Source: a virus (taxonomy: Duplodnaviria > Caudoviricetes). Taken from it: DNA of 50,610 nucleotides. The position numbers and the translations under genes were made by a program. How positions within the stretch are numbered: position 1 is the stretch's first letter; each line of letters opens with the position of its first letter. Under the pieces are notes generated by a model, which was not told where the DNA came from, did no database searches, and saw only the letters and a list, made by a program, of their open reading frames with translations. Below are positions 1 to 50,610 of the stretch, piece after piece. The stretch covers positions 1 to 50,610 of the IMG/VR virus record IMGVR_UViG_3300003406_000182. One strand, given 5' to 3'.

Positions 1-1185
1 ATGCCTCTCTCTGATGTCGTGTGCCGCAACACGCGGCCGGCCGAAAAAGCGAAAAAGCTTGTCGACGGTAAGGGGCTCTACCTCTATGTCGCACCGAGCG
101 GCGGCAAATTGTGGCGTTGCGACTATGCGTTTGCGGGCAAACGGCGCACGGCCAGCTTCGGCAAATATCCCGCAGTCAGCCTGGCTCAGGCGCGGGGAAA
201 GCGGGATGATCTGAAGCAGGCAATCGCCGAAGGGCGCGATCCGGCAACACCCGAGAGCCGCGGCGCAACTTTCGAAGAACTGGCGCGCGAATGGTTTAAG
301 GCCAATGAAACGAAGTGGGAAACCAGCTACTCGGATCGCATCTGGCGCCGCGTCGAACGCGAAGTGTTCCCAACGCTCGGGCCGAAAGGAGTGGCCGAGA
401 TCGAGCCGCGAGAAATCCTCGCCGTGTTGCGGTCGGTCGAGAACCGCGAGGCCATCTACTCGGCTCGCCGCATTCACCAGATGGTCAGTCAAGTTTTCAA
501 GTACGCGATCGTCAGCGGGCACTTGAAGCACAATCCTGCTGCGGATCTAAACGTCGCTTTGAAGGCTGTGCCGAAGGCGAAAGGGCGTGCTGCTCTGACA
601 GCCGCCGATCTCCCCGAGTTCTTCAAGAAGCTTCGCGCAACGCCGATGGAGGAGTCGACGCGCTTCGGGCTCCTGGCGGTCGCGCACGCCTTCGTCCGCA
701 CCAACGAAATCCGATTCGCCAAGTGGGGAGAATTCGACTTCGAGCGCGCAATATGGACGATCCCCGCGCCGCGAATGAAGATGAAGCGGGAACTTCGGGT
801 GCCTCTCAGCCGGCAGGCGGCTGCCATCTTCCTTCGACTTCGCGAACTGGCAGGCAGCAGCGAGTGGGTGCTGCCAGGCGTACACGGTAGGCCGGTGAGC
901 GAGAACTGTTTGATCTATGCGCTCTACCGCGTGGGCTACCACAGCCGGGCGACCGTCCACGGGTTTCGGGCAACGGCATCGACGATCCTGAACGAATCGG
1001 AATTGTTCGACCCACTGGCGATCGAACACCAGCTTGCCCACGCTCCGAATGATGCGATCCGGGCTGCCTACGACCGCGGCGAGCGGTGGGACAGCCGCGT
1101 GAAGATGATGCAGTGGTACTCCGACCTGCTCGAAGGCTACGAGCGGGATGCGGTGAGGAACGATTTCGCGGATTTGCTGGAGTGA
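1..1185 (+). CDS. int: Tyrosine recombinase, P4-like phage integrase with N-terminal arm-binding domain
   Basis: N-terminal DGKGLYLYV..SGGKLW..FGKYPAVSLAQAR arm domain; catalytic R (FVRTNE), HGFR, LAH and Y (AAYD). Confidence 0.96.
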   Translation: MPLSDVVCRNTRPAEKAKKLVDGKGLYLYVAPSGGKLWRCDYAFAGKRRTASFGKYPAVSLAQARGKRDDLKQAIAEGRDPATPESRGATFEELAREWFKANETKWETSYSDRIWRRVEREVFPTLGPKGVAEIEPREILAVLRSVENREAIYSARRIHQMVSQVFKYAIVSGHLKHNPAADLNVALKAVPKAKGRAALTAADLPEFFKKLRATPMEESTRFGLLAVAHAFVRTNEIRFAKWGEFDFERAIWTIPAPRMKMKRELRVPLSRQAAAIFLRLRELAGSSEWVLPGVHGRPVSENCLIYALYRVGYHSRATVHGFRATASTILNESELFDPLAIEHQLAHAPNDAIRAAYDRGERWDSRVKMMQWYSDLLEGYERDAVRNDFADLLE

Positions 1186-1241
1186 AAAGCGGACGGGCTC
1201 TAGCGCATACGCTCCGCAGAGTTCTGCTTAGCACCCGTCCG
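1186..1241 (-). terminator. GC-rich branched hairpin, likely terminator between int and the antisense RNA
   Basis: GCGGACGGG (1189-1197) pairs with CCCGTCCGC (1233-1241) and encloses two small hairpins; followed by TTTT on the minus strand. Confidence 0.5.
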
Positions 1242-1366
1242 CCATTAAACCGGACACTTCTTGGTTATTCCACTCTTGGGTGTGAACCGGTTTCCCGGCG
1301 AGCCGTCGCTGAAGTCCGTCTATGCGACCAGAATAATTTAATCCGAGCGACTGCGAAAAGCAAATT

Positions 1367-1441
1367 AGGCGGCCCTCGAAGGATTCGAACCTCCGGTCCC
1401 CGCTTTGCAGGCAGGAGACTTCCCACAGTCCTCGCCGGGCC
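1367..1441 (-). tRNA. Non-canonical tRNA-like gene with anticodon GCA (Cys), or pseudo-tRNA
   Basis: Minus strand: GGCCCGGCG AG GACT-GTGGGA-AGTC T CCTGC-CTGCAAA-GCGGG GACC GGAGG-TTCGAAT-CCTTC GAGGGCC G CCT. D, anticodon and T arms pair; acceptor stem is imperfect; discriminator is G; no encoded CCA. Confidence 0.7.
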
Positions 1442-1548
1442 TCAACAGGCGGCATTACCCGCCGAAATCATTGTCGCCTCCATCCCTTGATTGCGTCACA
1501 CCACTCGGGTGAAAATCACTCAATAATCTCCCAATATCCCACATTCGC

Positions 1549-1576
1549 TTGAAAGTCACGTAAAAAGTGATATTGC
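1549..1576 (+). promoter_or_regulatory. Sigma70-like promoter with a TCAC-N7-GTGA box in the spacer, upstream of alpA and the terminase genes
   Basis: TTGAAA-gTCACgtaaaaaGTGA-TATTGC. Confidence 0.5.
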
Positions 1577-1600
1577 TTGGGACGAAAGGAGACACATCGG

Positions 1601-1783
1601 ATGGAACTCGACCGTTTTCTCCGTGTCAGCGAGGTCATCGAAGCGACGACACTCTCGCGAGCGGAAATCTATCGCCGCATGCAGAAGGGCGAATTCCCAC
1701 GCCAGCATCGCATCTCACACAAGCGCGCCGTCTGGCGGCAGAGCGAGATCATAGCATGGCAGGAGCGCGTGACGCATGCCTGA
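1601..1783 (+). CDS. alpA: AlpA-family excisionase / DNA-binding protein
   Basis: RFLRVSEVIEATTLSRAEIYRRMQKGEFPRQHRISHKRAVWRQSEIIAW is the AlpA pattern; GGAG RBS before ATG 1601. Confidence 0.9.
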   Translation: MELDRFLRVSEVIEATTLSRAEIYRRMQKGEFPRQHRISHKRAVWRQSEIIAWQERVTHA

Positions 1784-2483
1784 TGATTTCGACGACCTGC
1801 TCGGCGACGAGCCACCCCGTCGCAGACGTGGCCGGCCGACGCGGGAAGAGGCTGCCGCGAGGCTGCAAGCGCAGATGTCGAGTGCCTTGCCGCACTATAC
1901 GGAGTTTCGTCGCCCTGTCGGCGTGACGTTCCTGGCGAACATTTGTGGCAAGCAGCCGAAGCAGATTCAGAAGCGTCTCGAAAAGTGCCCGACCGATTCG
2001 TGGCAGACGCACGGCGGTAAACAAGTTCCGCTCTACGATTTCATGACCGCCATGGCGTATCTCGTGCCGCCGCAGGGCAATATCGAAGACTGGTTCGCGC
2101 AGCAGAACGCAGCCAGTCTGCCGCCCTACGTCAACAAGATGTGGTGGGACAGCGCGAACCAGCGCAACCGCGTCATGCGCTCCTCGAACCAGCTTTGGCA
2201 CGACGAGGATGTGATGATGGTCTTCGGTCGCATCCTCATGCTCATTCGCGAGGAGAGCAAGTCGTGGGCCGATGATCTGCCAGAAAAGGACTTCCTGACC
2301 AACGACCAGTACAACGCGATCGTCGATGCGGCGAACCGGTTGAACAACCAGATCCGCGAAGCCCTGATCGATATGCCCCATCAGTTCAAAACGCTGTCCA
2401 TGGCGCACACGATCAACAATGAATTGAACGCTGCCGGTGCCTTGCCCGACGACGAACCGAAGGGCGACGATGACAATTCATAA
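1776..2483 (+). CDS. Terminase small subunit (DUF1441/Nu1-like)
   Basis: Directly upstream of and overlapping the large terminase; LPPYVNKMWWDS..R......LW motif of Chi-like small subunits. Confidence 0.75.
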   Translation: MPDDFDDLLGDEPPRRRRGRPTREEAAARLQAQMSSALPHYTEFRRPVGVTFLANICGKQPKQIQKRLEKCPTDSWQTHGGKQVPLYDFMTAMAYLVPPQGNIEDWFAQQNAASLPPYVNKMWWDSANQRNRVMRSSNQLWHDEDVMMVFGRILMLIREESKSWADDLPEKDFLTNDQYNAIVDAANRLNNQIREALIDMPHQFKTLSMAHTINNELNAAGALPDDEPKGDDDNS

Positions 2484-4650
2484 GACCATGCGTCCGCCGA
2501 CGCTCGACGAGTTGATCGACGCAGCGCCGTTCCCGTCCCTCGAAGCCCTGATCGCCAAGAGCGCGGAGTTGTTCAGCCCCAATGAGCGGCTGACGGTCAC
2601 GGAGTCGGCTGAGAGATACACGAAACTCGGCAGCGGCTCGGGTCGATCGGTCCTGTGGAATCTGACGAAAACACCCTACATCGCCGAGCCACAGGACACG
2701 CTCACCAGTCTCGATTATCGCGGCATGATCTTCGTGGGGCCGAGTCGTACGGGGAAAAGTGTGATGGCCTTAAATTGGGTCACTCATACTGTCATGAATG
2801 ACCCCGACGACATGCTCCTTGTTCACACCGACTCGAAGAACGGCCGCAAATGGTCGAAGGGCGAATTCGATCGTTACCTGATCGCATCGACCGCCGTGCG
2901 CCAGCGACAGCTTACGGCGCGGCAATACGACAACACGTTCGACAAGCAGTTCAAGTCGGGGATGCGCTTCAACCTCACCTTCCCCACGTCGAGCAACCTT
3001 TCGGCCATCACGGTCGGCAAGGTGTTCTTCATGGATTATGATCGCATCAGCGACGACACGGAAGGCGAGGGCAACCCCTACGACCTCGGCGCCACGAGAA
3101 CGCGCACCAAGGGACGCTTCGGCATGACGGCGGCGGAAAGCTCGCCGAACCCCGACAAGGAAATGCCTGATCCGAAGTGGACGCCCGACAGTCCGCATGC
3201 CGCGCCGCCCGCGCCAGGCATCTTCGAACTCTACAATCGCGGTGACAGGCGCTGCTGGTATTGGCCTTGCCCCCATTGTGGGGAGTATTTCGAAGGCCGG
3301 TTCGAGCATCTGCAAGGGTGGCAGGATAAGCACGACATGGCTGACGCGCTTGAGTCCGTTTACATGGCCTGCCCGGCCAACGGCTGCGTGATCGAGCCGC
3401 ATGAGAAGGAGCGAATGAACGCCCGTGGCATTTGGGTGCCTGACGGCGGTTGCGTCACGCGCGACGGCGAGATTGTCCCGATCGATGGGATGAAGATCGT
3501 CCGATCCAAGATCGCCTCCTTCTGGCTCAAGGGGCCGGCTGCCGGCTATTTCTCCTGGGCCGATCTCGTTGAAGCCTACATCATTGCACAGCGTGCATAC
3601 GAGGAGACTGGCGACGAGGGGCCGCTGCGCAAGACTGTCACGACCGATCAGGGGATGTACTACATCTCGAAGTCGCGACTGTCGGAGCGAACCCCCGAAC
3701 AGTTGCGTGAGCGCGCGGAAGATTGGGGATCTACCTCCGATAAACCCACGGTCCCCGAGGGTGTGCGTTTTATCATCGCCACGGTCGACGTGCAGGGAGA
3801 CGGCTTCGTCTGCCAGACGACCGGCTTCATGCCGAACGGTGATGCTGTCGTCATTGACGGCTGGAAGATCAAGTCGTCCGACCGATTGGACAGCGACGGG
3901 AAGAACCAGCCCGTTGATCCGCGAGCCTTCGCCGAGGATTGGGATATGCTCGTGCCGCTCGTGCTTGAGAAGACCTACGAGCTTGGCGACGGCAGCGGCC
4001 GGCATATGGGCATCCGCATGGCCGGCGTCGACGGCTACGGCATGGAGGGCGTGACCGTCCAGGCGTATCGCTTCTGGCAGCGTTTGAAGGCGCGCGGCGA
4101 CGGAACCCACCGCCGATTCGCCGTGACCAAGGGCGAGCCGAGGAAGGACTGGCCGATCGCCAAATCTGTGATGACGGAAGTTGGCGCCGGCAACAAGCAC
4201 GCGCTCGTGCGCGGCGCCATTCCTCGCATCCATTTCGGCTCGACCCTGGTGAAAGACGCGGTGGCGAATCTCATGGCTCGCCGAATCGCGGCCGAGGACG
4301 GGGAAGAGGGCGGTGGTAAACTGCGCTTCCCGCAATGGATGCCGAAATGGTTCTATTCGCAGTTGACCAACGAAATTCGCACGCCGAAGGGATGGGAGAA
4401 GCTCGGCAGTCGGCGAAACGAAGTGTTCGATCTCACGTCCTATGCCGTGGGTCTGGCCTATCGCCCGATCGAGGGCAACGAGTTCCCGTGGGTGCCCATC
4501 CATTTGCAGCGCATCAATTGGAAGCAGCCGCCCGCATGGGCCGCACCGTGGAATGAAAATGAGCTTGTGTTCGGCACCGTGGGAACGGCCGTGAAGGTTG
4601 AGGCACCAAAGAAATCTACTTTGTCTGATCTTGGTAATCGGCTGGCCTAG
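2470..4650 (+). CDS. Terminase large subunit (lambda gpA family)
   Basis: Walker A GPSRTGKS, Walker B FFMDYD, ESSP motif, YWPCPHCG zinc knuckle, TVDVQ nuclease motif, RNEVFD. Confidence 0.95.
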   Translation: MTIHKTMRPPTLDELIDAAPFPSLEALIAKSAELFSPNERLTVTESAERYTKLGSGSGRSVLWNLTKTPYIAEPQDTLTSLDYRGMIFVGPSRTGKSVMALNWVTHTVMNDPDDMLLVHTDSKNGRKWSKGEFDRYLIASTAVRQRQLTARQYDNTFDKQFKSGMRFNLTFPTSSNLSAITVGKVFFMDYDRISDDTEGEGNPYDLGATRTRTKGRFGMTAAESSPNPDKEMPDPKWTPDSPHAAPPAPGIFELYNRGDRRCWYWPCPHCGEYFEGRFEHLQGWQDKHDMADALESVYMACPANGCVIEPHEKERMNARGIWVPDGGCVTRDGEIVPIDGMKIVRSKIASFWLKGPAAGYFSWADLVEAYIIAQRAYEETGDEGPLRKTVTTDQGMYYISKSRLSERTPEQLRERAEDWGSTSDKPTVPEGVRFIIATVDVQGDGFVCQTTGFMPNGDAVVIDGWKIKSSDRLDSDGKNQPVDPRAFAEDWDMLVPLVLEKTYELGDGSGRHMGIRMAGVDGYGMEGVTVQAYRFWQRLKARGDGTHRRFAVTKGEPRKDWPIAKSVMTEVGAGNKHALVRGAIPRIHFGSTLVKDAVANLMARRIAAEDGEEGGGKLRFPQWMPKWFYSQLTNEIRTPKGWEKLGSRRNEVFDLTSYAVGLAYRPIEGNEFPWVPIHLQRINWKQPPAWAAPWNENELVFGTVGTAVKVEAPKKSTLSDLGNRLA

Positions 4651-4653
4651 ATT

Positions 4654-4712
4654 TCACGTTTAAAGTGAAAATCAATAAATAACTTGCAAGAGTTTCACGT
4701 TTCGCGTATTCA
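4654..4712 (+). promoter_or_regulatory. Promoter region with TCAC-N7-GTGA box upstream of the head genes
   Basis: TCACgtttaaaGTGA at 4654-4668; TTGCAA-N17-TATTCA containing a further TCACG half-site. Confidence 0.5.
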
Positions 4713-4738
4713 TACGTGAAATTAACGTGAGACTGTTG

Positions 4739-4954
4739 ATGGCGACCACTGCCGATCTCCTCGCTCAAGCGAAGGCTGCTTACGCGAGCCTCGTCATGGG
4801 GACGGCGGCTGTCGAAATTCGTGACAGCGATGGCAGTTCAATTCGCTACACGGCTGCCAACGCCAGTCGTCTGCGCGCCTATATCAAGGAACTCGAAAAC
4901 GAATTGGCGGGGTCGCCCACAGTCCAGCCTCCCATGAGGCCGGTGTGGGGATGA
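4739..4954 (+). CDS. gpW-like head completion protein
   Basis: Small gene between terminase and portal; LAQAKAAYASLVMG..VEIRDSDG..IRYTAAN..RLRAYI pattern. Confidence 0.85.
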   Translation: MATTADLLAQAKAAYASLVMGTAAVEIRDSDGSSIRYTAANASRLRAYIKELENELAGSPTVQPPMRPVWG

Positions 4955-6636
4955 GCGCTGCCTACGATTTCTCCGACCTGCTAGGGGCCGAAGCCGTAGT
5001 CCCCCCGGCTGCCCTTGCGGTGCCGCCCGCTGCCTCGGCGGTGGCAGCGGGCGGTGTTGCCTATGACGGTTCCAGCAAACTCGACAGGTTGTCTCGGTGG
5101 CGTCCTGCCATTCGTTCTGCCGACGCCGATCTTCTTCCCGAGAAGGTCGATCTCGACGCCCGTGCCCGCGACACCTTCCGCAATGACGCCTACGTCGCTG
5201 GCGGCGGCTCGATCTACAAGGACTCCATCGTCGGTTCTCGCTATTTTCTGAACGCCAAGCCTGAGACCAAGATCCTCTTCGGCGACGACGACGAGCAGTG
5301 GGAAGCCGAGTACCAGGAGGAAGTCGAAACGAAGTTTACCCTGTGGGCCGAAAGCCCGCAGAATTGGGTGGACGCGGCTCGTCGCAACAGCTTCACCGCA
5401 ATGATTCGCCTTGCGGTCGGCGTGGACATGAGCGGTGGCGAAGTCCTCGCATCGGCCGAATGGATGCCGAAGGACGGTCGTCCCTATCGTGTCGCCATGC
5501 AGATGATCGACGCGGATCGCCTGTCGACCCCGAGCGATCTCACCTTTCTGACGAACAGCCTCATTCGCAATGGCGTCGAACGTGATCGTCGGGGGGCTCC
5601 CGTCGCCTATTACATCCGCAATTCGCATCCGAACGAGGGGCCGTTCCTCGATTATACCGATCTCAGTGCGGTGACCTGGAACCGCGTTCCGGCCCGTAAG
5701 TCCTGGGGCCGTCCGATGATCCTGCATCTGTTCGAGCAGACGCGGCCGGATCAGACGCGCGGCGTCTCGAAGATCGTATCGGCGCTGACGGAAATGCGGA
5801 TGACGAAGCATTTCCGCAAGACCGAGCTTGAACGTGCCGTGGTTGCTGCGACCTACGCCGCCTCCATCGAATCAGAAATCCCGCAAGACGTGGCCGCCGC
5901 GTTGGGCACGGGAAGCAGCGACGGCAATCCCACTACGCAGTGGATGACCGACTATCTCGCGGCCATAGCGGTATACTGTGGCAACGCGACGAACCTGCAC
6001 ATGGATGGTGCGAAGATTCCGATCTTTGCTCCCGGCACGAAGCTGCACATTCAGAATCCCGGCGCCACTGGCCCGGTGGGCGACAAATTCGAGCAGAGCC
6101 TGCTTCGCTATATCGCCGCGGCTCTCGGCGTCTCCTACGAGCAATTGTCGCGTGACTACACGCAGACGAATTATTCCTCCGCTCGCGCAGCGATGGGCGA
6201 GACGTGGAAGACCATGCAGGCGAAGAAGAAGCTCGTTGCGGATGCGACGGCGAACTTCATTTATCGCCTCTGGCTTGAGGAAGCGATCAACTACAACCAG
6301 ATCGAGTCCCTGAAGCGCCGCGACATTCCGAAGTTCTATGACGGGCTCAACGCCGAAGCCTACAGCGCGTGCGAATGGATCGGTGCCGGGCAGGGTCAGA
6401 TCGACCCGCTCAAGGAAACCCAGGCATCGGTGCTGAAGCTCAAAGCCGGTCTCTCCACCAAGGAGATCGAGATCGCCCGGTTCTCCGGTGGCGACTGGCG
6501 GAAGGTTTCGCGGCAGATCGCACGCGAACATGCGCTGGACAAGTCCTACGGCAATCCTTCGGTCTACGACCAGGCCGACACGACCAATCTTGAAAATTCG
6601 CTCACTGCGCAGCCCAACGACGGAGGGAGCAAATGA
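4951..6636 (+). CDS. Portal protein, lambda family
   Basis: RARDTFRND, QMIDADRL, RPDQTRGVS, GVSYEQLSRDY.QTNYSSAR and IDPLKE motifs. Confidence 0.95.
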   Translation: MSAAYDFSDLLGAEAVVPPAALAVPPAASAVAAGGVAYDGSSKLDRLSRWRPAIRSADADLLPEKVDLDARARDTFRNDAYVAGGGSIYKDSIVGSRYFLNAKPETKILFGDDDEQWEAEYQEEVETKFTLWAESPQNWVDAARRNSFTAMIRLAVGVDMSGGEVLASAEWMPKDGRPYRVAMQMIDADRLSTPSDLTFLTNSLIRNGVERDRRGAPVAYYIRNSHPNEGPFLDYTDLSAVTWNRVPARKSWGRPMILHLFEQTRPDQTRGVSKIVSALTEMRMTKHFRKTELERAVVAATYAASIESEIPQDVAAALGTGSSDGNPTTQWMTDYLAAIAVYCGNATNLHMDGAKIPIFAPGTKLHIQNPGATGPVGDKFEQSLLRYIAAALGVSYEQLSRDYTQTNYSSARAAMGETWKTMQAKKKLVADATANFIYRLWLEEAINYNQIESLKRRDIPKFYDGLNAEAYSACEWIGAGQGQIDPLKETQASVLKLKAGLSTKEIEIARFSGGDWRKVSRQIAREHALDKSYGNPSVYDQADTTNLENSLTAQPNDGGSK

Positions 6637-7916
6637 ACCCTTTTCTCGCACGATTTCGCGATCAGCCCGCGCTGATCGAAGAGGGGCACAACACCTGGCT
6701 CGAAAGCTGCCTCAATGCCGTCGCCGAGCGTCGTGATGTCTTCGAGAAGGCATATGACGGCGAAGACTTTTGGGGCGAGGGCGCATCGTGGCTGCGTCCC
6801 TATGAAGTCAAGGACGGCATTCTTTATGTGCCGGTCAAGGGCGTTCTGCTGAACGACTTCCCCTATGCCTTTTTCGATTGGGCGACGGGCTACGAGTACA
6901 TTTGGGCGGCGATCAAGCGCGGTCTTGACGATTCCAACGTCAACGGCATTGCCCTCGTCGTCAATTCAGGCGGCGGCATGGTCGCGGGGAATTTCGATCT
7001 CGTCGACCGGATATACGAAGCCCGCAGTCAGAAGCCGATTCGCGCTTTCGCGGCCGAGCACGCTTATTCCGCCGCGTACAACATCGCTGCTGCCGCCGAG
7101 CATGTCACCGTTGCGCGGACGGGCGGCGTTGGCTCCATTGGCGTGATCGTGACGCAGGTGGAAATGAGCCGTGCGCTCGATACGGCCGGCATCACGGTCA
7201 ATCTCATTCGTTCAAAGCCCGACAAGATGGAGGGCAACCCTTACGAGGCGCTGTCGGACGGCGCACGCAAGCGGATTCAGGAACGCGTCAACGCGTTCCA
7301 TGACCAGTTCGTCGCTTTGGTGGCGAGAAACCGAGGCATGGAAGCGAAGGCGGTCGACGATACCGACGCGCACACCTTCATGGCTCAACAGGCGATCGAC
7401 AATGGACTGGCCGATGCGGTCGGTGCCTTGGACGACGCCATCCTGGCCTTTGGGGCCGCAATCTCAGAAGGAGATGATGAAATGGCCGGAAAAGATCAGG
7501 CCGCGAACGAAGAAGCCCTCGCCGCTGCGACCGCTGCCGGCGAAGAGAAGGGTAAGGCGGCAGGCAAGACCGAGGGTCGCACTGAAACGCTCACGCGCAT
7601 CAACGCGATCATCGACTCCGACGCCGGCAAGGTGCGTCCGAAGGCGGCTCTCCATGCCGCGCTGAAGACCAGCATGTCGGTCGAAGAGGCGACGGCCTTC
7701 CTTGCCGCACTGCCCGAGGAAGGCAAGCAGGAGCCCGAGAAGCCGGCTGGTGCCGGTGCGCCCGAGGGCATGCTTTCCGCCGCCATGGACGGCACCAAGA
7801 ACCCCGATGTAGGCGCTGGCGACGGCACCGATGCGGATGATCCGAAGAACAAGGCCGAACAGGATCGGGCGCTCATCGCGTCTTACGGTCTCGCCGGCTT
7901 CAACAACAAGGAGTAA
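6633..7916 (+). CDS. S49-family prohead protease with C-terminal scaffold region
   Basis: NSGGG, AYSAAYNIA and GGVGSIGV motifs; Ala/Glu-rich C-terminal region starting at an internal RBS and ATG (MAGKDQAA), like lambda C/Nu3. Confidence 0.92.
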   Translation: MNPFLARFRDQPALIEEGHNTWLESCLNAVAERRDVFEKAYDGEDFWGEGASWLRPYEVKDGILYVPVKGVLLNDFPYAFFDWATGYEYIWAAIKRGLDDSNVNGIALVVNSGGGMVAGNFDLVDRIYEARSQKPIRAFAAEHAYSAAYNIAAAAEHVTVARTGGVGSIGVIVTQVEMSRALDTAGITVNLIRSKPDKMEGNPYEALSDGARKRIQERVNAFHDQFVALVARNRGMEAKAVDDTDAHTFMAQQAIDNGLADAVGALDDAILAFGAAISEGDDEMAGKDQAANEEALAAATAAGEEKGKAAGKTEGRTETLTRINAIIDSDAGKVRPKAALHAALKTSMSVEEATAFLAALPEEGKQEPEKPAGAGAPEGMLSAAMDGTKNPDVGAGDGTDADDPKNKAEQDRALIASYGLAGFNNKE

Positions 7917-7922
7917 GCGGCG

Positions 7923-8708
7923 ATGAGCAATGTCACGCCTCCGTATGCCGATCCCGGCCGAGCCTCTTTCGAGCAGCTTGACACCTACCTGCAGAACTTC
8001 CTGCTGGCGGGTCACGATCCCGAACTGAAGCCGGCCTATTCCTTCCCGGTGCCGAACAACGTGGATTACAAGCAGTTCACCGTTGTCGGTCTCAACGCCG
8101 ATGGCGACCTGGTGCCTGCCACCAATGGCGGCGCTGCTGCCGCTGCTTCCGGTACGCTGACGTTCAGCGGCGTCGGTACGGCCAACGATACGGTCACGAT
8201 CGGCAACGTCACCTACAAGCTCGTGGCGGCTCCCGCTGCTGCGAACGAAGTGAAGATCGGCGCCGCTGCGGCCGATACCGCGGCCAATATCGCTGCTGCC
8301 ATCAACGGCGGCGCGGGCGAAGGGACGCTGTACGGCACGGGCCCCGATCCGCACCCGCAGGTCTCGGCTTCCGTCAACAGCGCGGTCGTCACTGTCACCG
8401 CACGCCAGACTGGCGACGGCGGCAATGGCGTTGCAACTACCGAGTCCGGCACTGGCACGGCGTTCGCGTCTGCCACCCTGACCGGTGGTCGCGATGCGGG
8501 CGCCGGTGGTGTTCAGGCGCTCGGCGTGCTCGCGCACGCGGTCACGCTCGGCTCCACGGGCTCTGCCAACGGGCAGGCATGGTATTCGGGCTGCTTCAAC
8601 CAGGATGCTCTCGTGTGGGACGCTTCGTTCGACACGGACGCCTCGAAGCAGGCTGCGTTCCGTGGCGCCCCCACCCCCACCACCATCATCGTCGCCAAGC
8701 GCGGCTAA
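7923..8708 (+). CDS. Head decoration protein with an inserted beta-rich domain
   Basis: Between protease and capsid; gpD-like ends (FTVVG..., Y.GCFNQDALVW) flank an insert of about 130 aa. Confidence 0.8.
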   Translation: MSNVTPPYADPGRASFEQLDTYLQNFLLAGHDPELKPAYSFPVPNNVDYKQFTVVGLNADGDLVPATNGGAAAAASGTLTFSGVGTANDTVTIGNVTYKLVAAPAAANEVKIGAAAADTAANIAAAINGGAGEGTLYGTGPDPHPQVSASVNSAVVTVTARQTGDGGNGVATTESGTGTAFASATLTGGRDAGAGGVQALGVLAHAVTLGSTGSANGQAWYSGCFNQDALVWDASFDTDASKQAAFRGAPTPTTIIVAKRG

Positions 8709-8724
8709 CCCCAAGGAGGTTCCA

Positions 8725-9825
8725 ATGTCGGCTTCCAGCCAGAACTACGAACTTTGGGACACGAACCGATTCCTGGGCGTGTTCCGCGATATCAAGCCCG
8801 ATCCGCTCTACTGGACGCAGTGGTTCCCCTACGAACTGCGGTCGCAGGACGAGTGGATCGATTTCGAGAAGATGCCCATCCAGGGTCGCAAGCTCGCGCC
8901 GTTCGTCATGCCGCTCGCACGCGGCGCCTCGGTCTATGAGGATACGGCGACCGGGTATCGCTTCAAACCGGCTTACGTGAAGCTGGAAGATCAGATCGAC
9001 CCGCTCATGCCGCTTCGTCGTCGTGCCGGTATCGATCCGACCATGACGCAGATGCCCGTGCCTCTGCAGCCGGCGCAACGCCTCACGCTGATCCGCGCTG
9101 CGATGACCGAGAGCCATGTCCGCGCGATTCAGCGTCGGTGGAACTGGATGGCGGCAACGGCGCTGCGTGACGGCCAGGTCACGATCTCCGGCGAGAACTA
9201 TCCGGCCGTCCTCGTGGACTTCCAGCGCGCGTCGGGCCACACGATCACCCTTTCTTCGGGCGATCGCTTCGGCGACTCCAATGTCTCCATCGTCGATTTC
9301 TTCCAGCTGGTCATCGACCGGATGGCGACGGCGGACTTCGGCGGCGTTCCGGTGCGTGCGACCATGGGTGGCGGCGTGTGGGCCATCATGCGCAAGGATG
9401 CTGAGTTCAAGGAGCACCTGGATCTCAACATCAAGGGTGGCAACATCACCTACGAGCGCGGCCTGGTGACCGGCGAACCTGTGTTCAAGGCCGGCGAGAT
9501 GACGGTCGGCGGCGGCTCGGGCCAGACGATCGAACTGTGGGTGGACAACTCCACCTACGTCGATCCCGAGACCGGCTCGGCCACCCGCTACATCGCGAAC
9601 CACCAGATTCTGTTCACGTCCACGCCGGATGCGATCAACGGCACTCGTGCCTATGGCCGCATCATCGACCGTGCCGCGAATTGGGAGGCTCTTCCGATCT
9701 TCCCGAAGAATTGGGTGTCCCAGGGCGACGTGGAGGTCGAGTACATCACCCACAAGTCGGCGCCGCTCTACGTGCCGGTCAACCCGAACGCGACTCTTCT
9801 CGCGAACGTCATCGCGGCGTCCTGA
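8725..9825 (+). CDS. Major capsid protein (lambda gpE family)
   Basis: RKLAPFVMP, FKPAYVK and THKSAPLYVP motifs; AAGGAGG RBS before ATG 8725. Confidence 0.93.
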   Translation: MSASSQNYELWDTNRFLGVFRDIKPDPLYWTQWFPYELRSQDEWIDFEKMPIQGRKLAPFVMPLARGASVYEDTATGYRFKPAYVKLEDQIDPLMPLRRRAGIDPTMTQMPVPLQPAQRLTLIRAAMTESHVRAIQRRWNWMAATALRDGQVTISGENYPAVLVDFQRASGHTITLSSGDRFGDSNVSIVDFFQLVIDRMATADFGGVPVRATMGGGVWAIMRKDAEFKEHLDLNIKGGNITYERGLVTGEPVFKAGEMTVGGGSGQTIELWVDNSTYVDPETGSATRYIANHQILFTSTPDAINGTRAYGRIIDRAANWEALPIFPKNWVSQGDVEVEYITHKSAPLYVPVNPNATLLANVIAAS

Positions 9826-9846
9826 TCGCTGCGGTGAAGAAATCAT

Positions 9847-9871
9847 AGGGCAGCCCATTGAAGGCTGCCCT
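9847..9871 (+). terminator. Hairpin after the capsid gene
   Basis: AGGGCAGCC..GGCTGCCCT inverted repeat with a weak T tail. Confidence 0.4.
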
Positions 9872-9896
9872 TCCTCTAAAACGGGAGATCCCTGAA

Positions 9897-10256
9897 ATGA
9901 AACTCGGATACACGCTGCATTCCATCATCAGCGGCAAAAAGAACCTGCCGATCCATTCCGTCGAGGCGTTCAAGTCGGAAGATCACTCCGATCTGCTGAA
10001 GCTCGGTGCCATCCGCGCGCCCACGGAAGACGAACTCAAGCTCTACGAGATGACGCATCCGTCTGGCCGTCCTGCCGACAAGGGCGCGGACGAAGCCTCT
10101 GTCGCAGCGCAGAAGGCCGCGGCCAAGAAGGCTGCGGAGGAGGCCGAGAAAAAGGCCGCTGCCGAAGCTGCGGAGAAAGCCGCCGCACAGGTGGCCGAAC
10201 AGACGCCCTCCGAGCCGTCTGCCGATCCCGATGAGCAGGACGAAGCTCTCCTCTGA
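9897..10256 (+). CDS. Hypothetical protein in the lambda FI (DNA packaging accessory) position
   Basis: GGGAG RBS; LLKLGAIR motif followed by an Ala/Lys/Glu-rich tail. Confidence 0.65.
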   Translation: MKLGYTLHSIISGKKNLPIHSVEAFKSEDHSDLLKLGAIRAPTEDELKLYEMTHPSGRPADKGADEASVAAQKAAAKKAAEEAEKKAAAEAAEKAAAQVAEQTPSEPSADPDEQDEALL

Positions 10257-10663
10257 TGGCCGCATGGCGCGACATGAAAGCGAAGGGTCTCGGTGACATT
10301 CACCGGACCTTCCAGATTCCGGCAGTGTACCTGACGCACACTGCCGGAACGCCTGTTCGCGTGAACGTGCGTCTTCATCAGGCCCCCCGCGTCTCCCAGG
10401 TGCAGGCGGAAGCATGGGCCGACGCGGGTCGACTCCTGGATGAGAGCGACAATATCGTTTTCGATCTTGCAGAACTCTCAACCATTCTCCCCAAGGCATA
10501 TGTCATCTTCGGAAACTCCGAGGCATACCTGACCGGCCCGAGCCGGCCAGCGCGCGACGGCTACCAGATCGTCGATGTCACCGTGGTTTCCCAAGCTGAT
10601 CTTACTACGCTTCTCGCCGCCGTCGATACGACCGGCGCGACGTGGGCGGGCGTGCTGACATGA
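10256..10663 (+). CDS. Head-tail joining protein (FII-like position)
   Basis: Coupled TGATG start; position after the capsid genes. Confidence 0.65.
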   Translation: MAAWRDMKAKGLGDIHRTFQIPAVYLTHTAGTPVRVNVRLHQAPRVSQVQAEAWADAGRLLDESDNIVFDLAELSTILPKAYVIFGNSEAYLTGPSRPARDGYQIVDVTVVSQADLTTLLAAVDTTGATWAGVLT

Positions 10664-11274
10664 GCGGAGCCGTCATCGTCGTTGAATTCAGCCAGGCTCC
10701 CTTCATCACGGAGATGACGCCTACCGTCAGCACGGCGCTGACTCGCGCGTTGAACAAGACAGCAGATCGATCCCGCACGCGCTTTGCGCGCGCCGTCCGT
10801 GAGCAGGTGGCGTTTCCCGCCTCCTATGTCTCGCCCTCGAACAAGCGCCTGTGGGTCAAGACGCGGGCGCGCAACGGCGCTTTCACTACAGTCATCGAAG
10901 GCCGCGGCTCGGCAACCTCGCTTGCACGCTTCACGCGTCAGAAGCCGCTCGCCGGTGGTCGCCGTCACAAGGGCGGACAGGTGAATGTCACCGTCAAGCC
11001 CGGTGCATCGAAGACGATCAATCGCGCCTTCCTCGTCCGTCTGCGGAACAACAACATCGGGCTCGCCGTCCGTACTGACGGGCCGGCTCCGTCGCGCGCG
11101 TACAAGCCCAAGCCCTTCGGCAAGAACTTGTGGCTTCTCTACGGACCGTCCGTTGATCAGGCCCTCAGCGCGGCATCGATCGATGGCGGCATCTATGAGG
11201 AGATGACACCGGAAATGCTCGATTTCCTCGGGCAGGAGTTCGACCGTCAGATGGAGTTGCTTGAAAATGGCTGA
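10660..11274 (+). CDS. Minor tail / neck protein (lambda gpZ-like)
   Basis: Basic protein with RALNKTA..R, ATSLARF and LYGPSVDQ motifs. Confidence 0.8.
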   Translation: MSGAVIVVEFSQAPFITEMTPTVSTALTRALNKTADRSRTRFARAVREQVAFPASYVSPSNKRLWVKTRARNGAFTTVIEGRGSATSLARFTRQKPLAGGRRHKGGQVNVTVKPGASKTINRAFLVRLRNNNIGLAVRTDGPAPSRAYKPKPFGKNLWLLYGPSVDQALSAASIDGGIYEEMTPEMLDFLGQEFDRQMELLENG

Positions 11275-11794
11275 TCCGTTCCGCCTTCGCATCATGAAAG
11301 CGATCACCGCGCAGCTCAAGACCATTTCGCCCGCTAACGGCTACACGCAGGATATGTCGGATTACATCGACAGTGCCGGTCGGTCCGCGGAGCGGGTTTC
11401 GCGCGGTCGCACTATCTTTGGCGACAACGATCCATTGCCCATGCTTGCCCTGCTGGAAAACCCTCGCATGGAAGATGTCGGCAACGGTGCGACCAGTTCG
11501 GATCAAGCCCTGAACCAGTTCGGCGTTTTGATCCAGGGTTTCGTGCCAGACGATAAGTCACATCCGCTCGATCCAGCCTACAACCTGGCCGCCGAGGTTG
11601 TTGCGGCGATGGTGAAGGCGAAGAAGGATCGTTACAACATCCTCGGGCTTGGCGGTACGAGCCCTTGCGTCATGGCCCTCTCCATCGGGCAGCCGATTCA
11701 TCGTCCGCCCGACGATGATGTTTCCGCCGTCACATATTTTCTGGTTCCGGTGACCCTCACCATCGCAGAAAATCTGGAGACACCTTTCGCTTGA
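11267..11794 (+). CDS. Tail terminator-like protein
   Basis: LKTISPANGY..D, RGR..FGD.DPLP and HPLDPAY motifs; lies just before the tail tube gene. Confidence 0.7.
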   Translation: MADPFRLRIMKAITAQLKTISPANGYTQDMSDYIDSAGRSAERVSRGRTIFGDNDPLPMLALLENPRMEDVGNGATSSDQALNQFGVLIQGFVPDDKSHPLDPAYNLAAEVVAAMVKAKKDRYNILGLGGTSPCVMALSIGQPIHRPPDDDVSAVTYFLVPVTLTIAENLETPFA

Positions 11795-11823
11795 AGCAAA
11801 ATCACGCTATACGTGATAATCAC
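11791..11823 (+). promoter_or_regulatory. Promoter with TCAC-N7-GTGA box upstream of the major tail gene
   Basis: TTGAAG..aTCACgctatacGTGAtaaTCAC. Confidence 0.5.
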
Positions 11824-11840
11824 TAAAAGGAGAAGCCATA

Positions 11841-12626
11841 ATGGATACGACTTCCAAAAATCTGACGGTGCCGCGTGGGAAGATTTTCTTCGCGAAGTAC
11901 AAGAGTGGGACGCAGACACCCGGCCCGATGCGCGAGCTTGGCAACTGCCCCGAGTTCACCCTGACGCGAAACTCGGACACCCTGCAGCATTTCTCGTCGC
12001 AGGCCGGCCTCAAGGAGCAGGACGACGAAATCGCCATCGCGTCGACGCTCACCGGTGCCCTGACCACCGATGACATCAAATCCGAAAACATCGCCTATTT
12101 TTTCATGGGCGATGTGGGAAACATCACGGTAACCTCCCTGACGGCTCAGGTGGACACGTATCTCGACACGAAGACGGGTGACAGCTTCCAGATCGGACGC
12201 AGTGATTCGAATCCTTCCGGTCATCGGAAGTTGACGATCACCACCGTCACGGACGGGGCGGCAAGCTCTCCCGCCACTCTCGTTGCGGACACGGATTACA
12301 CCGTTGACGCCGACCTTGGCATTATCACCATGCTCACGGATCAGGCGAAGGTGGAAATCACCTATGACGTGGCGGCTTCCACTCGCGAGCAGATCGTCGC
12401 TGGTGACAACCAGATCGAGGGTGAACTGAAGTTCGTCTCCTTCAATGCGGTCGGCGCGCAGGGTGACATCACGATACCTCGTGCGCGATTGGCGCCGAAC
12501 GGTGACTTCGCCCTCGTCAACGACCCTGGCTCGACGGCGTATCAGACGATGCCGTTGACCATCACCGCTCTCAAGAAGGGCAATCTGGCGCTCGCCTATC
12601 GCGATGGGCGAGCAGTTACCTCGTAA
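11841..12626 (+). CDS. Major tail tube protein
   Basis: RGKIFFA, RELGNCPEF.LT and L.PNGDFAL motifs; AAGGAG RBS. Confidence 0.85.
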   Translation: MDTTSKNLTVPRGKIFFAKYKSGTQTPGPMRELGNCPEFTLTRNSDTLQHFSSQAGLKEQDDEIAIASTLTGALTTDDIKSENIAYFFMGDVGNITVTSLTAQVDTYLDTKTGDSFQIGRSDSNPSGHRKLTITTVTDGAASSPATLVADTDYTVDADLGIITMLTDQAKVEITYDVAASTREQIVAGDNQIEGELKFVSFNAVGAQGDITIPRARLAPNGDFALVNDPGSTAYQTMPLTITALKKGNLALAYRDGRAVTS

Positions 12627-12635
12627 GGAGCGATC

Positions 12636-13052
12636 ATGAATCAGTTGGAGACGCTGATTATCCCGACCGAGACCGTGGAGTTTGGAGACCAGTCCTTCGA
12701 ACTTCGCGGCCTCGCCCTTCCCGACATCACCTTCATCGTTCGCCATCATCGCGCAACCTTGTCGAGGCTCTACACGGAAGCCATCGAAGGCAAGCTCGAA
12801 GGCAGCGTCAACGAGATCGCGATGTCGATGCTGGATGATTTCGCCCCGCTCGCCGGCATGGTGATTGCCTGTGCGATGGATTCGCCAGGTCATGCCGACA
12901 AGGTGATGAAGTTGCCGCTCGCCTTTCAGGCCGATGCGCTTGAGAAGATCGTGCGGCTGACATTGGTGGGCGAAAACGCACTGGAAAAACTGATGGAGAT
13001 CGTCGTTCGGGCGGTTCAGGGCACGGCAGTCCTGACCTCCCCGAGAACCTGA
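12636..13052 (+). CDS. Tail assembly chaperone (G-like)
   Basis: Between tail tube and tape measure genes; contains a slippery GGAAAAAC. Confidence 0.85.
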   Translation: MNQLETLIIPTETVEFGDQSFELRGLALPDITFIVRHHRATLSRLYTEAIEGKLEGSVNEIAMSMLDDFAPLAGMVIACAMDSPGHADKVMKLPLAFQADALEKIVRLTLVGENALEKLMEIVVRAVQGTAVLTSPRT

Positions 13053-13315
13053 CAGCGTGGGTAGAGGGTGTCCATCGCCAGATCAGCCTATTGCTCGATC
13101 ATGGTCACCCCAACGCTCTTTCCTACCCCGTCTGGCTGGTTTTTGTAGAAGCTGATTTCGTGGTCCGGCGCATAAACGCTCACCTGGCCATACAGACATC
13201 TCTCCTGCAAATGGCGCTCTCCAGTATTCCGAACATGAGCGTGAAGCCCGCGGGCACAAAGAAAACCGCCACGGATTTGTCTGAGATTCTGAAAGGCATG
13301 ATCGATGGCCGGTAG
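12983..13315 (+). CDS. Tail assembly chaperone extension (GT-like) reached by -1 frameshift
   Basis: The -1 frame is open from GGAAAAAC (12983-12990) through 13091 to the stop at 13315 (..WVEGVHRQISLLLDHGHPNALSYP..). Confidence 0.8.
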   Translation, partial: GKTDGDRRSGGSGHGSPDLPENLTAWVEGVHRQISLLLDHGHPNALSYPVWLVFVEADFVVRRINAHLAIQTSLLQMALSSIPNMSVKPAGTKKTATDLSEILKGMIDGR

Positions 13316-16300
13316 CCGGGAACGGGTAGTCGAATTTGCCGTCAAGGCACGCGACGAATATTCGACAGTCCTCAAGAATTTGGAGCGGCAGCAGAACAAG
13401 CTTTCTGCTGCCGCGAAGGCTGCGAATCGCCGTGCTGTGGTCGGCGCGGCCCAAGGCGACGTTGACGCCGCGCTTGCCAATTACAAGCGCCTGACCTCCG
13501 AGGTCGACCGCTACAACAAGGTCTTGGCGGACGGTCGCCGCAACTTCACACTCGCCGATGCAGAGCTTGAAGAACTTGCCTCCACGATCAAGCTGACGCG
13601 CGACCGTGCGCGCGAAGCTGCCGATGCATATCAGCAGAAGCGGGCTGCGCTGGCGCAACTGACGGGCACCACGAATAGCGGCATCGCGGCTCTCACGCGC
13701 CTGACTGTTGCCACGCGGCAGGGTGTCACGGCCGGCATCGAACAGTCCGCTGCGGTGGCAGGCGAAGTCACCCAACTGAAGAAACTTGAGACCGGTTCTC
13801 GGACGGCTGCGACCGCGCAAGGGCTGCTGAAAAAGCAAACGGACATCACCACAGTCTCGCTTCTGCGTCAGCGCAGCGCGGGCAACATAAAGGGTGAAGG
13901 CCAGGCCGTTGCCGCGTTCGGGTTGAAGCCGTACCAGCTTACCAATCTCGGCTATCAGGTAAATGACGTGGTGTCCGGTCTTGCCATGGGGCAGCGGCCG
14001 ATACAGATCCTCGCGCAGCAGGCGGGTCAGTTCGTCCAGATATGGCCGGGCATGATGTCGGTGCTCGCGCGCTCGATTCCTCAAATCGCACTGTTCACTG
14101 CCGTTCTCACGCCTTTCATCGTGGCGGCCTCGCGTCTGCACACGTTCAACGAATCCATCCGCATCTTCACGCAGCAACTCACGCTGTCGGCCGATGGCGC
14201 GCAGTACAGCGCGGAAGAACTCGCCAAACTCACCGACAAAATGGACAAGTTTGGCTATTCGACCAAGAATGCCCGCGCTACGCTTCTCCAGTTCGTCAGC
14301 GCGGGGATCTCGCAGAAGAACTTCGAACCACTTGCCCGCATGGCGCAAGACCTGTCGAATTTCAGCGGTGAGAAGATCGAAGACGCCGGCAAGCGGCTTT
14401 CCGAGGCGTTCAGCGGTTCGGTCGATGGCGTCATCAAACTCGACAGCGAACTTGGCTTCCTGAGCGCCGAGCAGTTGAAGTCGATCAAGGTGATGAGAGA
14501 TTCCGGCCATAGTGCCGACGCCTTGAGCTTTGCGCAGGCGGTATTGCAGGGCAAACTTGCCGCGACCCGTGAGGAAACGGGTCCGTGGGGTGATGCGGTC
14601 AATGACCTGTCGAAGGCATGGGGCAACCTGGTCACGACAATTCAGGATTCGGGGGTCATCACCCTTGGCGCAGTGGCGCTTAAGAGTCTTGGCTTCGCGG
14701 CTAAAAATGCTGCGGCTCTCATCAAGGGTGCGTCCAACGTCCTGGATCACGGTTCCGTGTTCGATCAGGGAACACCCACGGCGCAGTTGCAAAACCAACT
14801 CGCTGCCATCCAGCAGTCGATCGCCATAGAAAAAGCTCTCCGTTCCAGTGGCATGAGTTCCGGGTCGGCCGGTATGTCTGGCGAAGACACGCTCAAAAAT
14901 CTGGAAGACCAGCAACAAGCCTTGGCGCTCATGCTTGCCTCACGCCGTGAGGAAGTCACGGCGATCAAGGAAGGAACAGAAGCTCAACAGGCTTCGGCTG
15001 ATGAGACAGAGCGCGCCAAAAAGGCTCGTGATGCCGTTCAGGAAGTGCTCGACAAACAGATTTCCGATCTCGACCGCGAGGCCAGGCAAGTAAGCGAGAC
15101 TGCGCGCCAACGCTATATTGAGAACGAGTACCTGAAGGCGAAGAACGCTGCGCTTGAAAAGGCCAAATCGCTCAACCAGGATATCCTCGGGCTGACGGAA
15201 CAGCAGGCGAAGGCCGTCCGTGACGCTGCGGCGGTCTCTTACGACAAGGCGCATCCGAATTACGAGGCACAGTACACCGCGCAGCGGAACAGCCCGGATG
15301 GCGCGCAGATGCGCGAGCTGGTCGCTGGTGTTGCCACGATAGCAGATAGGCTCCATCTCAGCGCCAAGGATCTGTTGACGGCCATCTCCTACGAGACAAA
15401 GGGCACGTTCAACCCGTCGATCAGGGGCGGCGCCGGCAATAAGTATGTCGGGCTGTTCCAGGCCAGTCCCGACGTTCAGGCGAAATACGGCATCGATCAA
15501 AATTCATCGATCACCAAGCAGCTTGAGGCCATGGCGAAGTACCTGGTCGACGCTGGCGTTAAGGCCGGCGACGGCCTGCTGCAAATCTACGCCGCCATCA
15601 ACGCGGGCAGTGCAAAGAAAACAGGTGCCTCCGATGAGAAGAACGGCGGCGCTCCTGGCACGGTGCTCGACAAGGTGTCCGAGCAGATGGGCGATCACGA
15701 GGCCAAGGCGCAGGCACTGCTCGCTGCATATGCCGGCATCGCTGAGCAGGCCAAGAAAACTGCCGAATATGAGAAGGACTTCAAAGAGCGCACGGATGCT
15801 GCGCAGCGGCAACTCGATCTAAAGACACAAGAGACCCGCGAAGCTGCGATAGCGCAGGCTATCGGCGCCGAGGAGGCGCGCGCCAAAAAGCAGGGCGTGG
15901 AACTCACCAAACAGCAACTCGATCTCATCCGTCAGACGACCGGCGCTCTGTTCGATCGGGCTCATGCGGACGATCAGGTCAACAGTCTCGTCAAGCAGCG
16001 GAGCGCGCTCTTCGAGAGCCTCCAGATCGCACAGCAGGTTGGCGATCAGGCGAAGGTGGCCGATCTCATCCCGAAGATCCAGGATGTCGAAAAGCAACTT
16101 GAGAGCGCCATCCCCGCAGCCATCGCGTTCTGGCAAGCCATCGGAGGCGCTACGGCCGATCAGGAGATAGCGCACCTGCAACAGTTGCAGGATACCCTGG
16201 GCAAGACGATCCAGGCCATCGACAAGAAGTTCCTGCCCACGGCGATCGACCTCAACGAGCGACTGGCCGACGTGGGCGCCAATGCGTTCGACAAGATGGC

Positions 16301-16838
16301 GCAGGCGATTGCCAACGGCGAAAATGCGGCGCAGGCATTCTTCGACGCGCTGCGTCAGGGACTGGCCGACTTCCTGATCGAGATCGGCAAGGCCATCATC
16401 AAGCAGGCCATCTTCAATGCGATCTCGGGCGGCTCGGCGGCAGGTGGGTCGGGCGGCATAGGCGGGTCGATCGTCAGTGCTATTGCCAGCATCTTCCACG
16501 GTGGCGGTGTTGTCGGTCGGTCGGCCGCACCCATGCGCATGGTCAATCCTGCCATCTTCGCCAATGCGCAGCGCTTCCACAGCGGCGGCATCATGGGCCT
16601 GAAGCCAAACGAAGTTCCTGTGATCGCCGAAGTGGGTGAGGAAATGCTTACTTCCAGTGATCCCCGCCATTCGAGAAACGGTGGCGGTCGAGGCGGCGCG
16701 GTCAACGTGAAGAACGTCAATGTGTTTGACGCTTCGGAGGTTCTGGAGGCGGCGCTTGCGACGACGGCCGGTGAGCGTGTCATCGTCAACTGGATCAGCA
16801 GGAATCCGGCGAAGGTGAACCTCGCGCTCAGCAGTTAG
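13305..16838 (+). CDS. Tape measure protein with an internal lysozyme-like domain
   Basis: 1177-aa helical protein; LGYQVNDVVSGLAMGQ.P..ILAQQ lambda-type TMP motif; ISYET.GTFNP..YVGLFQ domain; C-terminal FHGGG/FHSGG. Confidence 0.93.
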   Translation: MAGSRERVVEFAVKARDEYSTVLKNLERQQNKLSAAAKAANRRAVVGAAQGDVDAALANYKRLTSEVDRYNKVLADGRRNFTLADAELEELASTIKLTRDRAREAADAYQQKRAALAQLTGTTNSGIAALTRLTVATRQGVTAGIEQSAAVAGEVTQLKKLETGSRTAATAQGLLKKQTDITTVSLLRQRSAGNIKGEGQAVAAFGLKPYQLTNLGYQVNDVVSGLAMGQRPIQILAQQAGQFVQIWPGMMSVLARSIPQIALFTAVLTPFIVAASRLHTFNESIRIFTQQLTLSADGAQYSAEELAKLTDKMDKFGYSTKNARATLLQFVSAGISQKNFEPLARMAQDLSNFSGEKIEDAGKRLSEAFSGSVDGVIKLDSELGFLSAEQLKSIKVMRDSGHSADALSFAQAVLQGKLAATREETGPWGDAVNDLSKAWGNLVTTIQDSGVITLGAVALKSLGFAAKNAAALIKGASNVLDHGSVFDQGTPTAQLQNQLAAIQQSIAIEKALRSSGMSSGSAGMSGEDTLKNLEDQQQALALMLASRREEVTAIKEGTEAQQASADETERAKKARDAVQEVLDKQISDLDREARQVSETARQRYIENEYLKAKNAALEKAKSLNQDILGLTEQQAKAVRDAAAVSYDKAHPNYEAQYTAQRNSPDGAQMRELVAGVATIADRLHLSAKDLLTAISYETKGTFNPSIRGGAGNKYVGLFQASPDVQAKYGIDQNSSITKQLEAMAKYLVDAGVKAGDGLLQIYAAINAGSAKKTGASDEKNGGAPGTVLDKVSEQMGDHEAKAQALLAAYAGIAEQAKKTAEYEKDFKERTDAAQRQLDLKTQETREAAIAQAIGAEEARAKKQGVELTKQQLDLIRQTTGALFDRAHADDQVNSLVKQRSALFESLQIAQQVGDQAKVADLIPKIQDVEKQLESAIPAAIAFWQAIGGATADQEIAHLQQLQDTLGKTIQAIDKKFLPTAIDLNERLADVGANAFDKMAQAIANGENAAQAFFDALRQGLADFLIEIGKAIIKQAIFNAISGGSAAGGSGGIGGSIVSAIASIFHGGGVVGRSAAPMRMVNPAIFANAQRFHSGGIMGLKPNEVPVIAEVGEEMLTSSDPRHSRNGGGRGGAVNVKNVNVFDASEVLEAALATTAGERVIVNWISRNPAKVNLALSS

Positions 16839-16894
16839 AGGTTGCTCATTTTCACGTTTAACGGTAATCTCACGCGAATACGTGAAGGTTTCGA

Positions 16895-18196
16895 ATGACC
16901 GTTTTTCTCCCCATTGTCCCCAACTGGCAGAACGGCGTTCGGGACGTTTACGAGTTCAAGACGAACGTCTTCACCGCCAGGGACGGCAGTGAGCAACGAC
17001 GCTCGGATCGAATTCAGCCTCGCCGATCGATTTCCGCCGCCGTGCTATTGGATGGCGACCGCCAGCGGATCTTCGCGCAGACGATCAACCTAGCGAAAGA
17101 CGGCAAGGTTGAAATCGCCGATTTCTCGGCGGATGGAGCGATTCTCCAGGTGACTGTCGCCGATGGCGCCACGGTTCTTTCGGTCGACCGCATACCACCG
17201 TGGCTGATAAACGGCATTGATTGCGTCATCCTGACCGGTAGGCGTGCACAAAAAGTCAGCGTCGATTTCATTTCGGGAACACAGATCGCGCTCGATCCGG
17301 GCGTGGTTGGCGCAGTGGGGCAGGGAGCGCAACTTCTCCCACTCCTCCCGGCGTCGATGGCGACGAGCAGCACGCTCTCCATGTACACGACGCTCATTTC
17401 GACCTCTGCCCTGACCCTCGAAATAGAGCCCGGAACGATTGTCAGGGAAGCGGACGATCTTCCGTTCGACGATAGTCCCGATTCGGAAACGACGCAGGTC
17501 TTTGGGCCGGCCGGCATCTTCTACGGTCGGTACGCGCTGTTGCGGAAGCCCAACTATCTTCAGCAACCTCAGATGTCATTCCTGGTGCCCTATCAGACGG
17601 TGGACTATGACCGCGGCGTCACGAAGACCTTCGCTCCTGTTCCCATCATCTCTCGCACGCTGACGGCCACCTACCTGGCACTCACCCATGCGGATGCCAT
17701 GTCGATCCTCGACGTGTTCGTGCGCTGCAAAGGCAGGGCAGGGGAGATATACGTGCCGACGTGGGGTCACGATCTGCCCTCCATTGTGAGCGTCAGCGGA
17801 AGTGCCCTGGTCGTCGAAGGTACGGCCTTCAACGATGCCTACGCAGGAGATTTGGCGCACAAGACGCTGCTGGTTCGCACGAAGGACGGCACCCTCCTGC
17901 CGAGGCAGATCACGAGCATGGCGGCTGCCGGTGGCAACACGACCATCAACGTCGACACTGCCTTCGGTATCGGAGCCTCTGACATCGATCATGTCTCGTG
18001 GATGTACGTGGCTCGCTTCGCGCAGGACGCGCTCACGATCGAGTGGCTGACCAACGGCAAGGCCAACATTGCGCTCTCTTTCACCACGTTGGAGAATTTG
18101 AGTGCCGAGGACAATTTCGGGAATAACTGGATACTCGCCACAGGCTACTGGCGTGACGGCGGCATCTGGCAAGATGCTTCAGCGTGGGAGGACTGA
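16895..18196 (+). CDS. Distal tail / minor tail protein
   Basis: PNW..GV...YEFKT.V....DGSEQR motif directly after the tape measure gene. Confidence 0.75.
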   Translation: MTVFLPIVPNWQNGVRDVYEFKTNVFTARDGSEQRRSDRIQPRRSISAAVLLDGDRQRIFAQTINLAKDGKVEIADFSADGAILQVTVADGATVLSVDRIPPWLINGIDCVILTGRRAQKVSVDFISGTQIALDPGVVGAVGQGAQLLPLLPASMATSSTLSMYTTLISTSALTLEIEPGTIVREADDLPFDDSPDSETTQVFGPAGIFYGRYALLRKPNYLQQPQMSFLVPYQTVDYDRGVTKTFAPVPIISRTLTATYLALTHADAMSILDVFVRCKGRAGEIYVPTWGHDLPSIVSVSGSALVVEGTAFNDAYAGDLAHKTLLVRTKDGTLLPRQITSMAAAGGNTTINVDTAFGIGASDIDHVSWMYVARFAQDALTIEWLTNGKANIALSFTTLENLSAEDNFGNNWILATGYWRDGGIWQDASAWED

Positions 18197-20173
18197 TTGC
18201 CTCTCGCCCTCGATCCAATTGAAAATGGCGATAGCGGACTCAGCGTCCGACTGAAGCTCAATCAGCTGTTCAACGCCGCTTTGAACGGCGGCCTGCCGGG
18301 GACTATTTCTCCTGAGGATCTGGATGCGGCTTTCGATAAGGTGGCGCCAGACCCGGTAACAAATCTCACCCTCACTTCGACGCTAGATCCGGTGCCCACG
18401 CTCATAGCAACGTGGGATTTCTGCGCAGCCCTCGATTTCGCCTATTACGATCTCCAGATCGCCGAAGGCACGAGCGGCCCGTGGATCAGTCGCACGGGGA
18501 CGGCCGAACGCTATTCGCGATCCGTCCAGGTTGCCACGCTCTATCGTGCCCGCATCCGGGCCTTCGACAAGTCGGGGAACGCATCCGAATTCAGCGATAC
18601 GGTCTCGATCACGATAGCGGGCGACACAATACCCCCTGCCACGCCGATCGATATCAACGTCACTGGCGGTCTCGGCAACGTTTGGCTGAAGTGGATGCCC
18701 AACACGGAAGGCGATTTCGCTTTCTATGAGATATACGAGAGCGGTTCGACAACGACACCCGACAGCAGCGCCGCGGCCACCTACGCCACGGCGAGCGCGA
18801 CCTACGTTCGCAGCGGCATCAGCGGCAAGCAGACGCTCAATTACTGGTTGCGCGCGGTCGATACATCGGGCAACCGGTCGCCGTGGTCCGCTCGGAAACA
18901 GGTGACCACCGAGGCGACGGTTCAAAGCGATATCGTTGCGCTTGACGGTATCCTCTTCACGCCAGCACAGGGCACGGGGAATCGACTGCAATGGACAGCC
19001 GGCACGATCAGTTACGGTCCTCCCGGTGAGAGTCCTACGAGCAAATCGGTTGCCTCGGGGCAGGTAGATTGGGTCAGCGGGACGCTCTACGTCTATTACG
19101 TTCGCGGCGACACGGCGATATCGACCACAACCGATCTCGTGGCTCTTTACACCGCTAATGGGCTGATCCTTGGGATATATAAGGGCGGCGCCGACTTCCA
19201 GTTGGTCGAGGGAAAAGCTAAGATCAACGGTGCTGACGTGCTCGCGCAAACCATTGGCGCGAACGCACTGGTTGCCAACGAGGCGGTCATCACCGGCACA
19301 GCGCAATTGGCCGATGCGATCATATCGAGTGCCAAGATCATTTCGCTCGATGCGGTGAAGATCACCGCCGAAAATATAGCGTCGAATAATGCCCTGATCG
19401 GCCTAATCAACGGTGCGAATGTTGGCATCACGCCTGGGCAAATTGTCATCAGCGGGAACACCAAACTTTCCGATTGGCGGTTCGGCGGCGACAGCACGAA
19501 AATCAACGGTGGTGCGCTTGGAGCCAACAGTGTCGCCACCAATTCCTTGACGGTCGGCAATCGCAACCTGACCTTCGACGGTATCCAGTTCACACCGAAT
19601 TCCACGACCGCCGACATGCTTTCATGGACGGCCGGCACGATCACCTATGTCGGCGACGATGGCACATCGAAAACCGTAAGCATCGCAGCAGGAACGCGCG
19701 GACCATTCAGTGCGAAATACTATCTGACCTGGGCCAAAGACGCCGGCATCATCGACATTACGACCGACGTTGCAGTGGCCTACGCTGCCGACAAGGTGGT
19801 GATCGGCACTTACTCCGGTGGAGATACCCTCTCCGTCACCTGGGGCAGGACGACGATCGAGGGCGGCAACATCAAGGGCATCATGGCCGCCTTCCAGAGC
19901 GGCGATTTTGATACTCTGCGTACCGGCATTCTGGTGGCAGACAGCATCACTGCCCCTATGATGAATGTCGTCAATCTGGCGGCAATCTCTGCCGACCTGG
20001 GGGACATCACAGGTGGCTCACTCAATATTAACAATAGATTCATAGTCGCTGCCGATGGCACGGTGACCATCCAGAACGCGGCGACCGGTGAACGCCTAAT
20101 CATCACCAACTCTATGTTTCAAGTATTTGACGCAAATGGGATCGAACGCGTCAAGTGTGGAGTTTGGAGTTAA
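18197..20173 (+). CDS. Tail fibre / host-specificity protein with two FN3-like domains, a duplicated beta domain and a J-like C-terminus
   Basis: RIRAFDKSGNAS and LRAVDTSGNRS FN3 motifs; internal repeat GILFTP..LQWTAGTISY / GIQFTP..LSWTAGTITY; LAAISADLG.ITGG..RVKCG C-terminus. Confidence 0.75.
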   Translation: MPLALDPIENGDSGLSVRLKLNQLFNAALNGGLPGTISPEDLDAAFDKVAPDPVTNLTLTSTLDPVPTLIATWDFCAALDFAYYDLQIAEGTSGPWISRTGTAERYSRSVQVATLYRARIRAFDKSGNASEFSDTVSITIAGDTIPPATPIDINVTGGLGNVWLKWMPNTEGDFAFYEIYESGSTTTPDSSAAATYATASATYVRSGISGKQTLNYWLRAVDTSGNRSPWSARKQVTTEATVQSDIVALDGILFTPAQGTGNRLQWTAGTISYGPPGESPTSKSVASGQVDWVSGTLYVYYVRGDTAISTTTDLVALYTANGLILGIYKGGADFQLVEGKAKINGADVLAQTIGANALVANEAVITGTAQLADAIISSAKIISLDAVKITAENIASNNALIGLINGANVGITPGQIVISGNTKLSDWRFGGDSTKINGGALGANSVATNSLTVGNRNLTFDGIQFTPNSTTADMLSWTAGTITYVGDDGTSKTVSIAAGTRGPFSAKYYLTWAKDAGIIDITTDVAVAYAADKVVIGTYSGGDTLSVTWGRTTIEGGNIKGIMAAFQSGDFDTLRTGILVADSITAPMMNVVNLAAISADLGDITGGSLNINNRFIVAADGTVTIQNAATGERLIITNSMFQVFDANGIERVKCGVWS

Positions 20174-20511
20174 TGCCGGCCGGCCTGATCACCAGAGACG
20201 CAGCCGGAAACATCCTGCTTGACACGACAACTGCGATGTTTCGGATGCTCGGATTTCTGCATATACGGATGGCGTGGACTTCCGGCAGCACATGGAATGA
20301 TAAAACAGGCAGTCATACCGATCCGGGTCTTTTACTAGGAACACCTTTTTTCTTTTGCCGCCCCGTGGCCTTTCGCCAGATCGATCCTCTTTATAATGGG
20401 TATCTATCCATGTCCGTATCGGGCGTTGTCCTAAGTTGGGAATGGTTCGCAGCGGCTCCAACTGCCAGCAATGAACGTTACTATGATATCGCCTACGGGG
20501 TGCGGTCATGA
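20173..20511 (+). CDS. Small tail-tip accessory protein
   Basis: Coupled TAATG start; MPAGL...DAAGNILLD pattern of genes that follow J-like proteins. Confidence 0.65.
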   Translation: MPAGLITRDAAGNILLDTTTAMFRMLGFLHIRMAWTSGSTWNDKTGSHTDPGLLLGTPFFFCRPVAFRQIDPLYNGYLSMSVSGVVLSWEWFAAAPTASNERYYDIAYGVRS

Positions 20512-21242
20512 CGGCCGGCCTTTTCCTCAAAAATGAGGCTGGCGGCATCCAGATCGATGAGACCTATCCCTCGATCGGCCTGATCGATTCCGGCAATCTG
20601 ACGATAGCGAAAATCAACCACAACAACTGGACTGATACCGGAGGGTCATATGAGTATGGGGCCACCGTTTCGATAGCGGGAACATTTCCGCTTCTGGCCC
20701 TAGGCGGCGACTATATTTGCGGCATCAAATCAACGGTGAACAATGGCGACGGCACATGGACATTCCAGGTTTGTGCTGAGAAAGCGGCCAACAGTCAGGC
20801 GATCCCGTACTACATCTTTGATAACGCGAAGCTCATCGCCGACGAGGGCTGCGGCCTCATTGTCCGAAACGCTGCTGGCGAACTGACCTTCGTCTCGACA
20901 CAAAAGCCCATGCGGCTGGTCGATATAACGAGCGGCGCACTACCGAGCGGGTGGAGCAACAACGTCAATACAAACAAGCGGATATCCACGTGGACGTACC
21001 CCGCTAACCGCGTCTATGCGTTTTCTCCGCTGGCGGCTGCGTACCGGTACAATTGGGCTTTCGGCGGCGGAGCGTTTGAAAGTTGGACCGAATATTTCTA
21101 CGGCGCAAAGCGGATTTCTAACGGGATTCAGGCTGAGGCCCGACTGCTACTTGGCCTGTCCGGCAGCAACCACGACAGCCAGGTGGGAGATTTCGAGACT
21201 CAAAATTATCAGTTCCTCATCTTCGACGTGACGGATTACTGA
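20508..21242 (+). CDS. Tail-tip accessory / receptor-binding protein
   Basis: ATGA overlap; repeated GL...N..G.I.ID / GLIVRNAAGELTF motif. Confidence 0.65.
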   Translation: MTAGLFLKNEAGGIQIDETYPSIGLIDSGNLTIAKINHNNWTDTGGSYEYGATVSIAGTFPLLALGGDYICGIKSTVNNGDGTWTFQVCAEKAANSQAIPYYIFDNAKLIADEGCGLIVRNAAGELTFVSTQKPMRLVDITSGALPSGWSNNVNTNKRISTWTYPANRVYAFSPLAAAYRYNWAFGGGAFESWTEYFYGAKRISNGIQAEARLLLGLSGSNHDSQVGDFETQNYQFLIFDVTDY

Positions 21243-21283
21243 TCGTAAGCGACCGCAGCACTGCCTTTGGTTTAGGAGACCTC

Positions 21284-22138
21284 ATGTCCTTCGCATCGTC
21301 CGAATCCAGCCGCTACAGCGGCAAGCCGGTCACCCTCTATTTGATCCAGGGTGCCGACACCACGGCAGACGTACCTCTCGGTCCATTCGGCTACTGCGAC
21401 GGTGAGATAGACGTTGTGCGCGACGGCATTACCTACAAGCGATGGCCGATCAAGCGAAGCAAGCTCTCTCACGATGGTACACTGGACAAATCCGATGTCA
21501 CGGTAACCCTCGCCCTGGGGACTCAACTGGACGATCTATTCATCGCCTATCCACCATCGCAGGTTGTCAACCTGACCATCTTCGAAGGGCATGTCGGCGA
21601 GACCGTGACACCCGACAGCTACCCTGCGGTCTGGCTCGGACGTGCCCTCTCTGCCTCGCGCAAGGAAAACGAACTGGAGCTTTCCTGCCAGCCGGTATCC
21701 ACGTCGATCAAGCGCATCGGCCTGCGGCGCAACTATCAGATCGGATGCCCGCTCGTGCTCTACGGTCCCCAATGCCGCGCCGACAAAGGTGCCGCGACCG
21801 TGACCCGAAAGTTCGTTTCTTCCACCGGCTCGCAGATCACCGTCGATCAGGGGCTCGGATCGAACTTCGCGCAGTATGTCGGAGGGCTTCTCGAATGGAG
21901 CCGCGCGGACAACGGGATGAAGGAGTTGCGAACGATCGCGAACGTCTCCAGTAACGGTCTGACGCTTACCATCCGCGGCCTCGTGCGCGGCCTCGCACCT
22001 GGCACTGACCTGTCCGTCATCCGTGGCTGCAACCGGCAGATGAGCGGATGCAACCAACACAACAACATTCAGAACTACGGAGGTCAGCCTTTCATACCGC
22101 TCGAAAACCCGCTCTCGCAGAAAAATCAGTTCTACTAA
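21284..22138 (+). CDS. BR0599/DUF2163-family tail hub protein (Fe-S-type cysteines)
   Basis: GLRRNYQIGCPLVLYGPQC and GCNRQMSGC...NNIQNYGGQPFIP motifs. Confidence 0.9.
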   Translation: MSFASSESSRYSGKPVTLYLIQGADTTADVPLGPFGYCDGEIDVVRDGITYKRWPIKRSKLSHDGTLDKSDVTVTLALGTQLDDLFIAYPPSQVVNLTIFEGHVGETVTPDSYPAVWLGRALSASRKENELELSCQPVSTSIKRIGLRRNYQIGCPLVLYGPQCRADKGAATVTRKFVSSTGSQITVDQGLGSNFAQYVGGLLEWSRADNGMKELRTIANVSSNGLTLTIRGLVRGLAPGTDLSVIRGCNRQMSGCNQHNNIQNYGGQPFIPLENPLSQKNQFY

Positions 22139-22186
22139 AATCACTTTTTACGTGATATACACGTAGAACTCACGCGGAGTCCTTTC

Positions 22187-22429
22187 TTGGTTTTCCAGTT
22201 GATCCCTCTCCTGATCCAGCTCGTCGTAGGGCTGGCTATCTCGGTCATCGGCTACATCATCATGCCGAAACCGAAGAGCCAAAAGCCGTCCGAGGTTCAG
22301 GACATGGACAATCCCACGGCCGAGGCTGGTCGCCCCATACCGGTTGTCTTCGGCGAGTTGTGGGTCACGGGTGTCAACATCATCTGGTTCGGCGACAAGG
22401 AAACCACCAGCCGCAAGGTGAAGGCATGA
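22187..22429 (+). CDS. Small tail assembly protein
   Basis: Hydrophobic N-terminus then PTAEAGRPIPVVFG...VTGVNIIWFGD. Confidence 0.8.
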   Translation: MVFQLIPLLIQLVVGLAISVIGYIIMPKPKSQKPSEVQDMDNPTAEAGRPIPVVFGELWVTGVNIIWFGDKETTSRKVKA

Positions 22430-22623
22430 ACGGCGACCCGTTGATCACCATCGGGGATGTCCGCCCTTTCTACTGCGTCAGGGGGGCCAAGAAGGCGTTC
22501 GACCGGGCTGGCGTGGACTTTGCCAGCTTCGTCAAGCACGGGGCAAAGGCGTCCGAACTGCGCGGGCACGGCTTCGACGCCATGGTCGATCGTGTTGTCG
22601 AAGCCATCGAGAGGCGCGGCTGA
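22426..22623 (+). CDS. Small tail assembly protein
   Basis: ATGA overlap; YCVRGAK..F...G.DF..FVKHG motif. Confidence 0.75.
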   Translation: MNGDPLITIGDVRPFYCVRGAKKAFDRAGVDFASFVKHGAKASELRGHGFDAMVDRVVEAIERRG

Positions 22624-22626
22624 CCG

Positions 22627-25116
22627 ATGGGCATGAGCGGTAAGAGCGGCGGCAAGATCGAAGTCTACGACTACACGATGTCGATCCATATGGGCGTTTG
22701 CGCTGCCGGTGAAGGTATCGAACTGATCGCACTCAAATACGGCGACAAGGAAATGTGGCGCGGCAGCCTCACCGCCGCCGAGACCGTCGCAATCAACAAA
22801 CCGGACTTGTTCGGAGGATCGAAGAAGGAGGGCGGCGTAAAAGGAGCCGCATGGTGGCTGCCTGGCGACCCCAACCAAACCACGCCGGAATCCCTAGCGT
22901 CCCGCCTGGGTCTGACGACGGCCACGTGCCCCGGCTTCCGCGGACTCGCATCGGTATTCTTCACCGGGACGCGCAACTCGGCCGAAGAAATGTCTTCGGG
23001 ACTTCTTTCGCTGTTGGGGGGCGCGCCTGCAAACAACAAGAAGGGCTTCTATTGGGGATCGAACAACCCCTACCTGCGTGCCCTGGCAGCCCGTGTCCGA
23101 CGCCCCTCGATCGGTCTCAATCCCGCCTACGCGATGATCCGCATGCCGAACGACTCGCAGGGCAATCAGCAATATGCCTCGAACCCCGCGCACATGGTCT
23201 ATGAGGCACTGACCAATACCGAATGGGGCATGGGTGAGAATCCCGCGGTCATCGACAAGGACTCTTTCGAAGACGCAGCCGTCACGCTCTTCAACGAGGG
23301 CTTCGGACTCAACATGATCTGGACCCGGCAGAGTGAGGTCGGGAAGTTCATCGGTGAGATCAACACCCACATACAGGCCGCTCTTTTCGTCCGCCCATCC
23401 ACGGGCAAACACACCCTCAAGTTGCTGCGCGCGGATTACGATGTCGATCAACTGCCGGTCATCAACCCCGGCAACGCGGTCCTATCGTCATTCAAGCGAA
23501 AGGCTTGGGGAGAAATCGCCAACGAAGTCGTCGTGACGATGACGAATTCGGAGAACGGCACGGACGAGACTGTCACGGCGCAGGATCTCGCCGGCATCGC
23601 CGCCGAGGGAGGCATCGTCTCATCGTCGCAGAACTATTACGGCATCACGTCACAGCCGCTTGCCATCCAGGTTGCCGAACGCGATCTAGCGGCATCGGTC
23701 AATCCCATTGCCACCTGCGAAGCGGTCGTAACGCGGCAATTCTGGAACACGGTCAGCAGCGATGTTGTCCTGCTCAACTGGCCCGAATACGGCATCGAAT
23801 TGCTGGTCTTCCGTGTTTCGCAGGTGGACAAGGACGATCACACCGTCACACTCGAACTCTACGAAGACATCTTCGGGCTCGACAAGGCCAGTTATTTGGC
23901 GAGCGGCGGAAGTGAGTGGGAGAATCCCTCGCAGCCGCCGTCGCCTGCTACGCGTTACCAGATCGGTACGGCGCCTGCGTTCATGATGGTGGGCGAACTC
24001 AATCTCGATGACGCGTCGGAACTGGAATACCCGCAGGCCATGAGTGCGCTGACGGTCGGAGCCGACAGCGACGACGACTTGAATTACGACCTCGTTTCCT
24101 ACGTCACCGATGTCAACGGCACCGTCAGCAAGTCGGTTCTCGGAACGCGTCCCTATCGCAGCAATTGGGTTCTGCTCAACGGTCTACCGGCCGAGGTGGT
24201 CTCGGTGCTCCCCGAGTTGTCGGGGCTCCGCGGCGCCGATCTGGAACCGGGCGACTTCGTGGTGATTGGAACGGGTACTGACGAGTATACCGAAATCTGC
24301 ACCGTGCAGTCGATCGACGTGGATGGGTATCACCTGAATCGCGGCATGCTTGATACCGTTCCGCGGGCATGGGGCGCGGGTACACGGGCCTTCGGCATTC
24401 CCTCGGCGGCGGCCGTCGCTGACTCGACGCTGCGTGCGTCAAATGAAGCGGTCCCCTATTGGCTGTTGCCGCGCACGACAGCGGGCGTTCTCGGTCTCGA
24501 CGACGCTCCGCAAATCAACATCACTCTTAGCGAGCGCCCCTACTTTCCGATCCGGCCCGCCGACGTGAAGGTCAACGGTGTGGCGTTCGTCCCGGTAACA
24601 ATCCACGCGGCCGACGATTTCGTGGTCTCATGGGCAAACCGCAACCGCATCCTCGAAAGCGTCCAGGCGCTCAAGTGGACAGACGCCGACATTGCTCCAG
24701 AAGCCGGTCAGACTACCCGTTTGACCGTTGCCGCGCTGGACGGCACGACGATCAAGACATACGGCGGCTTGACAGGCACGTCCTATTCAATCCCGCGCGC
24801 CGACCTCGGCACCCTAGCCAAGGGGAAACTAGTCGTTTCCGCCGAACGTGATTCCTATTCGTCACTTCAGGCTTACACGATCAGCGTCTCGCTCGGCTCG
24901 CTCAAAATCGGTTCAATCGAGTTTGGCGCCGCATCAACATTCGCGGCATCGCGGAAGATGAACTACCGCCGCGCAATTGCTTTCAACGCAGTCACGGCTC
25001 TCGTCGCAACGCACGGCGAGAAGTTGCTTGCGACCGCAAACTTCGTTTCGACATCCAGCTTCAACACAACACCAGCAACCGGCTTTGATGGCGGTTTCGA
25101 CAGCGGCTTCCGCTGA
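22627..25116 (+). CDS. Central tail tip protein
   Basis: INKPDLFGG.KKEGGV.G, CPGFRGL, NNPYL, NPAHMVYE.LTN.EWGMG and RGMLDTVP motifs. Confidence 0.88.
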   Translation: MGMSGKSGGKIEVYDYTMSIHMGVCAAGEGIELIALKYGDKEMWRGSLTAAETVAINKPDLFGGSKKEGGVKGAAWWLPGDPNQTTPESLASRLGLTTATCPGFRGLASVFFTGTRNSAEEMSSGLLSLLGGAPANNKKGFYWGSNNPYLRALAARVRRPSIGLNPAYAMIRMPNDSQGNQQYASNPAHMVYEALTNTEWGMGENPAVIDKDSFEDAAVTLFNEGFGLNMIWTRQSEVGKFIGEINTHIQAALFVRPSTGKHTLKLLRADYDVDQLPVINPGNAVLSSFKRKAWGEIANEVVVTMTNSENGTDETVTAQDLAGIAAEGGIVSSSQNYYGITSQPLAIQVAERDLAASVNPIATCEAVVTRQFWNTVSSDVVLLNWPEYGIELLVFRVSQVDKDDHTVTLELYEDIFGLDKASYLASGGSEWENPSQPPSPATRYQIGTAPAFMMVGELNLDDASELEYPQAMSALTVGADSDDDLNYDLVSYVTDVNGTVSKSVLGTRPYRSNWVLLNGLPAEVVSVLPELSGLRGADLEPGDFVVIGTGTDEYTEICTVQSIDVDGYHLNRGMLDTVPRAWGAGTRAFGIPSAAAVADSTLRASNEAVPYWLLPRTTAGVLGLDDAPQINITLSERPYFPIRPADVKVNGVAFVPVTIHAADDFVVSWANRNRILESVQALKWTDADIAPEAGQTTRLTVAALDGTTIKTYGGLTGTSYSIPRADLGTLAKGKLVVSAERDSYSSLQAYTISVSLGSLKIGSIEFGAASTFAASRKMNYRRAIAFNAVTALVATHGEKLLATANFVSTSSFNTTPATGFDGGFDSGFR

Positions 25117-25134
25117 TCTGAAAGGAGTTAACCC

Positions 25135-25518
25135 ATGGCAAGTTTTTCCGACTACCTTGAGAACAAGCTTCTCAATCACGTCTTCCGCAATACGGCCTAT
25201 ACGCCGCCCACAACTCTTTATCTCGCGCTCTTCACGAGTGCGCCGGCTGACGCGGGCGGGGGAACCGAAGTCAGCGGTGGCGGCTATGCGCGGCAGGCGC
25301 TCAGTTTTGCGGCAGCGGCAAGTGGATCGATCGCGTCCAACGCAGCAGTCTCCTTCACGGCGAGCGGCGCAGATTTCGGAACGGTAGTTGCGACGGGTAT
25401 TTTCGATGCGCTCACCGGGGGCAATCTCATCACCTGGGCAGCGATGACACCGGCAACCGTCGACAACGCCGACACGCTCGCCTTCAATGCAGGCGATGTC
25501 GTCCAGACGCTCGACTAG
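25135..25518 (+). CDS. Phage tail fibre-associated structural protein
   Basis: SDYLENKLLNH, YLALFT and TEVSGGGYARQ motifs; AAAGGAG RBS. Confidence 0.75.
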   Translation: MASFSDYLENKLLNHVFRNTAYTPPTTLYLALFTSAPADAGGGTEVSGGGYARQALSFAAAASGSIASNAAVSFTASGADFGTVVATGIFDALTGGNLITWAAMTPATVDNADTLAFNAGDVVQTLD

Positions 25519-25528
25519 GATTTAAACA

Positions 25529-26584
25529 ATGACGGTAAAATCACGTTCTGTAATCAAGTCTGAGGCGACTTCGCTTCTTCCTGATAATACATCGGGGGCG
25601 ATCTCTCCTGCGGATGTTCGGCAAAGGTTTCTGGATATTGCCGACAGCGCGGTGTTGCCGGAAGATATTCACGCTGCGGCTGGCAAGCCGACCCCCGTCG
25701 ATGCGGACGAGATTCCCCTTGTCGACAGCGCGGCGTCGTTCGGGCTGGCGAAGTTCACATGGGCGACCGTGAAGGCATCTCTTAAGTCCTACACGGACAC
25801 GCTTTACCTCAGTACGACACTGGCCCGTCGCGAAGTTCTCACCGCCAGCAGGACCTATTACGTTGCCACGGCCGGCTCCGACAGCAATGACGGGTTGACC
25901 TCCGGCACGGCGTTCCTGACCATTCAGAAAGCCGTCAACGTCGTTCTTGGGCTTGACCTGTCCACCTACAATGTCACTATCCAGGTTGCTGACGGAACCT
26001 ATACAGGATCGACCAGCGTAAACGCGCCGTTTGTTGGCAGCGGCACCGTGACGATCCAAGGCAACCCGACGACGCCGGCAAACTGCCTGATTAATCCGGC
26101 AACCGGTGGGTTTTACGCCAGCAAGGGCGCCCAGATCAGCCTCTCCGGATTTAAGGTGACCCCCGGTTCATCTGCAATTTCGGCCGATGGCACCGGAACA
26201 ATCATCACCCTGACCGGCAACATGGATTTTGGCACTGCTACAAACAACCACATGGCGGTGACTGCTGGCGGTACCATCATCGTCAACGCCAACTATACTA
26301 TTTCCGGCTCCGCGCAGGTCCACTGGAATTCTGATGGACTGAGCGTCATAAACTGCATTGGCCGCACGATCACATTGACGGGCACGCCGGCTTTTGCGCC
26401 CTGTTTTGCCCTAGCCGGGCAGATTGCGTTTATCAAATGCTATAGTTGCACGTTCACAGGCTCGGCCACCGGACCTCGATATAATGTGGGTTACAACTCG
26501 GTCATCCACACCAACGGCGGCGGCGAGAGTTACCTGCCCGGTAGTTCGAATGGCTCGGCTGCGAACGGAGGCCTCTATCGATGA
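25529..26584 (+). CDS. Tail fibre / spike with a beta-helix-like C-terminal domain
   Basis: K.TPVDAD..PLVDSAAS, YYVATAGSDSNDG...AF.TIQKAV and IQVADGTY motifs. Confidence 0.8.
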   Translation: MTVKSRSVIKSEATSLLPDNTSGAISPADVRQRFLDIADSAVLPEDIHAAAGKPTPVDADEIPLVDSAASFGLAKFTWATVKASLKSYTDTLYLSTTLARREVLTASRTYYVATAGSDSNDGLTSGTAFLTIQKAVNVVLGLDLSTYNVTIQVADGTYTGSTSVNAPFVGSGTVTIQGNPTTPANCLINPATGGFYASKGAQISLSGFKVTPGSSAISADGTGTIITLTGNMDFGTATNNHMAVTAGGTIIVNANYTISGSAQVHWNSDGLSVINCIGRTITLTGTPAFAPCFALAGQIAFIKCYSCTFTGSATGPRYNVGYNSVIHTNGGGESYLPGSSNGSAANGGLYR

Positions 26585-27099
26585 CCTACGATCCCGCAAA
26601 CTGGTTCTGGCGTGTCGCTGGACGAACCGATTACTGGTCGAGCGCGGCCGCCGCCTATGTCGAGACGCTGCCGGAAAGCGCTGGCCTGACCAATATTGCC
26701 AGCGAGGAAGAGCTTTCGGATGTGCTGCGCCCTTATGGCTTGCGCGGGCCGGTCGTAGCCAGCGAGGACGTCAACGCCGAGCGCGACAGGCGTATCGTTG
26801 CGGGCAAGACCATCAACGGGATCGCCGTCACCGGCAGGGATGAGGATGCGCGCAACCTGACCAATCTGGCGATTGCGGCGCAGCTTCGCCTGACCTCGGC
26901 CGACACGACCACGCTGACCACGTTCCGAGACGGAAACAACACCGACCACGATCTGACGCCAGCCGAGATGCTGGCGCTATGGCAGGCTTCAGCGGCTTAC
27001 GTCAGCGCGCTCTATGCGGCGTCGTGGGTGATCAAGGCGCTGGATCCGATCCCGGCAGATTTTGCTGCAGACGCGCGGTGGCCGTCGACGACGGGGTAG
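26581..27099 (+). CDS. Tail fibre assembly protein (DUF4376-like)
   Basis: VNAERDRRI..G, FRD.NN..H.LT and IP.DFA.D.RWP motifs; coupled to the fibre gene. Confidence 0.75.
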   Translation: MTYDPANWFWRVAGRTDYWSSAAAAYVETLPESAGLTNIASEEELSDVLRPYGLRGPVVASEDVNAERDRRIVAGKTINGIAVTGRDEDARNLTNLAIAAQLRLTSADTTTLTTFRDGNNTDHDLTPAEMLALWQASAAYVSALYAASWVIKALDPIPADFAADARWPSTTG

Positions 27100-27194
27100 C
27101 GGCATGTCACGTAAAACTAGAAATCACGTTTAACGTGACTCTCACGCGAAAGTGTGTCATGTGTAGTGGCAATTATGGATTCTTCGGCGAGACG

Positions 27195-27461
27195 ATGGAC
27201 CTGATTGTGCAATATTGGCCGCAACTCGTAGCCCTCGTACTCGCTACCACGTGGATGGTGCGCCTTGAAGGCCGCATCAACACCAACGGCAAGCTCATCG
27301 ACAACCTCCGTACCAGTCGGAAGGAAGATCTGGACGCTGCCAGGGAAGCCCGAGAGGCCACCAATTCGCGGCTCGATCGCCTCGATACCAAGCTGGACAG
27401 CATCTTCAGCGAAATTCGAGGCGATCTGAAATTGCTCTTTACCAAGGGCACGCACGAATGA
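27195..27461 (+). CDS. Small membrane protein (holin/antiholin-like)
   Basis: One N-terminal TM segment plus coiled coil; first gene after a TCAC-box region and coupled to the lysis genes. Confidence 0.6.
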   Translation: MDLIVQYWPQLVALVLATTWMVRLEGRINTNGKLIDNLRTSRKEDLDAAREAREATNSRLDRLDTKLDSIFSEIRGDLKLLFTKGTHE

Positions 27462-27688
27462 AGCTCATCAAAGACTGGAAACTGGTTCTCAAACACGCGA
27501 GATCGGTTCATTTCACCGTCCTGGCGCTCGTTTGCTGGATTTTCATGGCGCTTGATTCCGCGTGCAGCGCCGCGTGCGGCTTCCTTCCCATTCCCCCTTT
27601 CGCTCTCGCCCTCGTGTCGTTCTGCCTGACCTTGGCGGCGCTCGCGGCGCGCTTCATCTATCAGGAGAAATGTCATGCGGGCTCGTAG
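27458..27688 (+). CDS. Putative holin
   Basis: MKLIKDWK.VLK.A.S..., two TM segments, AR...Q C-terminus; overlaps the endolysin. Confidence 0.7.
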   Translation: MKLIKDWKLVLKHARSVHFTVLALVCWIFMALDSACSAACGFLPIPPFALALVSFCLTLAALAARFIYQEKCHAGS

Positions 27689-28187
27689 CCGTTATCTTTC
27701 CGGTGCAACTGGTGTTGTCCTGCTTGCGACCGCCGCAGCCTACACCGGTAGTTGGGAAGGGGAACGCCTGGTCGCTTATCGTGACTCCGGTGGCGTCCCC
27801 ACGATCTGCAACGGTCATACGGGACCGGATGTCTACATGGGCCTCCGTCTCACCCATGCGCAGTGCGAGGAAATCTTCAAGCAAGACCTCATCGCTCACG
27901 AGACAAGATTGCTCGCCTGCGCGCCCGAACTCGCCGATCCGAAACGCGTTCCCGACGACTCCTATGTCGCGATCAACGATTGGGCGTTCAACGTCGGCAC
28001 GGGCGCGGCCTGCAAGTCCACCCTCATCCGCAAGGTGAAGGCCGGCGATCTACGGGGCGCCTGCAATGAGCTCAGCCGATGGGTCTACGTCAACGGCAAC
28101 GCGATCGCAGGTCTCGTCAACCGCCGCGTTAAGGGGACGCCGGGGCGCATCAGCGAACGGGCGTTGTGCCTGCGGGGGTTGGGGTAG
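27675..28187 (+). CDS. Endolysin, GH24 lysozyme with a SAR-like N-terminus
   Basis: E-x8-D-x5-T triad (WEGERLVAYRDSGGVPTIC), FNVG and GLVNRR; weakly hydrophobic Gly/Ala N-terminus. Confidence 0.93.
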   Translation: MRARSRYLSGATGVVLLATAAAYTGSWEGERLVAYRDSGGVPTICNGHTGPDVYMGLRLTHAQCEEIFKQDLIAHETRLLACAPELADPKRVPDDSYVAINDWAFNVGTGAACKSTLIRKVKAGDLRGACNELSRWVYVNGNAIAGLVNRRVKGTPGRISERALCLRGLG

Positions 28188-28483
28188 TGGCCGAGGTCAA
28201 AACGCAGCCGGTCACGGCAGCCCTGGTCGACAGCATCGTCGATGCGCCGGCTGGAAGCGTCAAATTTTATGACGCGGAGGGCAACGCGCCGTCAGGCTTC
28301 CATTTTCAGTGTCCGTGCGGGTGCGGCGATATCGGTGCGGTGAAGGTGGCAGGCGCCGGTGCCTGGAAGTTCTGGAACGGCTCTCGCGAGAAACCGACTG
28401 TCCGAGAATCAGTAGCTCTGAAGACGAATGGGGGGCCGCATTGGCACGGCTGGCTCACCGATGGCGTCTGGAGGTCGTGCTGA
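28187..28483 (+). CDS. Cys/His/Trp-rich protein (DUF6527-like)
   Basis: FQCPCGCG..WNGS.EKPT...S....HWHGWLTDG.W motif; coupled TAGTG start. Confidence 0.6.
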   Translation: MAEVKTQPVTAALVDSIVDAPAGSVKFYDAEGNAPSGFHFQCPCGCGDIGAVKVAGAGAWKFWNGSREKPTVRESVALKTNGGPHWHGWLTDGVWRSC

Positions 28484-28875
28484 TGCTCGCCCTACTGCAG
28501 CGCTACCTCCTGCCGATCGCCTTCGGCGCGGGCGTGCTCGTCGGCGCATCGGTTACCGGTATCGGTGGTCATTACTGGCAGGAGTGGGTCCATGACCCTG
28601 CTGTCCGCAAGGAGGCGTTGAAGGGCTTCGTCGCCGAGGCCGAGTACGACGCGCTTGCCGCCAGGCTCGGCAAGGCGATCAGAGATCAGAAGATCGCTTC
28701 GAACGCGCTGGAGTCCTACCGACTCCAGGCGGAAGGCGAAGCCCTGGTCGAACAGCAGCAGGAAGCAATCAACCGACAGGTTACCGGGGATTACGAAGCC
28801 CGGCGCAAGGCTGCCGGCAAACTTGATCCAATGGCCGCGGAAGATTGGGATTTCATCGAAGGGAGGATGAAATGA
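28483..28875 (+). CDS. Inner-membrane spanin (Rz-like)
   Basis: N-terminal TM segment plus coiled coil, downstream of the endolysin. Confidence 0.65.
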   Translation: MLALLQRYLLPIAFGAGVLVGASVTGIGGHYWQEWVHDPAVRKEALKGFVAEAEYDALAARLGKAIRDQKIASNALESYRLQAEGEALVEQQQEAINRQVTGDYEARRKAAGKLDPMAAEDWDFIEGRMK

Positions 28876-29162
28876 AGTTTCTCGTCTTCTCCTTGCTCCT
28901 CCTCACAGGCTGCGCGAACTATCACCAGCAACTTGCCGACGCGTCGGCCGTCAAGGCCCTCAGCGAGAGCGCGACGGTGCTGCCTGACCTGCCGCCCGAG
29001 TGTTATCAGGACGTGCCGCACGCTGCCCGAGTGATCGGTCAGGACGCGCCCGTGGTTGCTCGACGTGAGTATCAGCAGACGAGCAAGGCCAACGCCTCCA
29101 AACGCCGCTGCGTGGCAGTCTACACCGATCTCCAACAGGCGCACGCCCAACCGAAGGAATAA
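28872..29162 (+). CDS. Outer-membrane spanin lipoprotein (Rz1-like)
   Basis: Lipobox LLLTGC after MKFLVFS; Pro-rich LPDLPPEC. Confidence 0.75.
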   Translation: MKFLVFSLLLLTGCANYHQQLADASAVKALSESATVLPDLPPECYQDVPHAARVIGQDAPVVARREYQQTSKANASKRRCVAVYTDLQQAHAQPKE

Positions 29163-29165
29163 CAG

Positions 29166-29441
29166 ATGGAAACCTTTCACGTCGACCTGGCAGATGAATG
29201 GGTGCTCGTGGTCGACGGTTCGACCTACAGCGAATTCGGTGTCCAGTTGGGGAATCAAAACCCGGTGGCGTTGGCTTTTGCTGCGAGCGCCCCGGCTGCC
29301 GACACTTTCGATCGTATTCAGATGTCGTTCGACCGGATGAGTGATTTCGGCAAAGCTACCAACGGCGCCAATGTCTACGCCCGAGCGCTTCACGCTGGTC
29401 AAACCTCCCGTCTGTTCGGGTACAAGATCACGGCCGCCTAA
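29166..29441 (+). CDS. Hypothetical beta-rich protein
   Basis: AAGGA RBS; coupled to the next gene. Confidence 0.6.
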   Translation: METFHVDLADEWVLVVDGSTYSEFGVQLGNQNPVALAFAASAPAADTFDRIQMSFDRMSDFGKATNGANVYARALHAGQTSRLFGYKITAA

Positions 29442-29653
29442 TGTCGGGCTCATTTAGCCAATTCAGCGAGTTCGGCAACTTCGGCCTCACCATGCAGCGG
29501 GGAGGAGGCGGGGGTGTGCCTTCTGATGGCCCGACCAACGTCATCCTTTCGAATTCATCCATTACGACCAGCGACACGATTGTAGGTGCGCTCGCAATGG
29601 TTGGGGGCACGCCCCCTCCGACCTTCACCGTGATTTCCGTGAAAGGAGCCTAG
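29441..29653 (+). CDS. Small protein resembling the N-terminal half of a cadherin-like domain
   Basis: F-periodic N-terminus, Gly linker, then PTNVILSNSSI..IVGALA..GG..TFTV. Confidence 0.55.
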   Translation: MSGSFSQFSEFGNFGLTMQRGGGGGVPSDGPTNVILSNSSITTSDTIVGALAMVGGTPPPTFTVISVKGA

Positions 29654-29657
29654 AACC

Positions 29658-30134
29658 ATGTCCGATGGTGTATTCAATATTGCCAAGGGGCGCGTCGGCG
29701 AACTCTATCGCCGCGTCAAGAACAGCGATCCGACGAATGCCGGCTTCGTCGTTCTCCTCCTCAAGATTAACGAGACCGAAACGACGCTGGTCGACTATGA
29801 CACGGTTACGGCCTTGCTTGCGGGATCGAACACGGAGGCCGACTTCACCAACTACGCGCGCGCCGAGTTGGCTGATGCCGACCTCGCCGCCGTGCCAGCG
29901 CCGGATGACGCCAACGACCGAGCTGACTACGATCTCCCCGACCAAGTTTGGAATACCGCTGGCGGCGGCACAAACAACACGCTGACGAAACTCATCGTCG
30001 GATACGTGGCCGATCTCACATCATATGCCGACAGCGATATCGTTCCGATGACGCATCATGATTTTGCCGTCACCACTAATGGCGGCAAGTTGACGGCGCA
30101 GATAAATGCCTCCGGCTTCTACAGGGCGGCTTGA
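29658..30134 (+). CDS. Phage structural-type protein
   Basis: VFNIAKGRV, YDT..ALLAG, TNYAR and IVP..HHDF pattern seen in prophage virion genes; AAAGGAG RBS. Confidence 0.65.
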   Translation: MSDGVFNIAKGRVGELYRRVKNSDPTNAGFVVLLLKINETETTLVDYDTVTALLAGSNTEADFTNYARAELADADLAAVPAPDDANDRADYDLPDQVWNTAGGGTNNTLTKLIVGYVADLTSYADSDIVPMTHHDFAVTTNGGKLTAQINASGFYRAA

Positions 30135-33100
30135 CCATGGCTCTTCTTGACGGCCTCGCCGCCTACTGGAAACTCGACGAGGGCGCCGGCACCAGTGCGG
30201 CTGACGCGACTGGAGGCGGACACACGGGCACCCTCGTAAATTCGCCGGGTTGGGCCACGGGCAAGATAAACGGCGGCATTCACGTCAGTCTCGGAAACAG
30301 TTCCTATGTGAGCTTTGGCACGCCTGTTGCCAGCATGGGCGGCGCCTATTCCGTAGCGGTATGGTTCAAATACACTGGTCAGGGCAGCGAAGGAGCACTG
30401 TATGCAGAAAGCGCCGTAAGCGGAACCCCTCTGTTTATGATTGGAATTCCGGCGAGCTTCAGCCAAAAGCTGGAGATATTCCTCCGCAACGACGCCGGTT
30501 CTACCAACCTAAACCGTATCCTTTCGACAGCGACCGTTTTTGACGGAAATTGGCATCACATTGTTTGGACTGACGACAATGGGGATGCAAAACTCTATGT
30601 CGATGGAGTTCTTGATGCGACTAATTTTAGCTATACGCCGTCAGGTACACTGACTCTGAGCACAAGTTCGATATTCGGCAGGCTGGCCGCAAGCATTGCA
30701 CTTACCGCTGGTGGAGATGCAGATGAACTGGCAACCTGGTCTCGGGTGCTCACCACAGATGAGATAACCAGCCTCTACAATGGCGGCGCTGGCCTCTCCT
30801 ACGATGATTTCACTGCAAGCGGCGGATCAAGCGATCAGACTATCGCCCTTGGTCTTGCGTCTGAAACCGATACGGCATTTCCCATAATTCCCGTTCAAAC
30901 GCCGATCTTCTCGGTGGACGGATCGAATAACCTGGTCGTCGCTGGTGCTGTTGTTGGGGATTGGGATGTTGGCGTTCGTGTAACCGATGACGCCGAGAAG
31001 ACATTCGACAAGATATTCACCGTTTCGATCAGCGCGGGTGGTGGCGGTGACGACAGCCCCACCACCCTAACCTCAATGTCGCTTCTCAACACCAGCGCAG
31101 CCGATCAGCCAGCCGGAAGCATCACACCTATCTTTGGTCATCTCTTCCAGCGGGGGGACATTCCAAGCGGGACTGCGCCACTGTTTCATCTGGAAGATGG
31201 AACAAACGTCCACTACAGCATGAGCAAGCAAACTCGGGCGCATCGTGACGGGTCGCTTTTCCATGCCGCATTCATGCTGCGCCTGCCCGTTGGTATCCCC
31301 GCAAGTTCATCGCTGACGATCAACGTTCTCAACGGGGGCGCTGCACCGTCCGCTTCGGCACGGGCTCTAGACGACTTTTCAGCCGGCACGCTCGATCTCA
31401 ACGTCACTGTCACGGGACTCGACAATCTGTCGGGCGATTGGGTTTCTAGCCTAAATCAAGGCATCGCGGCCAACGGGGCGGACTATCAATATATGGATGG
31501 CGATGCCGGCGCAGTGTGGCGCGTACCTGCGGCCTTCCGCCAGTCAAGCGCCGATCACGGCCAGCTTGAAGGGTGGTGGTATGTCGCGGCGTTGCAGGAC
31601 GCCGAGGGCAATCTCGCCGGCGTCCGTCACCTGACGAGAGTGACACAGCCTTATTACAACGTCGCCAGCCCATCGCCGGACTTCCGCAGCTTCTCTGCAT
31701 TCGGCGTCTATGACGGTGCTTCGCAACTCGCCGACATGACGGCGAACTATCCCGCCGCCGCGAACTTCACATGGTCGAGCGGGAAAGCCTTGGGTGCCGG
31801 CTCTCCGCACGGCTTCGAGCGGGGCATGCTGGCTCGCCTTACCACGACCGGAACGTTGCCGGCTGGCCTATCGACAGGTCAATCATATGCGACCTACAGC
31901 GTGGACGCAGACACATTCGCCCTCGGCCTCAGCTTCACCAGCGTGGTCTCAAATGGGATAAACTCGTGCATTGCGCCTACAGATGCGGGGACAGGAACAC
32001 ACACCTGCTCTCTCTATCCTTTTGTCTCGCAATTCGGGAGCATCTGGACGGCGAAGGAAGACGGCCACTGGAACTATGTACAAGGCGGCGGCTCCGTCGC
32101 GGACGATGCGGATATTCTCGTGCAGCCGGATATGGCCTATTGGGCGGGCTCGGGCGCGCTGCCGCCATACGATTTGGAAACCTTTTCACCGAGCGGTAAT
32201 GCGGCATATATCTATACCCCCGACACGGCTGGACCGGTGACCCGCTTCATCAGCACCACCGGAGAAAGAAACGACATCGGGCCACTCCCGTCCTGGTACG
32301 TCCGCCATGTCTTCACAAAGGCGGCGGTCGATGAACAAGCTGTCCGCATCATTGGGTTAATCGGCGGTCATCTGCCGGTCTGCCTTCGAGATGCGACCAC
32401 GAAAGCGATGCCGGTTGTCAGCGGTAACGATTATGCGGGAATGCCAACTCATAGCACCAGTTTCAGGTGGCGAGGAGACAGCCTTACCTCTGGATTTACG
32501 CAGCCAAGCGACACGAACGTACTGACGCAAGGTTGGTCTTTCATCGATTTCAGCCACATAGCAGCCTTTTGCTACTACCCCTACGTCTTGACCGGTGAAC
32601 CGCAGTTCATGGATTTGGTGGCAGAGTACGGAAACGCGGCGGTCTATAACGAATATACCGGGTCAGGCACGGCGGTTGTCAACGACGCGGAAAACTACAT
32701 TGGCAGCATTCGTAACGTGACGATCGACGGCGTTACATACAATGGCGGGCTCTTCTTCGGAGACGATCTGCTCAGATCCCTGGCGTGGCCGACGAGAGAT
32801 TTGGTTGCCACGCAAATCCTGCCAAACAGCAACCCGGAGAACGCAAGCTATGACAGTTATTTCGCGGATCTGATCTCGAATACCTACGACGGTCTGAATG
32901 CTTATATTGGGCTGCTTAAAGCTGACGCACCGGCCTACGTTGCCGACAACGGCATGTTCCTCGAAATGGGAAGCGGCAGCGGCGGTGTCCAAGCCTCATG
33001 GACTATGGGATATCTGATCGGAGCGCACAGCCTTGCTTACGGCCTTACTGGATCGAGCGCAACACTGGACTTTCTCAACTATATCCTGAAGTGGCCCGCT

Positions 33101-33745
33101 CACATCTACAGTTCGTTCGGCGCTTGGGCACTCCCCTACTATAACGCGATGGGTAGGCAAAATGGCGATGCATGCACAGGAAATGGCTGCCACACCCCTT
33201 ACATCACCAACGATGATCAGTTCGCCCTCTATGGGTTCCAACTGACATGGGACTCCGGAACTGGCCTTTTTACTCTCGAAAACAATGATTCAGGCCATCT
33301 AGTAAGTGCCAATTATGCAATGCAAAATGGCGATATGATTATGTGGAACGGAACCATCAACGGCGATCCGCCGAGCGGTTTTCTTGGGAACAACGTGCCT
33401 TACTACGTGGTCAACATTTCTGGAGATGGTAGCGCCGGAACGACGTTCCAGTTGTCCGATGTTCTTGGCGGCATTCCGATATCCTTGGCTGAGACGCAAG
33501 CATCGAAGCGACTTGTCTACGGCATGCCCACAACACGCCCGGCTGGCTACATTGGGGATAATGGAAGTTTCGGAGCCGACAACTATCTGGCGAACCTCAC
33601 GGCCCATTTCGGATGGGCGAAAGCAGTCGGAGCGACCGTCGATGCCGATATGCTCACCGACCTGAAAGCACTGGTCGCGGGAGCATCGGGATACATAGCG
33701 GCCTTTGAGGCCGATCCAAAATACGCAATGACGGACTCATACTGA
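30131..33745 (+). CDS. Large modular protein: LamG domain, half cadherin-like domain, and an alpha/alpha-toroid region resembling polysaccharide lyases
   Basis: L.AYWKLDEG.G, DGNWHHIV and LYVDG LamG motifs; FGHLFQRGDIP..DGS, TGERNDIG, YYPYVLTGE and RSLAW motifs. Start may be ATG 30137. Confidence 0.7.
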   Translation: MTMALLDGLAAYWKLDEGAGTSAADATGGGHTGTLVNSPGWATGKINGGIHVSLGNSSYVSFGTPVASMGGAYSVAVWFKYTGQGSEGALYAESAVSGTPLFMIGIPASFSQKLEIFLRNDAGSTNLNRILSTATVFDGNWHHIVWTDDNGDAKLYVDGVLDATNFSYTPSGTLTLSTSSIFGRLAASIALTAGGDADELATWSRVLTTDEITSLYNGGAGLSYDDFTASGGSSDQTIALGLASETDTAFPIIPVQTPIFSVDGSNNLVVAGAVVGDWDVGVRVTDDAEKTFDKIFTVSISAGGGGDDSPTTLTSMSLLNTSAADQPAGSITPIFGHLFQRGDIPSGTAPLFHLEDGTNVHYSMSKQTRAHRDGSLFHAAFMLRLPVGIPASSSLTINVLNGGAAPSASARALDDFSAGTLDLNVTVTGLDNLSGDWVSSLNQGIAANGADYQYMDGDAGAVWRVPAAFRQSSADHGQLEGWWYVAALQDAEGNLAGVRHLTRVTQPYYNVASPSPDFRSFSAFGVYDGASQLADMTANYPAAANFTWSSGKALGAGSPHGFERGMLARLTTTGTLPAGLSTGQSYATYSVDADTFALGLSFTSVVSNGINSCIAPTDAGTGTHTCSLYPFVSQFGSIWTAKEDGHWNYVQGGGSVADDADILVQPDMAYWAGSGALPPYDLETFSPSGNAAYIYTPDTAGPVTRFISTTGERNDIGPLPSWYVRHVFTKAAVDEQAVRIIGLIGGHLPVCLRDATTKAMPVVSGNDYAGMPTHSTSFRWRGDSLTSGFTQPSDTNVLTQGWSFIDFSHIAAFCYYPYVLTGEPQFMDLVAEYGNAAVYNEYTGSGTAVVNDAENYIGSIRNVTIDGVTYNGGLFFGDDLLRSLAWPTRDLVATQILPNSNPENASYDSYFADLISNTYDGLNAYIGLLKADAPAYVADNGMFLEMGSGSGGVQASWTMGYLIGAHSLAYGLTGSSATLDFLNYILKWPAHIYSSFGAWALPYYNAMGRQNGDACTGNGCHTPYITNDDQFALYGFQLTWDSGTGLFTLENNDSGHLVSANYAMQNGDMIMWNGTINGDPPSGFLGNNVPYYVVNISGDGSAGTTFQLSDVLGGIPISLAETQASKRLVYGMPTTRPAGYIGDNGSFGADNYLANLTAHFGWAKAVGATVDADMLTDLKALVAGASGYIAAFEADPKYAMTDSY

Positions 33746-34498
33746 GGCGACGAAGAGCGTTTCTCCGCGGCTCAGGCCATAGCGGCTGATATCCGGCTCA
33801 GACGCCTGGAACTGCACAAGTTCGAATCCGGCGTCCACGATTCTGGAAGCCACATCGCGTCCATAAAAGCGAACATGATCAGCCTGCCCGAAATGGAGTT
33901 CGCGATCCTTCGGAGCAACGATAGCCGGATTTTCATAGGTGGTTTCCCATCCGTCCACCATCGGGATCATGATGAGAGCAAGGCCGCCTGGCTTGATAAT
34001 TCGGCGCAGTCCGCGAAGAGCGGCTCTGTCATCGACATGCTCAAGAACGTGGGCGCAGATCACCACGTCGAAGCTCGCATCAGGCAATGCGATGTTTTCG
34101 ATGTCGAGCCGAAGGTCTACTTTCATGGACGGGTCCGGGTCTGTCGTCACATAGTGGCCTGCCTCCGGGCGCACGAAACGTGTCACGGACGGTTCCGGCG
34201 CAAAGTGAAGGATGGACTTTCCAGCGATCCGTCTCCTGTTTCGGTCGATCCAGAGCTGTAACAGACGATGACGCTCGAAGGAATCGCAGTTCGGGCAACA
34301 GGCGTCGAGCCTCAGCGCTGGCCCCCACGGCAGACCCGCAGGATAGAACTTGCCCTTGTATCCGCAGATGTTGCATTCGCGCGGTGCCCATGCGGCCCCA
34401 CTCTCGAAAAGCCCGATGCCGGCTCGCGCGACCTTTGCCCATCGATAGGCATCCGGCCCGAAGCGTTTTGTTAGTGATTTTACAGTTCGTGCAAGCAT
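33737..34498 (-). CDS. Class I SAM-dependent methyltransferase with N-terminal Zn finger
   Basis: CNICG..CPNC.S.ERHR, ILHFAPE, FDVVICAHVLEHV, IKPGG and FGQADHVR motifs. Confidence 0.88.
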   Translation of the reverse strand: MLARTVKSLTKRFGPDAYRWAKVARAGIGLFESGAAWAPRECNICGYKGKFYPAGLPWGPALRLDACCPNCDSFERHRLLQLWIDRNRRRIAGKSILHFAPEPSVTRFVRPEAGHYVTTDPDPSMKVDLRLDIENIALPDASFDVVICAHVLEHVDDRAALRGLRRIIKPGGLALIMIPMVDGWETTYENPAIVAPKDRELHFGQADHVRFYGRDVASRIVDAGFELVQFQASEPDISRYGLSRGETLFVASV

Positions 34499-34645
34499 GA
34501 AGCCCCCCCGCTAGTCAAACGAAAACTAAACCCATTCCGTCGCAGATGGCAACTCTGACCGTCGTGCATCGGCCCGGATTACCACTTTAACTTGATTATC
34601 ACGCGTAAACGTGAGATTGTCTCTTTCGCTCCTCGGATAAATTGC

Positions 34646-35899
34646 ATGAATCTTGAGCATTTGAAACAGTTCGCCACGGTGCGCCAGGCGCAGATCGTGG
34701 ACGCGCTCATGCTGCACGGTTCGAAGACCAAGGCGGCGGAAGCGATCGGGATCAGTCGTGGCACGTTACGAGCCTCCCTTGCCGCGCTCGAAAAGAAAGC
34801 AGCTGCGGCCATTGACCAGGATGACGTAATCACCGAGGCGGTCGAGGCTGGCGGCATCAGCGATCCGCGCAACCTTTCCCACTTCTGGAAGATCGTCAAA
34901 GACGAGGACGGCAACGGTTACTCCCTCTTCATCAAGAATCCGCGCACCGGTCAGAACATCTCGATCACCGACATGGTGCGCGAGGCAGTCGATTCCTCGA
35001 ACAACCCCGTCCCGATCAAACTACCTCCGCGCCCCAAGGTGATCGGAGAGCACCTGCTGGTTATCGACCTGGCGGACGTTCACTTCCTGAAGCTCTGCGT
35101 GAAATCGGAGACCGGCTACGAGTACAATCGAGAGGTCGCCACCCACCGCGTTGTTGAAGGCACGAAAGCCCTACTGCAGACCGCGAAGGCGTATGGTGTC
35201 GGCCGCGTACTATTCGTTCTCGGAAACGACATCCTGCACGTGGACGGGCCTCGATCGACGACGACCAGCGGCACCTACCAAGACACCGAGGGGACGATCT
35301 TCGAAGGATTCAAGGATGCAGGTGCCGCGCTCGAACTGGCGATCACGGAAGCGTCCAAACTGGCGGACGTGGATCTGATCCACTGCATGTCGAATCATGA
35401 CTGGCTCATGGGATGGGCGCTGTCGCAAACCGTGGCAGCACGGCTGCATGGTCGCAATCCACGTGTCCACGCGACCGAATACAACCTCTCGGAGGCGCAT
35501 CGAAAGTATTACCGTTATGAGCGCAACCTGATCGGTCTTACGCATGGCGACGGCGCCAAGGAGGAGAAGCTTTACGGGATCATGGTGAAGGAGGCGCGGG
35601 AGCACATCTCCGAGTGCTTGAACCTCTATTGGTATCTCCACCATGTCCATCACAAGGACCGTAAGACCCGCGGTGAGGATAAGCCGTACCTTCGCGAGAA
35701 GGACCACAACGGCATGACCGTCCACGTCAGCGGAGATCCTATGATCGAAGGCGAACATCTCAATATCGAGTACGTGCGCTCGCCGTCCGCACCCGATGGA
35801 TGGCACGATCGCAACGGTTTTGTGAACCGTCAGGCGGTGGAGTGCTTCATCCACCACCCGACTCTCGGCCAACGGGCGCGCTTTACCGAATGGTTCTGA
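34646..35899 (+). CDS. HTH-fused calcineurin-like metallophosphoesterase
   Basis: N-terminal HTH (GSKTKAAEAIGISR); DLADVH, GNDILH.D, SNHD, THGD and HHVHH metal motifs. Confidence 0.8.
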   Translation: MNLEHLKQFATVRQAQIVDALMLHGSKTKAAEAIGISRGTLRASLAALEKKAAAAIDQDDVITEAVEAGGISDPRNLSHFWKIVKDEDGNGYSLFIKNPRTGQNISITDMVREAVDSSNNPVPIKLPPRPKVIGEHLLVIDLADVHFLKLCVKSETGYEYNREVATHRVVEGTKALLQTAKAYGVGRVLFVLGNDILHVDGPRSTTTSGTYQDTEGTIFEGFKDAGAALELAITEASKLADVDLIHCMSNHDWLMGWALSQTVAARLHGRNPRVHATEYNLSEAHRKYYRYERNLIGLTHGDGAKEEKLYGIMVKEAREHISECLNLYWYLHHVHHKDRKTRGEDKPYLREKDHNGMTVHVSGDPMIEGEHLNIEYVRSPSAPDGWHDRNGFVNRQAVECFIHHPTLGQRARFTEWF

Positions 35900-35915
35900 C
35901 TTCCCCCCGAAAGTC

Positions 35916-36188
35916 TTACGACAGCGTCACCGTCTCGCTCATAGCCTGAGCAAAGCCGATCTCTACGCCACCCCATATCCCCGCCACCATCTGCGCGTGC
36001 AAGATATGCGGCAATACGGTCGGGTTGGCCGTTTCAACCATGAAGTCGCGCAACTCCTGGAAATAGGCCCGCCCTTGCGCGCAGTCGGCCGAAAAATCAT
36101 CGGTGCGAGCCGGAGCCCACGCATTGATCTTCGGCATCCCCTCATTCGAATCTGTGTGTACAAAAGACAATTCACTCAAAGTCATCAT
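35916..36188 (-). CDS. Hypothetical protein
   Basis: AGGGA RBS; WAP.RT.D...DCA.GR.Y..GVEIGF. Confidence 0.65.
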   Translation of the reverse strand: MMTLSELSFVHTDSNEGMPKINAWAPARTDDFSADCAQGRAYFQELRDFMVETANPTVLPHILHAQMVAGIWGGVEIGFAQAMSETVTLS

Positions 36189-36210
36189 CGTTCCCTGAGA
36201 CGTAGGCCGA

Positions 36211-37029
36211 TCATAAAAGAAGGTCCGCGAAGTCGGCGCCTACGCCCGACACGGCCGGTTCGGATATTTCATCGATTTCTAATGCATCTTTTTGGCCCTC
36301 CAAATTGGTTCCCGTCTCCGTTGTGTCTGTTTCCCCGAGGAGATCGTCAAAGGAATATAATCCTATGTTCTCGTTTTGGTCCAGTGCCGCACTATGGGGG
36401 AGGTTGAAGCGGGCGTGGATAAGTTTTCGGTCGGGCCGTTGCAAAAGCTGGAATCCGCGGACTTTTTCTCCACGTTTCCAGACCACCCACATCACATCCA
36501 TGAGCGGGCTGCGGCCTCGCTCCTTCTCAAGAAACGCCGGTCTCCAGGTGAGCGGAAGGATGAGAGCCGGGGGGTTATCCTCAAACAACTTCGAGCGGCG
36601 CTGTGCATGCCAGTACTGCGACTTGAGCAGGAACGCGGCATTGGGTGCGATCGACAAGGCCCGCTGGATGAATAGATGCGACAGGTTGAAGGGCGGGTTG
36701 GTAATGATCCAATCCACCGTCGTGTTGACTTCGCAGGTGAGGAAATCAACGCATGGGTGGCCGCGAATGCCATCACCGCGCAAATCGCTTGACCATACAT
36801 GGTCGGGGCCAAGATATGCTTCGAGAACTACGGACATATGCCCGCCGCCGCATGCCGGTTCCCACGCGACAGTTCCCTGGGGTAATTGTAGATGCTCCAT
36901 CAACGCCACGGTCACATCAGCTGGCGTTGGATAGAAATCCGCGGGCTTTCTTTCGTGCGTCTTTTGCGACATCACGAGTGCGTCGGCGTAGGTATGGGTA
37001 TTCAACGTATGCCCTCGCGAATCCGACAT
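36211..37029 (-). CDS. Phage DNA amino-methyltransferase (probably N6-adenine)
   Basis: DFYPTP, WEPACGGG (motif I) and IITNPPF (motif IV). Confidence 0.88.
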   Translation of the reverse strand: MSDSRGHTLNTHTYADALVMSQKTHERKPADFYPTPADVTVALMEHLQLPQGTVAWEPACGGGHMSVVLEAYLGPDHVWSSDLRGDGIRGHPCVDFLTCEVNTTVDWIITNPPFNLSHLFIQRALSIAPNAAFLLKSQYWHAQRRSKLFEDNPPALILPLTWRPAFLEKERGRSPLMDVMWVVWKRGEKVRGFQLLQRPDRKLIHARFNLPHSAALDQNENIGLYSFDDLLGETDTTETGTNLEGQKDALEIDEISEPAVSGVGADFADLLL

Positions 37030-37084
37030 GAATTTTCAATTATGCGAACCTTCGGCGAGTGAAAATCAAGCCAAAAGTGAAATA

Positions 37085-37318
37085 TTAGGCAAGCAAATCC
37101 GAGAAGTCATCCGTTTCCGGTGACTCCAATACTCGCCGAATGCACTCTACCGGGTCGAGACCGACAGCGACGTTCCACTTAGCCACGCCAGAAAACTTGG
37201 CGATTGCCTGCCATGACGCAGGCCCCATGTTCAGTTCAAGGCTAAGGAGTTTGCCGTCCTCTGGTCGACCATCTGGCCGCTTCTGTTGTATGCACCGCAG
37301 CAGCGCCGCCTCGATCAT
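37085..37318 (-). CDS. Hypothetical protein ending in DDFSDLLA
   Basis: Abuts the upstream gene; carries the shared terminal motif. Confidence 0.65.
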   Translation of the reverse strand: MIEAALLRCIQQKRPDGRPEDGKLLSLELNMGPASWQAIAKFSGVAKWNVAVGLDPVECIRRVLESPETDDFSDLLA

Positions 37319-37660
37319 CTAGACCAGCAGATCATCGTCGTCGGAGACGGAACCTTCATCCAGGTCGAGCAGATCATCGTCGGCGCTCGGCTGTGTAGAG
37401 GGCGAGGCGTTGCTTGTCGAGGCCGGCTCGTGGCTGTGAGCAACGCTACCGGCAGGGCGTATGAAGCCGCTTTCTGCGTCAAACTCCATGCCGGTTTCCG
37501 TGCTCTTCTTGCCACCGTAAACGCGGTCAAGTTCTTCCAACAGCGTCGTTTTCTGCAACGACAGGTTCATCCGAGCATCGGTGTTCGGGGTGGGTGAGAG
37601 TTCGATCGAGACCGAACCCTTGGTCTTGCGGATGGATGCACGAAGCTCGCCGAGTTTCAT
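37319..37660 (-). CDS. Hypothetical protein with an acidic tail
   Basis: GGGAG RBS; C-terminal DDDLLDLD..DDDDLLV. Confidence 0.7.
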   Translation of the reverse strand: MKLGELRASIRKTKGSVSIELSPTPNTDARMNLSLQKTTLLEELDRVYGGKKSTETGMEFDAESGFIRPAGSVAHSHEPASTSNASPSTQPSADDDLLDLDEGSVSDDDDLLV

Positions 37661-37686
37661 ATTTATCTCCCTTTGTGGTTAATAGG

Positions 37687-37968
37687 TCACGCCATCCCGA
37701 GGGCAGCTTTGTAGAGATCGAGGATGGCTTCCGCCTCCTGGCGCTCTGCCGCGTCCTTCTTGCGCAAACGGACAAGCGTGCGCACTGCGGGCACGTCAAA
37801 ACCGGTCCCCTTCATTTCCGCGTAGACTTCCTTGATGTCGTCGGCGATCGTCTTCTTTTCTTCCTCAAGACGTTCGATGCGTTCGATGAATGCGCGAAGC
37901 TGACCGGCAGCGACGGTCTGGCTGCTGTCCGTCAGATCGTCGTCGGGTTCGTTGTTCGGATAAGCCAT
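37687..37968 (-). CDS. gapR: GapR / DUF2312 nucleoid-associated protein homologue
   Basis: [56 protein letters not shown]. Confidence 0.93.
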
Positions 37969-38020
37969 ATTCAATCTCTCCATCAGTTGAGAATCACGAT
38001 AAACGTGAAATTACAGCCGG

Positions 38021-38278
38021 TCAATATGAATTGAGCCGAAGTTGAGTATTATGCGCGATGAAGCTGTCGACGGATAGATTGCGTATGGATTCACGGTCAT
38101 AGTGTCTCTCGTCGGGACGCGTCCGATAGCCGTGTTTCTCGCAGACGCGTTCGACGGTGCGCCGAGATAGGCCGGTCGCCTTGGCGAGATCCTGTTGCGA
38201 ACAATCCCATCCCACGGACTCACCGTGGCGGCGGACCAGGAAGCAACGAGCGAGGGCGCGGAAGCGGGGGTCAGCCAT
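38021..38278 (-). CDS. Small HTH DNA-binding protein
   Basis: SQQDLAKATGLSRRTVERVC helix-turn-helix. Confidence 0.7.
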   Translation of the reverse strand: MADPRFRALARCFLVRRHGESVGWDCSQQDLAKATGLSRRTVERVCEKHGYRTRPDERHYDRESIRNLSVDSFIAHNTQLRLNSY

Positions 38279-38802
38279 CAGCGAGAACCCCCCCCCCTGA
38301 TGGAGGATAAACTGTCGAAAGTGAATTTGGCTGGATCGATCGTAATGCTCGTTTTCTCCCGCATCCCGATTTCGGTGATTGGGGCCTTGGGCTCGGGGTA
38401 CTTGTCGAACAGCCCATCGACGATAGTCTGCAGGTCGCTACGGACTTTCGACAGATTGGCCTTGGGTGGCCGGTCGTCGTTCAGCATGTTCTCGATCATG
38501 GCGTCACGGAGGACGACGAGCGATGCTATGGCCTTGGTTATGTGGGAAAGGCCCGCTTCTCCGAAGGTCACATCCGGGTCGAGGTCTTCGCCGTCCCACC
38601 ACTGGTCGATGTGGCCCTTGGCGGCGTCGACGTAGACGGAGGCGCGGACACCCGCAGATCGAAAATTGTGTCTGCCATATTTCAGCGCACCTTCAAGTAG
38701 TGCCACGCCCAATTCGGCGACGACCGTGGCGGGTACGGGCGTGTACTGGCGCCACTTGCGGACGCCTACATTGTCCTTCGGATTGCTCAACTTCGTGTTC
38801 AT
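38278..38802 (-). CDS. DUF5664-family protein (dATP/dGTP diphosphohydrolase N-terminal-like)
   Basis: NPKD..G..K, GALKYGRHNFR, Y.DA..GH...WWDGED.DP..GLSH and DDRP motifs. Confidence 0.85.
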   Translation of the reverse strand: MNTKLSNPKDNVGVRKWRQYTPVPATVVAELGVALLEGALKYGRHNFRSAGVRASVYVDAAKGHIDQWWDGEDLDPDVTFGEAGLSHITKAIASLVVLRDAMIENMLNDDRPPKANLSKVRSDLQTIVDGLFDKYPEPKAPITEIGMREKTSITIDPAKFTFDSLSSIRGGGSR

Positions 38803-39015
38803 TCACCGTCTCCTCGCCGAGACGTTTTTCATAGTCTCGATAGCGTTGTTGGATGCCAGGCAGCCGAGAAACCAGACGATCGCGGCCACGTCGAAGGGAA
38901 GGAAGCACCAAAGCAGTGCGACGGCGCCGAAGTGCCACGCGTAACTGGTTGCGATGATGCCGATCGCCTGCTTGAGTTCAGGCGTTAGCCGTATGGAGGG
39001 CAGGGAGAAGCGCAT
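38803..39015 (-). CDS. Small membrane protein
   Basis: Coupled TAATG start (MRFSLPS..); two hydrophobic segments. Confidence 0.55.
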   Translation of the reverse strand: MRFSLPSIRLTPELKQAIGIIATSYAWHFGAVALLWCFLPFDVAAIVWFLGCLASNNAIETMKNVSARRR

Positions 39016-39320
39016 TACGACGCGCGCTCCCCCGCCACGGGCTTCGGGCGAAGCACGACTGGAAGCCAATTCGTACCGGTGGCGATTATGCAGGCATTGC
39101 CGTGACCATCGATAGTGATCATCGTCCACGTATCGCCACCAGGTGATGCGAGCACGGCGATGATGAGCTTGTCGTTGACGATGCCAACGCCACCCGTGGG
39201 CGTCTCGTTGTACTGCTCGGCCGCCGTCTTCTTGAGGTCGTTCCAGGGCAAGCAGGTGGCCGCGAAAGACGGAACCGATGCGGCGCATAGAAGGGCAAGC
39301 GCAAGTGCGGTTTTCTTCAT
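39015..39320 (-). CDS. Small exported protein
   Basis: AGGAG RBS; signal peptide MKKTALALALLCAASVPSFA; two mature-region Cys and a TWT..G.AC motif. Confidence 0.75.
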   Translation of the reverse strand: MKKTALALALLCAASVPSFAATCLPWNDLKKTAAEQYNETPTGGVGIVNDKLIIAVLASPGGDTWTMITIDGHGNACIIATGTNWLPVVLRPKPVAGERAS

Positions 39321-39370
39321 TTCATATCTCCTCGTATGGATCACGTTTCTACGTCATATTTTAGTGAAAG

Positions 39371-39943
39371 TCACGCGAAAAGTGAAATTACTGGCCGCCA
39401 ATCGTCAATCCAGGTGATGCGCCTATCGCTCTGGATCTCATCGTCTCGATTGTGGCGCCGTCGCATCATGAAGGTCTTGTTGCCGGCGTTCAGTCCCATG
39501 ACCGCATTGCGGTAATTGTCCTCGATCCAGATGCCGGTTCGGAGGACGTTGAGCCAGTGGGCTTTGCTTTCTCCGAGGGGGAGACAGAGGAGTCGGTCGA
39601 TCGCACCGCCGAAAACTCGCCCCAGGTTTTCCTTGCGCCGCAGTATCGTGGCCGGCTCCTCCGAGCAACTGGTCAGGACCGTCAACTGATGCCCGTTCGC
39701 CTTCAACAACGGGATTGCGGCACGCGCTTCAGGGAAGGCTTCAAGTTGCCCGAAAGACGGTGATGCATTGAACTCGGAAATGAGCGCCAGGCAATCAGGC
39801 CCGGGCACTCCAAGCCAATCGGAAAGTGACCATGACGCGGGGCCATGTGGATCTGGACAAAGATTGTGTGTAGCGGCCAACCACTTTCGAAATCCGCGCT
39901 GCCAATCAAGCAGAACGTCGTCGCAATCGAGAATGAAATGCAT
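39371..39943 (-). CDS. HAD-superfamily phosphatase, 5'(3')-nucleotidase-like
   Basis: Motif I ILDCDDVLLDW, motif II LTS, K, and motif IV WIEDN. Confidence 0.85.
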   Translation of the reverse strand: MHFILDCDDVLLDWQRGFRKWLAATHNLCPDPHGPASWSLSDWLGVPGPDCLALISEFNASPSFGQLEAFPEARAAIPLLKANGHQLTVLTSCSEEPATILRRKENLGRVFGGAIDRLLCLPLGESKAHWLNVLRTGIWIEDNYRNAVMGLNAGNKTFMMRRRHNRDDEIQSDRRITWIDDWRPVISLFA

Positions 39944-39981
39944 ATATTTCTCCCCTTGTGTGCGGCTAGACGAGGGTGGCC

Positions 39982-40203
39982 CTACTCACGTCCAGTATCC
40001 TCTGGGAGGGGGCGGGGCTTCGGATCGACCATGACGGAAGCGCGCGCAAGCATGTCGGCCACGTCCTGCATGTTGAACGAGCAGAGAAACGGATAGCCGT
40101 CCGCGAGCATCTGGAAGGTCGTGGAGAGGCTTTGCAGCATTGCGCAGTCTATTCGGCGGCGCTGCGCATCTGGCATATCCCGCACCGCCCGCTCACCCTT
40201 CAT
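39982..40203 (-). CDS. Hypothetical protein
   Basis: AGGAGG RBS; overlaps the upstream gene. Confidence 0.55.
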   Translation of the reverse strand: MKGERAVRDMPDAQRRRIDCAMLQSLSTTFQMLADGYPFLCSFNMQDVADMLARASVMVDPKPRPLPEDTGRE

Positions 40204-40456
40204 TGCCGGCCTCCTGCGATTGAAGGGCGACACGGCCAGCTTCGGTTAGGACATAGGCGGATCCATATGGCTCACCATCTTCGGTGAAACAGCCGCGCAT
40301 GAATTCGAGATAGCCTTCATCCCGGAGGCCATGGACGAGTTCGCGGATTTCGGCGCGCGACAGGCCGGTTCGATGTTCAAGCGCCTTGAAGTGATAGCCG
40401 AAGCCAACATCCTCGCCAGCCCATTCTTCGAATAGCTTCCGTTGCGCCGCCGTCAC
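40193..40456 (-). CDS. Winged-helix-like protein
   Basis: GTGA overlap; TGLSRAEIRELVHGLRDEGYL..GSAYVLTEAG. Confidence 0.65.
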   Translation of the reverse strand: MTAAQRKLFEEWAGEDVGFGYHFKALEHRTGLSRAEIRELVHGLRDEGYLEFMRGCFTEDGEPYGSAYVLTEAGRVALQSQEAGNEG

Positions 40457-40842
40457 CGTCCGGCCTCCTCATTGGCGAGAGCGACGGGCTCACGTGACAT
40501 TGCGTACTCGATCGCGTCGAAGGCGCGGAGAGCATATTCGGCGTTGTCGAATTCGATAGTGATTGTCGAACGGTGCTTTGCAAGCGTGCCTTCCGGCAGT
40601 CGCAGCCGCCCGACTTCCGCCTCAAGTGCGGTTGCACGGGATTCGGCTTTCTCCGCGCGGATGGTTGCCGCGCGCTCGTCTGCTTCGGCCTCATCCCGTT
40701 CCTTCCGCAGTGCCTCGTTATCGGCGGTGAGGCGGGAGATGGTGTCGGCGGCTTCGTTCTTGACAGCCCAAGGGCAATAATCGTTCTTTTCTTCACCGTC
40801 GATGCGCAGCTGTTCAACGATATCTTGTGCGGGGAGGGTCAT
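40453..40842 (-). CDS. Hypothetical coiled-coil phage protein
   Basis: DIVEQLR..EAADTISRL motif common in phage accessory genes; ATGA overlap. Confidence 0.7.
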   Translation of the reverse strand: MTLPAQDIVEQLRIDGEEKNDYCPWAVKNEAADTISRLTADNEALRKERDEAEADERAATIRAEKAESRATALEAEVGRLRLPEGTLAKHRSTITIEFDNAEYALRAFDAIEYAMSREPVALANEEAGR

Positions 40843-41696
40843 GACTGGTCGCCTCTCTGTTCAGAAGGAGCGGCGGGGAGGGGCATCCAGTGGGTGTAGT
40901 CAAAAGCCAGATGTGGGCTGGTTGAGAAGACTCCCGACACGATCTCGGATAGGTGCTCACGCACGTAATCGACGTTGGCAACTTCGGCGCACCATTGGCC
41001 TTTGCCGTTATAGCATCCGACGATCACAAGACCTTTTTCGGGGAGACTGTTCAGCGTTCGCCACCCCTCCTGCTCTCCTGCCCGTAGTGCATCGATACGT
41101 TGCTTGGCCAGCCAATACACACGAGCCGCAAGGCTCATGGTATGGCCGCGTTCTTGGCGCGGCACGCCGAGTGTATCCATATCATCGTGCGCTTGGGCTA
41201 GTTCCGCATCGCTGGCTGACGATGGCCCATAGAATTCGGGGAATACACCCCCGCTTGCACGAAGGTCGGCAAACACCAGTTCATCGGGATCAATCTCGAC
41301 GTGATCTCCTGCCCGTAGACGGGAGAGGAGGGCGTTGATCTCCTGCGCATCGTTGTCGTCGGTCATGCCGAAATACCGACCATTCCAGTGCCGCTCCAGC
41401 ACCCGCCCCACCTCGTCTTTGAGCGGTAGGGCTCTCAACCGTGCATTTTCTGCCTCGGCGGCTGTCCATGCGGCGGTTCGGTTGTGTGCGACTTCCTTGT
41501 ACTCATCCAGCTTCGCCCGCAGTTCCGCGATCTGGCGCTCGGCTATGTCGGAGCGGAGGTATTCGACATTGCCAGCGCCATGCGCTCCCCATGTGGGCCA
41601 CACACCAGCCAGCCAAGTGCCTTTCTTGCCGTCTTTTACAGGAAGGGGTGTTCTTGATGTTGGATTAGCCCAAATTCGTTCGGGAGCCTCAACCAT
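40839..41696 (-). CDS. Mosaic phage protein with a C-terminal DUF551-like domain
   Basis: APERIW, VEYLRSD and W.....LP..THWMPLPAAP motifs. Confidence 0.75.
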   Translation of the reverse strand: MVEAPERIWANPTSRTPLPVKDGKKGTWLAGVWPTWGAHGAGNVEYLRSDIAERQIAELRAKLDEYKEVAHNRTAAWTAAEAENARLRALPLKDEVGRVLERHWNGRYFGMTDDNDAQEINALLSRLRAGDHVEIDPDELVFADLRASGGVFPEFYGPSSASDAELAQAHDDMDTLGVPRQERGHTMSLAARVYWLAKQRIDALRAGEQEGWRTLNSLPEKGLVIVGCYNGKGQWCAEVANVDYVREHLSEIVSGVFSTSPHLAFDYTHWMPLPAAPSEQRGDQS

Positions 41697-41928
41697 CGCC
41701 CCTCTCCTGCTCATCGGTGCTGAAGGTCCATGACGCGCTGCTGTTCACTTGGAAACTTAGATTGCAGGAAAGGCACTCGACTTCGTGCATGTCGTTTTCG
41801 TCGTAAAGATGCCAGGCCTCGCTTTCGCTGATATCGAATTCGCTGCCGCAATGTGGACACTTCGGCCTTTTGTTCGCGAAGAATGAAAGCCAGTCGCCGG
41901 CATCAAGGGCCGCAAATCGATCAACCAT
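41689..41928 (-). CDS. Zinc-ribbon protein
   Basis: CPHC..CLSC; GAGG RBS. Confidence 0.7.
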   Translation of the reverse strand: MVDRFAALDAGDWLSFFANKRPKCPHCGSEFDISESEAWHLYDENDMHEVECLSCNLSFQVNSSASWTFSTDEQERGDG

Positions 41929-42153
41929 CTACCGGACCTCCTTTGCGACGATTTCCTTGACGCGCTCGCGGTCGAACCAGACCACAAGTCCGAGTTTTTC
42001 CGTGCCATTGAAATTGATACGCTGCGGAGTGCCAAAGGTGACCTTCGTCACGCCCTTGTTCATGTTGAGCGCATCCGTGCAGTCGTCCAGGTTCTGGAAC
42101 CGGATCTTGTCATCGCCATAGGCGGCTATGAGTTCGGAGAGTTTGAGCGACAT
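41929..42153 (-). CDS. Hypothetical protein
   Basis: Packed between its neighbours (MSLKLSELIAAYGDD..). Confidence 0.65.
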   Translation of the reverse strand: MSLKLSELIAAYGDDKIRFQNLDDCTDALNMNKGVTKVTFGTPQRINFNGTEKLGLVVWFDRERVKEIVAKEVR

Positions 42154-42154
42154 G

Positions 42155-43408
42155 TCACCGGCCATCCGACTTCGAGAGGGAAGAAATGGCTTCATCAATG
42201 GCAGCGCGCGGGTCGTCGTGATAGACTTCCGCTATGGTCCTCTCGCGGGGCTCGGCCATCCAATGGCCAACGACGCGCCAGCCGATATCATAATCGTCAC
42301 CACCTGTTGGGATATCGAAGCAGCGCAAATCCCAACTCTCATCTCGCAACTTGTCGAAACGCTTGGTGTCATCCAGCGCCTCCACCACCCGCTCATCGGC
42401 GGCCTTGCAGCATTCCGAAAGCGCATATTTCTCGGCACACGGGCTTGGCGGGTTATCGTCTGGATGACAGGTGCATGTCCGCTCGTCGGCGGGACGGAGT
42501 TGGAAAAGTGTGGCATAGACGGCCCGCATGGCCTCTCGCTGCTCTTTGTCCGTTGCCTGCGGGAAGATGTAATCTGTCGTGCGGTTATATGCTCTGACCA
42601 TTTCTGATATGGTGGCATCTTCCGCCACCGCCTGCCCGCCTGCGCCTATGGCGGCGAGACCATCAAGCATATGTTGGACCATGGCCTTCGCCTGCCGGTA
42701 GTCGAGCAGGTTTGTACCGACAGGCTCGCGACGGGACTGAGACTCGGTCCCCATATTGATGATGGGGTCAAACGCGATACCGCCATCAGGGTTGAAGTCA
42801 TCCGGCAGTTTCCAGCGGAGGAACCGCAGCACCATGTGCTCGACCACCGCATCCGTCACCTGCGCCGGATTGACGACGTGGCTGGTCTCGCCCGATTGCT
42901 CGTCCGCAGGGGTTCCTTGTGCGGCTCTTTCCCCCGGCTTTTGCCACGTTTGTTCTTCGCCCTGCGCCGGATTGGCGGCCTGCGGGGAGGCGTAGAGAGG
43001 GCCAACTTCCTTGAACGGGTCGGTCAGCGCGTAAAGCGGGATGGCGAAATATTCGTCGCTGTTTTCCAGCGGGTCGCTTTCGAGTTCCCAGCTATCTTCG
43101 GATAACCCACGGCAACCGTTTAGCCAGCCGAACGGGCCGTACAGACCGCCAGCCGCTACCGCCTCGCCTGCTTGGGGCTGCGGCGCTACCTGTGATGGAG
43201 AGGCGCGGCGTTCGGCGGCTATCGCCTTGGCAACATCATTCGGGAATGACGAGCTATCCCAATATGGGACGCTGCTCGTATCGCGGCGCACGTTCACAAG
43301 AATGCGGACATGCGGCTCATCCTCGATCATATGCCAGAAGCGCGCGATGTGGTCCGCCAGCGACGTTTGTGCGCAAGCCTTCTCATCCAGTGCAACATCG
43401 CTCATCAC
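42155..43408 (-). CDS. Mosaic multi-module hypothetical protein
   Basis: 417-aa ORF with GAGGGGG RBS; module MVLRFLRWKLPDDFNPDGGI..PVGTNLL; internal short repeats. Confidence 0.7.
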   Translation of the reverse strand: MMSDVALDEKACAQTSLADHIARFWHMIEDEPHVRILVNVRRDTSSVPYWDSSSFPNDVAKAIAAERRASPSQVAPQPQAGEAVAAGGLYGPFGWLNGCRGLSEDSWELESDPLENSDEYFAIPLYALTDPFKEVGPLYASPQAANPAQGEEQTWQKPGERAAQGTPADEQSGETSHVVNPAQVTDAVVEHMVLRFLRWKLPDDFNPDGGIAFDPIINMGTESQSRREPVGTNLLDYRQAKAMVQHMLDGLAAIGAGGQAVAEDATISEMVRAYNRTTDYIFPQATDKEQREAMRAVYATLFQLRPADERTCTCHPDDNPPSPCAEKYALSECCKAADERVVEALDDTKRFDKLRDESWDLRCFDIPTGGDDYDIGWRVVGHWMAEPRERTIAEVYHDDPRAAIDEAISSLSKSDGR

Positions 43409-43490
43409 ATTTCCCCCTCAATTCCCATTTCGATATCGGCTCGCTTGGCTGTCGCGAGCATGCTTCCGACGATGAACCAGGTGTGCAACA

Positions 43491-43655
43491 TCACGAGGCT
43501 GCCCTAGCCGCAGCGATATCTCGTTCCAGCCGTTTGATCTCTTCGGACCATTGTTCCTTCTCGGCCTGCATCCTGGAAAAGTTGTCGATGTAACTCGCCA
43601 TCTTGCGATGCCACTTGGCCCGCTCCAATGCGTCTTCCAGCTCCTGAATGGTCAT
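43491..43655 (-). CDS. Small coiled-coil protein (54 aa, not in the ORF track)
   Basis: MTIQELEDALERAKWHRK..IAAARAAS; ATGA overlap with the upstream gene. Confidence 0.55.
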   Translation of the reverse strand: MTIQELEDALERAKWHRKMASYIDNFSRMQAEKEQWSEEIKRLERDIAAARAAS

Positions 43656-43813
43656 CCCATCTTCCTTCCGTGTGCGTTGCCGATCCAGCGCGTCCTGCAG
43701 CAGGGGCAGAACTCGCCTCCGAATCCCTTCCGATAAACATGAGGGCGAAGGCCCGATCGAGCGGGGCAGGGGCCACGCCTGAATGCGCGAACGATTCGTC
43801 GCAGCAGACTCAT
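43652..43813 (-). CDS. Small Cys-rich protein
   Basis: MSLLRRIVRAF..C......H..CPCC; ATGA overlap. Confidence 0.55.
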   Translation of the reverse strand: MSLLRRIVRAFRRGPCPARSGLRPHVYRKGFGGEFCPCCRTRWIGNAHGRKMG

Positions 43814-44010
43814 CGGCCGGTTACCGATCGACGAAGAAGCCGGCCCAGGATGCGGCCGTCCTGCTGCATGGCGGCGAAGATGTAAGATTGGCCGAAGTCG
43901 CGCTCGAAGCGATCCCGTGGCAACGGCTCGACCGTCCGCATATCGTCGAGCATCTGCACGGTGTCGTCGCATTGCGGCGTGCGGAAGCCGAAAACATTGA
44001 TGCCCGTCAC
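43810..44010 (-). CDS. Hypothetical protein
   Basis: GTGA and ATGA overlaps on both sides. Confidence 0.5.
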   Translation of the reverse strand: MTGINVFGFRTPQCDDTVQMLDDMRTVEPLPRDRFERDFGQSYIFAAMQQDGRILGRLLRRSVTGR

Positions 44011-44234
44011 AGCGACCGCCAGTTCAGGATCGCGACACGCCTGTTGCCGTGCGCTCTGGTGAGAGCGCCGAGGATCGCGCTGTAGTTCTCAGCGGAATCG
44101 ATGTCCTCGACGTATGTGTCGAGCACCTGCGAATAGTGCTTCCCGGCGACCACGTAGGCGATGAAGATGTGATATGGCGCGGGAGGCTGCGGCGCCGCTT
44201 CCTTCGCTTCGGTAGGTGTCTCATTCTCGCTCAT
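44007..44234 (-). CDS. Hypothetical protein, first gene of the leftward operon
   Basis: GGGAG RBS; a promoter-like sequence lies upstream. Confidence 0.7.
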   Translation of the reverse strand: MSENETPTEAKEAAPQPPAPYHIFIAYVVAGKHYSQVLDTYVEDIDSAENYSAILGALTRAHGNRRVAILNWRSL

Positions 44235-44259
44235 GGTCGTCTCCCGCGTTGATGAGCCG

Positions 44260-44300
44260 AAACTCTCACGTCAAAAAGTGAAAGTCAATTAAAAAGTGAA
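44260..44300 (-). promoter_or_regulatory. Leftward promoter with tandem TCAC/GTGA boxes
   Basis: Minus strand TTGACT-tTCACtttttgacGTGA-GAGTTT (17-nt spacer). Confidence 0.5.
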
Positions 44301-44382
44301 AGTGTGAAGCTGATTTTCCCCGAGGGGCCTATTTCTCCGGGGCGGGGCTTGTCGGGTGCGTAGGAATATGATCCTATGAGGC

Positions 44383-44631
44383 ATGGGAACACGTCGCATC
44401 CACGATTACAGTTATCTGATCGAACGCCTCGACGAGCGCAACAACACGATCGAGACCATCGGCGAGATGAACAACTTCGCTGTCGCCAAAGCAGCTTTCG
44501 AGGCCGCCCTGACGCAGCGCACCATGGCCCGCCTCACTCTGCGCGAGGGCGGACGCATCATCGAACTGGTTGAAACCGGGCTGTACGACTCCAAGACGGG
44601 CAAGGTTGCCGTGCTGCAGCGCCGCGGCTGA
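44383..44631 (+). CDS. Hypothetical protein (moron-like)
   Basis: GAGG RBS; A.AAFEAA..QR....LTLREG.RII motif; stop codon lies inside a repeat copy. Confidence 0.7.
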   Translation: MGTRRIHDYSYLIERLDERNNTIETIGEMNNFAVAKAAFEAALTQRTMARLTLREGGRIIELVETGLYDSKTGKVAVLQRRG

Positions 44632-44693
44632 TTTTCTCCGAGTGGTTGCAAATCGGTCGTCGACGTGGTTGAGTTTGCCGGGTGGAGGGCTCC

Positions 44694-45092
44694 ATGACCA
44701 AAGCAATCGTTACAGGAATCGCGCTGCTTGCGTTCGGCGTCACGATGGGCAGTGCCGCAGCGTCTGGCGTTCATACGCTTTCGGTTGCCGAGCAACAGAC
44801 CGTCCGCGAAGCTCTGCTCGAACAACTCAAAGATCCTGACAGTGCCCGGTTCAAGGACTTCGTTGCGGTCACCAAATCCGGTGACACGGAAACTGTCTGC
44901 GGCCTGGTTAACGCCAGAAACTCCTACGGCGGATATTCAGGCTTCGCACCTTTCTACGGCCTGCTGATGAAGGCGAAGGCGAAGAGCGGCGCCAAGGTTC
45001 CGTTCTTCTGGATCGGCAAGATCGGCGGCACTGCGGCTGACACTTCGATCGTCGTCGATATGTGCGCAAAGGACGGCATTTCCATTCTCTGA
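44694..45092 (+). CDS. Exported protein of the LKDPDSARF type (moron-like)
   Basis: Signal peptide; LKDPDSARF..VCG.VNARNSYGGYSG motif; stop codon lies inside a repeat copy. Confidence 0.75.
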   Translation: MTKAIVTGIALLAFGVTMGSAAASGVHTLSVAEQQTVREALLEQLKDPDSARFKDFVAVTKSGDTETVCGLVNARNSYGGYSGFAPFYGLLMKAKAKSGAKVPFFWIGKIGGTAADTSIVVDMCAKDGISIL

Positions 45093-45366
45093 TTTTCTCC
45101 GAGGCGTCGGAATCCCATTTTCTCCGAGGGGTCTATTTCTCCGAGGGGTCTATTTCTCCGAGGGGCGGCCTGCCGCAGCAGCTGGCCGGCTCGTCGAAAT
45201 GAGGCGGCCGGAATCGTCGGTCGCCTGGTCGCCGAGCAAATCGTTTCACTTCCGGAACGAAATGCAGGAATAAAAACCTAGGAAAATATGCCTACATTTT
45301 AGGCATGCCGGCGACCTGGCGCCGCGCTAACCGATTGCCTTGTTTCAACTTTCTTTCACGTCGCGA

Positions 45367-45407
45367 TTGACTCTATCGTGTAGTTTCACTAATTACGTGA
45401 AAGTCAC
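45367..45407 (+). promoter_or_regulatory. Rightward early promoter with GANTC at -35 and a TCAC-N7-GTGA-N3-TCAC box over -10
   Basis: TTGACT-N17-TAATTA; same layout at 47069. Confidence 0.6.
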
Positions 45408-45423
45408 TTGAAAGGAGTCGACC

Positions 45424-45654
45424 ATGTGGGATTGTGAATACACTGACACATTCGTAGGCGAGGCGAATTATTCATGGGTGCATCGCGCCGAAGTCAAAAA
45501 CATAGAAGGCGCGAGCAACCGCCGCATGGCGCGCGAATTTAAAGCCGTGCTCGGCCTTACCGGTATGCGCGGCCGCAGCTATTGGCATGGCGATGCATGG
45601 GAATTCCGGCCGTATAAATCTTGCACAATCGCCTTCGCCCAATTCCGCGATTGA
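45424..45654 (+). CDS. Hypothetical early phage protein
   Basis: AAAGGAG RBS; EYTDTF.GEANYSWV.R motif. Confidence 0.75.
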   Translation: MWDCEYTDTFVGEANYSWVHRAEVKNIEGASNRRMAREFKAVLGLTGMRGRSYWHGDAWEFRPYKSCTIAFAQFRD

Positions 45655-45681
45655 ATCACGTTTAAAGAGGGAATCACGCAA

Positions 45682-45912
45682 ATGCGTTCAATCATCCTCG
45701 CCTTACTCGCCTGCAGCGCTACCGGTCTCGGCACCATGTATCTGGCAAAAGTCGCTTGCGACCTGCCCGAGCCGGCAACGTTCGAAATAGTCGCCGAGAC
45801 CTATTCCGGCAACGTCTATGTGGCGGGAGTCGGCGACAGCTGCCGCGCAGCATGGGAAGGCGCACGCGTCCCTTCCGACTGGTCAAGCATCATTTGCCGG
45901 GAGTCAAAGTGA
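45682..45912 (+). CDS. Small membrane-anchored or exported protein
   Basis: Starts at a repeated leader; hydrophobic N-terminus. Confidence 0.65.
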   Translation: MRSIILALLACSATGLGTMYLAKVACDLPEPATFEIVAETYSGNVYVAGVGDSCRAAWEGARVPSDWSSIICRESK

Positions 45913-46142
45913 TGGACTTTCTCGCCCTGCAGCGTTGCCTCAATCGGGCACGCGCGGCCGTTCGCAACGGCAACATCATTACAGCCGACTCGCATATGCG
46001 CCATGCGCTCAGCATCGCCAATTCGCTGAAGAGCGCGACGGCCAGGCGCGTCATTTTCCGAATCCGAAACAAGATGCGGCCGCATGTGTCGCGGGAACTG
46101 GACTACATCGCCGCGCAAATCGTTGCCGGCAAATTCAACTGA
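45912..46142 (+). CDS. Small basic hypothetical protein
   Basis: GGGAG RBS; TGATG coupling (MDFLALQRCLNRAR..). Confidence 0.6.
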   Translation: MDFLALQRCLNRARAAVRNGNIITADSHMRHALSIANSLKSATARRVIFRIRNKMRPHVSRELDYIAAQIVAGKFN

Positions 46143-46154
46143 AAAGAGGGAATC

Positions 46155-47072
46155 ATGTCAATGTCACTTAAGGAAATCTGGAATCGTCAATCCTATGCCG
46201 GAGGAACGCCAAGCGCTGCCGAATTGCTTGTTTGGTCCTATCGATACCATAGGGCCACGGGATTGCGCGTCGATAGATATTCGCTGCATTCGCGCGGCGC
46301 ATTGGCCGTCGACGCCATAAAAGAGGCACGCAGAGAAGCTGCAGCAGGGAAGACTCGTTACCTTTCCAGTCTTCCGGCCGGCTATGGCACGAGCGGAAAG
46401 CCATTCTCCGCATACGGCTCAAAGCACATGCGATTCATCGAGTCCTCGATCGCGGCCGGACTCCGCTTTGTCGGCTATGCGGACAAGATCGCCGAGTTGC
46501 AGCATACCGGCTGGTATCTGCAGAATGGCGACTACAATGAATCCGTCCGCGGAGTCATCTTTCGCATGGCTGCCCGGAATGGCGTCGAGCGTTTCGTAGG
46601 CGGCTACGAAGATCCGTGGAACGGCAAAGCCGACTCCGATGGACCTGTTTGCCTCGACTTCAGCGACATTCGCGACTCGGAACGCGATGCTGCCTATGCT
46701 GCCGACTCCATTGCCGAGCGCATGGCGAAAACGCATCGCGAATATGACGCAGCATGGCAAGCCGGTAGCCAATATGCCGGGCTCGGGGAAGTGATTTCCG
46801 ATAGCCGTGCCGAGATCAAAGAGTCAATCTCACTTTTCCGCCAGCTGCGCCGCGACCTGGTAGCCGCGTCGATCGACGTTGCGAAATACGGCAAGCTATG
46901 CGCGACCATTCGCGGCGACGTGCGCAAGGAACTGGACTCCATCGCCGAAGCACGGGCCGAACGCGCCAGGCTGCGGGAAGGCGACTGGATATCCGAACGG
47001 CTGCCCGGTTGGAATTCCAACGATTCGAACCTGGTCGCCGCGTTCAATGACGGCGCCGGCATAGCCGCTTGA
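46155..47072 (+). CDS. Hypothetical early phage protein
   Basis: 305-aa ORF with GAGGG RBS; GLRFVGYAD..HTGWY..AAYAADS.AE motif. Confidence 0.75.
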   Translation: MSMSLKEIWNRQSYAGGTPSAAELLVWSYRYHRATGLRVDRYSLHSRGALAVDAIKEARREAAAGKTRYLSSLPAGYGTSGKPFSAYGSKHMRFIESSIAAGLRFVGYADKIAELQHTGWYLQNGDYNESVRGVIFRMAARNGVERFVGGYEDPWNGKADSDGPVCLDFSDIRDSERDAAYAADSIAERMAKTHREYDAAWQAGSQYAGLGEVISDSRAEIKESISLFRQLRRDLVAASIDVAKYGKLCATIRGDVRKELDSIAEARAERARLREGDWISERLPGWNSNDSNLVAAFNDGAGIAA

Positions 47073-47108
47073 CTCTCGTATCAATTTCACTAAATAAGTG
47101 AAAGTCAC
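47069..47108 (+). promoter_or_regulatory. Second rightward early promoter with the same architecture as 45367
   Basis: TTGACTC..tTCACtaaataaGTGAaagTCAC. Confidence 0.55.
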
Positions 47109-47131
47109 TTTTGACAGAAAAGGAACGTGAA

Positions 47132-47245
47132 ATGAAAACTTCCAAATCGACCTTTGCCGAATCCGAACGCGGCCGCATTCGCCGCGATAGCCGGCGCCGG
47201 GCACGGCATGCCAAGCGCACCTTCGCCTTCATGGCTTCGGTCTAA
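47132..47245 (+). CDS. 37-aa arginine-rich peptide (not in the ORF track)
   Basis: AAAGGA RBS; MKTSKSTFAESERGRIRRDSRRRARHAKRTFAFMASV. Confidence 0.5.
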   Translation: MKTSKSTFAESERGRIRRDSRRRARHAKRTFAFMASV

Positions 47246-47259
47246 TGGGAGTCGGGAAA

Positions 47260-47649
47260 ATGAAGTATCGTGAACCGAAGCCCGAGACCGTCCTGGCTGC
47301 CACACTGGCAAGTGAACCGGGCGAACATTCTATCGGCCACTATGCCGCGTGTGACGCGGAGTCGCTTGTGCGTCTCGGCAAACGTGCTGCCCGCATTGCC
47401 GAGCAACGCTGCAACGGAATCGAACGCTTCGATCCGAAAGCCGGCCGCGTGCTCGCGACCTGGACGGAAGAGGATGAAACGCGCGCCGATCAAGCTGCCG
47501 AGCGCATCCGCAAACAGGCTGCCGAGATTCTGAAATCCTATGGCGCGGATAGCGTCACGGTAGGCGGAGATCCGCGCGGCTTTTGTCTCACATTTCGCCT
47601 TGCATCCGGCCGTTCGAATTCGGCTAGCTCCGGCATTTGGGGAGTCTGA
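47260..47649 (+). CDS. Hypothetical early phage protein
   Basis: GGGAG RBS; AE..CNG..GDPRG motif. Confidence 0.75.
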   Translation: MKYREPKPETVLAATLASEPGEHSIGHYAACDAESLVRLGKRAARIAEQRCNGIERFDPKAGRVLATWTEEDETRADQAAERIRKQAAEILKSYGADSVTVGGDPRGFCLTFRLASGRSNSASSGIWGV

Positions 47650-47652
47650 GCC

Positions 47653-47847
47653 ATGTTGAAAATTGAGTTTTCAACGGAAAACGCCGCCTTCGACGAAAGC
47701 CCGGCCGAAGTGACCGCGCGCATTTTGCGCGATATCGCTACCAAGATTGAAACCACGTCGCATGGTGGCGGCCCGGTCTATGACGGCAATGGCAACCGAA
47801 TCGGAGTCTGGACTCTCAGCATCCGCGATCGCGAGTCCGACGCATGA
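47653..47847 (+). CDS. Hypothetical early phage protein
   Basis: F.TENAAF..E.ARILR.IA..D.NGNRIG.W motif; GGGAG RBS. Confidence 0.75.
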   Translation: MLKIEFSTENAAFDESPAEVTARILRDIATKIETTSHGGGPVYDGNGNRIGVWTLSIRDRESDA

Positions 47848-47981
47848 TTCCCGCGGCTTCCGTCCAACGTCAGCGCGACCTGGTAGCCGAGTCCATCGCT
47901 GCCGAGCCATTCGCGGAGTCGGCATTCGCTGCCGTCGATATCCTGGACGGTAACGATTGGCATTTGCCGAGCCGCGCCTAA
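47844..47981 (+). CDS. 45-aa hypothetical protein (not in the ORF track)
   Basis: ATGA overlap; fills the gap up to the next repeated leader. Confidence 0.45.
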   Translation: MIPAASVQRQRDLVAESIAAEPFAESAFAAVDILDGNDWHLPSRA

Positions 47982-48010
47982 AAATCAACTTTAAAGAGGA
48001 AATCACGCAA

Positions 48011-48547
48011 ATGCCCGAATTCATTCTTGATACGGCCGGACGCGTGCCGATTGCCCATGCCGAACACATCATGGGCGCCACGTTGGCTTTCGATAACCTG
48101 GACGCCTTCACGCAAGGCTATATCGAAGCGCTGTTTTTCACATCCGAATGCCCGCAAGTCGACACGGAAGAATTCTGGACTCCTGAGTTTCAGGAAGACA
48201 TGCGGGAAGGCCGCGCGGATGGAGTCCTACCGTGCGACGTGGGGTTCGGCGACCTAAGCCCGGAAGCGCTGCAAAGCATCATTGCCGATTGCCGCGATTT
48301 TCAGGAAGCCAACGCCGCGTTGCTCGGGCAGGCATATGAGACCGTCCGCGAATACACGTGCGGCCATTACGATCCGACCTATGACGCATCGCAAGCCGGC
48401 CGCGATTTCTGGTTTACCCGTAACGGCCATGGCGTCGGCTTTTGGGACCGTGGACTCGGCGAGGTAGGCGAAAAGCTTTCCAAGGCGTGCGGCCGAACTG
48501 AGATCGATCCTTATTTCGGCGAAGACGGCCGAGTCCATCTCGATTGA
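48011..48547 (+). CDS. Acidic hypothetical early phage protein
   Basis: Starts at a repeated leader; FTQGYIEALFF..QAGRDFWFTRNGHGVGFWDR motif. Confidence 0.8.
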   Translation: MPEFILDTAGRVPIAHAEHIMGATLAFDNLDAFTQGYIEALFFTSECPQVDTEEFWTPEFQEDMREGRADGVLPCDVGFGDLSPEALQSIIADCRDFQEANAALLGQAYETVREYTCGHYDPTYDASQAGRDFWFTRNGHGVGFWDRGLGEVGEKLSKACGRTEIDPYFGEDGRVHLD

Positions 48548-48577
48548 ACTATCACCTTTAAAGAGGGAATCACGCAA

Positions 48578-49201
48578 ATGAATCTTTTTGAAACCGAAAA
48601 GCAACTGGCAGCTTCCGGCTACCTTTTCCGCATCGTCGACAATGGTGGCGCGACCTTCGATCGTATAACCGTCATTTTCAGCGACGGGGATTGCCTCGGC
48701 CTATCGCAAAGCGGCGCCGGCTTTTCCCAATGGGGCGGCAATATAGACCTGCAGGGGATAGCCGAACGCGTTGAAAGCGGCGAAGAGGTCGACCTTTCAT
48801 TCGGCGACCTATTGCCCGAATTGCGCTTGCACATTCTCCGCAGAGTCAATGAGGCATGGCGCGACTCTCTGGAAGCGATCGCGGCCGATAATCGCGACAT
48901 CGTAGCAAGCGGCCGTGAGAAGGCTGAAGTCAATGACGGCACATGGCAAAGCGGTGGCAAGGGCATTTATGCGGCCGGAACGGCCTATTGCGTGCGCCTG
49001 GACTCCTATTGGGGTGGCGAAGACCGCGGACCTTACACAAGCCCGGCTGAAGCATTGGCAGCCACGTTGCCGGATGCATATTCGCTTGCCGGTCCTGAGT
49101 ATCATTCATCCGTCGACGTGGACTCGATGAAACGGACCAAGGGCACGGCCGCCAGGTTGCGCGCCTTGGAAAAGCGCAACGCAATGGAGTCGGCAGCATG
49201 A
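48578..49201 (+). CDS. Hypothetical early phage protein
   Basis: Starts at a repeated leader; DNGG.TFDR.TV..GFSQWG motif. Confidence 0.75.
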   Translation: MNLFETEKQLAASGYLFRIVDNGGATFDRITVIFSDGDCLGLSQSGAGFSQWGGNIDLQGIAERVESGEEVDLSFGDLLPELRLHILRRVNEAWRDSLEAIAADNRDIVASGREKAEVNDGTWQSGGKGIYAAGTAYCVRLDSYWGGEDRGPYTSPAEALAATLPDAYSLAGPEYHSSVDVDSMKRTKGTAARLRALEKRNAMESAA

Positions 49202-49452
49202 CCTATTTCAATGGGCATGGTTTCACGGATTGCCGAGGCCAATGGCGCTATGCACCCACGACGGCAATCTACTGTGACACATGCGCGGAATCAGCAATTC
49301 CGCTGCCGCAGATTGATTCTCGCCGAGATGGGGAATCCGATGCTGAACACGCGCGGCGGGCGGGCGGACAGCGCCACCACGGAACCGATTTCAAATGGGC
49401 GCCCTGGTATGGCGGAAACACCGCATGCATGAAATGCGGGAAGCTTGTCTAA
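49198..49452 (+). CDS. Small zinc-binding protein
   Basis: CDTC..CMKCG; ATGA overlap. Confidence 0.6.
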   Translation: MTYFNGHGFTDCRGQWRYAPTTAIYCDTCAESAIPLPQIDSRRDGESDAEHARRAGGQRHHGTDFKWAPWYGGNTACMKCGKLV

Positions 49453-50610
49453 ATGACCTTCCTACATCTCGGCAATGGCGCCGCTATCCCGTATCGCTAC
49501 CTTTCCCGTCACGTGGGAATCTTCGGTGCAACGGGAACCGGTAAATCCGTCACGCTTGGCGCCATTGCCGAGCGTGCGCCTTGCCCGATTCTGATATTCG
49601 ACGCGAAAGGCGACCTTGAGTCCCTTGCGTCGACTCTCATTCGGCCGGCTATGCGGATCGATGCAATGGGCGCCGATCTACTAGCACGCGCCCTAGACCT
49701 ATCCGAAGCACAAGCCGGCGCCCTTCAGATTGCCCTCGCATGGGCCGAAGACTGCAACCGCGGCGTTGCCACGCTCGCGGATCTGCGCTGCCTGCTTAAC
49801 GATGCGCTGCAGCACGATCTAAGCGGCGCCTACGGTCTCATATCCCCGATATCCGTTGCGGCCGTCCAGCGTGCCCTATTGCGGCTGGAACGGCATTCCC
49901 CGTGGACTTTCACCGCGTCGACGTTCGATCCGCGCGACACGGCCGGAATCGCGGTCTACGCAGCTGCCGAACTGGCCAGCGTGCCAGGTCTATATGGCGC
50001 GTTTGCCGCCCATGTGCTCGACTCGCTTTATCGCGGTCTCGGGGAAGTCGGCGACGTGGCAGCACCCGGACTCCTGGTTATGATCGACGAAGCGCATTTG
50101 ATATTTGACGGTGCGAGTCCATCCATCGTGCGGCGCATAGAACAAATCACGCGACTCATTCGTTCGAAGGGAGTCGGCCTGGTCTATGTGACGCAATCGC
50201 CTTCGGATCTACCGGCCGCGATAGCCGGGCAGCTGGCAACGCGGATTCAACATGCTTTGCGCGCATCGACTCCGCAGCATCTCAAAGCGCTTAAAGCCGC
50301 GGCCGAGACCATGCCCGGCAACATCGCTGCCGCGGATATCCTGGGACTCGGAACCGGGCAGGCTATCGTTTCCATTCCAGATGCGGCCGGCAAGCCCTTG
50401 CCAGGTCGCTGCGTTGCCATACAGCGCGGCAAGGTCGCTTTGCATGGCGTAGGGCTTCCTGAGCCTGTACAGCCTGCTAGGGCGCCCATGGCGGCAGATG
50501 AGCCTATCCCCGAGCCTTCGGCGCCCATGCCTCGCCCATGGTGGCGCTATGCTGTCTGGACGGCCGCGGCGCTATGGGGACTCGTGCTGATAGGCCACGC
50601 GTTGCCTTAG
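49453..50610 (+). CDS. HerA/FtsK-superfamily ATPase (DUF853/YjgR-like) with a C-terminal TM segment
   Basis: RH..I.GATGTGKSVT Walker A, DAKGDL, L.EVGD...P.L..IDEAHLIF, EQ..RLIRSKGVG...VTQ.P.D and RIQHALRA; Pro linker then WWRYAVWTAAALWGLVLIG. Confidence 0.88.
   Translation: MTFLHLGNGAAIPYRYLSRHVGIFGATGTGKSVTLGAIAERAPCPILIFDAKGDLESLASTLIRPAMRIDAMGADLLARALDLSEAQAGALQIALAWAEDCNRGVATLADLRCLLNDALQHDLSGAYGLISPISVAAVQRALLRLERHSPWTFTASTFDPRDTAGIAVYAAAELASVPGLYGAFAAHVLDSLYRGLGEVGDVAAPGLLVMIDEAHLIFDGASPSIVRRIEQITRLIRSKGVGLVYVTQSPSDLPAAIAGQLATRIQHALRASTPQHLKALKAAAETMPGNIAAADILGLGTGQAIVSIPDAAGKPLPGRCVAIQRGKVALHGVGLPEPVQPARAPMAADEPIPEPSAPMPRPWWRYAVWTAAALWGLVLIGHALP

Follow-up and report, generated by a model that had tools for sequence, protein, structure and literature searches.

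The window analysed here is the full 50,610-nt stretch, a provirus record with an estimated completeness of 75%, in which an integrase gene and an AlpA-family gene are followed by terminase, portal, head and tail genes. Between the first two genes lies a series of features on the opposite strand, centred on a short tRNA-shaped element:

1..1185, plus strand: tyrosine integrase gene (int; phrog_1)
1188..1243, no strand assigned: strong hairpin right after the integrase stop codon (-32.6 kcal/mol, z -2.82)
1255..1369, minus strand: AU-rich trailer plus a spacer of weak structure (fold z -0.25), including a small hairpin with a GAAA loop at 1300..1287
1370..1441, minus strand: tRNA-shaped element of 72 nt (G1 = 1441, G73 = 1370), delimited by ARAGORN and by a homologue in locus L087
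1442..1481, minus strand: leader with a Shine-Dalgarno-like GGAGG, an ATG, a 9-codon mini-ORF and a GGCGG/CCGCC hairpin (1463..1448), recognised by motif recurrence
1531..1559, minus strand: predicted leftward promoter block, a GTGACW hexamer with TA after 17-18 nt, recognised by recurrence across loci
1601..1783, plus strand: AlpA-family excisionase/regulator gene (alpA; PF05930, phrog_2790)

The element points away from alpA and towards int. An earlier note had described it as placed antisense between integrase and excisionase; it does lie on the opposite strand, but it overlaps neither gene, int ending at 1185 and alpA starting at 1601. The hairpin at 1188..1243, which was not called in the terminator scan, likely separates the convergent int and leftward transcripts. 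On the other side, the 3' end of alpA overlaps the start of terS (1776), an excisionase-like gene thereby heading the packaging operon, and alpA was found shortly upstream of terS in most relatives. A metagenomic host contig (L090), 100% identical to the window over 3911 nt, carries the prophage inserted at a host tRNA-Leu(CAG) gene (L090 872-956), with attL in this gene approximately 165 bp upstream of int and outside the window.

Read on the minus strand from 1441 to 1367, the sequence runs from G1 to G73 and continues as C-C-T; it comprises a 7-nt anticodon loop (CU-GCA-AA), a canonical T-loop, an irregular acceptor junction and a 6-nt D-loop containing GG, with no encoded CCA. ARAGORN called it as tRNA-Cys(GCA) at 1368-1441 with a score of 108.5, the runner-up candidate in the window scoring 93.3, and returned no matches in 40 window shuffles (dinucleotide blocks). 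The cloverleaf with its CU-GCA-AA loop and T arm, as described in the earlier note, was thus recovered, and the further particulars given there (two acceptor mismatches in a 7/5 register, 4 nt before the D-stem, G73 and a CCT end) were all confirmed: the opposed purines are G6/A67 (6/67) and G7/G66 (7/66), and the D-stem is GACU/AGUC. The check with tRNA finders and Infernal proposed in that note gave a divided answer, as the ARAGORN score was accompanied by no Rfam family at gathering score in the scan of the window, by no Rfam tRNA match at gathering score for the copy in L087, and by folds no more stable than those of shuffles (z -0.16 and -1.16); at minimum energy, the window copy takes the shape of a rod and not of a cloverleaf. 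The top Rfam match of the element, below gathering, was tRNA-Sec (25.4 bits, E 0.01), an identity that was dropped in view of the missing long arm. Contigs from 4 of 17 sequencing runs displayed no differences, with coverage that excludes positions 1377-1448.

The sole true homologue found lies at 3173..3102 of locus L087, in a prophage of Manganibacter manganicus JH-7, and occupies the same position; the same irregular tRNA-shaped gene is common to two distantly related prophages of rhizobia-like bacteria. The two copies are identical at 64/72 positions, against 450/663 nt (68%) in the adjacent terS (31/64 at fourfold sites; binomial 3e-5 for element identity versus terS identity) and 4/8, 5/10, 9/20 and 11/30 in the flanks, and the edges of conservation are sharp at G1 and G73. 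Stems hold four of the eight differences and the variable loop two; the remaining two, C32U and A37U, are in the anticodon loop. All four stem differences preserve pairing, with 21/21 pairs of the 5/6 model described below being kept; they comprise a compensatory pair in the acceptor (G2-C71 to A2-U71 in L087) and two shifts from wobble to Watson-Crick pairing (U-G to U-A in the anticodon stem, G-U to A-U in the T-stem). Eight random changes broke no pair in 2% of trials, and did so with at least four stem changes in 0.4%. L087 likewise retains the mismatched junction, G73 and the lack of CCA, and since all three are kept, decay appears unlikely. Random decay without compensatory changes among homologues had been named beforehand as the outcome that would speak against the mimic reading, and the homologue, in a comparison of two sequences only, shows the reverse. 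The covariation sought in the earlier note is thin because only two distinct sequences are available; with two sequences the shuffle control of the covariation tool (241/500) is uninformative. The high identity of the element could in part stem from recent module exchange.

In L087 the element is accompanied by a complete, permuted two-piece phage tmRNA (2710-3094, minus strand; tag ANDNFAHEMAVAA) with a long intervening segment; the tmRNA starts 7 nt after the element, and its CCA end is 100 nt from G73. The tmRNA of the host M. manganicus is separate and different (L101; tag ANDNYAEARLAA). Within L087, the 3.5 kb preceding terS yielded no integrase match.

Homologues were searched for in several collections. 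Viral pattern scans gave 0, 26, 13, 0 and 3 matches, none of them a homologue, whilst a genome pattern scan gave 0 with a pattern too strict even for the Manganibacter copy, and the single match of a metagenome pattern scan was the identical host contig. Within the GTDB samples, in which genome G294 was left unscored, 1/400 family genomes and 1/401 order genomes matched, both being genome G001 itself; the family of G003 yielded 0/401, and a repeat family draw, largely overlapping the 400-genome sample, 0/373. Covariance model R2 again retrieved G001 among genus genomes (1/151), and on the collected loci both R1 and R2 gave high scores only for the known copies, other tRNAs reaching at most 31.5 bits. 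BLAST against phages and plasmids returned T-arm-sized matches only, one of which (H65) is an ordinary-looking tRNA gene, and the integrase-based search found relatives at 30-41% only.

The acceptor/T-arm region can be drawn in several registers, with a constant 12 nt from T-loop to discriminator, a variable loop of 3-5 nt and an acceptor-to-D-stem connector of 2-6 nt, varying with the register. By calculated energies, which ignore tertiary structure, a 5-bp acceptor with bulged A67 and a 6-bp T-stem was best in both copies (-30.2 kcal/mol in the window, -29.1 in L087), the 7/5 register with two mismatches gave -26.5 and -25.6 kcal/mol, and the 8/4 register with a bulge gave -25.1 and -23.3 kcal/mol. 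The 5+bulge/6 register is also the two-sequence consensus and nearly matches what the L087 copy adopts at minimum energy. The 8/4 fold offered as an alternative in the earlier note scores worst of the cloverleaf registers by these energies, a ranking from two copies between which the acceptor junction is invariant; in favour of 8/4, the 3' strand of the element resembles a rhizobial tRNA-Cys acceptor plus one extra G.

Major determinants of cysteine identity are U73 and the GCA anticodon, according to the accessible part of a published identity survey (PMC9976931). The chromosomal tRNA-Cys genes of G001, G002, G928 and G003 carry U73-CCA in 4/4 genomes and resemble the element in GCA, a short variable loop, G1-C72 and a canonical T-loop; both copies of the element differ from them by G73, the lack of an encoded CCA, the 6-nt D-loop, the absence of a regular 7-bp acceptor and of the U8/A14 core in canonical numbering (no U precedes the D-stem), and the L087 copy also by U37. 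Overall, 44/74 aligned columns are identical between the element and the tRNA-Cys gene of G001. At position 37, a purine occurs in 176/179 distinct ARAGORN tRNAs of the fetched loci and U in 3/179, the L087 copy among them. GCA is retained in both copies, which is not significant in itself (P 0.29). In the identity table of the same survey, as far as accessible, G73 is listed for Ser, Trp, Asp, Asn and Gln (PMC9976931); SerRS would want a long variable arm and the others different anticodons, and the Trp acceptor pairs are not matched by the element.

The Arg set (A20, C35) is partly matched under ARAGORN D-loop numbering. Arginine identity also prefers U or G at position 36. One full-length CysRS match was found in G001 and none in the prophage, and the same holds for a CCA-adding-family gene, present in G001 and not in the prophage; since G001 has this gene, CCA could be added after trimming, and the missing CCA is compatible with charging. 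Cys codons amount to 53/9423 in the genes counted. Taken on sequence grounds, G73, the lack of U8/A14 and, in the homologue, U37 speak against a functional tRNA-Cys, as the earlier note had proposed from G73 and the irregular junction, both of which are kept in the homologue; U37 and the missing core bases make us lean towards an RNA that would be uncharged and non-decoding.

Leftward transcription would begin at the block at 1531..1559, which lies back to back with the alpA promoter region. The GTGACW block recurs in 12 loci chosen by hand, 11/12 of which have TA 17-18 nt further on; because a sigma-70 consensus scan found no leftward promoter and missed the block, we infer a promoter here only from this recurrence. 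The mini-ORF of the leader stops just before G1 of the element and its length is not conserved across loci, being 1-2 codons in several loci and 9 in the window. The GGAGG-ATG-hairpin leader was found in 8/22 loci examined; across the collection it was noted in the window, L002-L007, L074, L076, L079, L087, L088 and L104, ahead of unrelated cargo, and covariance model R1 matches the leader of L104. This conserved leader could be an antitermination, stabilising or minigene element. A Cys-sensing leader peptide, considered as the mini-ORF of the window ends in a Cys codon, was rejected since the ORF is not conserved. The trailer at 1255..1369 is not conserved in L087, where the tmRNA occupies its place.

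The slot left of alpA was compared in relatives collected through terS; apart from the loci compared, terS relatives P0001-P0005, 77-91% identical, were also identified. In total, 22 loci of up to 900 nt each were examined (the window and 21 relatives), with L065-L069 omitted as close kin of L064, and L070, L073, L085 and L086 as truncated or devoid of an alpA match. The cargo of the slot is variable and sits on the leftward strand: an operon with a 680-aa ORF in L002-L007, other ORFs elsewhere, a canonical tRNA-Asn with CCA in L075, a tRNA-Gln with CCA in L088, the phage tmRNA beside the element in L087, and non-coding structured stretches in some loci. T-loop hairpins occur in 6/22 slots, against a single one, inside the element, in 101 kb of both window strands. 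In L104 the leader of the window is found almost unchanged and is followed by modules, the last of which is a tRNA-like RNA whose D and T arms are intact while its anticodon arm has collapsed. Arrays of structured RNAs with several T-loop hairpins were observed on the minus strand of L104 (~280-690), L079 (~2530-3010) and L075 (~2955-3050), none of which has an Rfam match.

Another conserved non-coding RNA, with a long GC closing stem, was observed in L080/L013, L106 (RcCWillis 1265-1509) and L107 (RcSalem 1383-1554). It occupies the gap between int and the excisionase gene in Rhodobacter RcD phages and in a relative, is unannotated in their records and, in L013, has no Rfam match at gathering score.

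Among known irregular tRNAs, the selC* tRNA-Cys and the (8/4) and (9/3) allo-tRNAs, some of which occur in alphaproteobacterial phages, are described in the accessible text of Mukai et al. (PMC5389517). The element shares with them a possible non-7/5 acceptor branch and a 12-nt acceptor/T strand, with selC* the GCA anticodon and with many allo-tRNAs G73; unlike them, it has no long variable arm, D tetraloop or second CysRS, it carries G73 where selC* has U73, and its best register is 5+bulge/6 and not 8/4. The parallel to 8/4 tRNAs drawn in the earlier note stands insofar as 8/4 can be drawn, but the known ones with G73 or GCA have, in the accessible material, the long variable arm that is absent here (PMC5389517). 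The irregular polycistronic E-loop tRNA1 resembles the element in a short variable loop and clustering with tRNA-like RNAs and, depending on the register drawn, may do so in extra acceptor-D nucleotides, in a comparison made by description (PMC5389517; the same group has reviewed irregular tRNAs, PMC7609411). According to the same accessible text, it has U73 (T73 in four supplement rows) where the element has G73, is attributed to acidobacteria, lies near toxin-antitoxin genes and, in the one example tested, was left uncharged by GlyRS and ThrRS from E. coli (PMC5389517). The 15-nt D-arm word of the element is absent from the supplement of that study. Because the long variable arm or the U73 features fail, the element is irregular-tRNA-like and yet outside allo-tRNA and selC* and, judged on the accessible material, outside E-loop tRNA1. 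No description of it was found in the accessible literature, mainly openly accessible journals, nor does the accessible part of the RcD-cluster phage paper mention such an RNA (PMC8601537). The element is real and conserved, an apparently new irregular tRNA-like RNA whose function is a prediction.

Our tentative explanation, with a probability of about 0.38, is that the element is a tRNA mimic that is processed but not charged, and that it acts as a decoy towards tRNA-attacking or tRNA-sensing host enzymes. The cloverleaf, G73 and the irregular junction are all conserved in a second prophage at the same position, and relatives carry genuine tRNAs, a phage tmRNA or further tRNA-shaped RNAs in that slot. 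Transcribed from the leftward promoter, the RNA would be cut by RNase P at G1 and trimmed from its 3' end after G73, as suggested by the start and end of conservation at these bases and by the intact D-loop GG and T-loop. By known identity rules CysRS would reject G73, and no other synthetase's identity set was matched. In the weakest step, the RNA would soak up anticodon- or tail-directed nucleases during phage translation, a role chosen because the slot otherwise carries translation-supporting RNAs and because phage tRNAs have been proposed as a counter to tRNA-cutting defences (PMC10264068). The accessible text of that source argues for nuclease-resistant working tRNAs and not for decoys, with 0 occurrences of the word 'decoy' (PMC10264068). 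Its anti-defence tRNAs resemble the element in being phage-borne, in anticodon-loop changes relative to the host and in the presence of real tRNAs and tmRNA in the slot, whereas theirs are proposed to be working, nuclease-resistant molecules and the element is predicted to be unchargeable. Against a decoy, no target nuclease was identified, GCA is kept as in a decoding tRNA (at the P of 0.29 given above), the window copy folds as a rod and the promoter was missed by the consensus scan.

An intact elbow combined with missing synthetase identity would also suit the main rival reading, a tRNA-shaped processing signal, around which RNase P and 3' nucleases would cut to release or stabilise the downstream RNA, leaving the excised piece as a by-product. 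The complete phage tmRNA 7 nt downstream in L087 and the AU-rich trailers of both phages are in line with this; the downstream partner, however, is not the same in the two phages, relatives with other cargo lack the element, the trailer RNA of the window is weakly structured (z -0.25), and conservation extends over the entire anticodon stem, possibly more than processing by itself requires, so that this reading is judged rather unlikely. Unlikely, too, is a working irregular adaptor that would receive CCA, be charged weakly with Cys or wrongly (with Arg via A20, C35 and G73, or with Trp via G73, C35 and A36) and read Cys codons. In its favour are the retained GCA, G1-C72 and 12-nt acceptor/T strand, a 3' acceptor strand like that of rhizobial tRNA-Cys with one extra G (44/74 columns identical overall), the existence of other phage GCA tRNAs with G73-CCA (L033/L035, L045), and the ability of irregular tRNAs to be active missense adaptors, according to the accessible text of PMC5389517. 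Set against these are G73 instead of U73, the lack of U8 or A14, U37 in the homologue, the absence of a long variable arm for SerRS, unmatched Trp acceptor pairs, the lack of a dedicated CysRS (the prophage has no match, and G001 a single full-length one) and the scarcity of Cys (53/9423 codons in the genes counted). A more far-reaching proposal, which we also consider doubtful, is a new cloverleaf class with an acceptor of 5 bp, a bulged A, a T-stem of 6 bp, a connector of 5 nt and a D-stem stacked directly on the anticodon stem; it would be a dedicated tRNA mimic of temperate alphaproteobacterial phages, serving either as a nuclease decoy or, charged with the wrong amino acid (Arg through A20, C35, G73), as an adaptor miscoding Cys codons, and would count among a larger group of tRNA-shaped RNAs exchanged via a single prophage slot.

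The earlier note had also suggested a regulatory RNA analogous to P4 CI. The P4 CI and P1 C4 RNAs have target sites in their own transcript, are processed by RNase P and act in immunity. As small structured prophage RNAs likely processed from a longer leader transcript they resemble the element, which follows a conserved, predicted leftward promoter and a leader, beside alpA, in a slot that holds another closed structured RNA in L080, L106 and L107. An immunity RNA of this type, pairing with its own transcript and controlling termination, is nevertheless improbable here: the element has a true tRNA T-loop and anticodon loop, no complement of at least 6 nt common to both phages was found within 250 nt upstream or 300 nt downstream, no 8-nt complement is shared in the rightward transcript, no Rfam C4 match was obtained, and the element is missing from most relatives, which would be odd for a core immunity factor. 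Equally improbable is a decayed tRNA-Cys pseudogene spread by recent phage-phage exchange, with which the failed Rfam gathering score, the folds no better than shuffles and the rarity of the element (one homologue in all searches) would agree; eight differences that break no pair and include one compensatory pair, the abrupt limits of conservation at G1 and G73, and identity to rhizobial tRNA-Cys in only 44/74 columns speak against it. The adjoining tyrosine integrase could have pointed to an attachment-site remnant, which is practically inconceivable because the host contig places the insertion at tRNA-Leu(CAG), beyond int as seen from the element, which refutes it for this prophage; the element is also full-length and unlike the host tRNA-Cys.

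Immunity that targets tRNA is found widely, and phages are known to answer it with a working tRNA that is resistant; a selected and apparently unchargeable tRNA shape, if true, would represent a different answer, or else a tRNA-like processing signal in a phage. The element is directly testable, because one copy sits in a named cultured strain beside a phage tmRNA. Annotation tools label this conserved non-canonical RNA as a plain tRNA-Cys, and the int-alpA slot of related prophages is a place to seek more tRNA mimics.

Some minor observations concern other loci and the remainder of the window. The GCA tRNAs of L033/L035 (1500-1574, minus) and L045 (1500-1579, minus) are phage genes with A1-U72, G73-CCA and a Trp/Gln-like acceptor end. 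A nearby ORF in L033 is, from its appearance, presumably TROVE/Ro60-like. A tRNA-like element with a T-loop and a GCAA loop, not called by ARAGORN, lies at ~1460-1545 (plus) of L031, in the early-gene region of a viral contig. The window also encodes a GapR-like DNA-binding protein (37687-37983, minus), a dATP/dGTP diphosphohydrolase (38278-38802, minus) and, at the record end, a HerA-like ATPase (49453-50610, plus).

Follow-up and report, generated by a model that had tools for sequence, protein, structure and literature searches.

Gene content and borders of the right-hand arm

The stretch of DNA that was analysed (50,610 nucleotides, hereafter the window) is a Chi-like (Casjensviridae) provirus with a completeness of 75%. 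On the plus strand it encodes a lambda-type terminase large subunit (2437..4650) with relatives in Rhodobacter RcD-type phages (54%) and in RHph_X2_30 (44%); comparison of this subunit with other Casjensviridae records gave 39-44%. The terminase, a portal and capsid module akin to that of Chi-like phages (PHROGs, TerL comparison) and the taxonomy lines of the relatives place the phage, as judged from sequence, with the Casjensviridae. A predicted adenine methyltransferase with an NPPF motif lies on the minus strand (36211..37029). It is a homologue of PhiLM21_p027 (32% identity over 197 aa, E 9e-18) and was assigned to the p027 type on the basis of the NPP(Y/F/W) catalytic motif together with sequence similarity. 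PhiLM21_p027 is described as GANTC-specific (PMC5537653), and the window enzyme is predicted to methylate the GANTC sites of the virion DNA, whereby an identity of 32% does not fix the methylation target.

The right end of the window (45200..50610, plus strand) constitutes the inner part of a terminal arm that is rich in GANTC and purged of restriction-type words. At its inner border lies a direct-repeat array (45094..45165, plus strand) with copies of TTTCTCCGAG at 45094, 45119, 45136, and 45153; this array may act as an injection stop or bind a protein. The same repeat has outer copies at 44315..44345 (plus strand) and at 44633, and the two small genes between the repeat clusters (44383-44631 and 44682-45092) are neither purged nor GANTC-rich. 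A repeat of the TTTCTCCGAG type occurs at the identical border in G001, G002, and G004; in RcMcDreamy, DSS3-P1, S-ESS1, SAP012, XAP3, AVP3, and AchV4 the border carries different repeats. The original prediction had placed a sharp switch in GANTC density at a repeat/cos-like junction. This switch is indeed abrupt, being placed at 45258 by a leave-one-out Markov model, and coincides with the TTTCTCCGAG repeats. It marks, however, the inner, repeat-bearing border of a cos-adjacent arm and not cos itself: there are 0 cosQ-like GGGTCC(T/C) motifs in the window, and in relatives cos lies at the opposite end of the arm. In Enc34 a cos end of 12 bases is annotated beyond the right arm of small genes, and cos was located by motif in G002, G004, X2_30, AchV4, and N133, a point before which the incomplete window stops. 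In Phobos cos was not found by motif, so that the arm limits are uncertain there. Homologous arms adjoin cos in the complete relatives, and the terminal position of the window arm is assigned by this homology only. In lambda, packaging finishes with the cosQ side, which then leaves the capsid first. Since the arm adjoins cos, it is likely, with the direction taken from lambda, that the window arm enters the cell first. Misassembly or an artefactual inversion was ruled out, with 0 joints in four runs and outward-pointing arms also in Enc34, RcMcDreamy, DSS3-P1, and G003. A single contig covers 43000-50610 without a joint and continues beyond the window end; it is possibly the window's own source and thus not independent.

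Two early promoters are predicted within the arm, both on the plus strand. Promoter 1 (45367..45406) has a -35 TTGACT overlapping GANTC and a TTTCAC..GTGAAA palindrome, a candidate operator, over the -10, and promoter 2 (47069..47107) has the same layout. The TTGACTC noted earlier at both -35 elements is indeed present at 45367 and 47069, which puts a GANTC within ~40 bp of either predicted start, and the layout occurs twice each in G001 and G002; a consensus promoter scan did not detect promoter 1. All arm genes are on the plus strand. Eight small or medium genes (45424..47981, with coordinates 45424-45654, 45682-45912, 45912-46142, 46155-47072, 47132-47245, 47260-47649, 47653-47847, and 47844-47981) gave, as far as they were scanned, no named family above the cut-off in PHROGs, Pfam, PADLOC, or NCBIfam. 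They are followed by a gene for an acidic 178-aa protein (48011..48547, net charge -22), a candidate anti-defence protein with 1533 homologues, which is widespread in early and terminal phage regions and whose model (pLDDT 93) matches solely uncharacterised phage proteins. Next are two genes without a named function (48578..49452), the first of which (48578-49201) is 61% identical to RcMcDreamy gp81 and the second of which lies at 49198-49452, and a HerA/DUF853-like ATPase gene (49453..50610, Pfam HerA_C 2.7e-67) with 14 GANTC sites. PADLOC, NCBIfam, ESM Atlas (2 proteins), PDB profile search, Foldseek, and VIA-align yielded no function for the arm proteins (best VIA-align match Z 4.1, rmsd 3.5, 65 aligned), which is no proof of novelty. 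No RNA holder was listed.

GANTC density of the arm and its recurrence in relatives

Exact counting gave 65 GANTC sites in 45200-50610, 10 in 39790-45199, 16 in 5000-10000, and 175 in the whole window, which reproduces the earlier manual counts; the chance expectation, previously put at about 4 per kb, is ~3.6 per kb from base composition. The arm density is ~5x that of the rest of the window, and GANTC is the top gapped word in this comparison (x4.9, p 3e-20), as GACTC/GAGTC is the top pentamer (42 vs 41, x8.5). The sites lie inside unrelated genes as proposed, 56 of the 65 wholly within predicted genes, and in the arm genes they occupy all three reading frames. The enrichment persists in codon-preserving shuffles: the 12 arm genes contain 57 GANTC, compared to 30.4+-3.5 when synonymous codons are permuted and 17.8+-3.9 when the codon order is shuffled, and 0 of 300 shuffles reach 57. 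The excess is mostly GA(G/C)TC (39 observed vs 13.0 expected), with GA(A/T)TC at 18 vs 17.1, and Asp-Ser and Glu-Ser dipeptides are doubled in the arm genes (15 vs 7.2 each). Thus, the GANTC array is selected. Among pentamers GACTC also stands far apart, with 241 vs 52 (z 29) and the next pentamer at z 14. The absolute O/E in arms is 1.5-3.3; the rest of the genome under-uses GANTC (O/E 0.45-0.86), which inflates arm/rest ratios. A maximal-order Markov O/E of only 0.9-1.45 in arms was set aside, as the sites themselves generate the sub-words GANT and ANTC.

Islands recur in homologous arms of 5-11 kb with partly different site positions, and their occurrence follows the host group, being seen in 9 of the 10 arms of the alphaproteobacterial group and in 0 of the 7 others. 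In these 9 records the arm/rest ratio of GANTC is x1.9-5.0 (p<1e-3), compared to x0.7-1.35 in the 7 others; for GACTC/GAGTC it is x4.2/4.6 vs x0.21/0.37. Among GTDB loci the 16 alpha members have a median arm/rest ratio of 2.1 and the 35 others one of 1.2 (p 9e-4). The genomes are not independent (G001/G002/G004 are ~80% and SAP012/XAP3 95% identical), and overlapping words make the intervals too narrow. Further 80 viral loci with a marker gene, 78 of them with enough flank, were not used as a test; many have no island and their hosts are not known. In the HerA/DUF853-like ATPase gene about half of the GANTC sites differ among close orthologues, and the Klebsiella-phage orthologue has 1. Altogether, the proposal of a methylation-coded leading region holds insofar as the array is selected, recurs in homologous arms, follows the host group, and sits in an arm that adjoins cos; its cos-like junction is not supported, and the case for recruitment of GcrA, as discussed below, is weak.

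Loss of restriction-type words and its exemption at GANTC adenines

Both the methylase homologue and a purge of restriction-type words had escaped the original prediction. In the pooled arms of the window, G002, and X2_30, 46 of 764 six-mers occur at <=15% of expectation, compared to 0-1 in 8 control segments; none of the 46 is palindromic and all contain A/T. In three Rhodobacterales-type arms 76 of 597 six-mers are purged. The pooled tests for purge and exemption did not include the arms of N133, G003, pCB2051-A, and Phobos, as these are weak or partial. The depletion is strand-symmetric (r 0.72). Five other phages provided 91 purged six-mers, whose density is 18.9/kb in the window arm vs 57.7-59.1/kb leftward. 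With word sets derived from other phages the change in the window falls at ~45250; the purge begins at the same base as the GANTC island. In the held-out G006, G007, G008, and CcrSwift the most purged bins are the densest GANTC bins; the non-alpha relatives have the border and the purge but no GANTC island. The arm codons shift away from AG, AC, and TC pairs and from C-ending forms, with both strands affected, and free GAG (x0.57), GAC (x0.67), and GAA (x0.92) fit the GASTC bias. We infer that the purged words are real restriction targets.

Avoided words are largely tolerated if they cover a GANTC adenine, not one base away. In a cross-validated test stratified by middle base, the avoided/favoured ratio was 0.81-0.90 for words ending in the GAN of GANTC vs 0.40-0.51 for free ones, with 0.27-0.35 one base off and 0.28-0.67 at four mock sites. 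An initial test based on flank slope gave a weak signal (0.18, with 15 controls at 0.32-1.25). When the purge was simulated at its observed strength, 40-46 coding sites arose with shielding and 23-30 without, compared to 56 observed.

Interpretation and rival explanations

The reading we prefer, with a probability of roughly 55%, is that a first-injected, restriction-exposed arm hides its unavoidable adenines in pre-methylated GANTC. The arm, between the repeat array and (in complete relatives) cos, would be ejected first if the cosQ side behaves as in lambda, and would meet m6A-type restriction (Type I, IIG, III, BREX-like) before phage counter-measures are made. The observed loss of dozens of asymmetric A-containing six-mers on both strands and the reduced AG, AC, and TC codon pairs would be one response to this. 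If the virion GANTC sites are fully methylated by the phage p027-like enzyme and/or host CcrM, the methylated adenine could read as self or block an overlapping site, as the statistical tolerance of avoided words over GANTC adenines would suggest. Mutations completing GA(G/C)TC would then be favoured where Asp, Glu, Ser, Val, or Leu codons force GA or TC, which would account for the preference for G or C in the middle and for the shifting positions of the sites. Position-dependent restriction has precedent (PMC10644984, PMC12455610).

Several findings count against this reading. The p027-type enzyme was found in just 3 of 10 alpha-group records, and 6 have a beta-class methylase without an assigned target; in S-ESS1 no methylase was found, and the beta-class methylase of RcMcDreamy was rejected as CcrM, because its resemblance is confined to the SAM motif as for other beta-class enzymes. 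CGGCCG (25 vs 7.6 in the arm genes, with the YCGGCCGR context not favoured) and GGCGCC (x2.9) are enriched as well, with no shown methylase. pCB2051-A (Loktanella) has neither island nor purge, and in G010 the island is accompanied by only slight purging. Avoidance is also partly relieved at mock sites that share GANT (0.52-0.67). In enteric arms GATC is raised (x1.5-2.0 in 3 of 5) and there is no exemption at enteric GATC (0.87-1.02 avoided vs 1.76-2.45 favoured; flank slope 0.91). Of 18 published Ensifer motifs, 7 are depleted in the arm (p<0.05) and 3 enriched (CTGCAG x3.2), against a background of 16% of all six-mers below 0.33. Finally, 10-16 sites are not accounted for by the simulation, and almost all of these are GASTC (~22 predicted vs 38). 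Since it under-predicts the sites, an additional reader may therefore be at work. In a rival reading, a host or phage protein preferring (methylated) GA(G/C)TC would coat the first-entering arm and pull in, anchor, or protect it, with density selected for binding and the purge as a separate consequence of first entry. The far outlying GACTC, the shortfall of GASTC in the simulation, densities of 14-20 per kb in L100/G006, and a spacing in 2 of 22 arms that is somewhat more regular than chance would fit. We nevertheless regard it as rather unlikely, as reader binding by itself gives no reason to expect that only adenine-covering words escape avoidance, the sites follow no spacing rule or helical phasing, and no candidate reader was found among the arm proteins.

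The idea put forward at the outset, that the array recruits GcrA-sigma70 RNA polymerase or reports the cell-cycle methylation state to early promoters, appears highly improbable, even though TTGACTC at both -35 elements is conserved in G001 and G002, a gene annotated GcrA-like adjoins the arm in RHph_X2_30, and the YGAKTCK context makes up 11/27 sites in the CcrSwift terminal repeat vs 23/103 and 70/111 in L121. In the window arm this context, a Caulobacter consensus that may differ in this host (PMC4647560), accounts for 9/65 sites vs 21/103 elsewhere; its share is below that of the rest of the own genome in 6 of 9 arms, and the top-ranked TGATTCG is under-used (4/483 vs 28/1100, pooled). Moreover, GcrA is described to reach DNA mainly via sigma70 and to act at promoter-proximal sites (PMC4647560), most arm sites are intragenic, and no GcrA gene is present in the 75% complete window. 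GcrA reading may yet apply at the two promoter sites. A passive by-product of the different way in which small early genes use codons and amino acids, or of non-avoidance of a word that no host enzyme cuts, would fit the lower GC3 (0.66 vs 0.76), the two- to three-fold shifts of many words, the inflated ratios, and a GATC loss absorbed by codon use (21 vs 21.7 in the window arm). It is very improbable and largely refuted by the shuffles and the host contrast: the absolute O/E is high, avoidance without shielding predicts too few sites, the Klebsiella-phage ATPase version has a single site, and the arm codons leave C-ending forms on both strands, unlike the translational adaptation described for plasmid leading regions (PMC13478746). 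It is also improbable that the arm is a T5-like first-step-transfer segment in which entry halts at the repeat array and resumes through a step that senses methylation. The abrupt border, marked by a direct-repeat array in 11 of 17 records irrespective of the direction of the arm genes, and the repeat-rich T5 stop signal (10.1101/866236), would agree with it; however, nothing links GANTC to the border, non-alpha relatives show border and purge without GANTC, and the repeats could be operators or an origin.

Concealment of adenines in methylated GANTC has partial parallels in known systems. The first-step-transfer (pre-early) DNA of T5/BF23 is likewise a terminal multi-kb block of small early genes with locally missing restriction-type words and a repeat-rich non-coding inner border (PMC10644984; 10.1101/866236). 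Differences are that the relatives have cos ends instead of long direct terminal repeats, that the purged words are non-palindromic, and that T5 DNA is described to avoid Dam/Dcm methylation, whereas a methylation word has built up in the window arm and the phage has its own methylase. No A1/A2-type second-step-transfer gene was named among the PHROGs, Pfam, and NCBIfam matches of the scanned proteins of the incomplete arm. In Autographiviridae (Murciavirus) the early-injected region sets Type I restriction sensitivity (PMC12455610); there too only first-entering sites matter and asymmetric m6A targets select, but the study concerns one motif and one host, and its accessible text does not mention enrichment of a host-methylation word. 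The CcrM/GcrA-activated promoters of Caulobacter (PMC4647560) share the word GANTC with the two window promoters, whereas the window sites are mostly intragenic, GASTC-biased, and outside the YGAKTCK context. For PhiLM21_p027 a regulatory or replication role was proposed (PMC5537653), whereas here an arming of the GANTC-dense entry segment is suggested. Dcm-type orphan methylation, a mark that blocks restriction of plasmids (PMC11602122), protects existing sites, whereas the window sequence appears rewritten to put adenines in the marked word, in one region only. In the literature searched, largely outside subscription journals, we found no paper on GANTC enrichment in phage entry regions and none that links GANTC islands to purged arms.

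Taken jointly, it is a tentative possibility that alphaproteobacterial phages of several unrelated families (Chi-like, phiCbK-like, 80-94 kb unclassified) rewrote proteins and codons of their first-injected DNA as methylation camouflage, with target adenines placed within GANTC, a word that every host treats as self, and the mark installed by the phage; in Chi-like phages this would be a T5-like first-step transfer unit ending at the repeat array. Genome-wide surveys report that phages do not uniformly avoid asymmetric (Type I, IIG, III) sites (10.64898/2026.09.23.753747; PMC12455610); in the window's phage such sites appear strongly avoided, in one arm only. RcMcDreamy, DSS3-P1, and CcrSwift are cultured phages on laboratory hosts, which makes the reading directly testable. 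If it is true, it would provide a reason for CcrM-like methylases in so many alphaproteobacterial phages, it would mean that selection on DNA words alters protein sequence, as in the doubled Asp-Ser and Glu-Ser, and it would offer a sequence-only marker of the first-entering end and the host class for uncultured phages.

GANTC island of the terminal arm

The counts behind the original prediction of an abrupt GANTC enrichment are exact, with 65 sites in the terminal part of the window (45200-50610, the arm), 10 in the 5.4 kb to its left, and 16 at 5000-10000. GANTC also ranks first among gapped words when the arm is compared with the remainder of the window (p = 3e-20). The enrichment persisted under codon-preserving shuffling, since the arm genes hold 57 sites compared with 30.4 ± 3.5 after synonymous permutation and 17.8 ± 3.9 after shuffling of the codon order, whereby 0 of 300 shuffles attained the observed count. 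The excess is carried by GA(G/C)TC (GASTC; 39 sites, 13.0 expected), GA(A/T)TC (GAWTC) being present without excess (18 vs. 17.1), and Asp-Ser and Glu-Ser dipeptides are twofold enriched in the arm genes. Altogether, 56 of the 65 arm sites are wholly intragenic. A repeated leader, TTTAAAGAGGGAATCACGCAAATG, is located ahead of several arm genes (45666, 46145, 47995, and 48562), and these leaders are possible recombination points for the exchange of gene cassettes.

For comparison with Chi-like phages (Casjensviridae), 17 records were oriented with cos at the right. The enrichment recurs in the homologous arms of nine of the ten records grouped as alphaproteobacterial, with arm/rest GANTC ratios of 5.0, 4.6, 4.1, 3.8, 3.7, 3.1, 2.5, 2.4, and 1.9 (all p < 1e-3), the tenth, pCB2051-A, showing 1.5 (p = 0.04) and the seven non-alpha records 0.7-1.35; in this grouping, host assignments are inferred for the window and G001-G004, S-ESS1 carries the label Synechococcus and was put in the alpha group by our own judgement, XAP3 is labeled Xanthomonas although its terL is 95% identical to that of Salmonella phage SAP012, and the Phobos record carries no host name. 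Loci surrounding an arm marker gene in GTDB had a median near/far GANTC ratio of 2.1 (16 alphaproteobacterial loci) and 1.2 (35 other loci; p = 9e-4), whereby 51 of 69 loci were taken in and short or unassigned ones were excluded. The terminal repeat of the phage CcrSwift is GANTC-enriched as well (2.1-fold, p = 1e-3). About half of the GANTC sites differ between orthologous ATPase genes (the window and G002 share 6 of their 13 and 11 sites, respectively; background 0.29), and GANTC density is conserved more than position. The ATPase orthologue from a Klebsiella phage has one site. We conclude that the GANTC island is real and selected. Among the phage loci screened for GANTC, three (L126, L144, and L165) have 0-1 sites across 12-18 kb, apparently the opposite strategy of total GANTC avoidance.

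The window encodes an NPPF methylase (36211-37029) with 32% identity to PhiLM21_p027, which is described as GANTC-specific (PMC5537653). Of the ten alpha-group records, three carry a p027-like and six a beta-class methylase, and neither type was found in S-ESS1. Close relatives (window, G001, G002, G004, and RcMcDreamy) carry one or the other of these two unrelated adenine methylase types in the leftward operon.

Recruitment of GcrA, which had been proposed as a function of the island, is not favored by the site context, as YGAKTCK, the preferred context (PMC4647560), accounts for 9 of 65 arm sites vs. 21 of 103 elsewhere, this consensus being that of Caulobacter GcrA. Furthermore, TGATTCG is under-used in the pooled arms, there is no spacing rule among the arm GANTC sites, and no GcrA gene was found in the 75%-complete window. 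The GANTC sites noticed at the -35 of both early promoters are conserved and could be regulatory. In some other GANTC-rich phage regions the GcrA context is favored (L121, 70/111; L023, 24/47; L098, 23/47; L020, 25/56), and a GcrA-linked class of such regions may exist elsewhere.

Layout of the phage and its arm

The window is 75% complete and recorded as a provirus. Its head module is of the lambda type, and its terminase is most similar to that of Casjensviridae phages of Rhodobacter and Sinorhizobium. The terminase matches, together with an arm-protein homologue carrying a Mesorhizobium name, point to an alphaproteobacterial host. In G002, a complete relative, primase is followed by a cosQ-like GGGTCCT with cos, an 8.4-kb arm, and then TTTCTCCG-type repeats, whereby five window arm genes have homologues in the 8.4-kb arm. 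The cosQ motif is known from lambda, in which the cosQ-side end is ejected first. In Enc34, the annotated cos lies past an arm whose genes point outward. Due to the G002 gene order and the annotated Enc34 cos, the window repeats at 45094-45165, taken in the original prediction for a cos-like junction, are assigned instead to the inner border of the arm, and cos is placed beyond 50610.

The window's arm genes are directed outward and those of G001, G002, G004, and X2_30 inward; the GANTC island is present in both layouts. With S-ESS1 and AchV4 included, relatives likewise differ in whether their arm genes face cos or the opposite way. The arm has been inverted in evolution, with the breakpoint directly beyond the repeats. 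With training on other phages, a Markov model gave a sharp border at 45258 in the window, and the border falls at a direct-repeat array in 11 of 17 records. These arrays at the inner border are lineage-specific (window 45094-45165 and equivalents in 10 Casjensviridae relatives) and represent a candidate injection-stop signal. Between two repeat clusters lies swappable cargo with genes differing by relative (window 44383-45092; G001 35598-36720; G002 25100-25650), the word use of which is that of the rest of the genome. TTTCAC..GTGAAA palindromes and GTGAAAGTCA words (window 45384-45402, 47085-47103, 44278, 39364, and 4652) are located at the early promoters, in the leftward promoter region, and 3' of terL, and are likely repressor operators.

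Loss of restriction-type words and their tolerance at GANTC

Of 764 six-mers that could be tested in the arms of the window, G002, and X2_30, 46 occur at ≤15% of expectation, compared with 0-1 in eight control segments; every one of the 46 includes A or T, and no palindrome is among them. Such purged six-mers amount to 76 of 597 in three Rhodobacterales-type arms and 19 of 1126 in four non-alpha arms (controls 0-4). The depletion is symmetric between strands (r = 0.72). Codon use changes at codons from which an AG, AC, or TC pair can be removed (CAG, AAG, GAG, TTC, ATC, and CTC), and GCC, GGC, and CGC are unshifted in the purged arms. The density of avoided words, trained on five other phages, is 18.9 per kb in the arm of the window vs. 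58-59 per kb elsewhere. In four held-out phages (G006, G007, G008, and CcrSwift), of which G007 and G008 lack a match to the window's terminase, the most purged bins are the densest GANTC bins; G010 is a weak case of this coincidence. Asymmetric m6A six-mers are established targets of Type IIG, Type III, and BREX-like systems (see also 10.64898/2026.09.23.753747), and a direct test with 18 published Ensifer motifs gave a mixed result (7 depleted, 3 enriched). The alphaproteobacterial Chi-like phage pCB2051-A (HQ632859.1) has no purged arm, and its GANTC is raised only in the final kilobase.

In the arms, free GAG and GAC are down to 0.57 and 0.67 and GASTC is up 4.4-fold; GAA is hardly altered and GAWTC is up 2.3-fold. 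GACTC and GAGTC themselves belong to the avoided words in non-alpha arms (0.21 and 0.37). Tolerance of avoided words at GANTC was assessed by cross-validation between two phage sets, stratified by middle base. The avoided/favored ratio was 0.81-0.90 for words whose last bases are the GAN of a GANTC vs. 0.40-0.51 for free words, 0.57-0.75 for words ending in its GA, 0.39-0.49 for words touching just its G, and 0.27-0.35 for words one base off (free 0.28-0.32), four mock sites giving 0.28-0.67. Such a pattern would be expected from a methylated adenine. All p-values and intervals are optimistic because the genomes are related and the words overlap.

We consider it somewhat better than an even chance (about 0.55), judged from sequence statistics, that the arm, purged of restriction-type words, is injected first and hides its unavoidable adenines inside pre-methylated GANTC. 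At the observed purge, a codon-sampling model yielded 40-46 GANTC with shielding and 23-30 without, vs. 56 observed. The shielding model predicts too little GASTC (~22 vs. 38). Bipartite Type I sites are left out of the model, but an extra reader acting on top of shielding is possible.

Other words are raised in arms, too, which counts against shielding. GATC, the Dam word, is raised 1.5- to 2.0-fold in the enteric-type right arms of Enc34, SAP012, and XAP3, where GATCA is the top pentamer under codon-order shuffling, and is lowered in the AchV4 and Phobos arms. No comparable tolerance was seen for GATC in the enteric arms, and its rise seems to be a weaker parallel to the GANTC island. Five rhizobial-type arms (window, G001, G002, G004, and RHph_X2_30) are enriched in CGGCCG (2.7-fold pooled) and GGCGCC (2.9-fold). 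Of the GGCC in the window arm, 26 of 43 lie within CGGCCG (elsewhere 41 of 284), and four whole genomes from other hosts contain CGGCCG once or not at all. GGCGCC is reported as methylated in one Rhizobium strain (PMC8709438), and a Sinorhizobium meliloti list includes YCGGCCGRV at low frequency (PMC11711589); the YCGGCCGR context is not favored.

Arm proteins and relation to known entry regions

Among the arm proteins examined, none was identified as restriction-blocking. An acidic 178-aa protein (48011-48547) has a confident predicted fold that matches uncharacterized phage proteins only, with no match among solved structures. Its family comprises 1533 homologues with a conserved TRNGHGxGFWDR motif and is found in many phages, in their early or terminal regions, which makes it a candidate anti-defense protein and entry-region marker.

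In the literature searched, we found no paper on GANTC enrichment in a phage entry region (further background: PMC9836097, PMC9516812, PMC8725594, PMC13478746, PMC11602122). The arm would work like the first-step DNA of T5 (PMC10644984; 10.1101/866236) and like the Murciavirus region that is injected early (PMC12455610). It differs from T5 in its cos ends and its gained methylation word, and does not belong to the T5 family.
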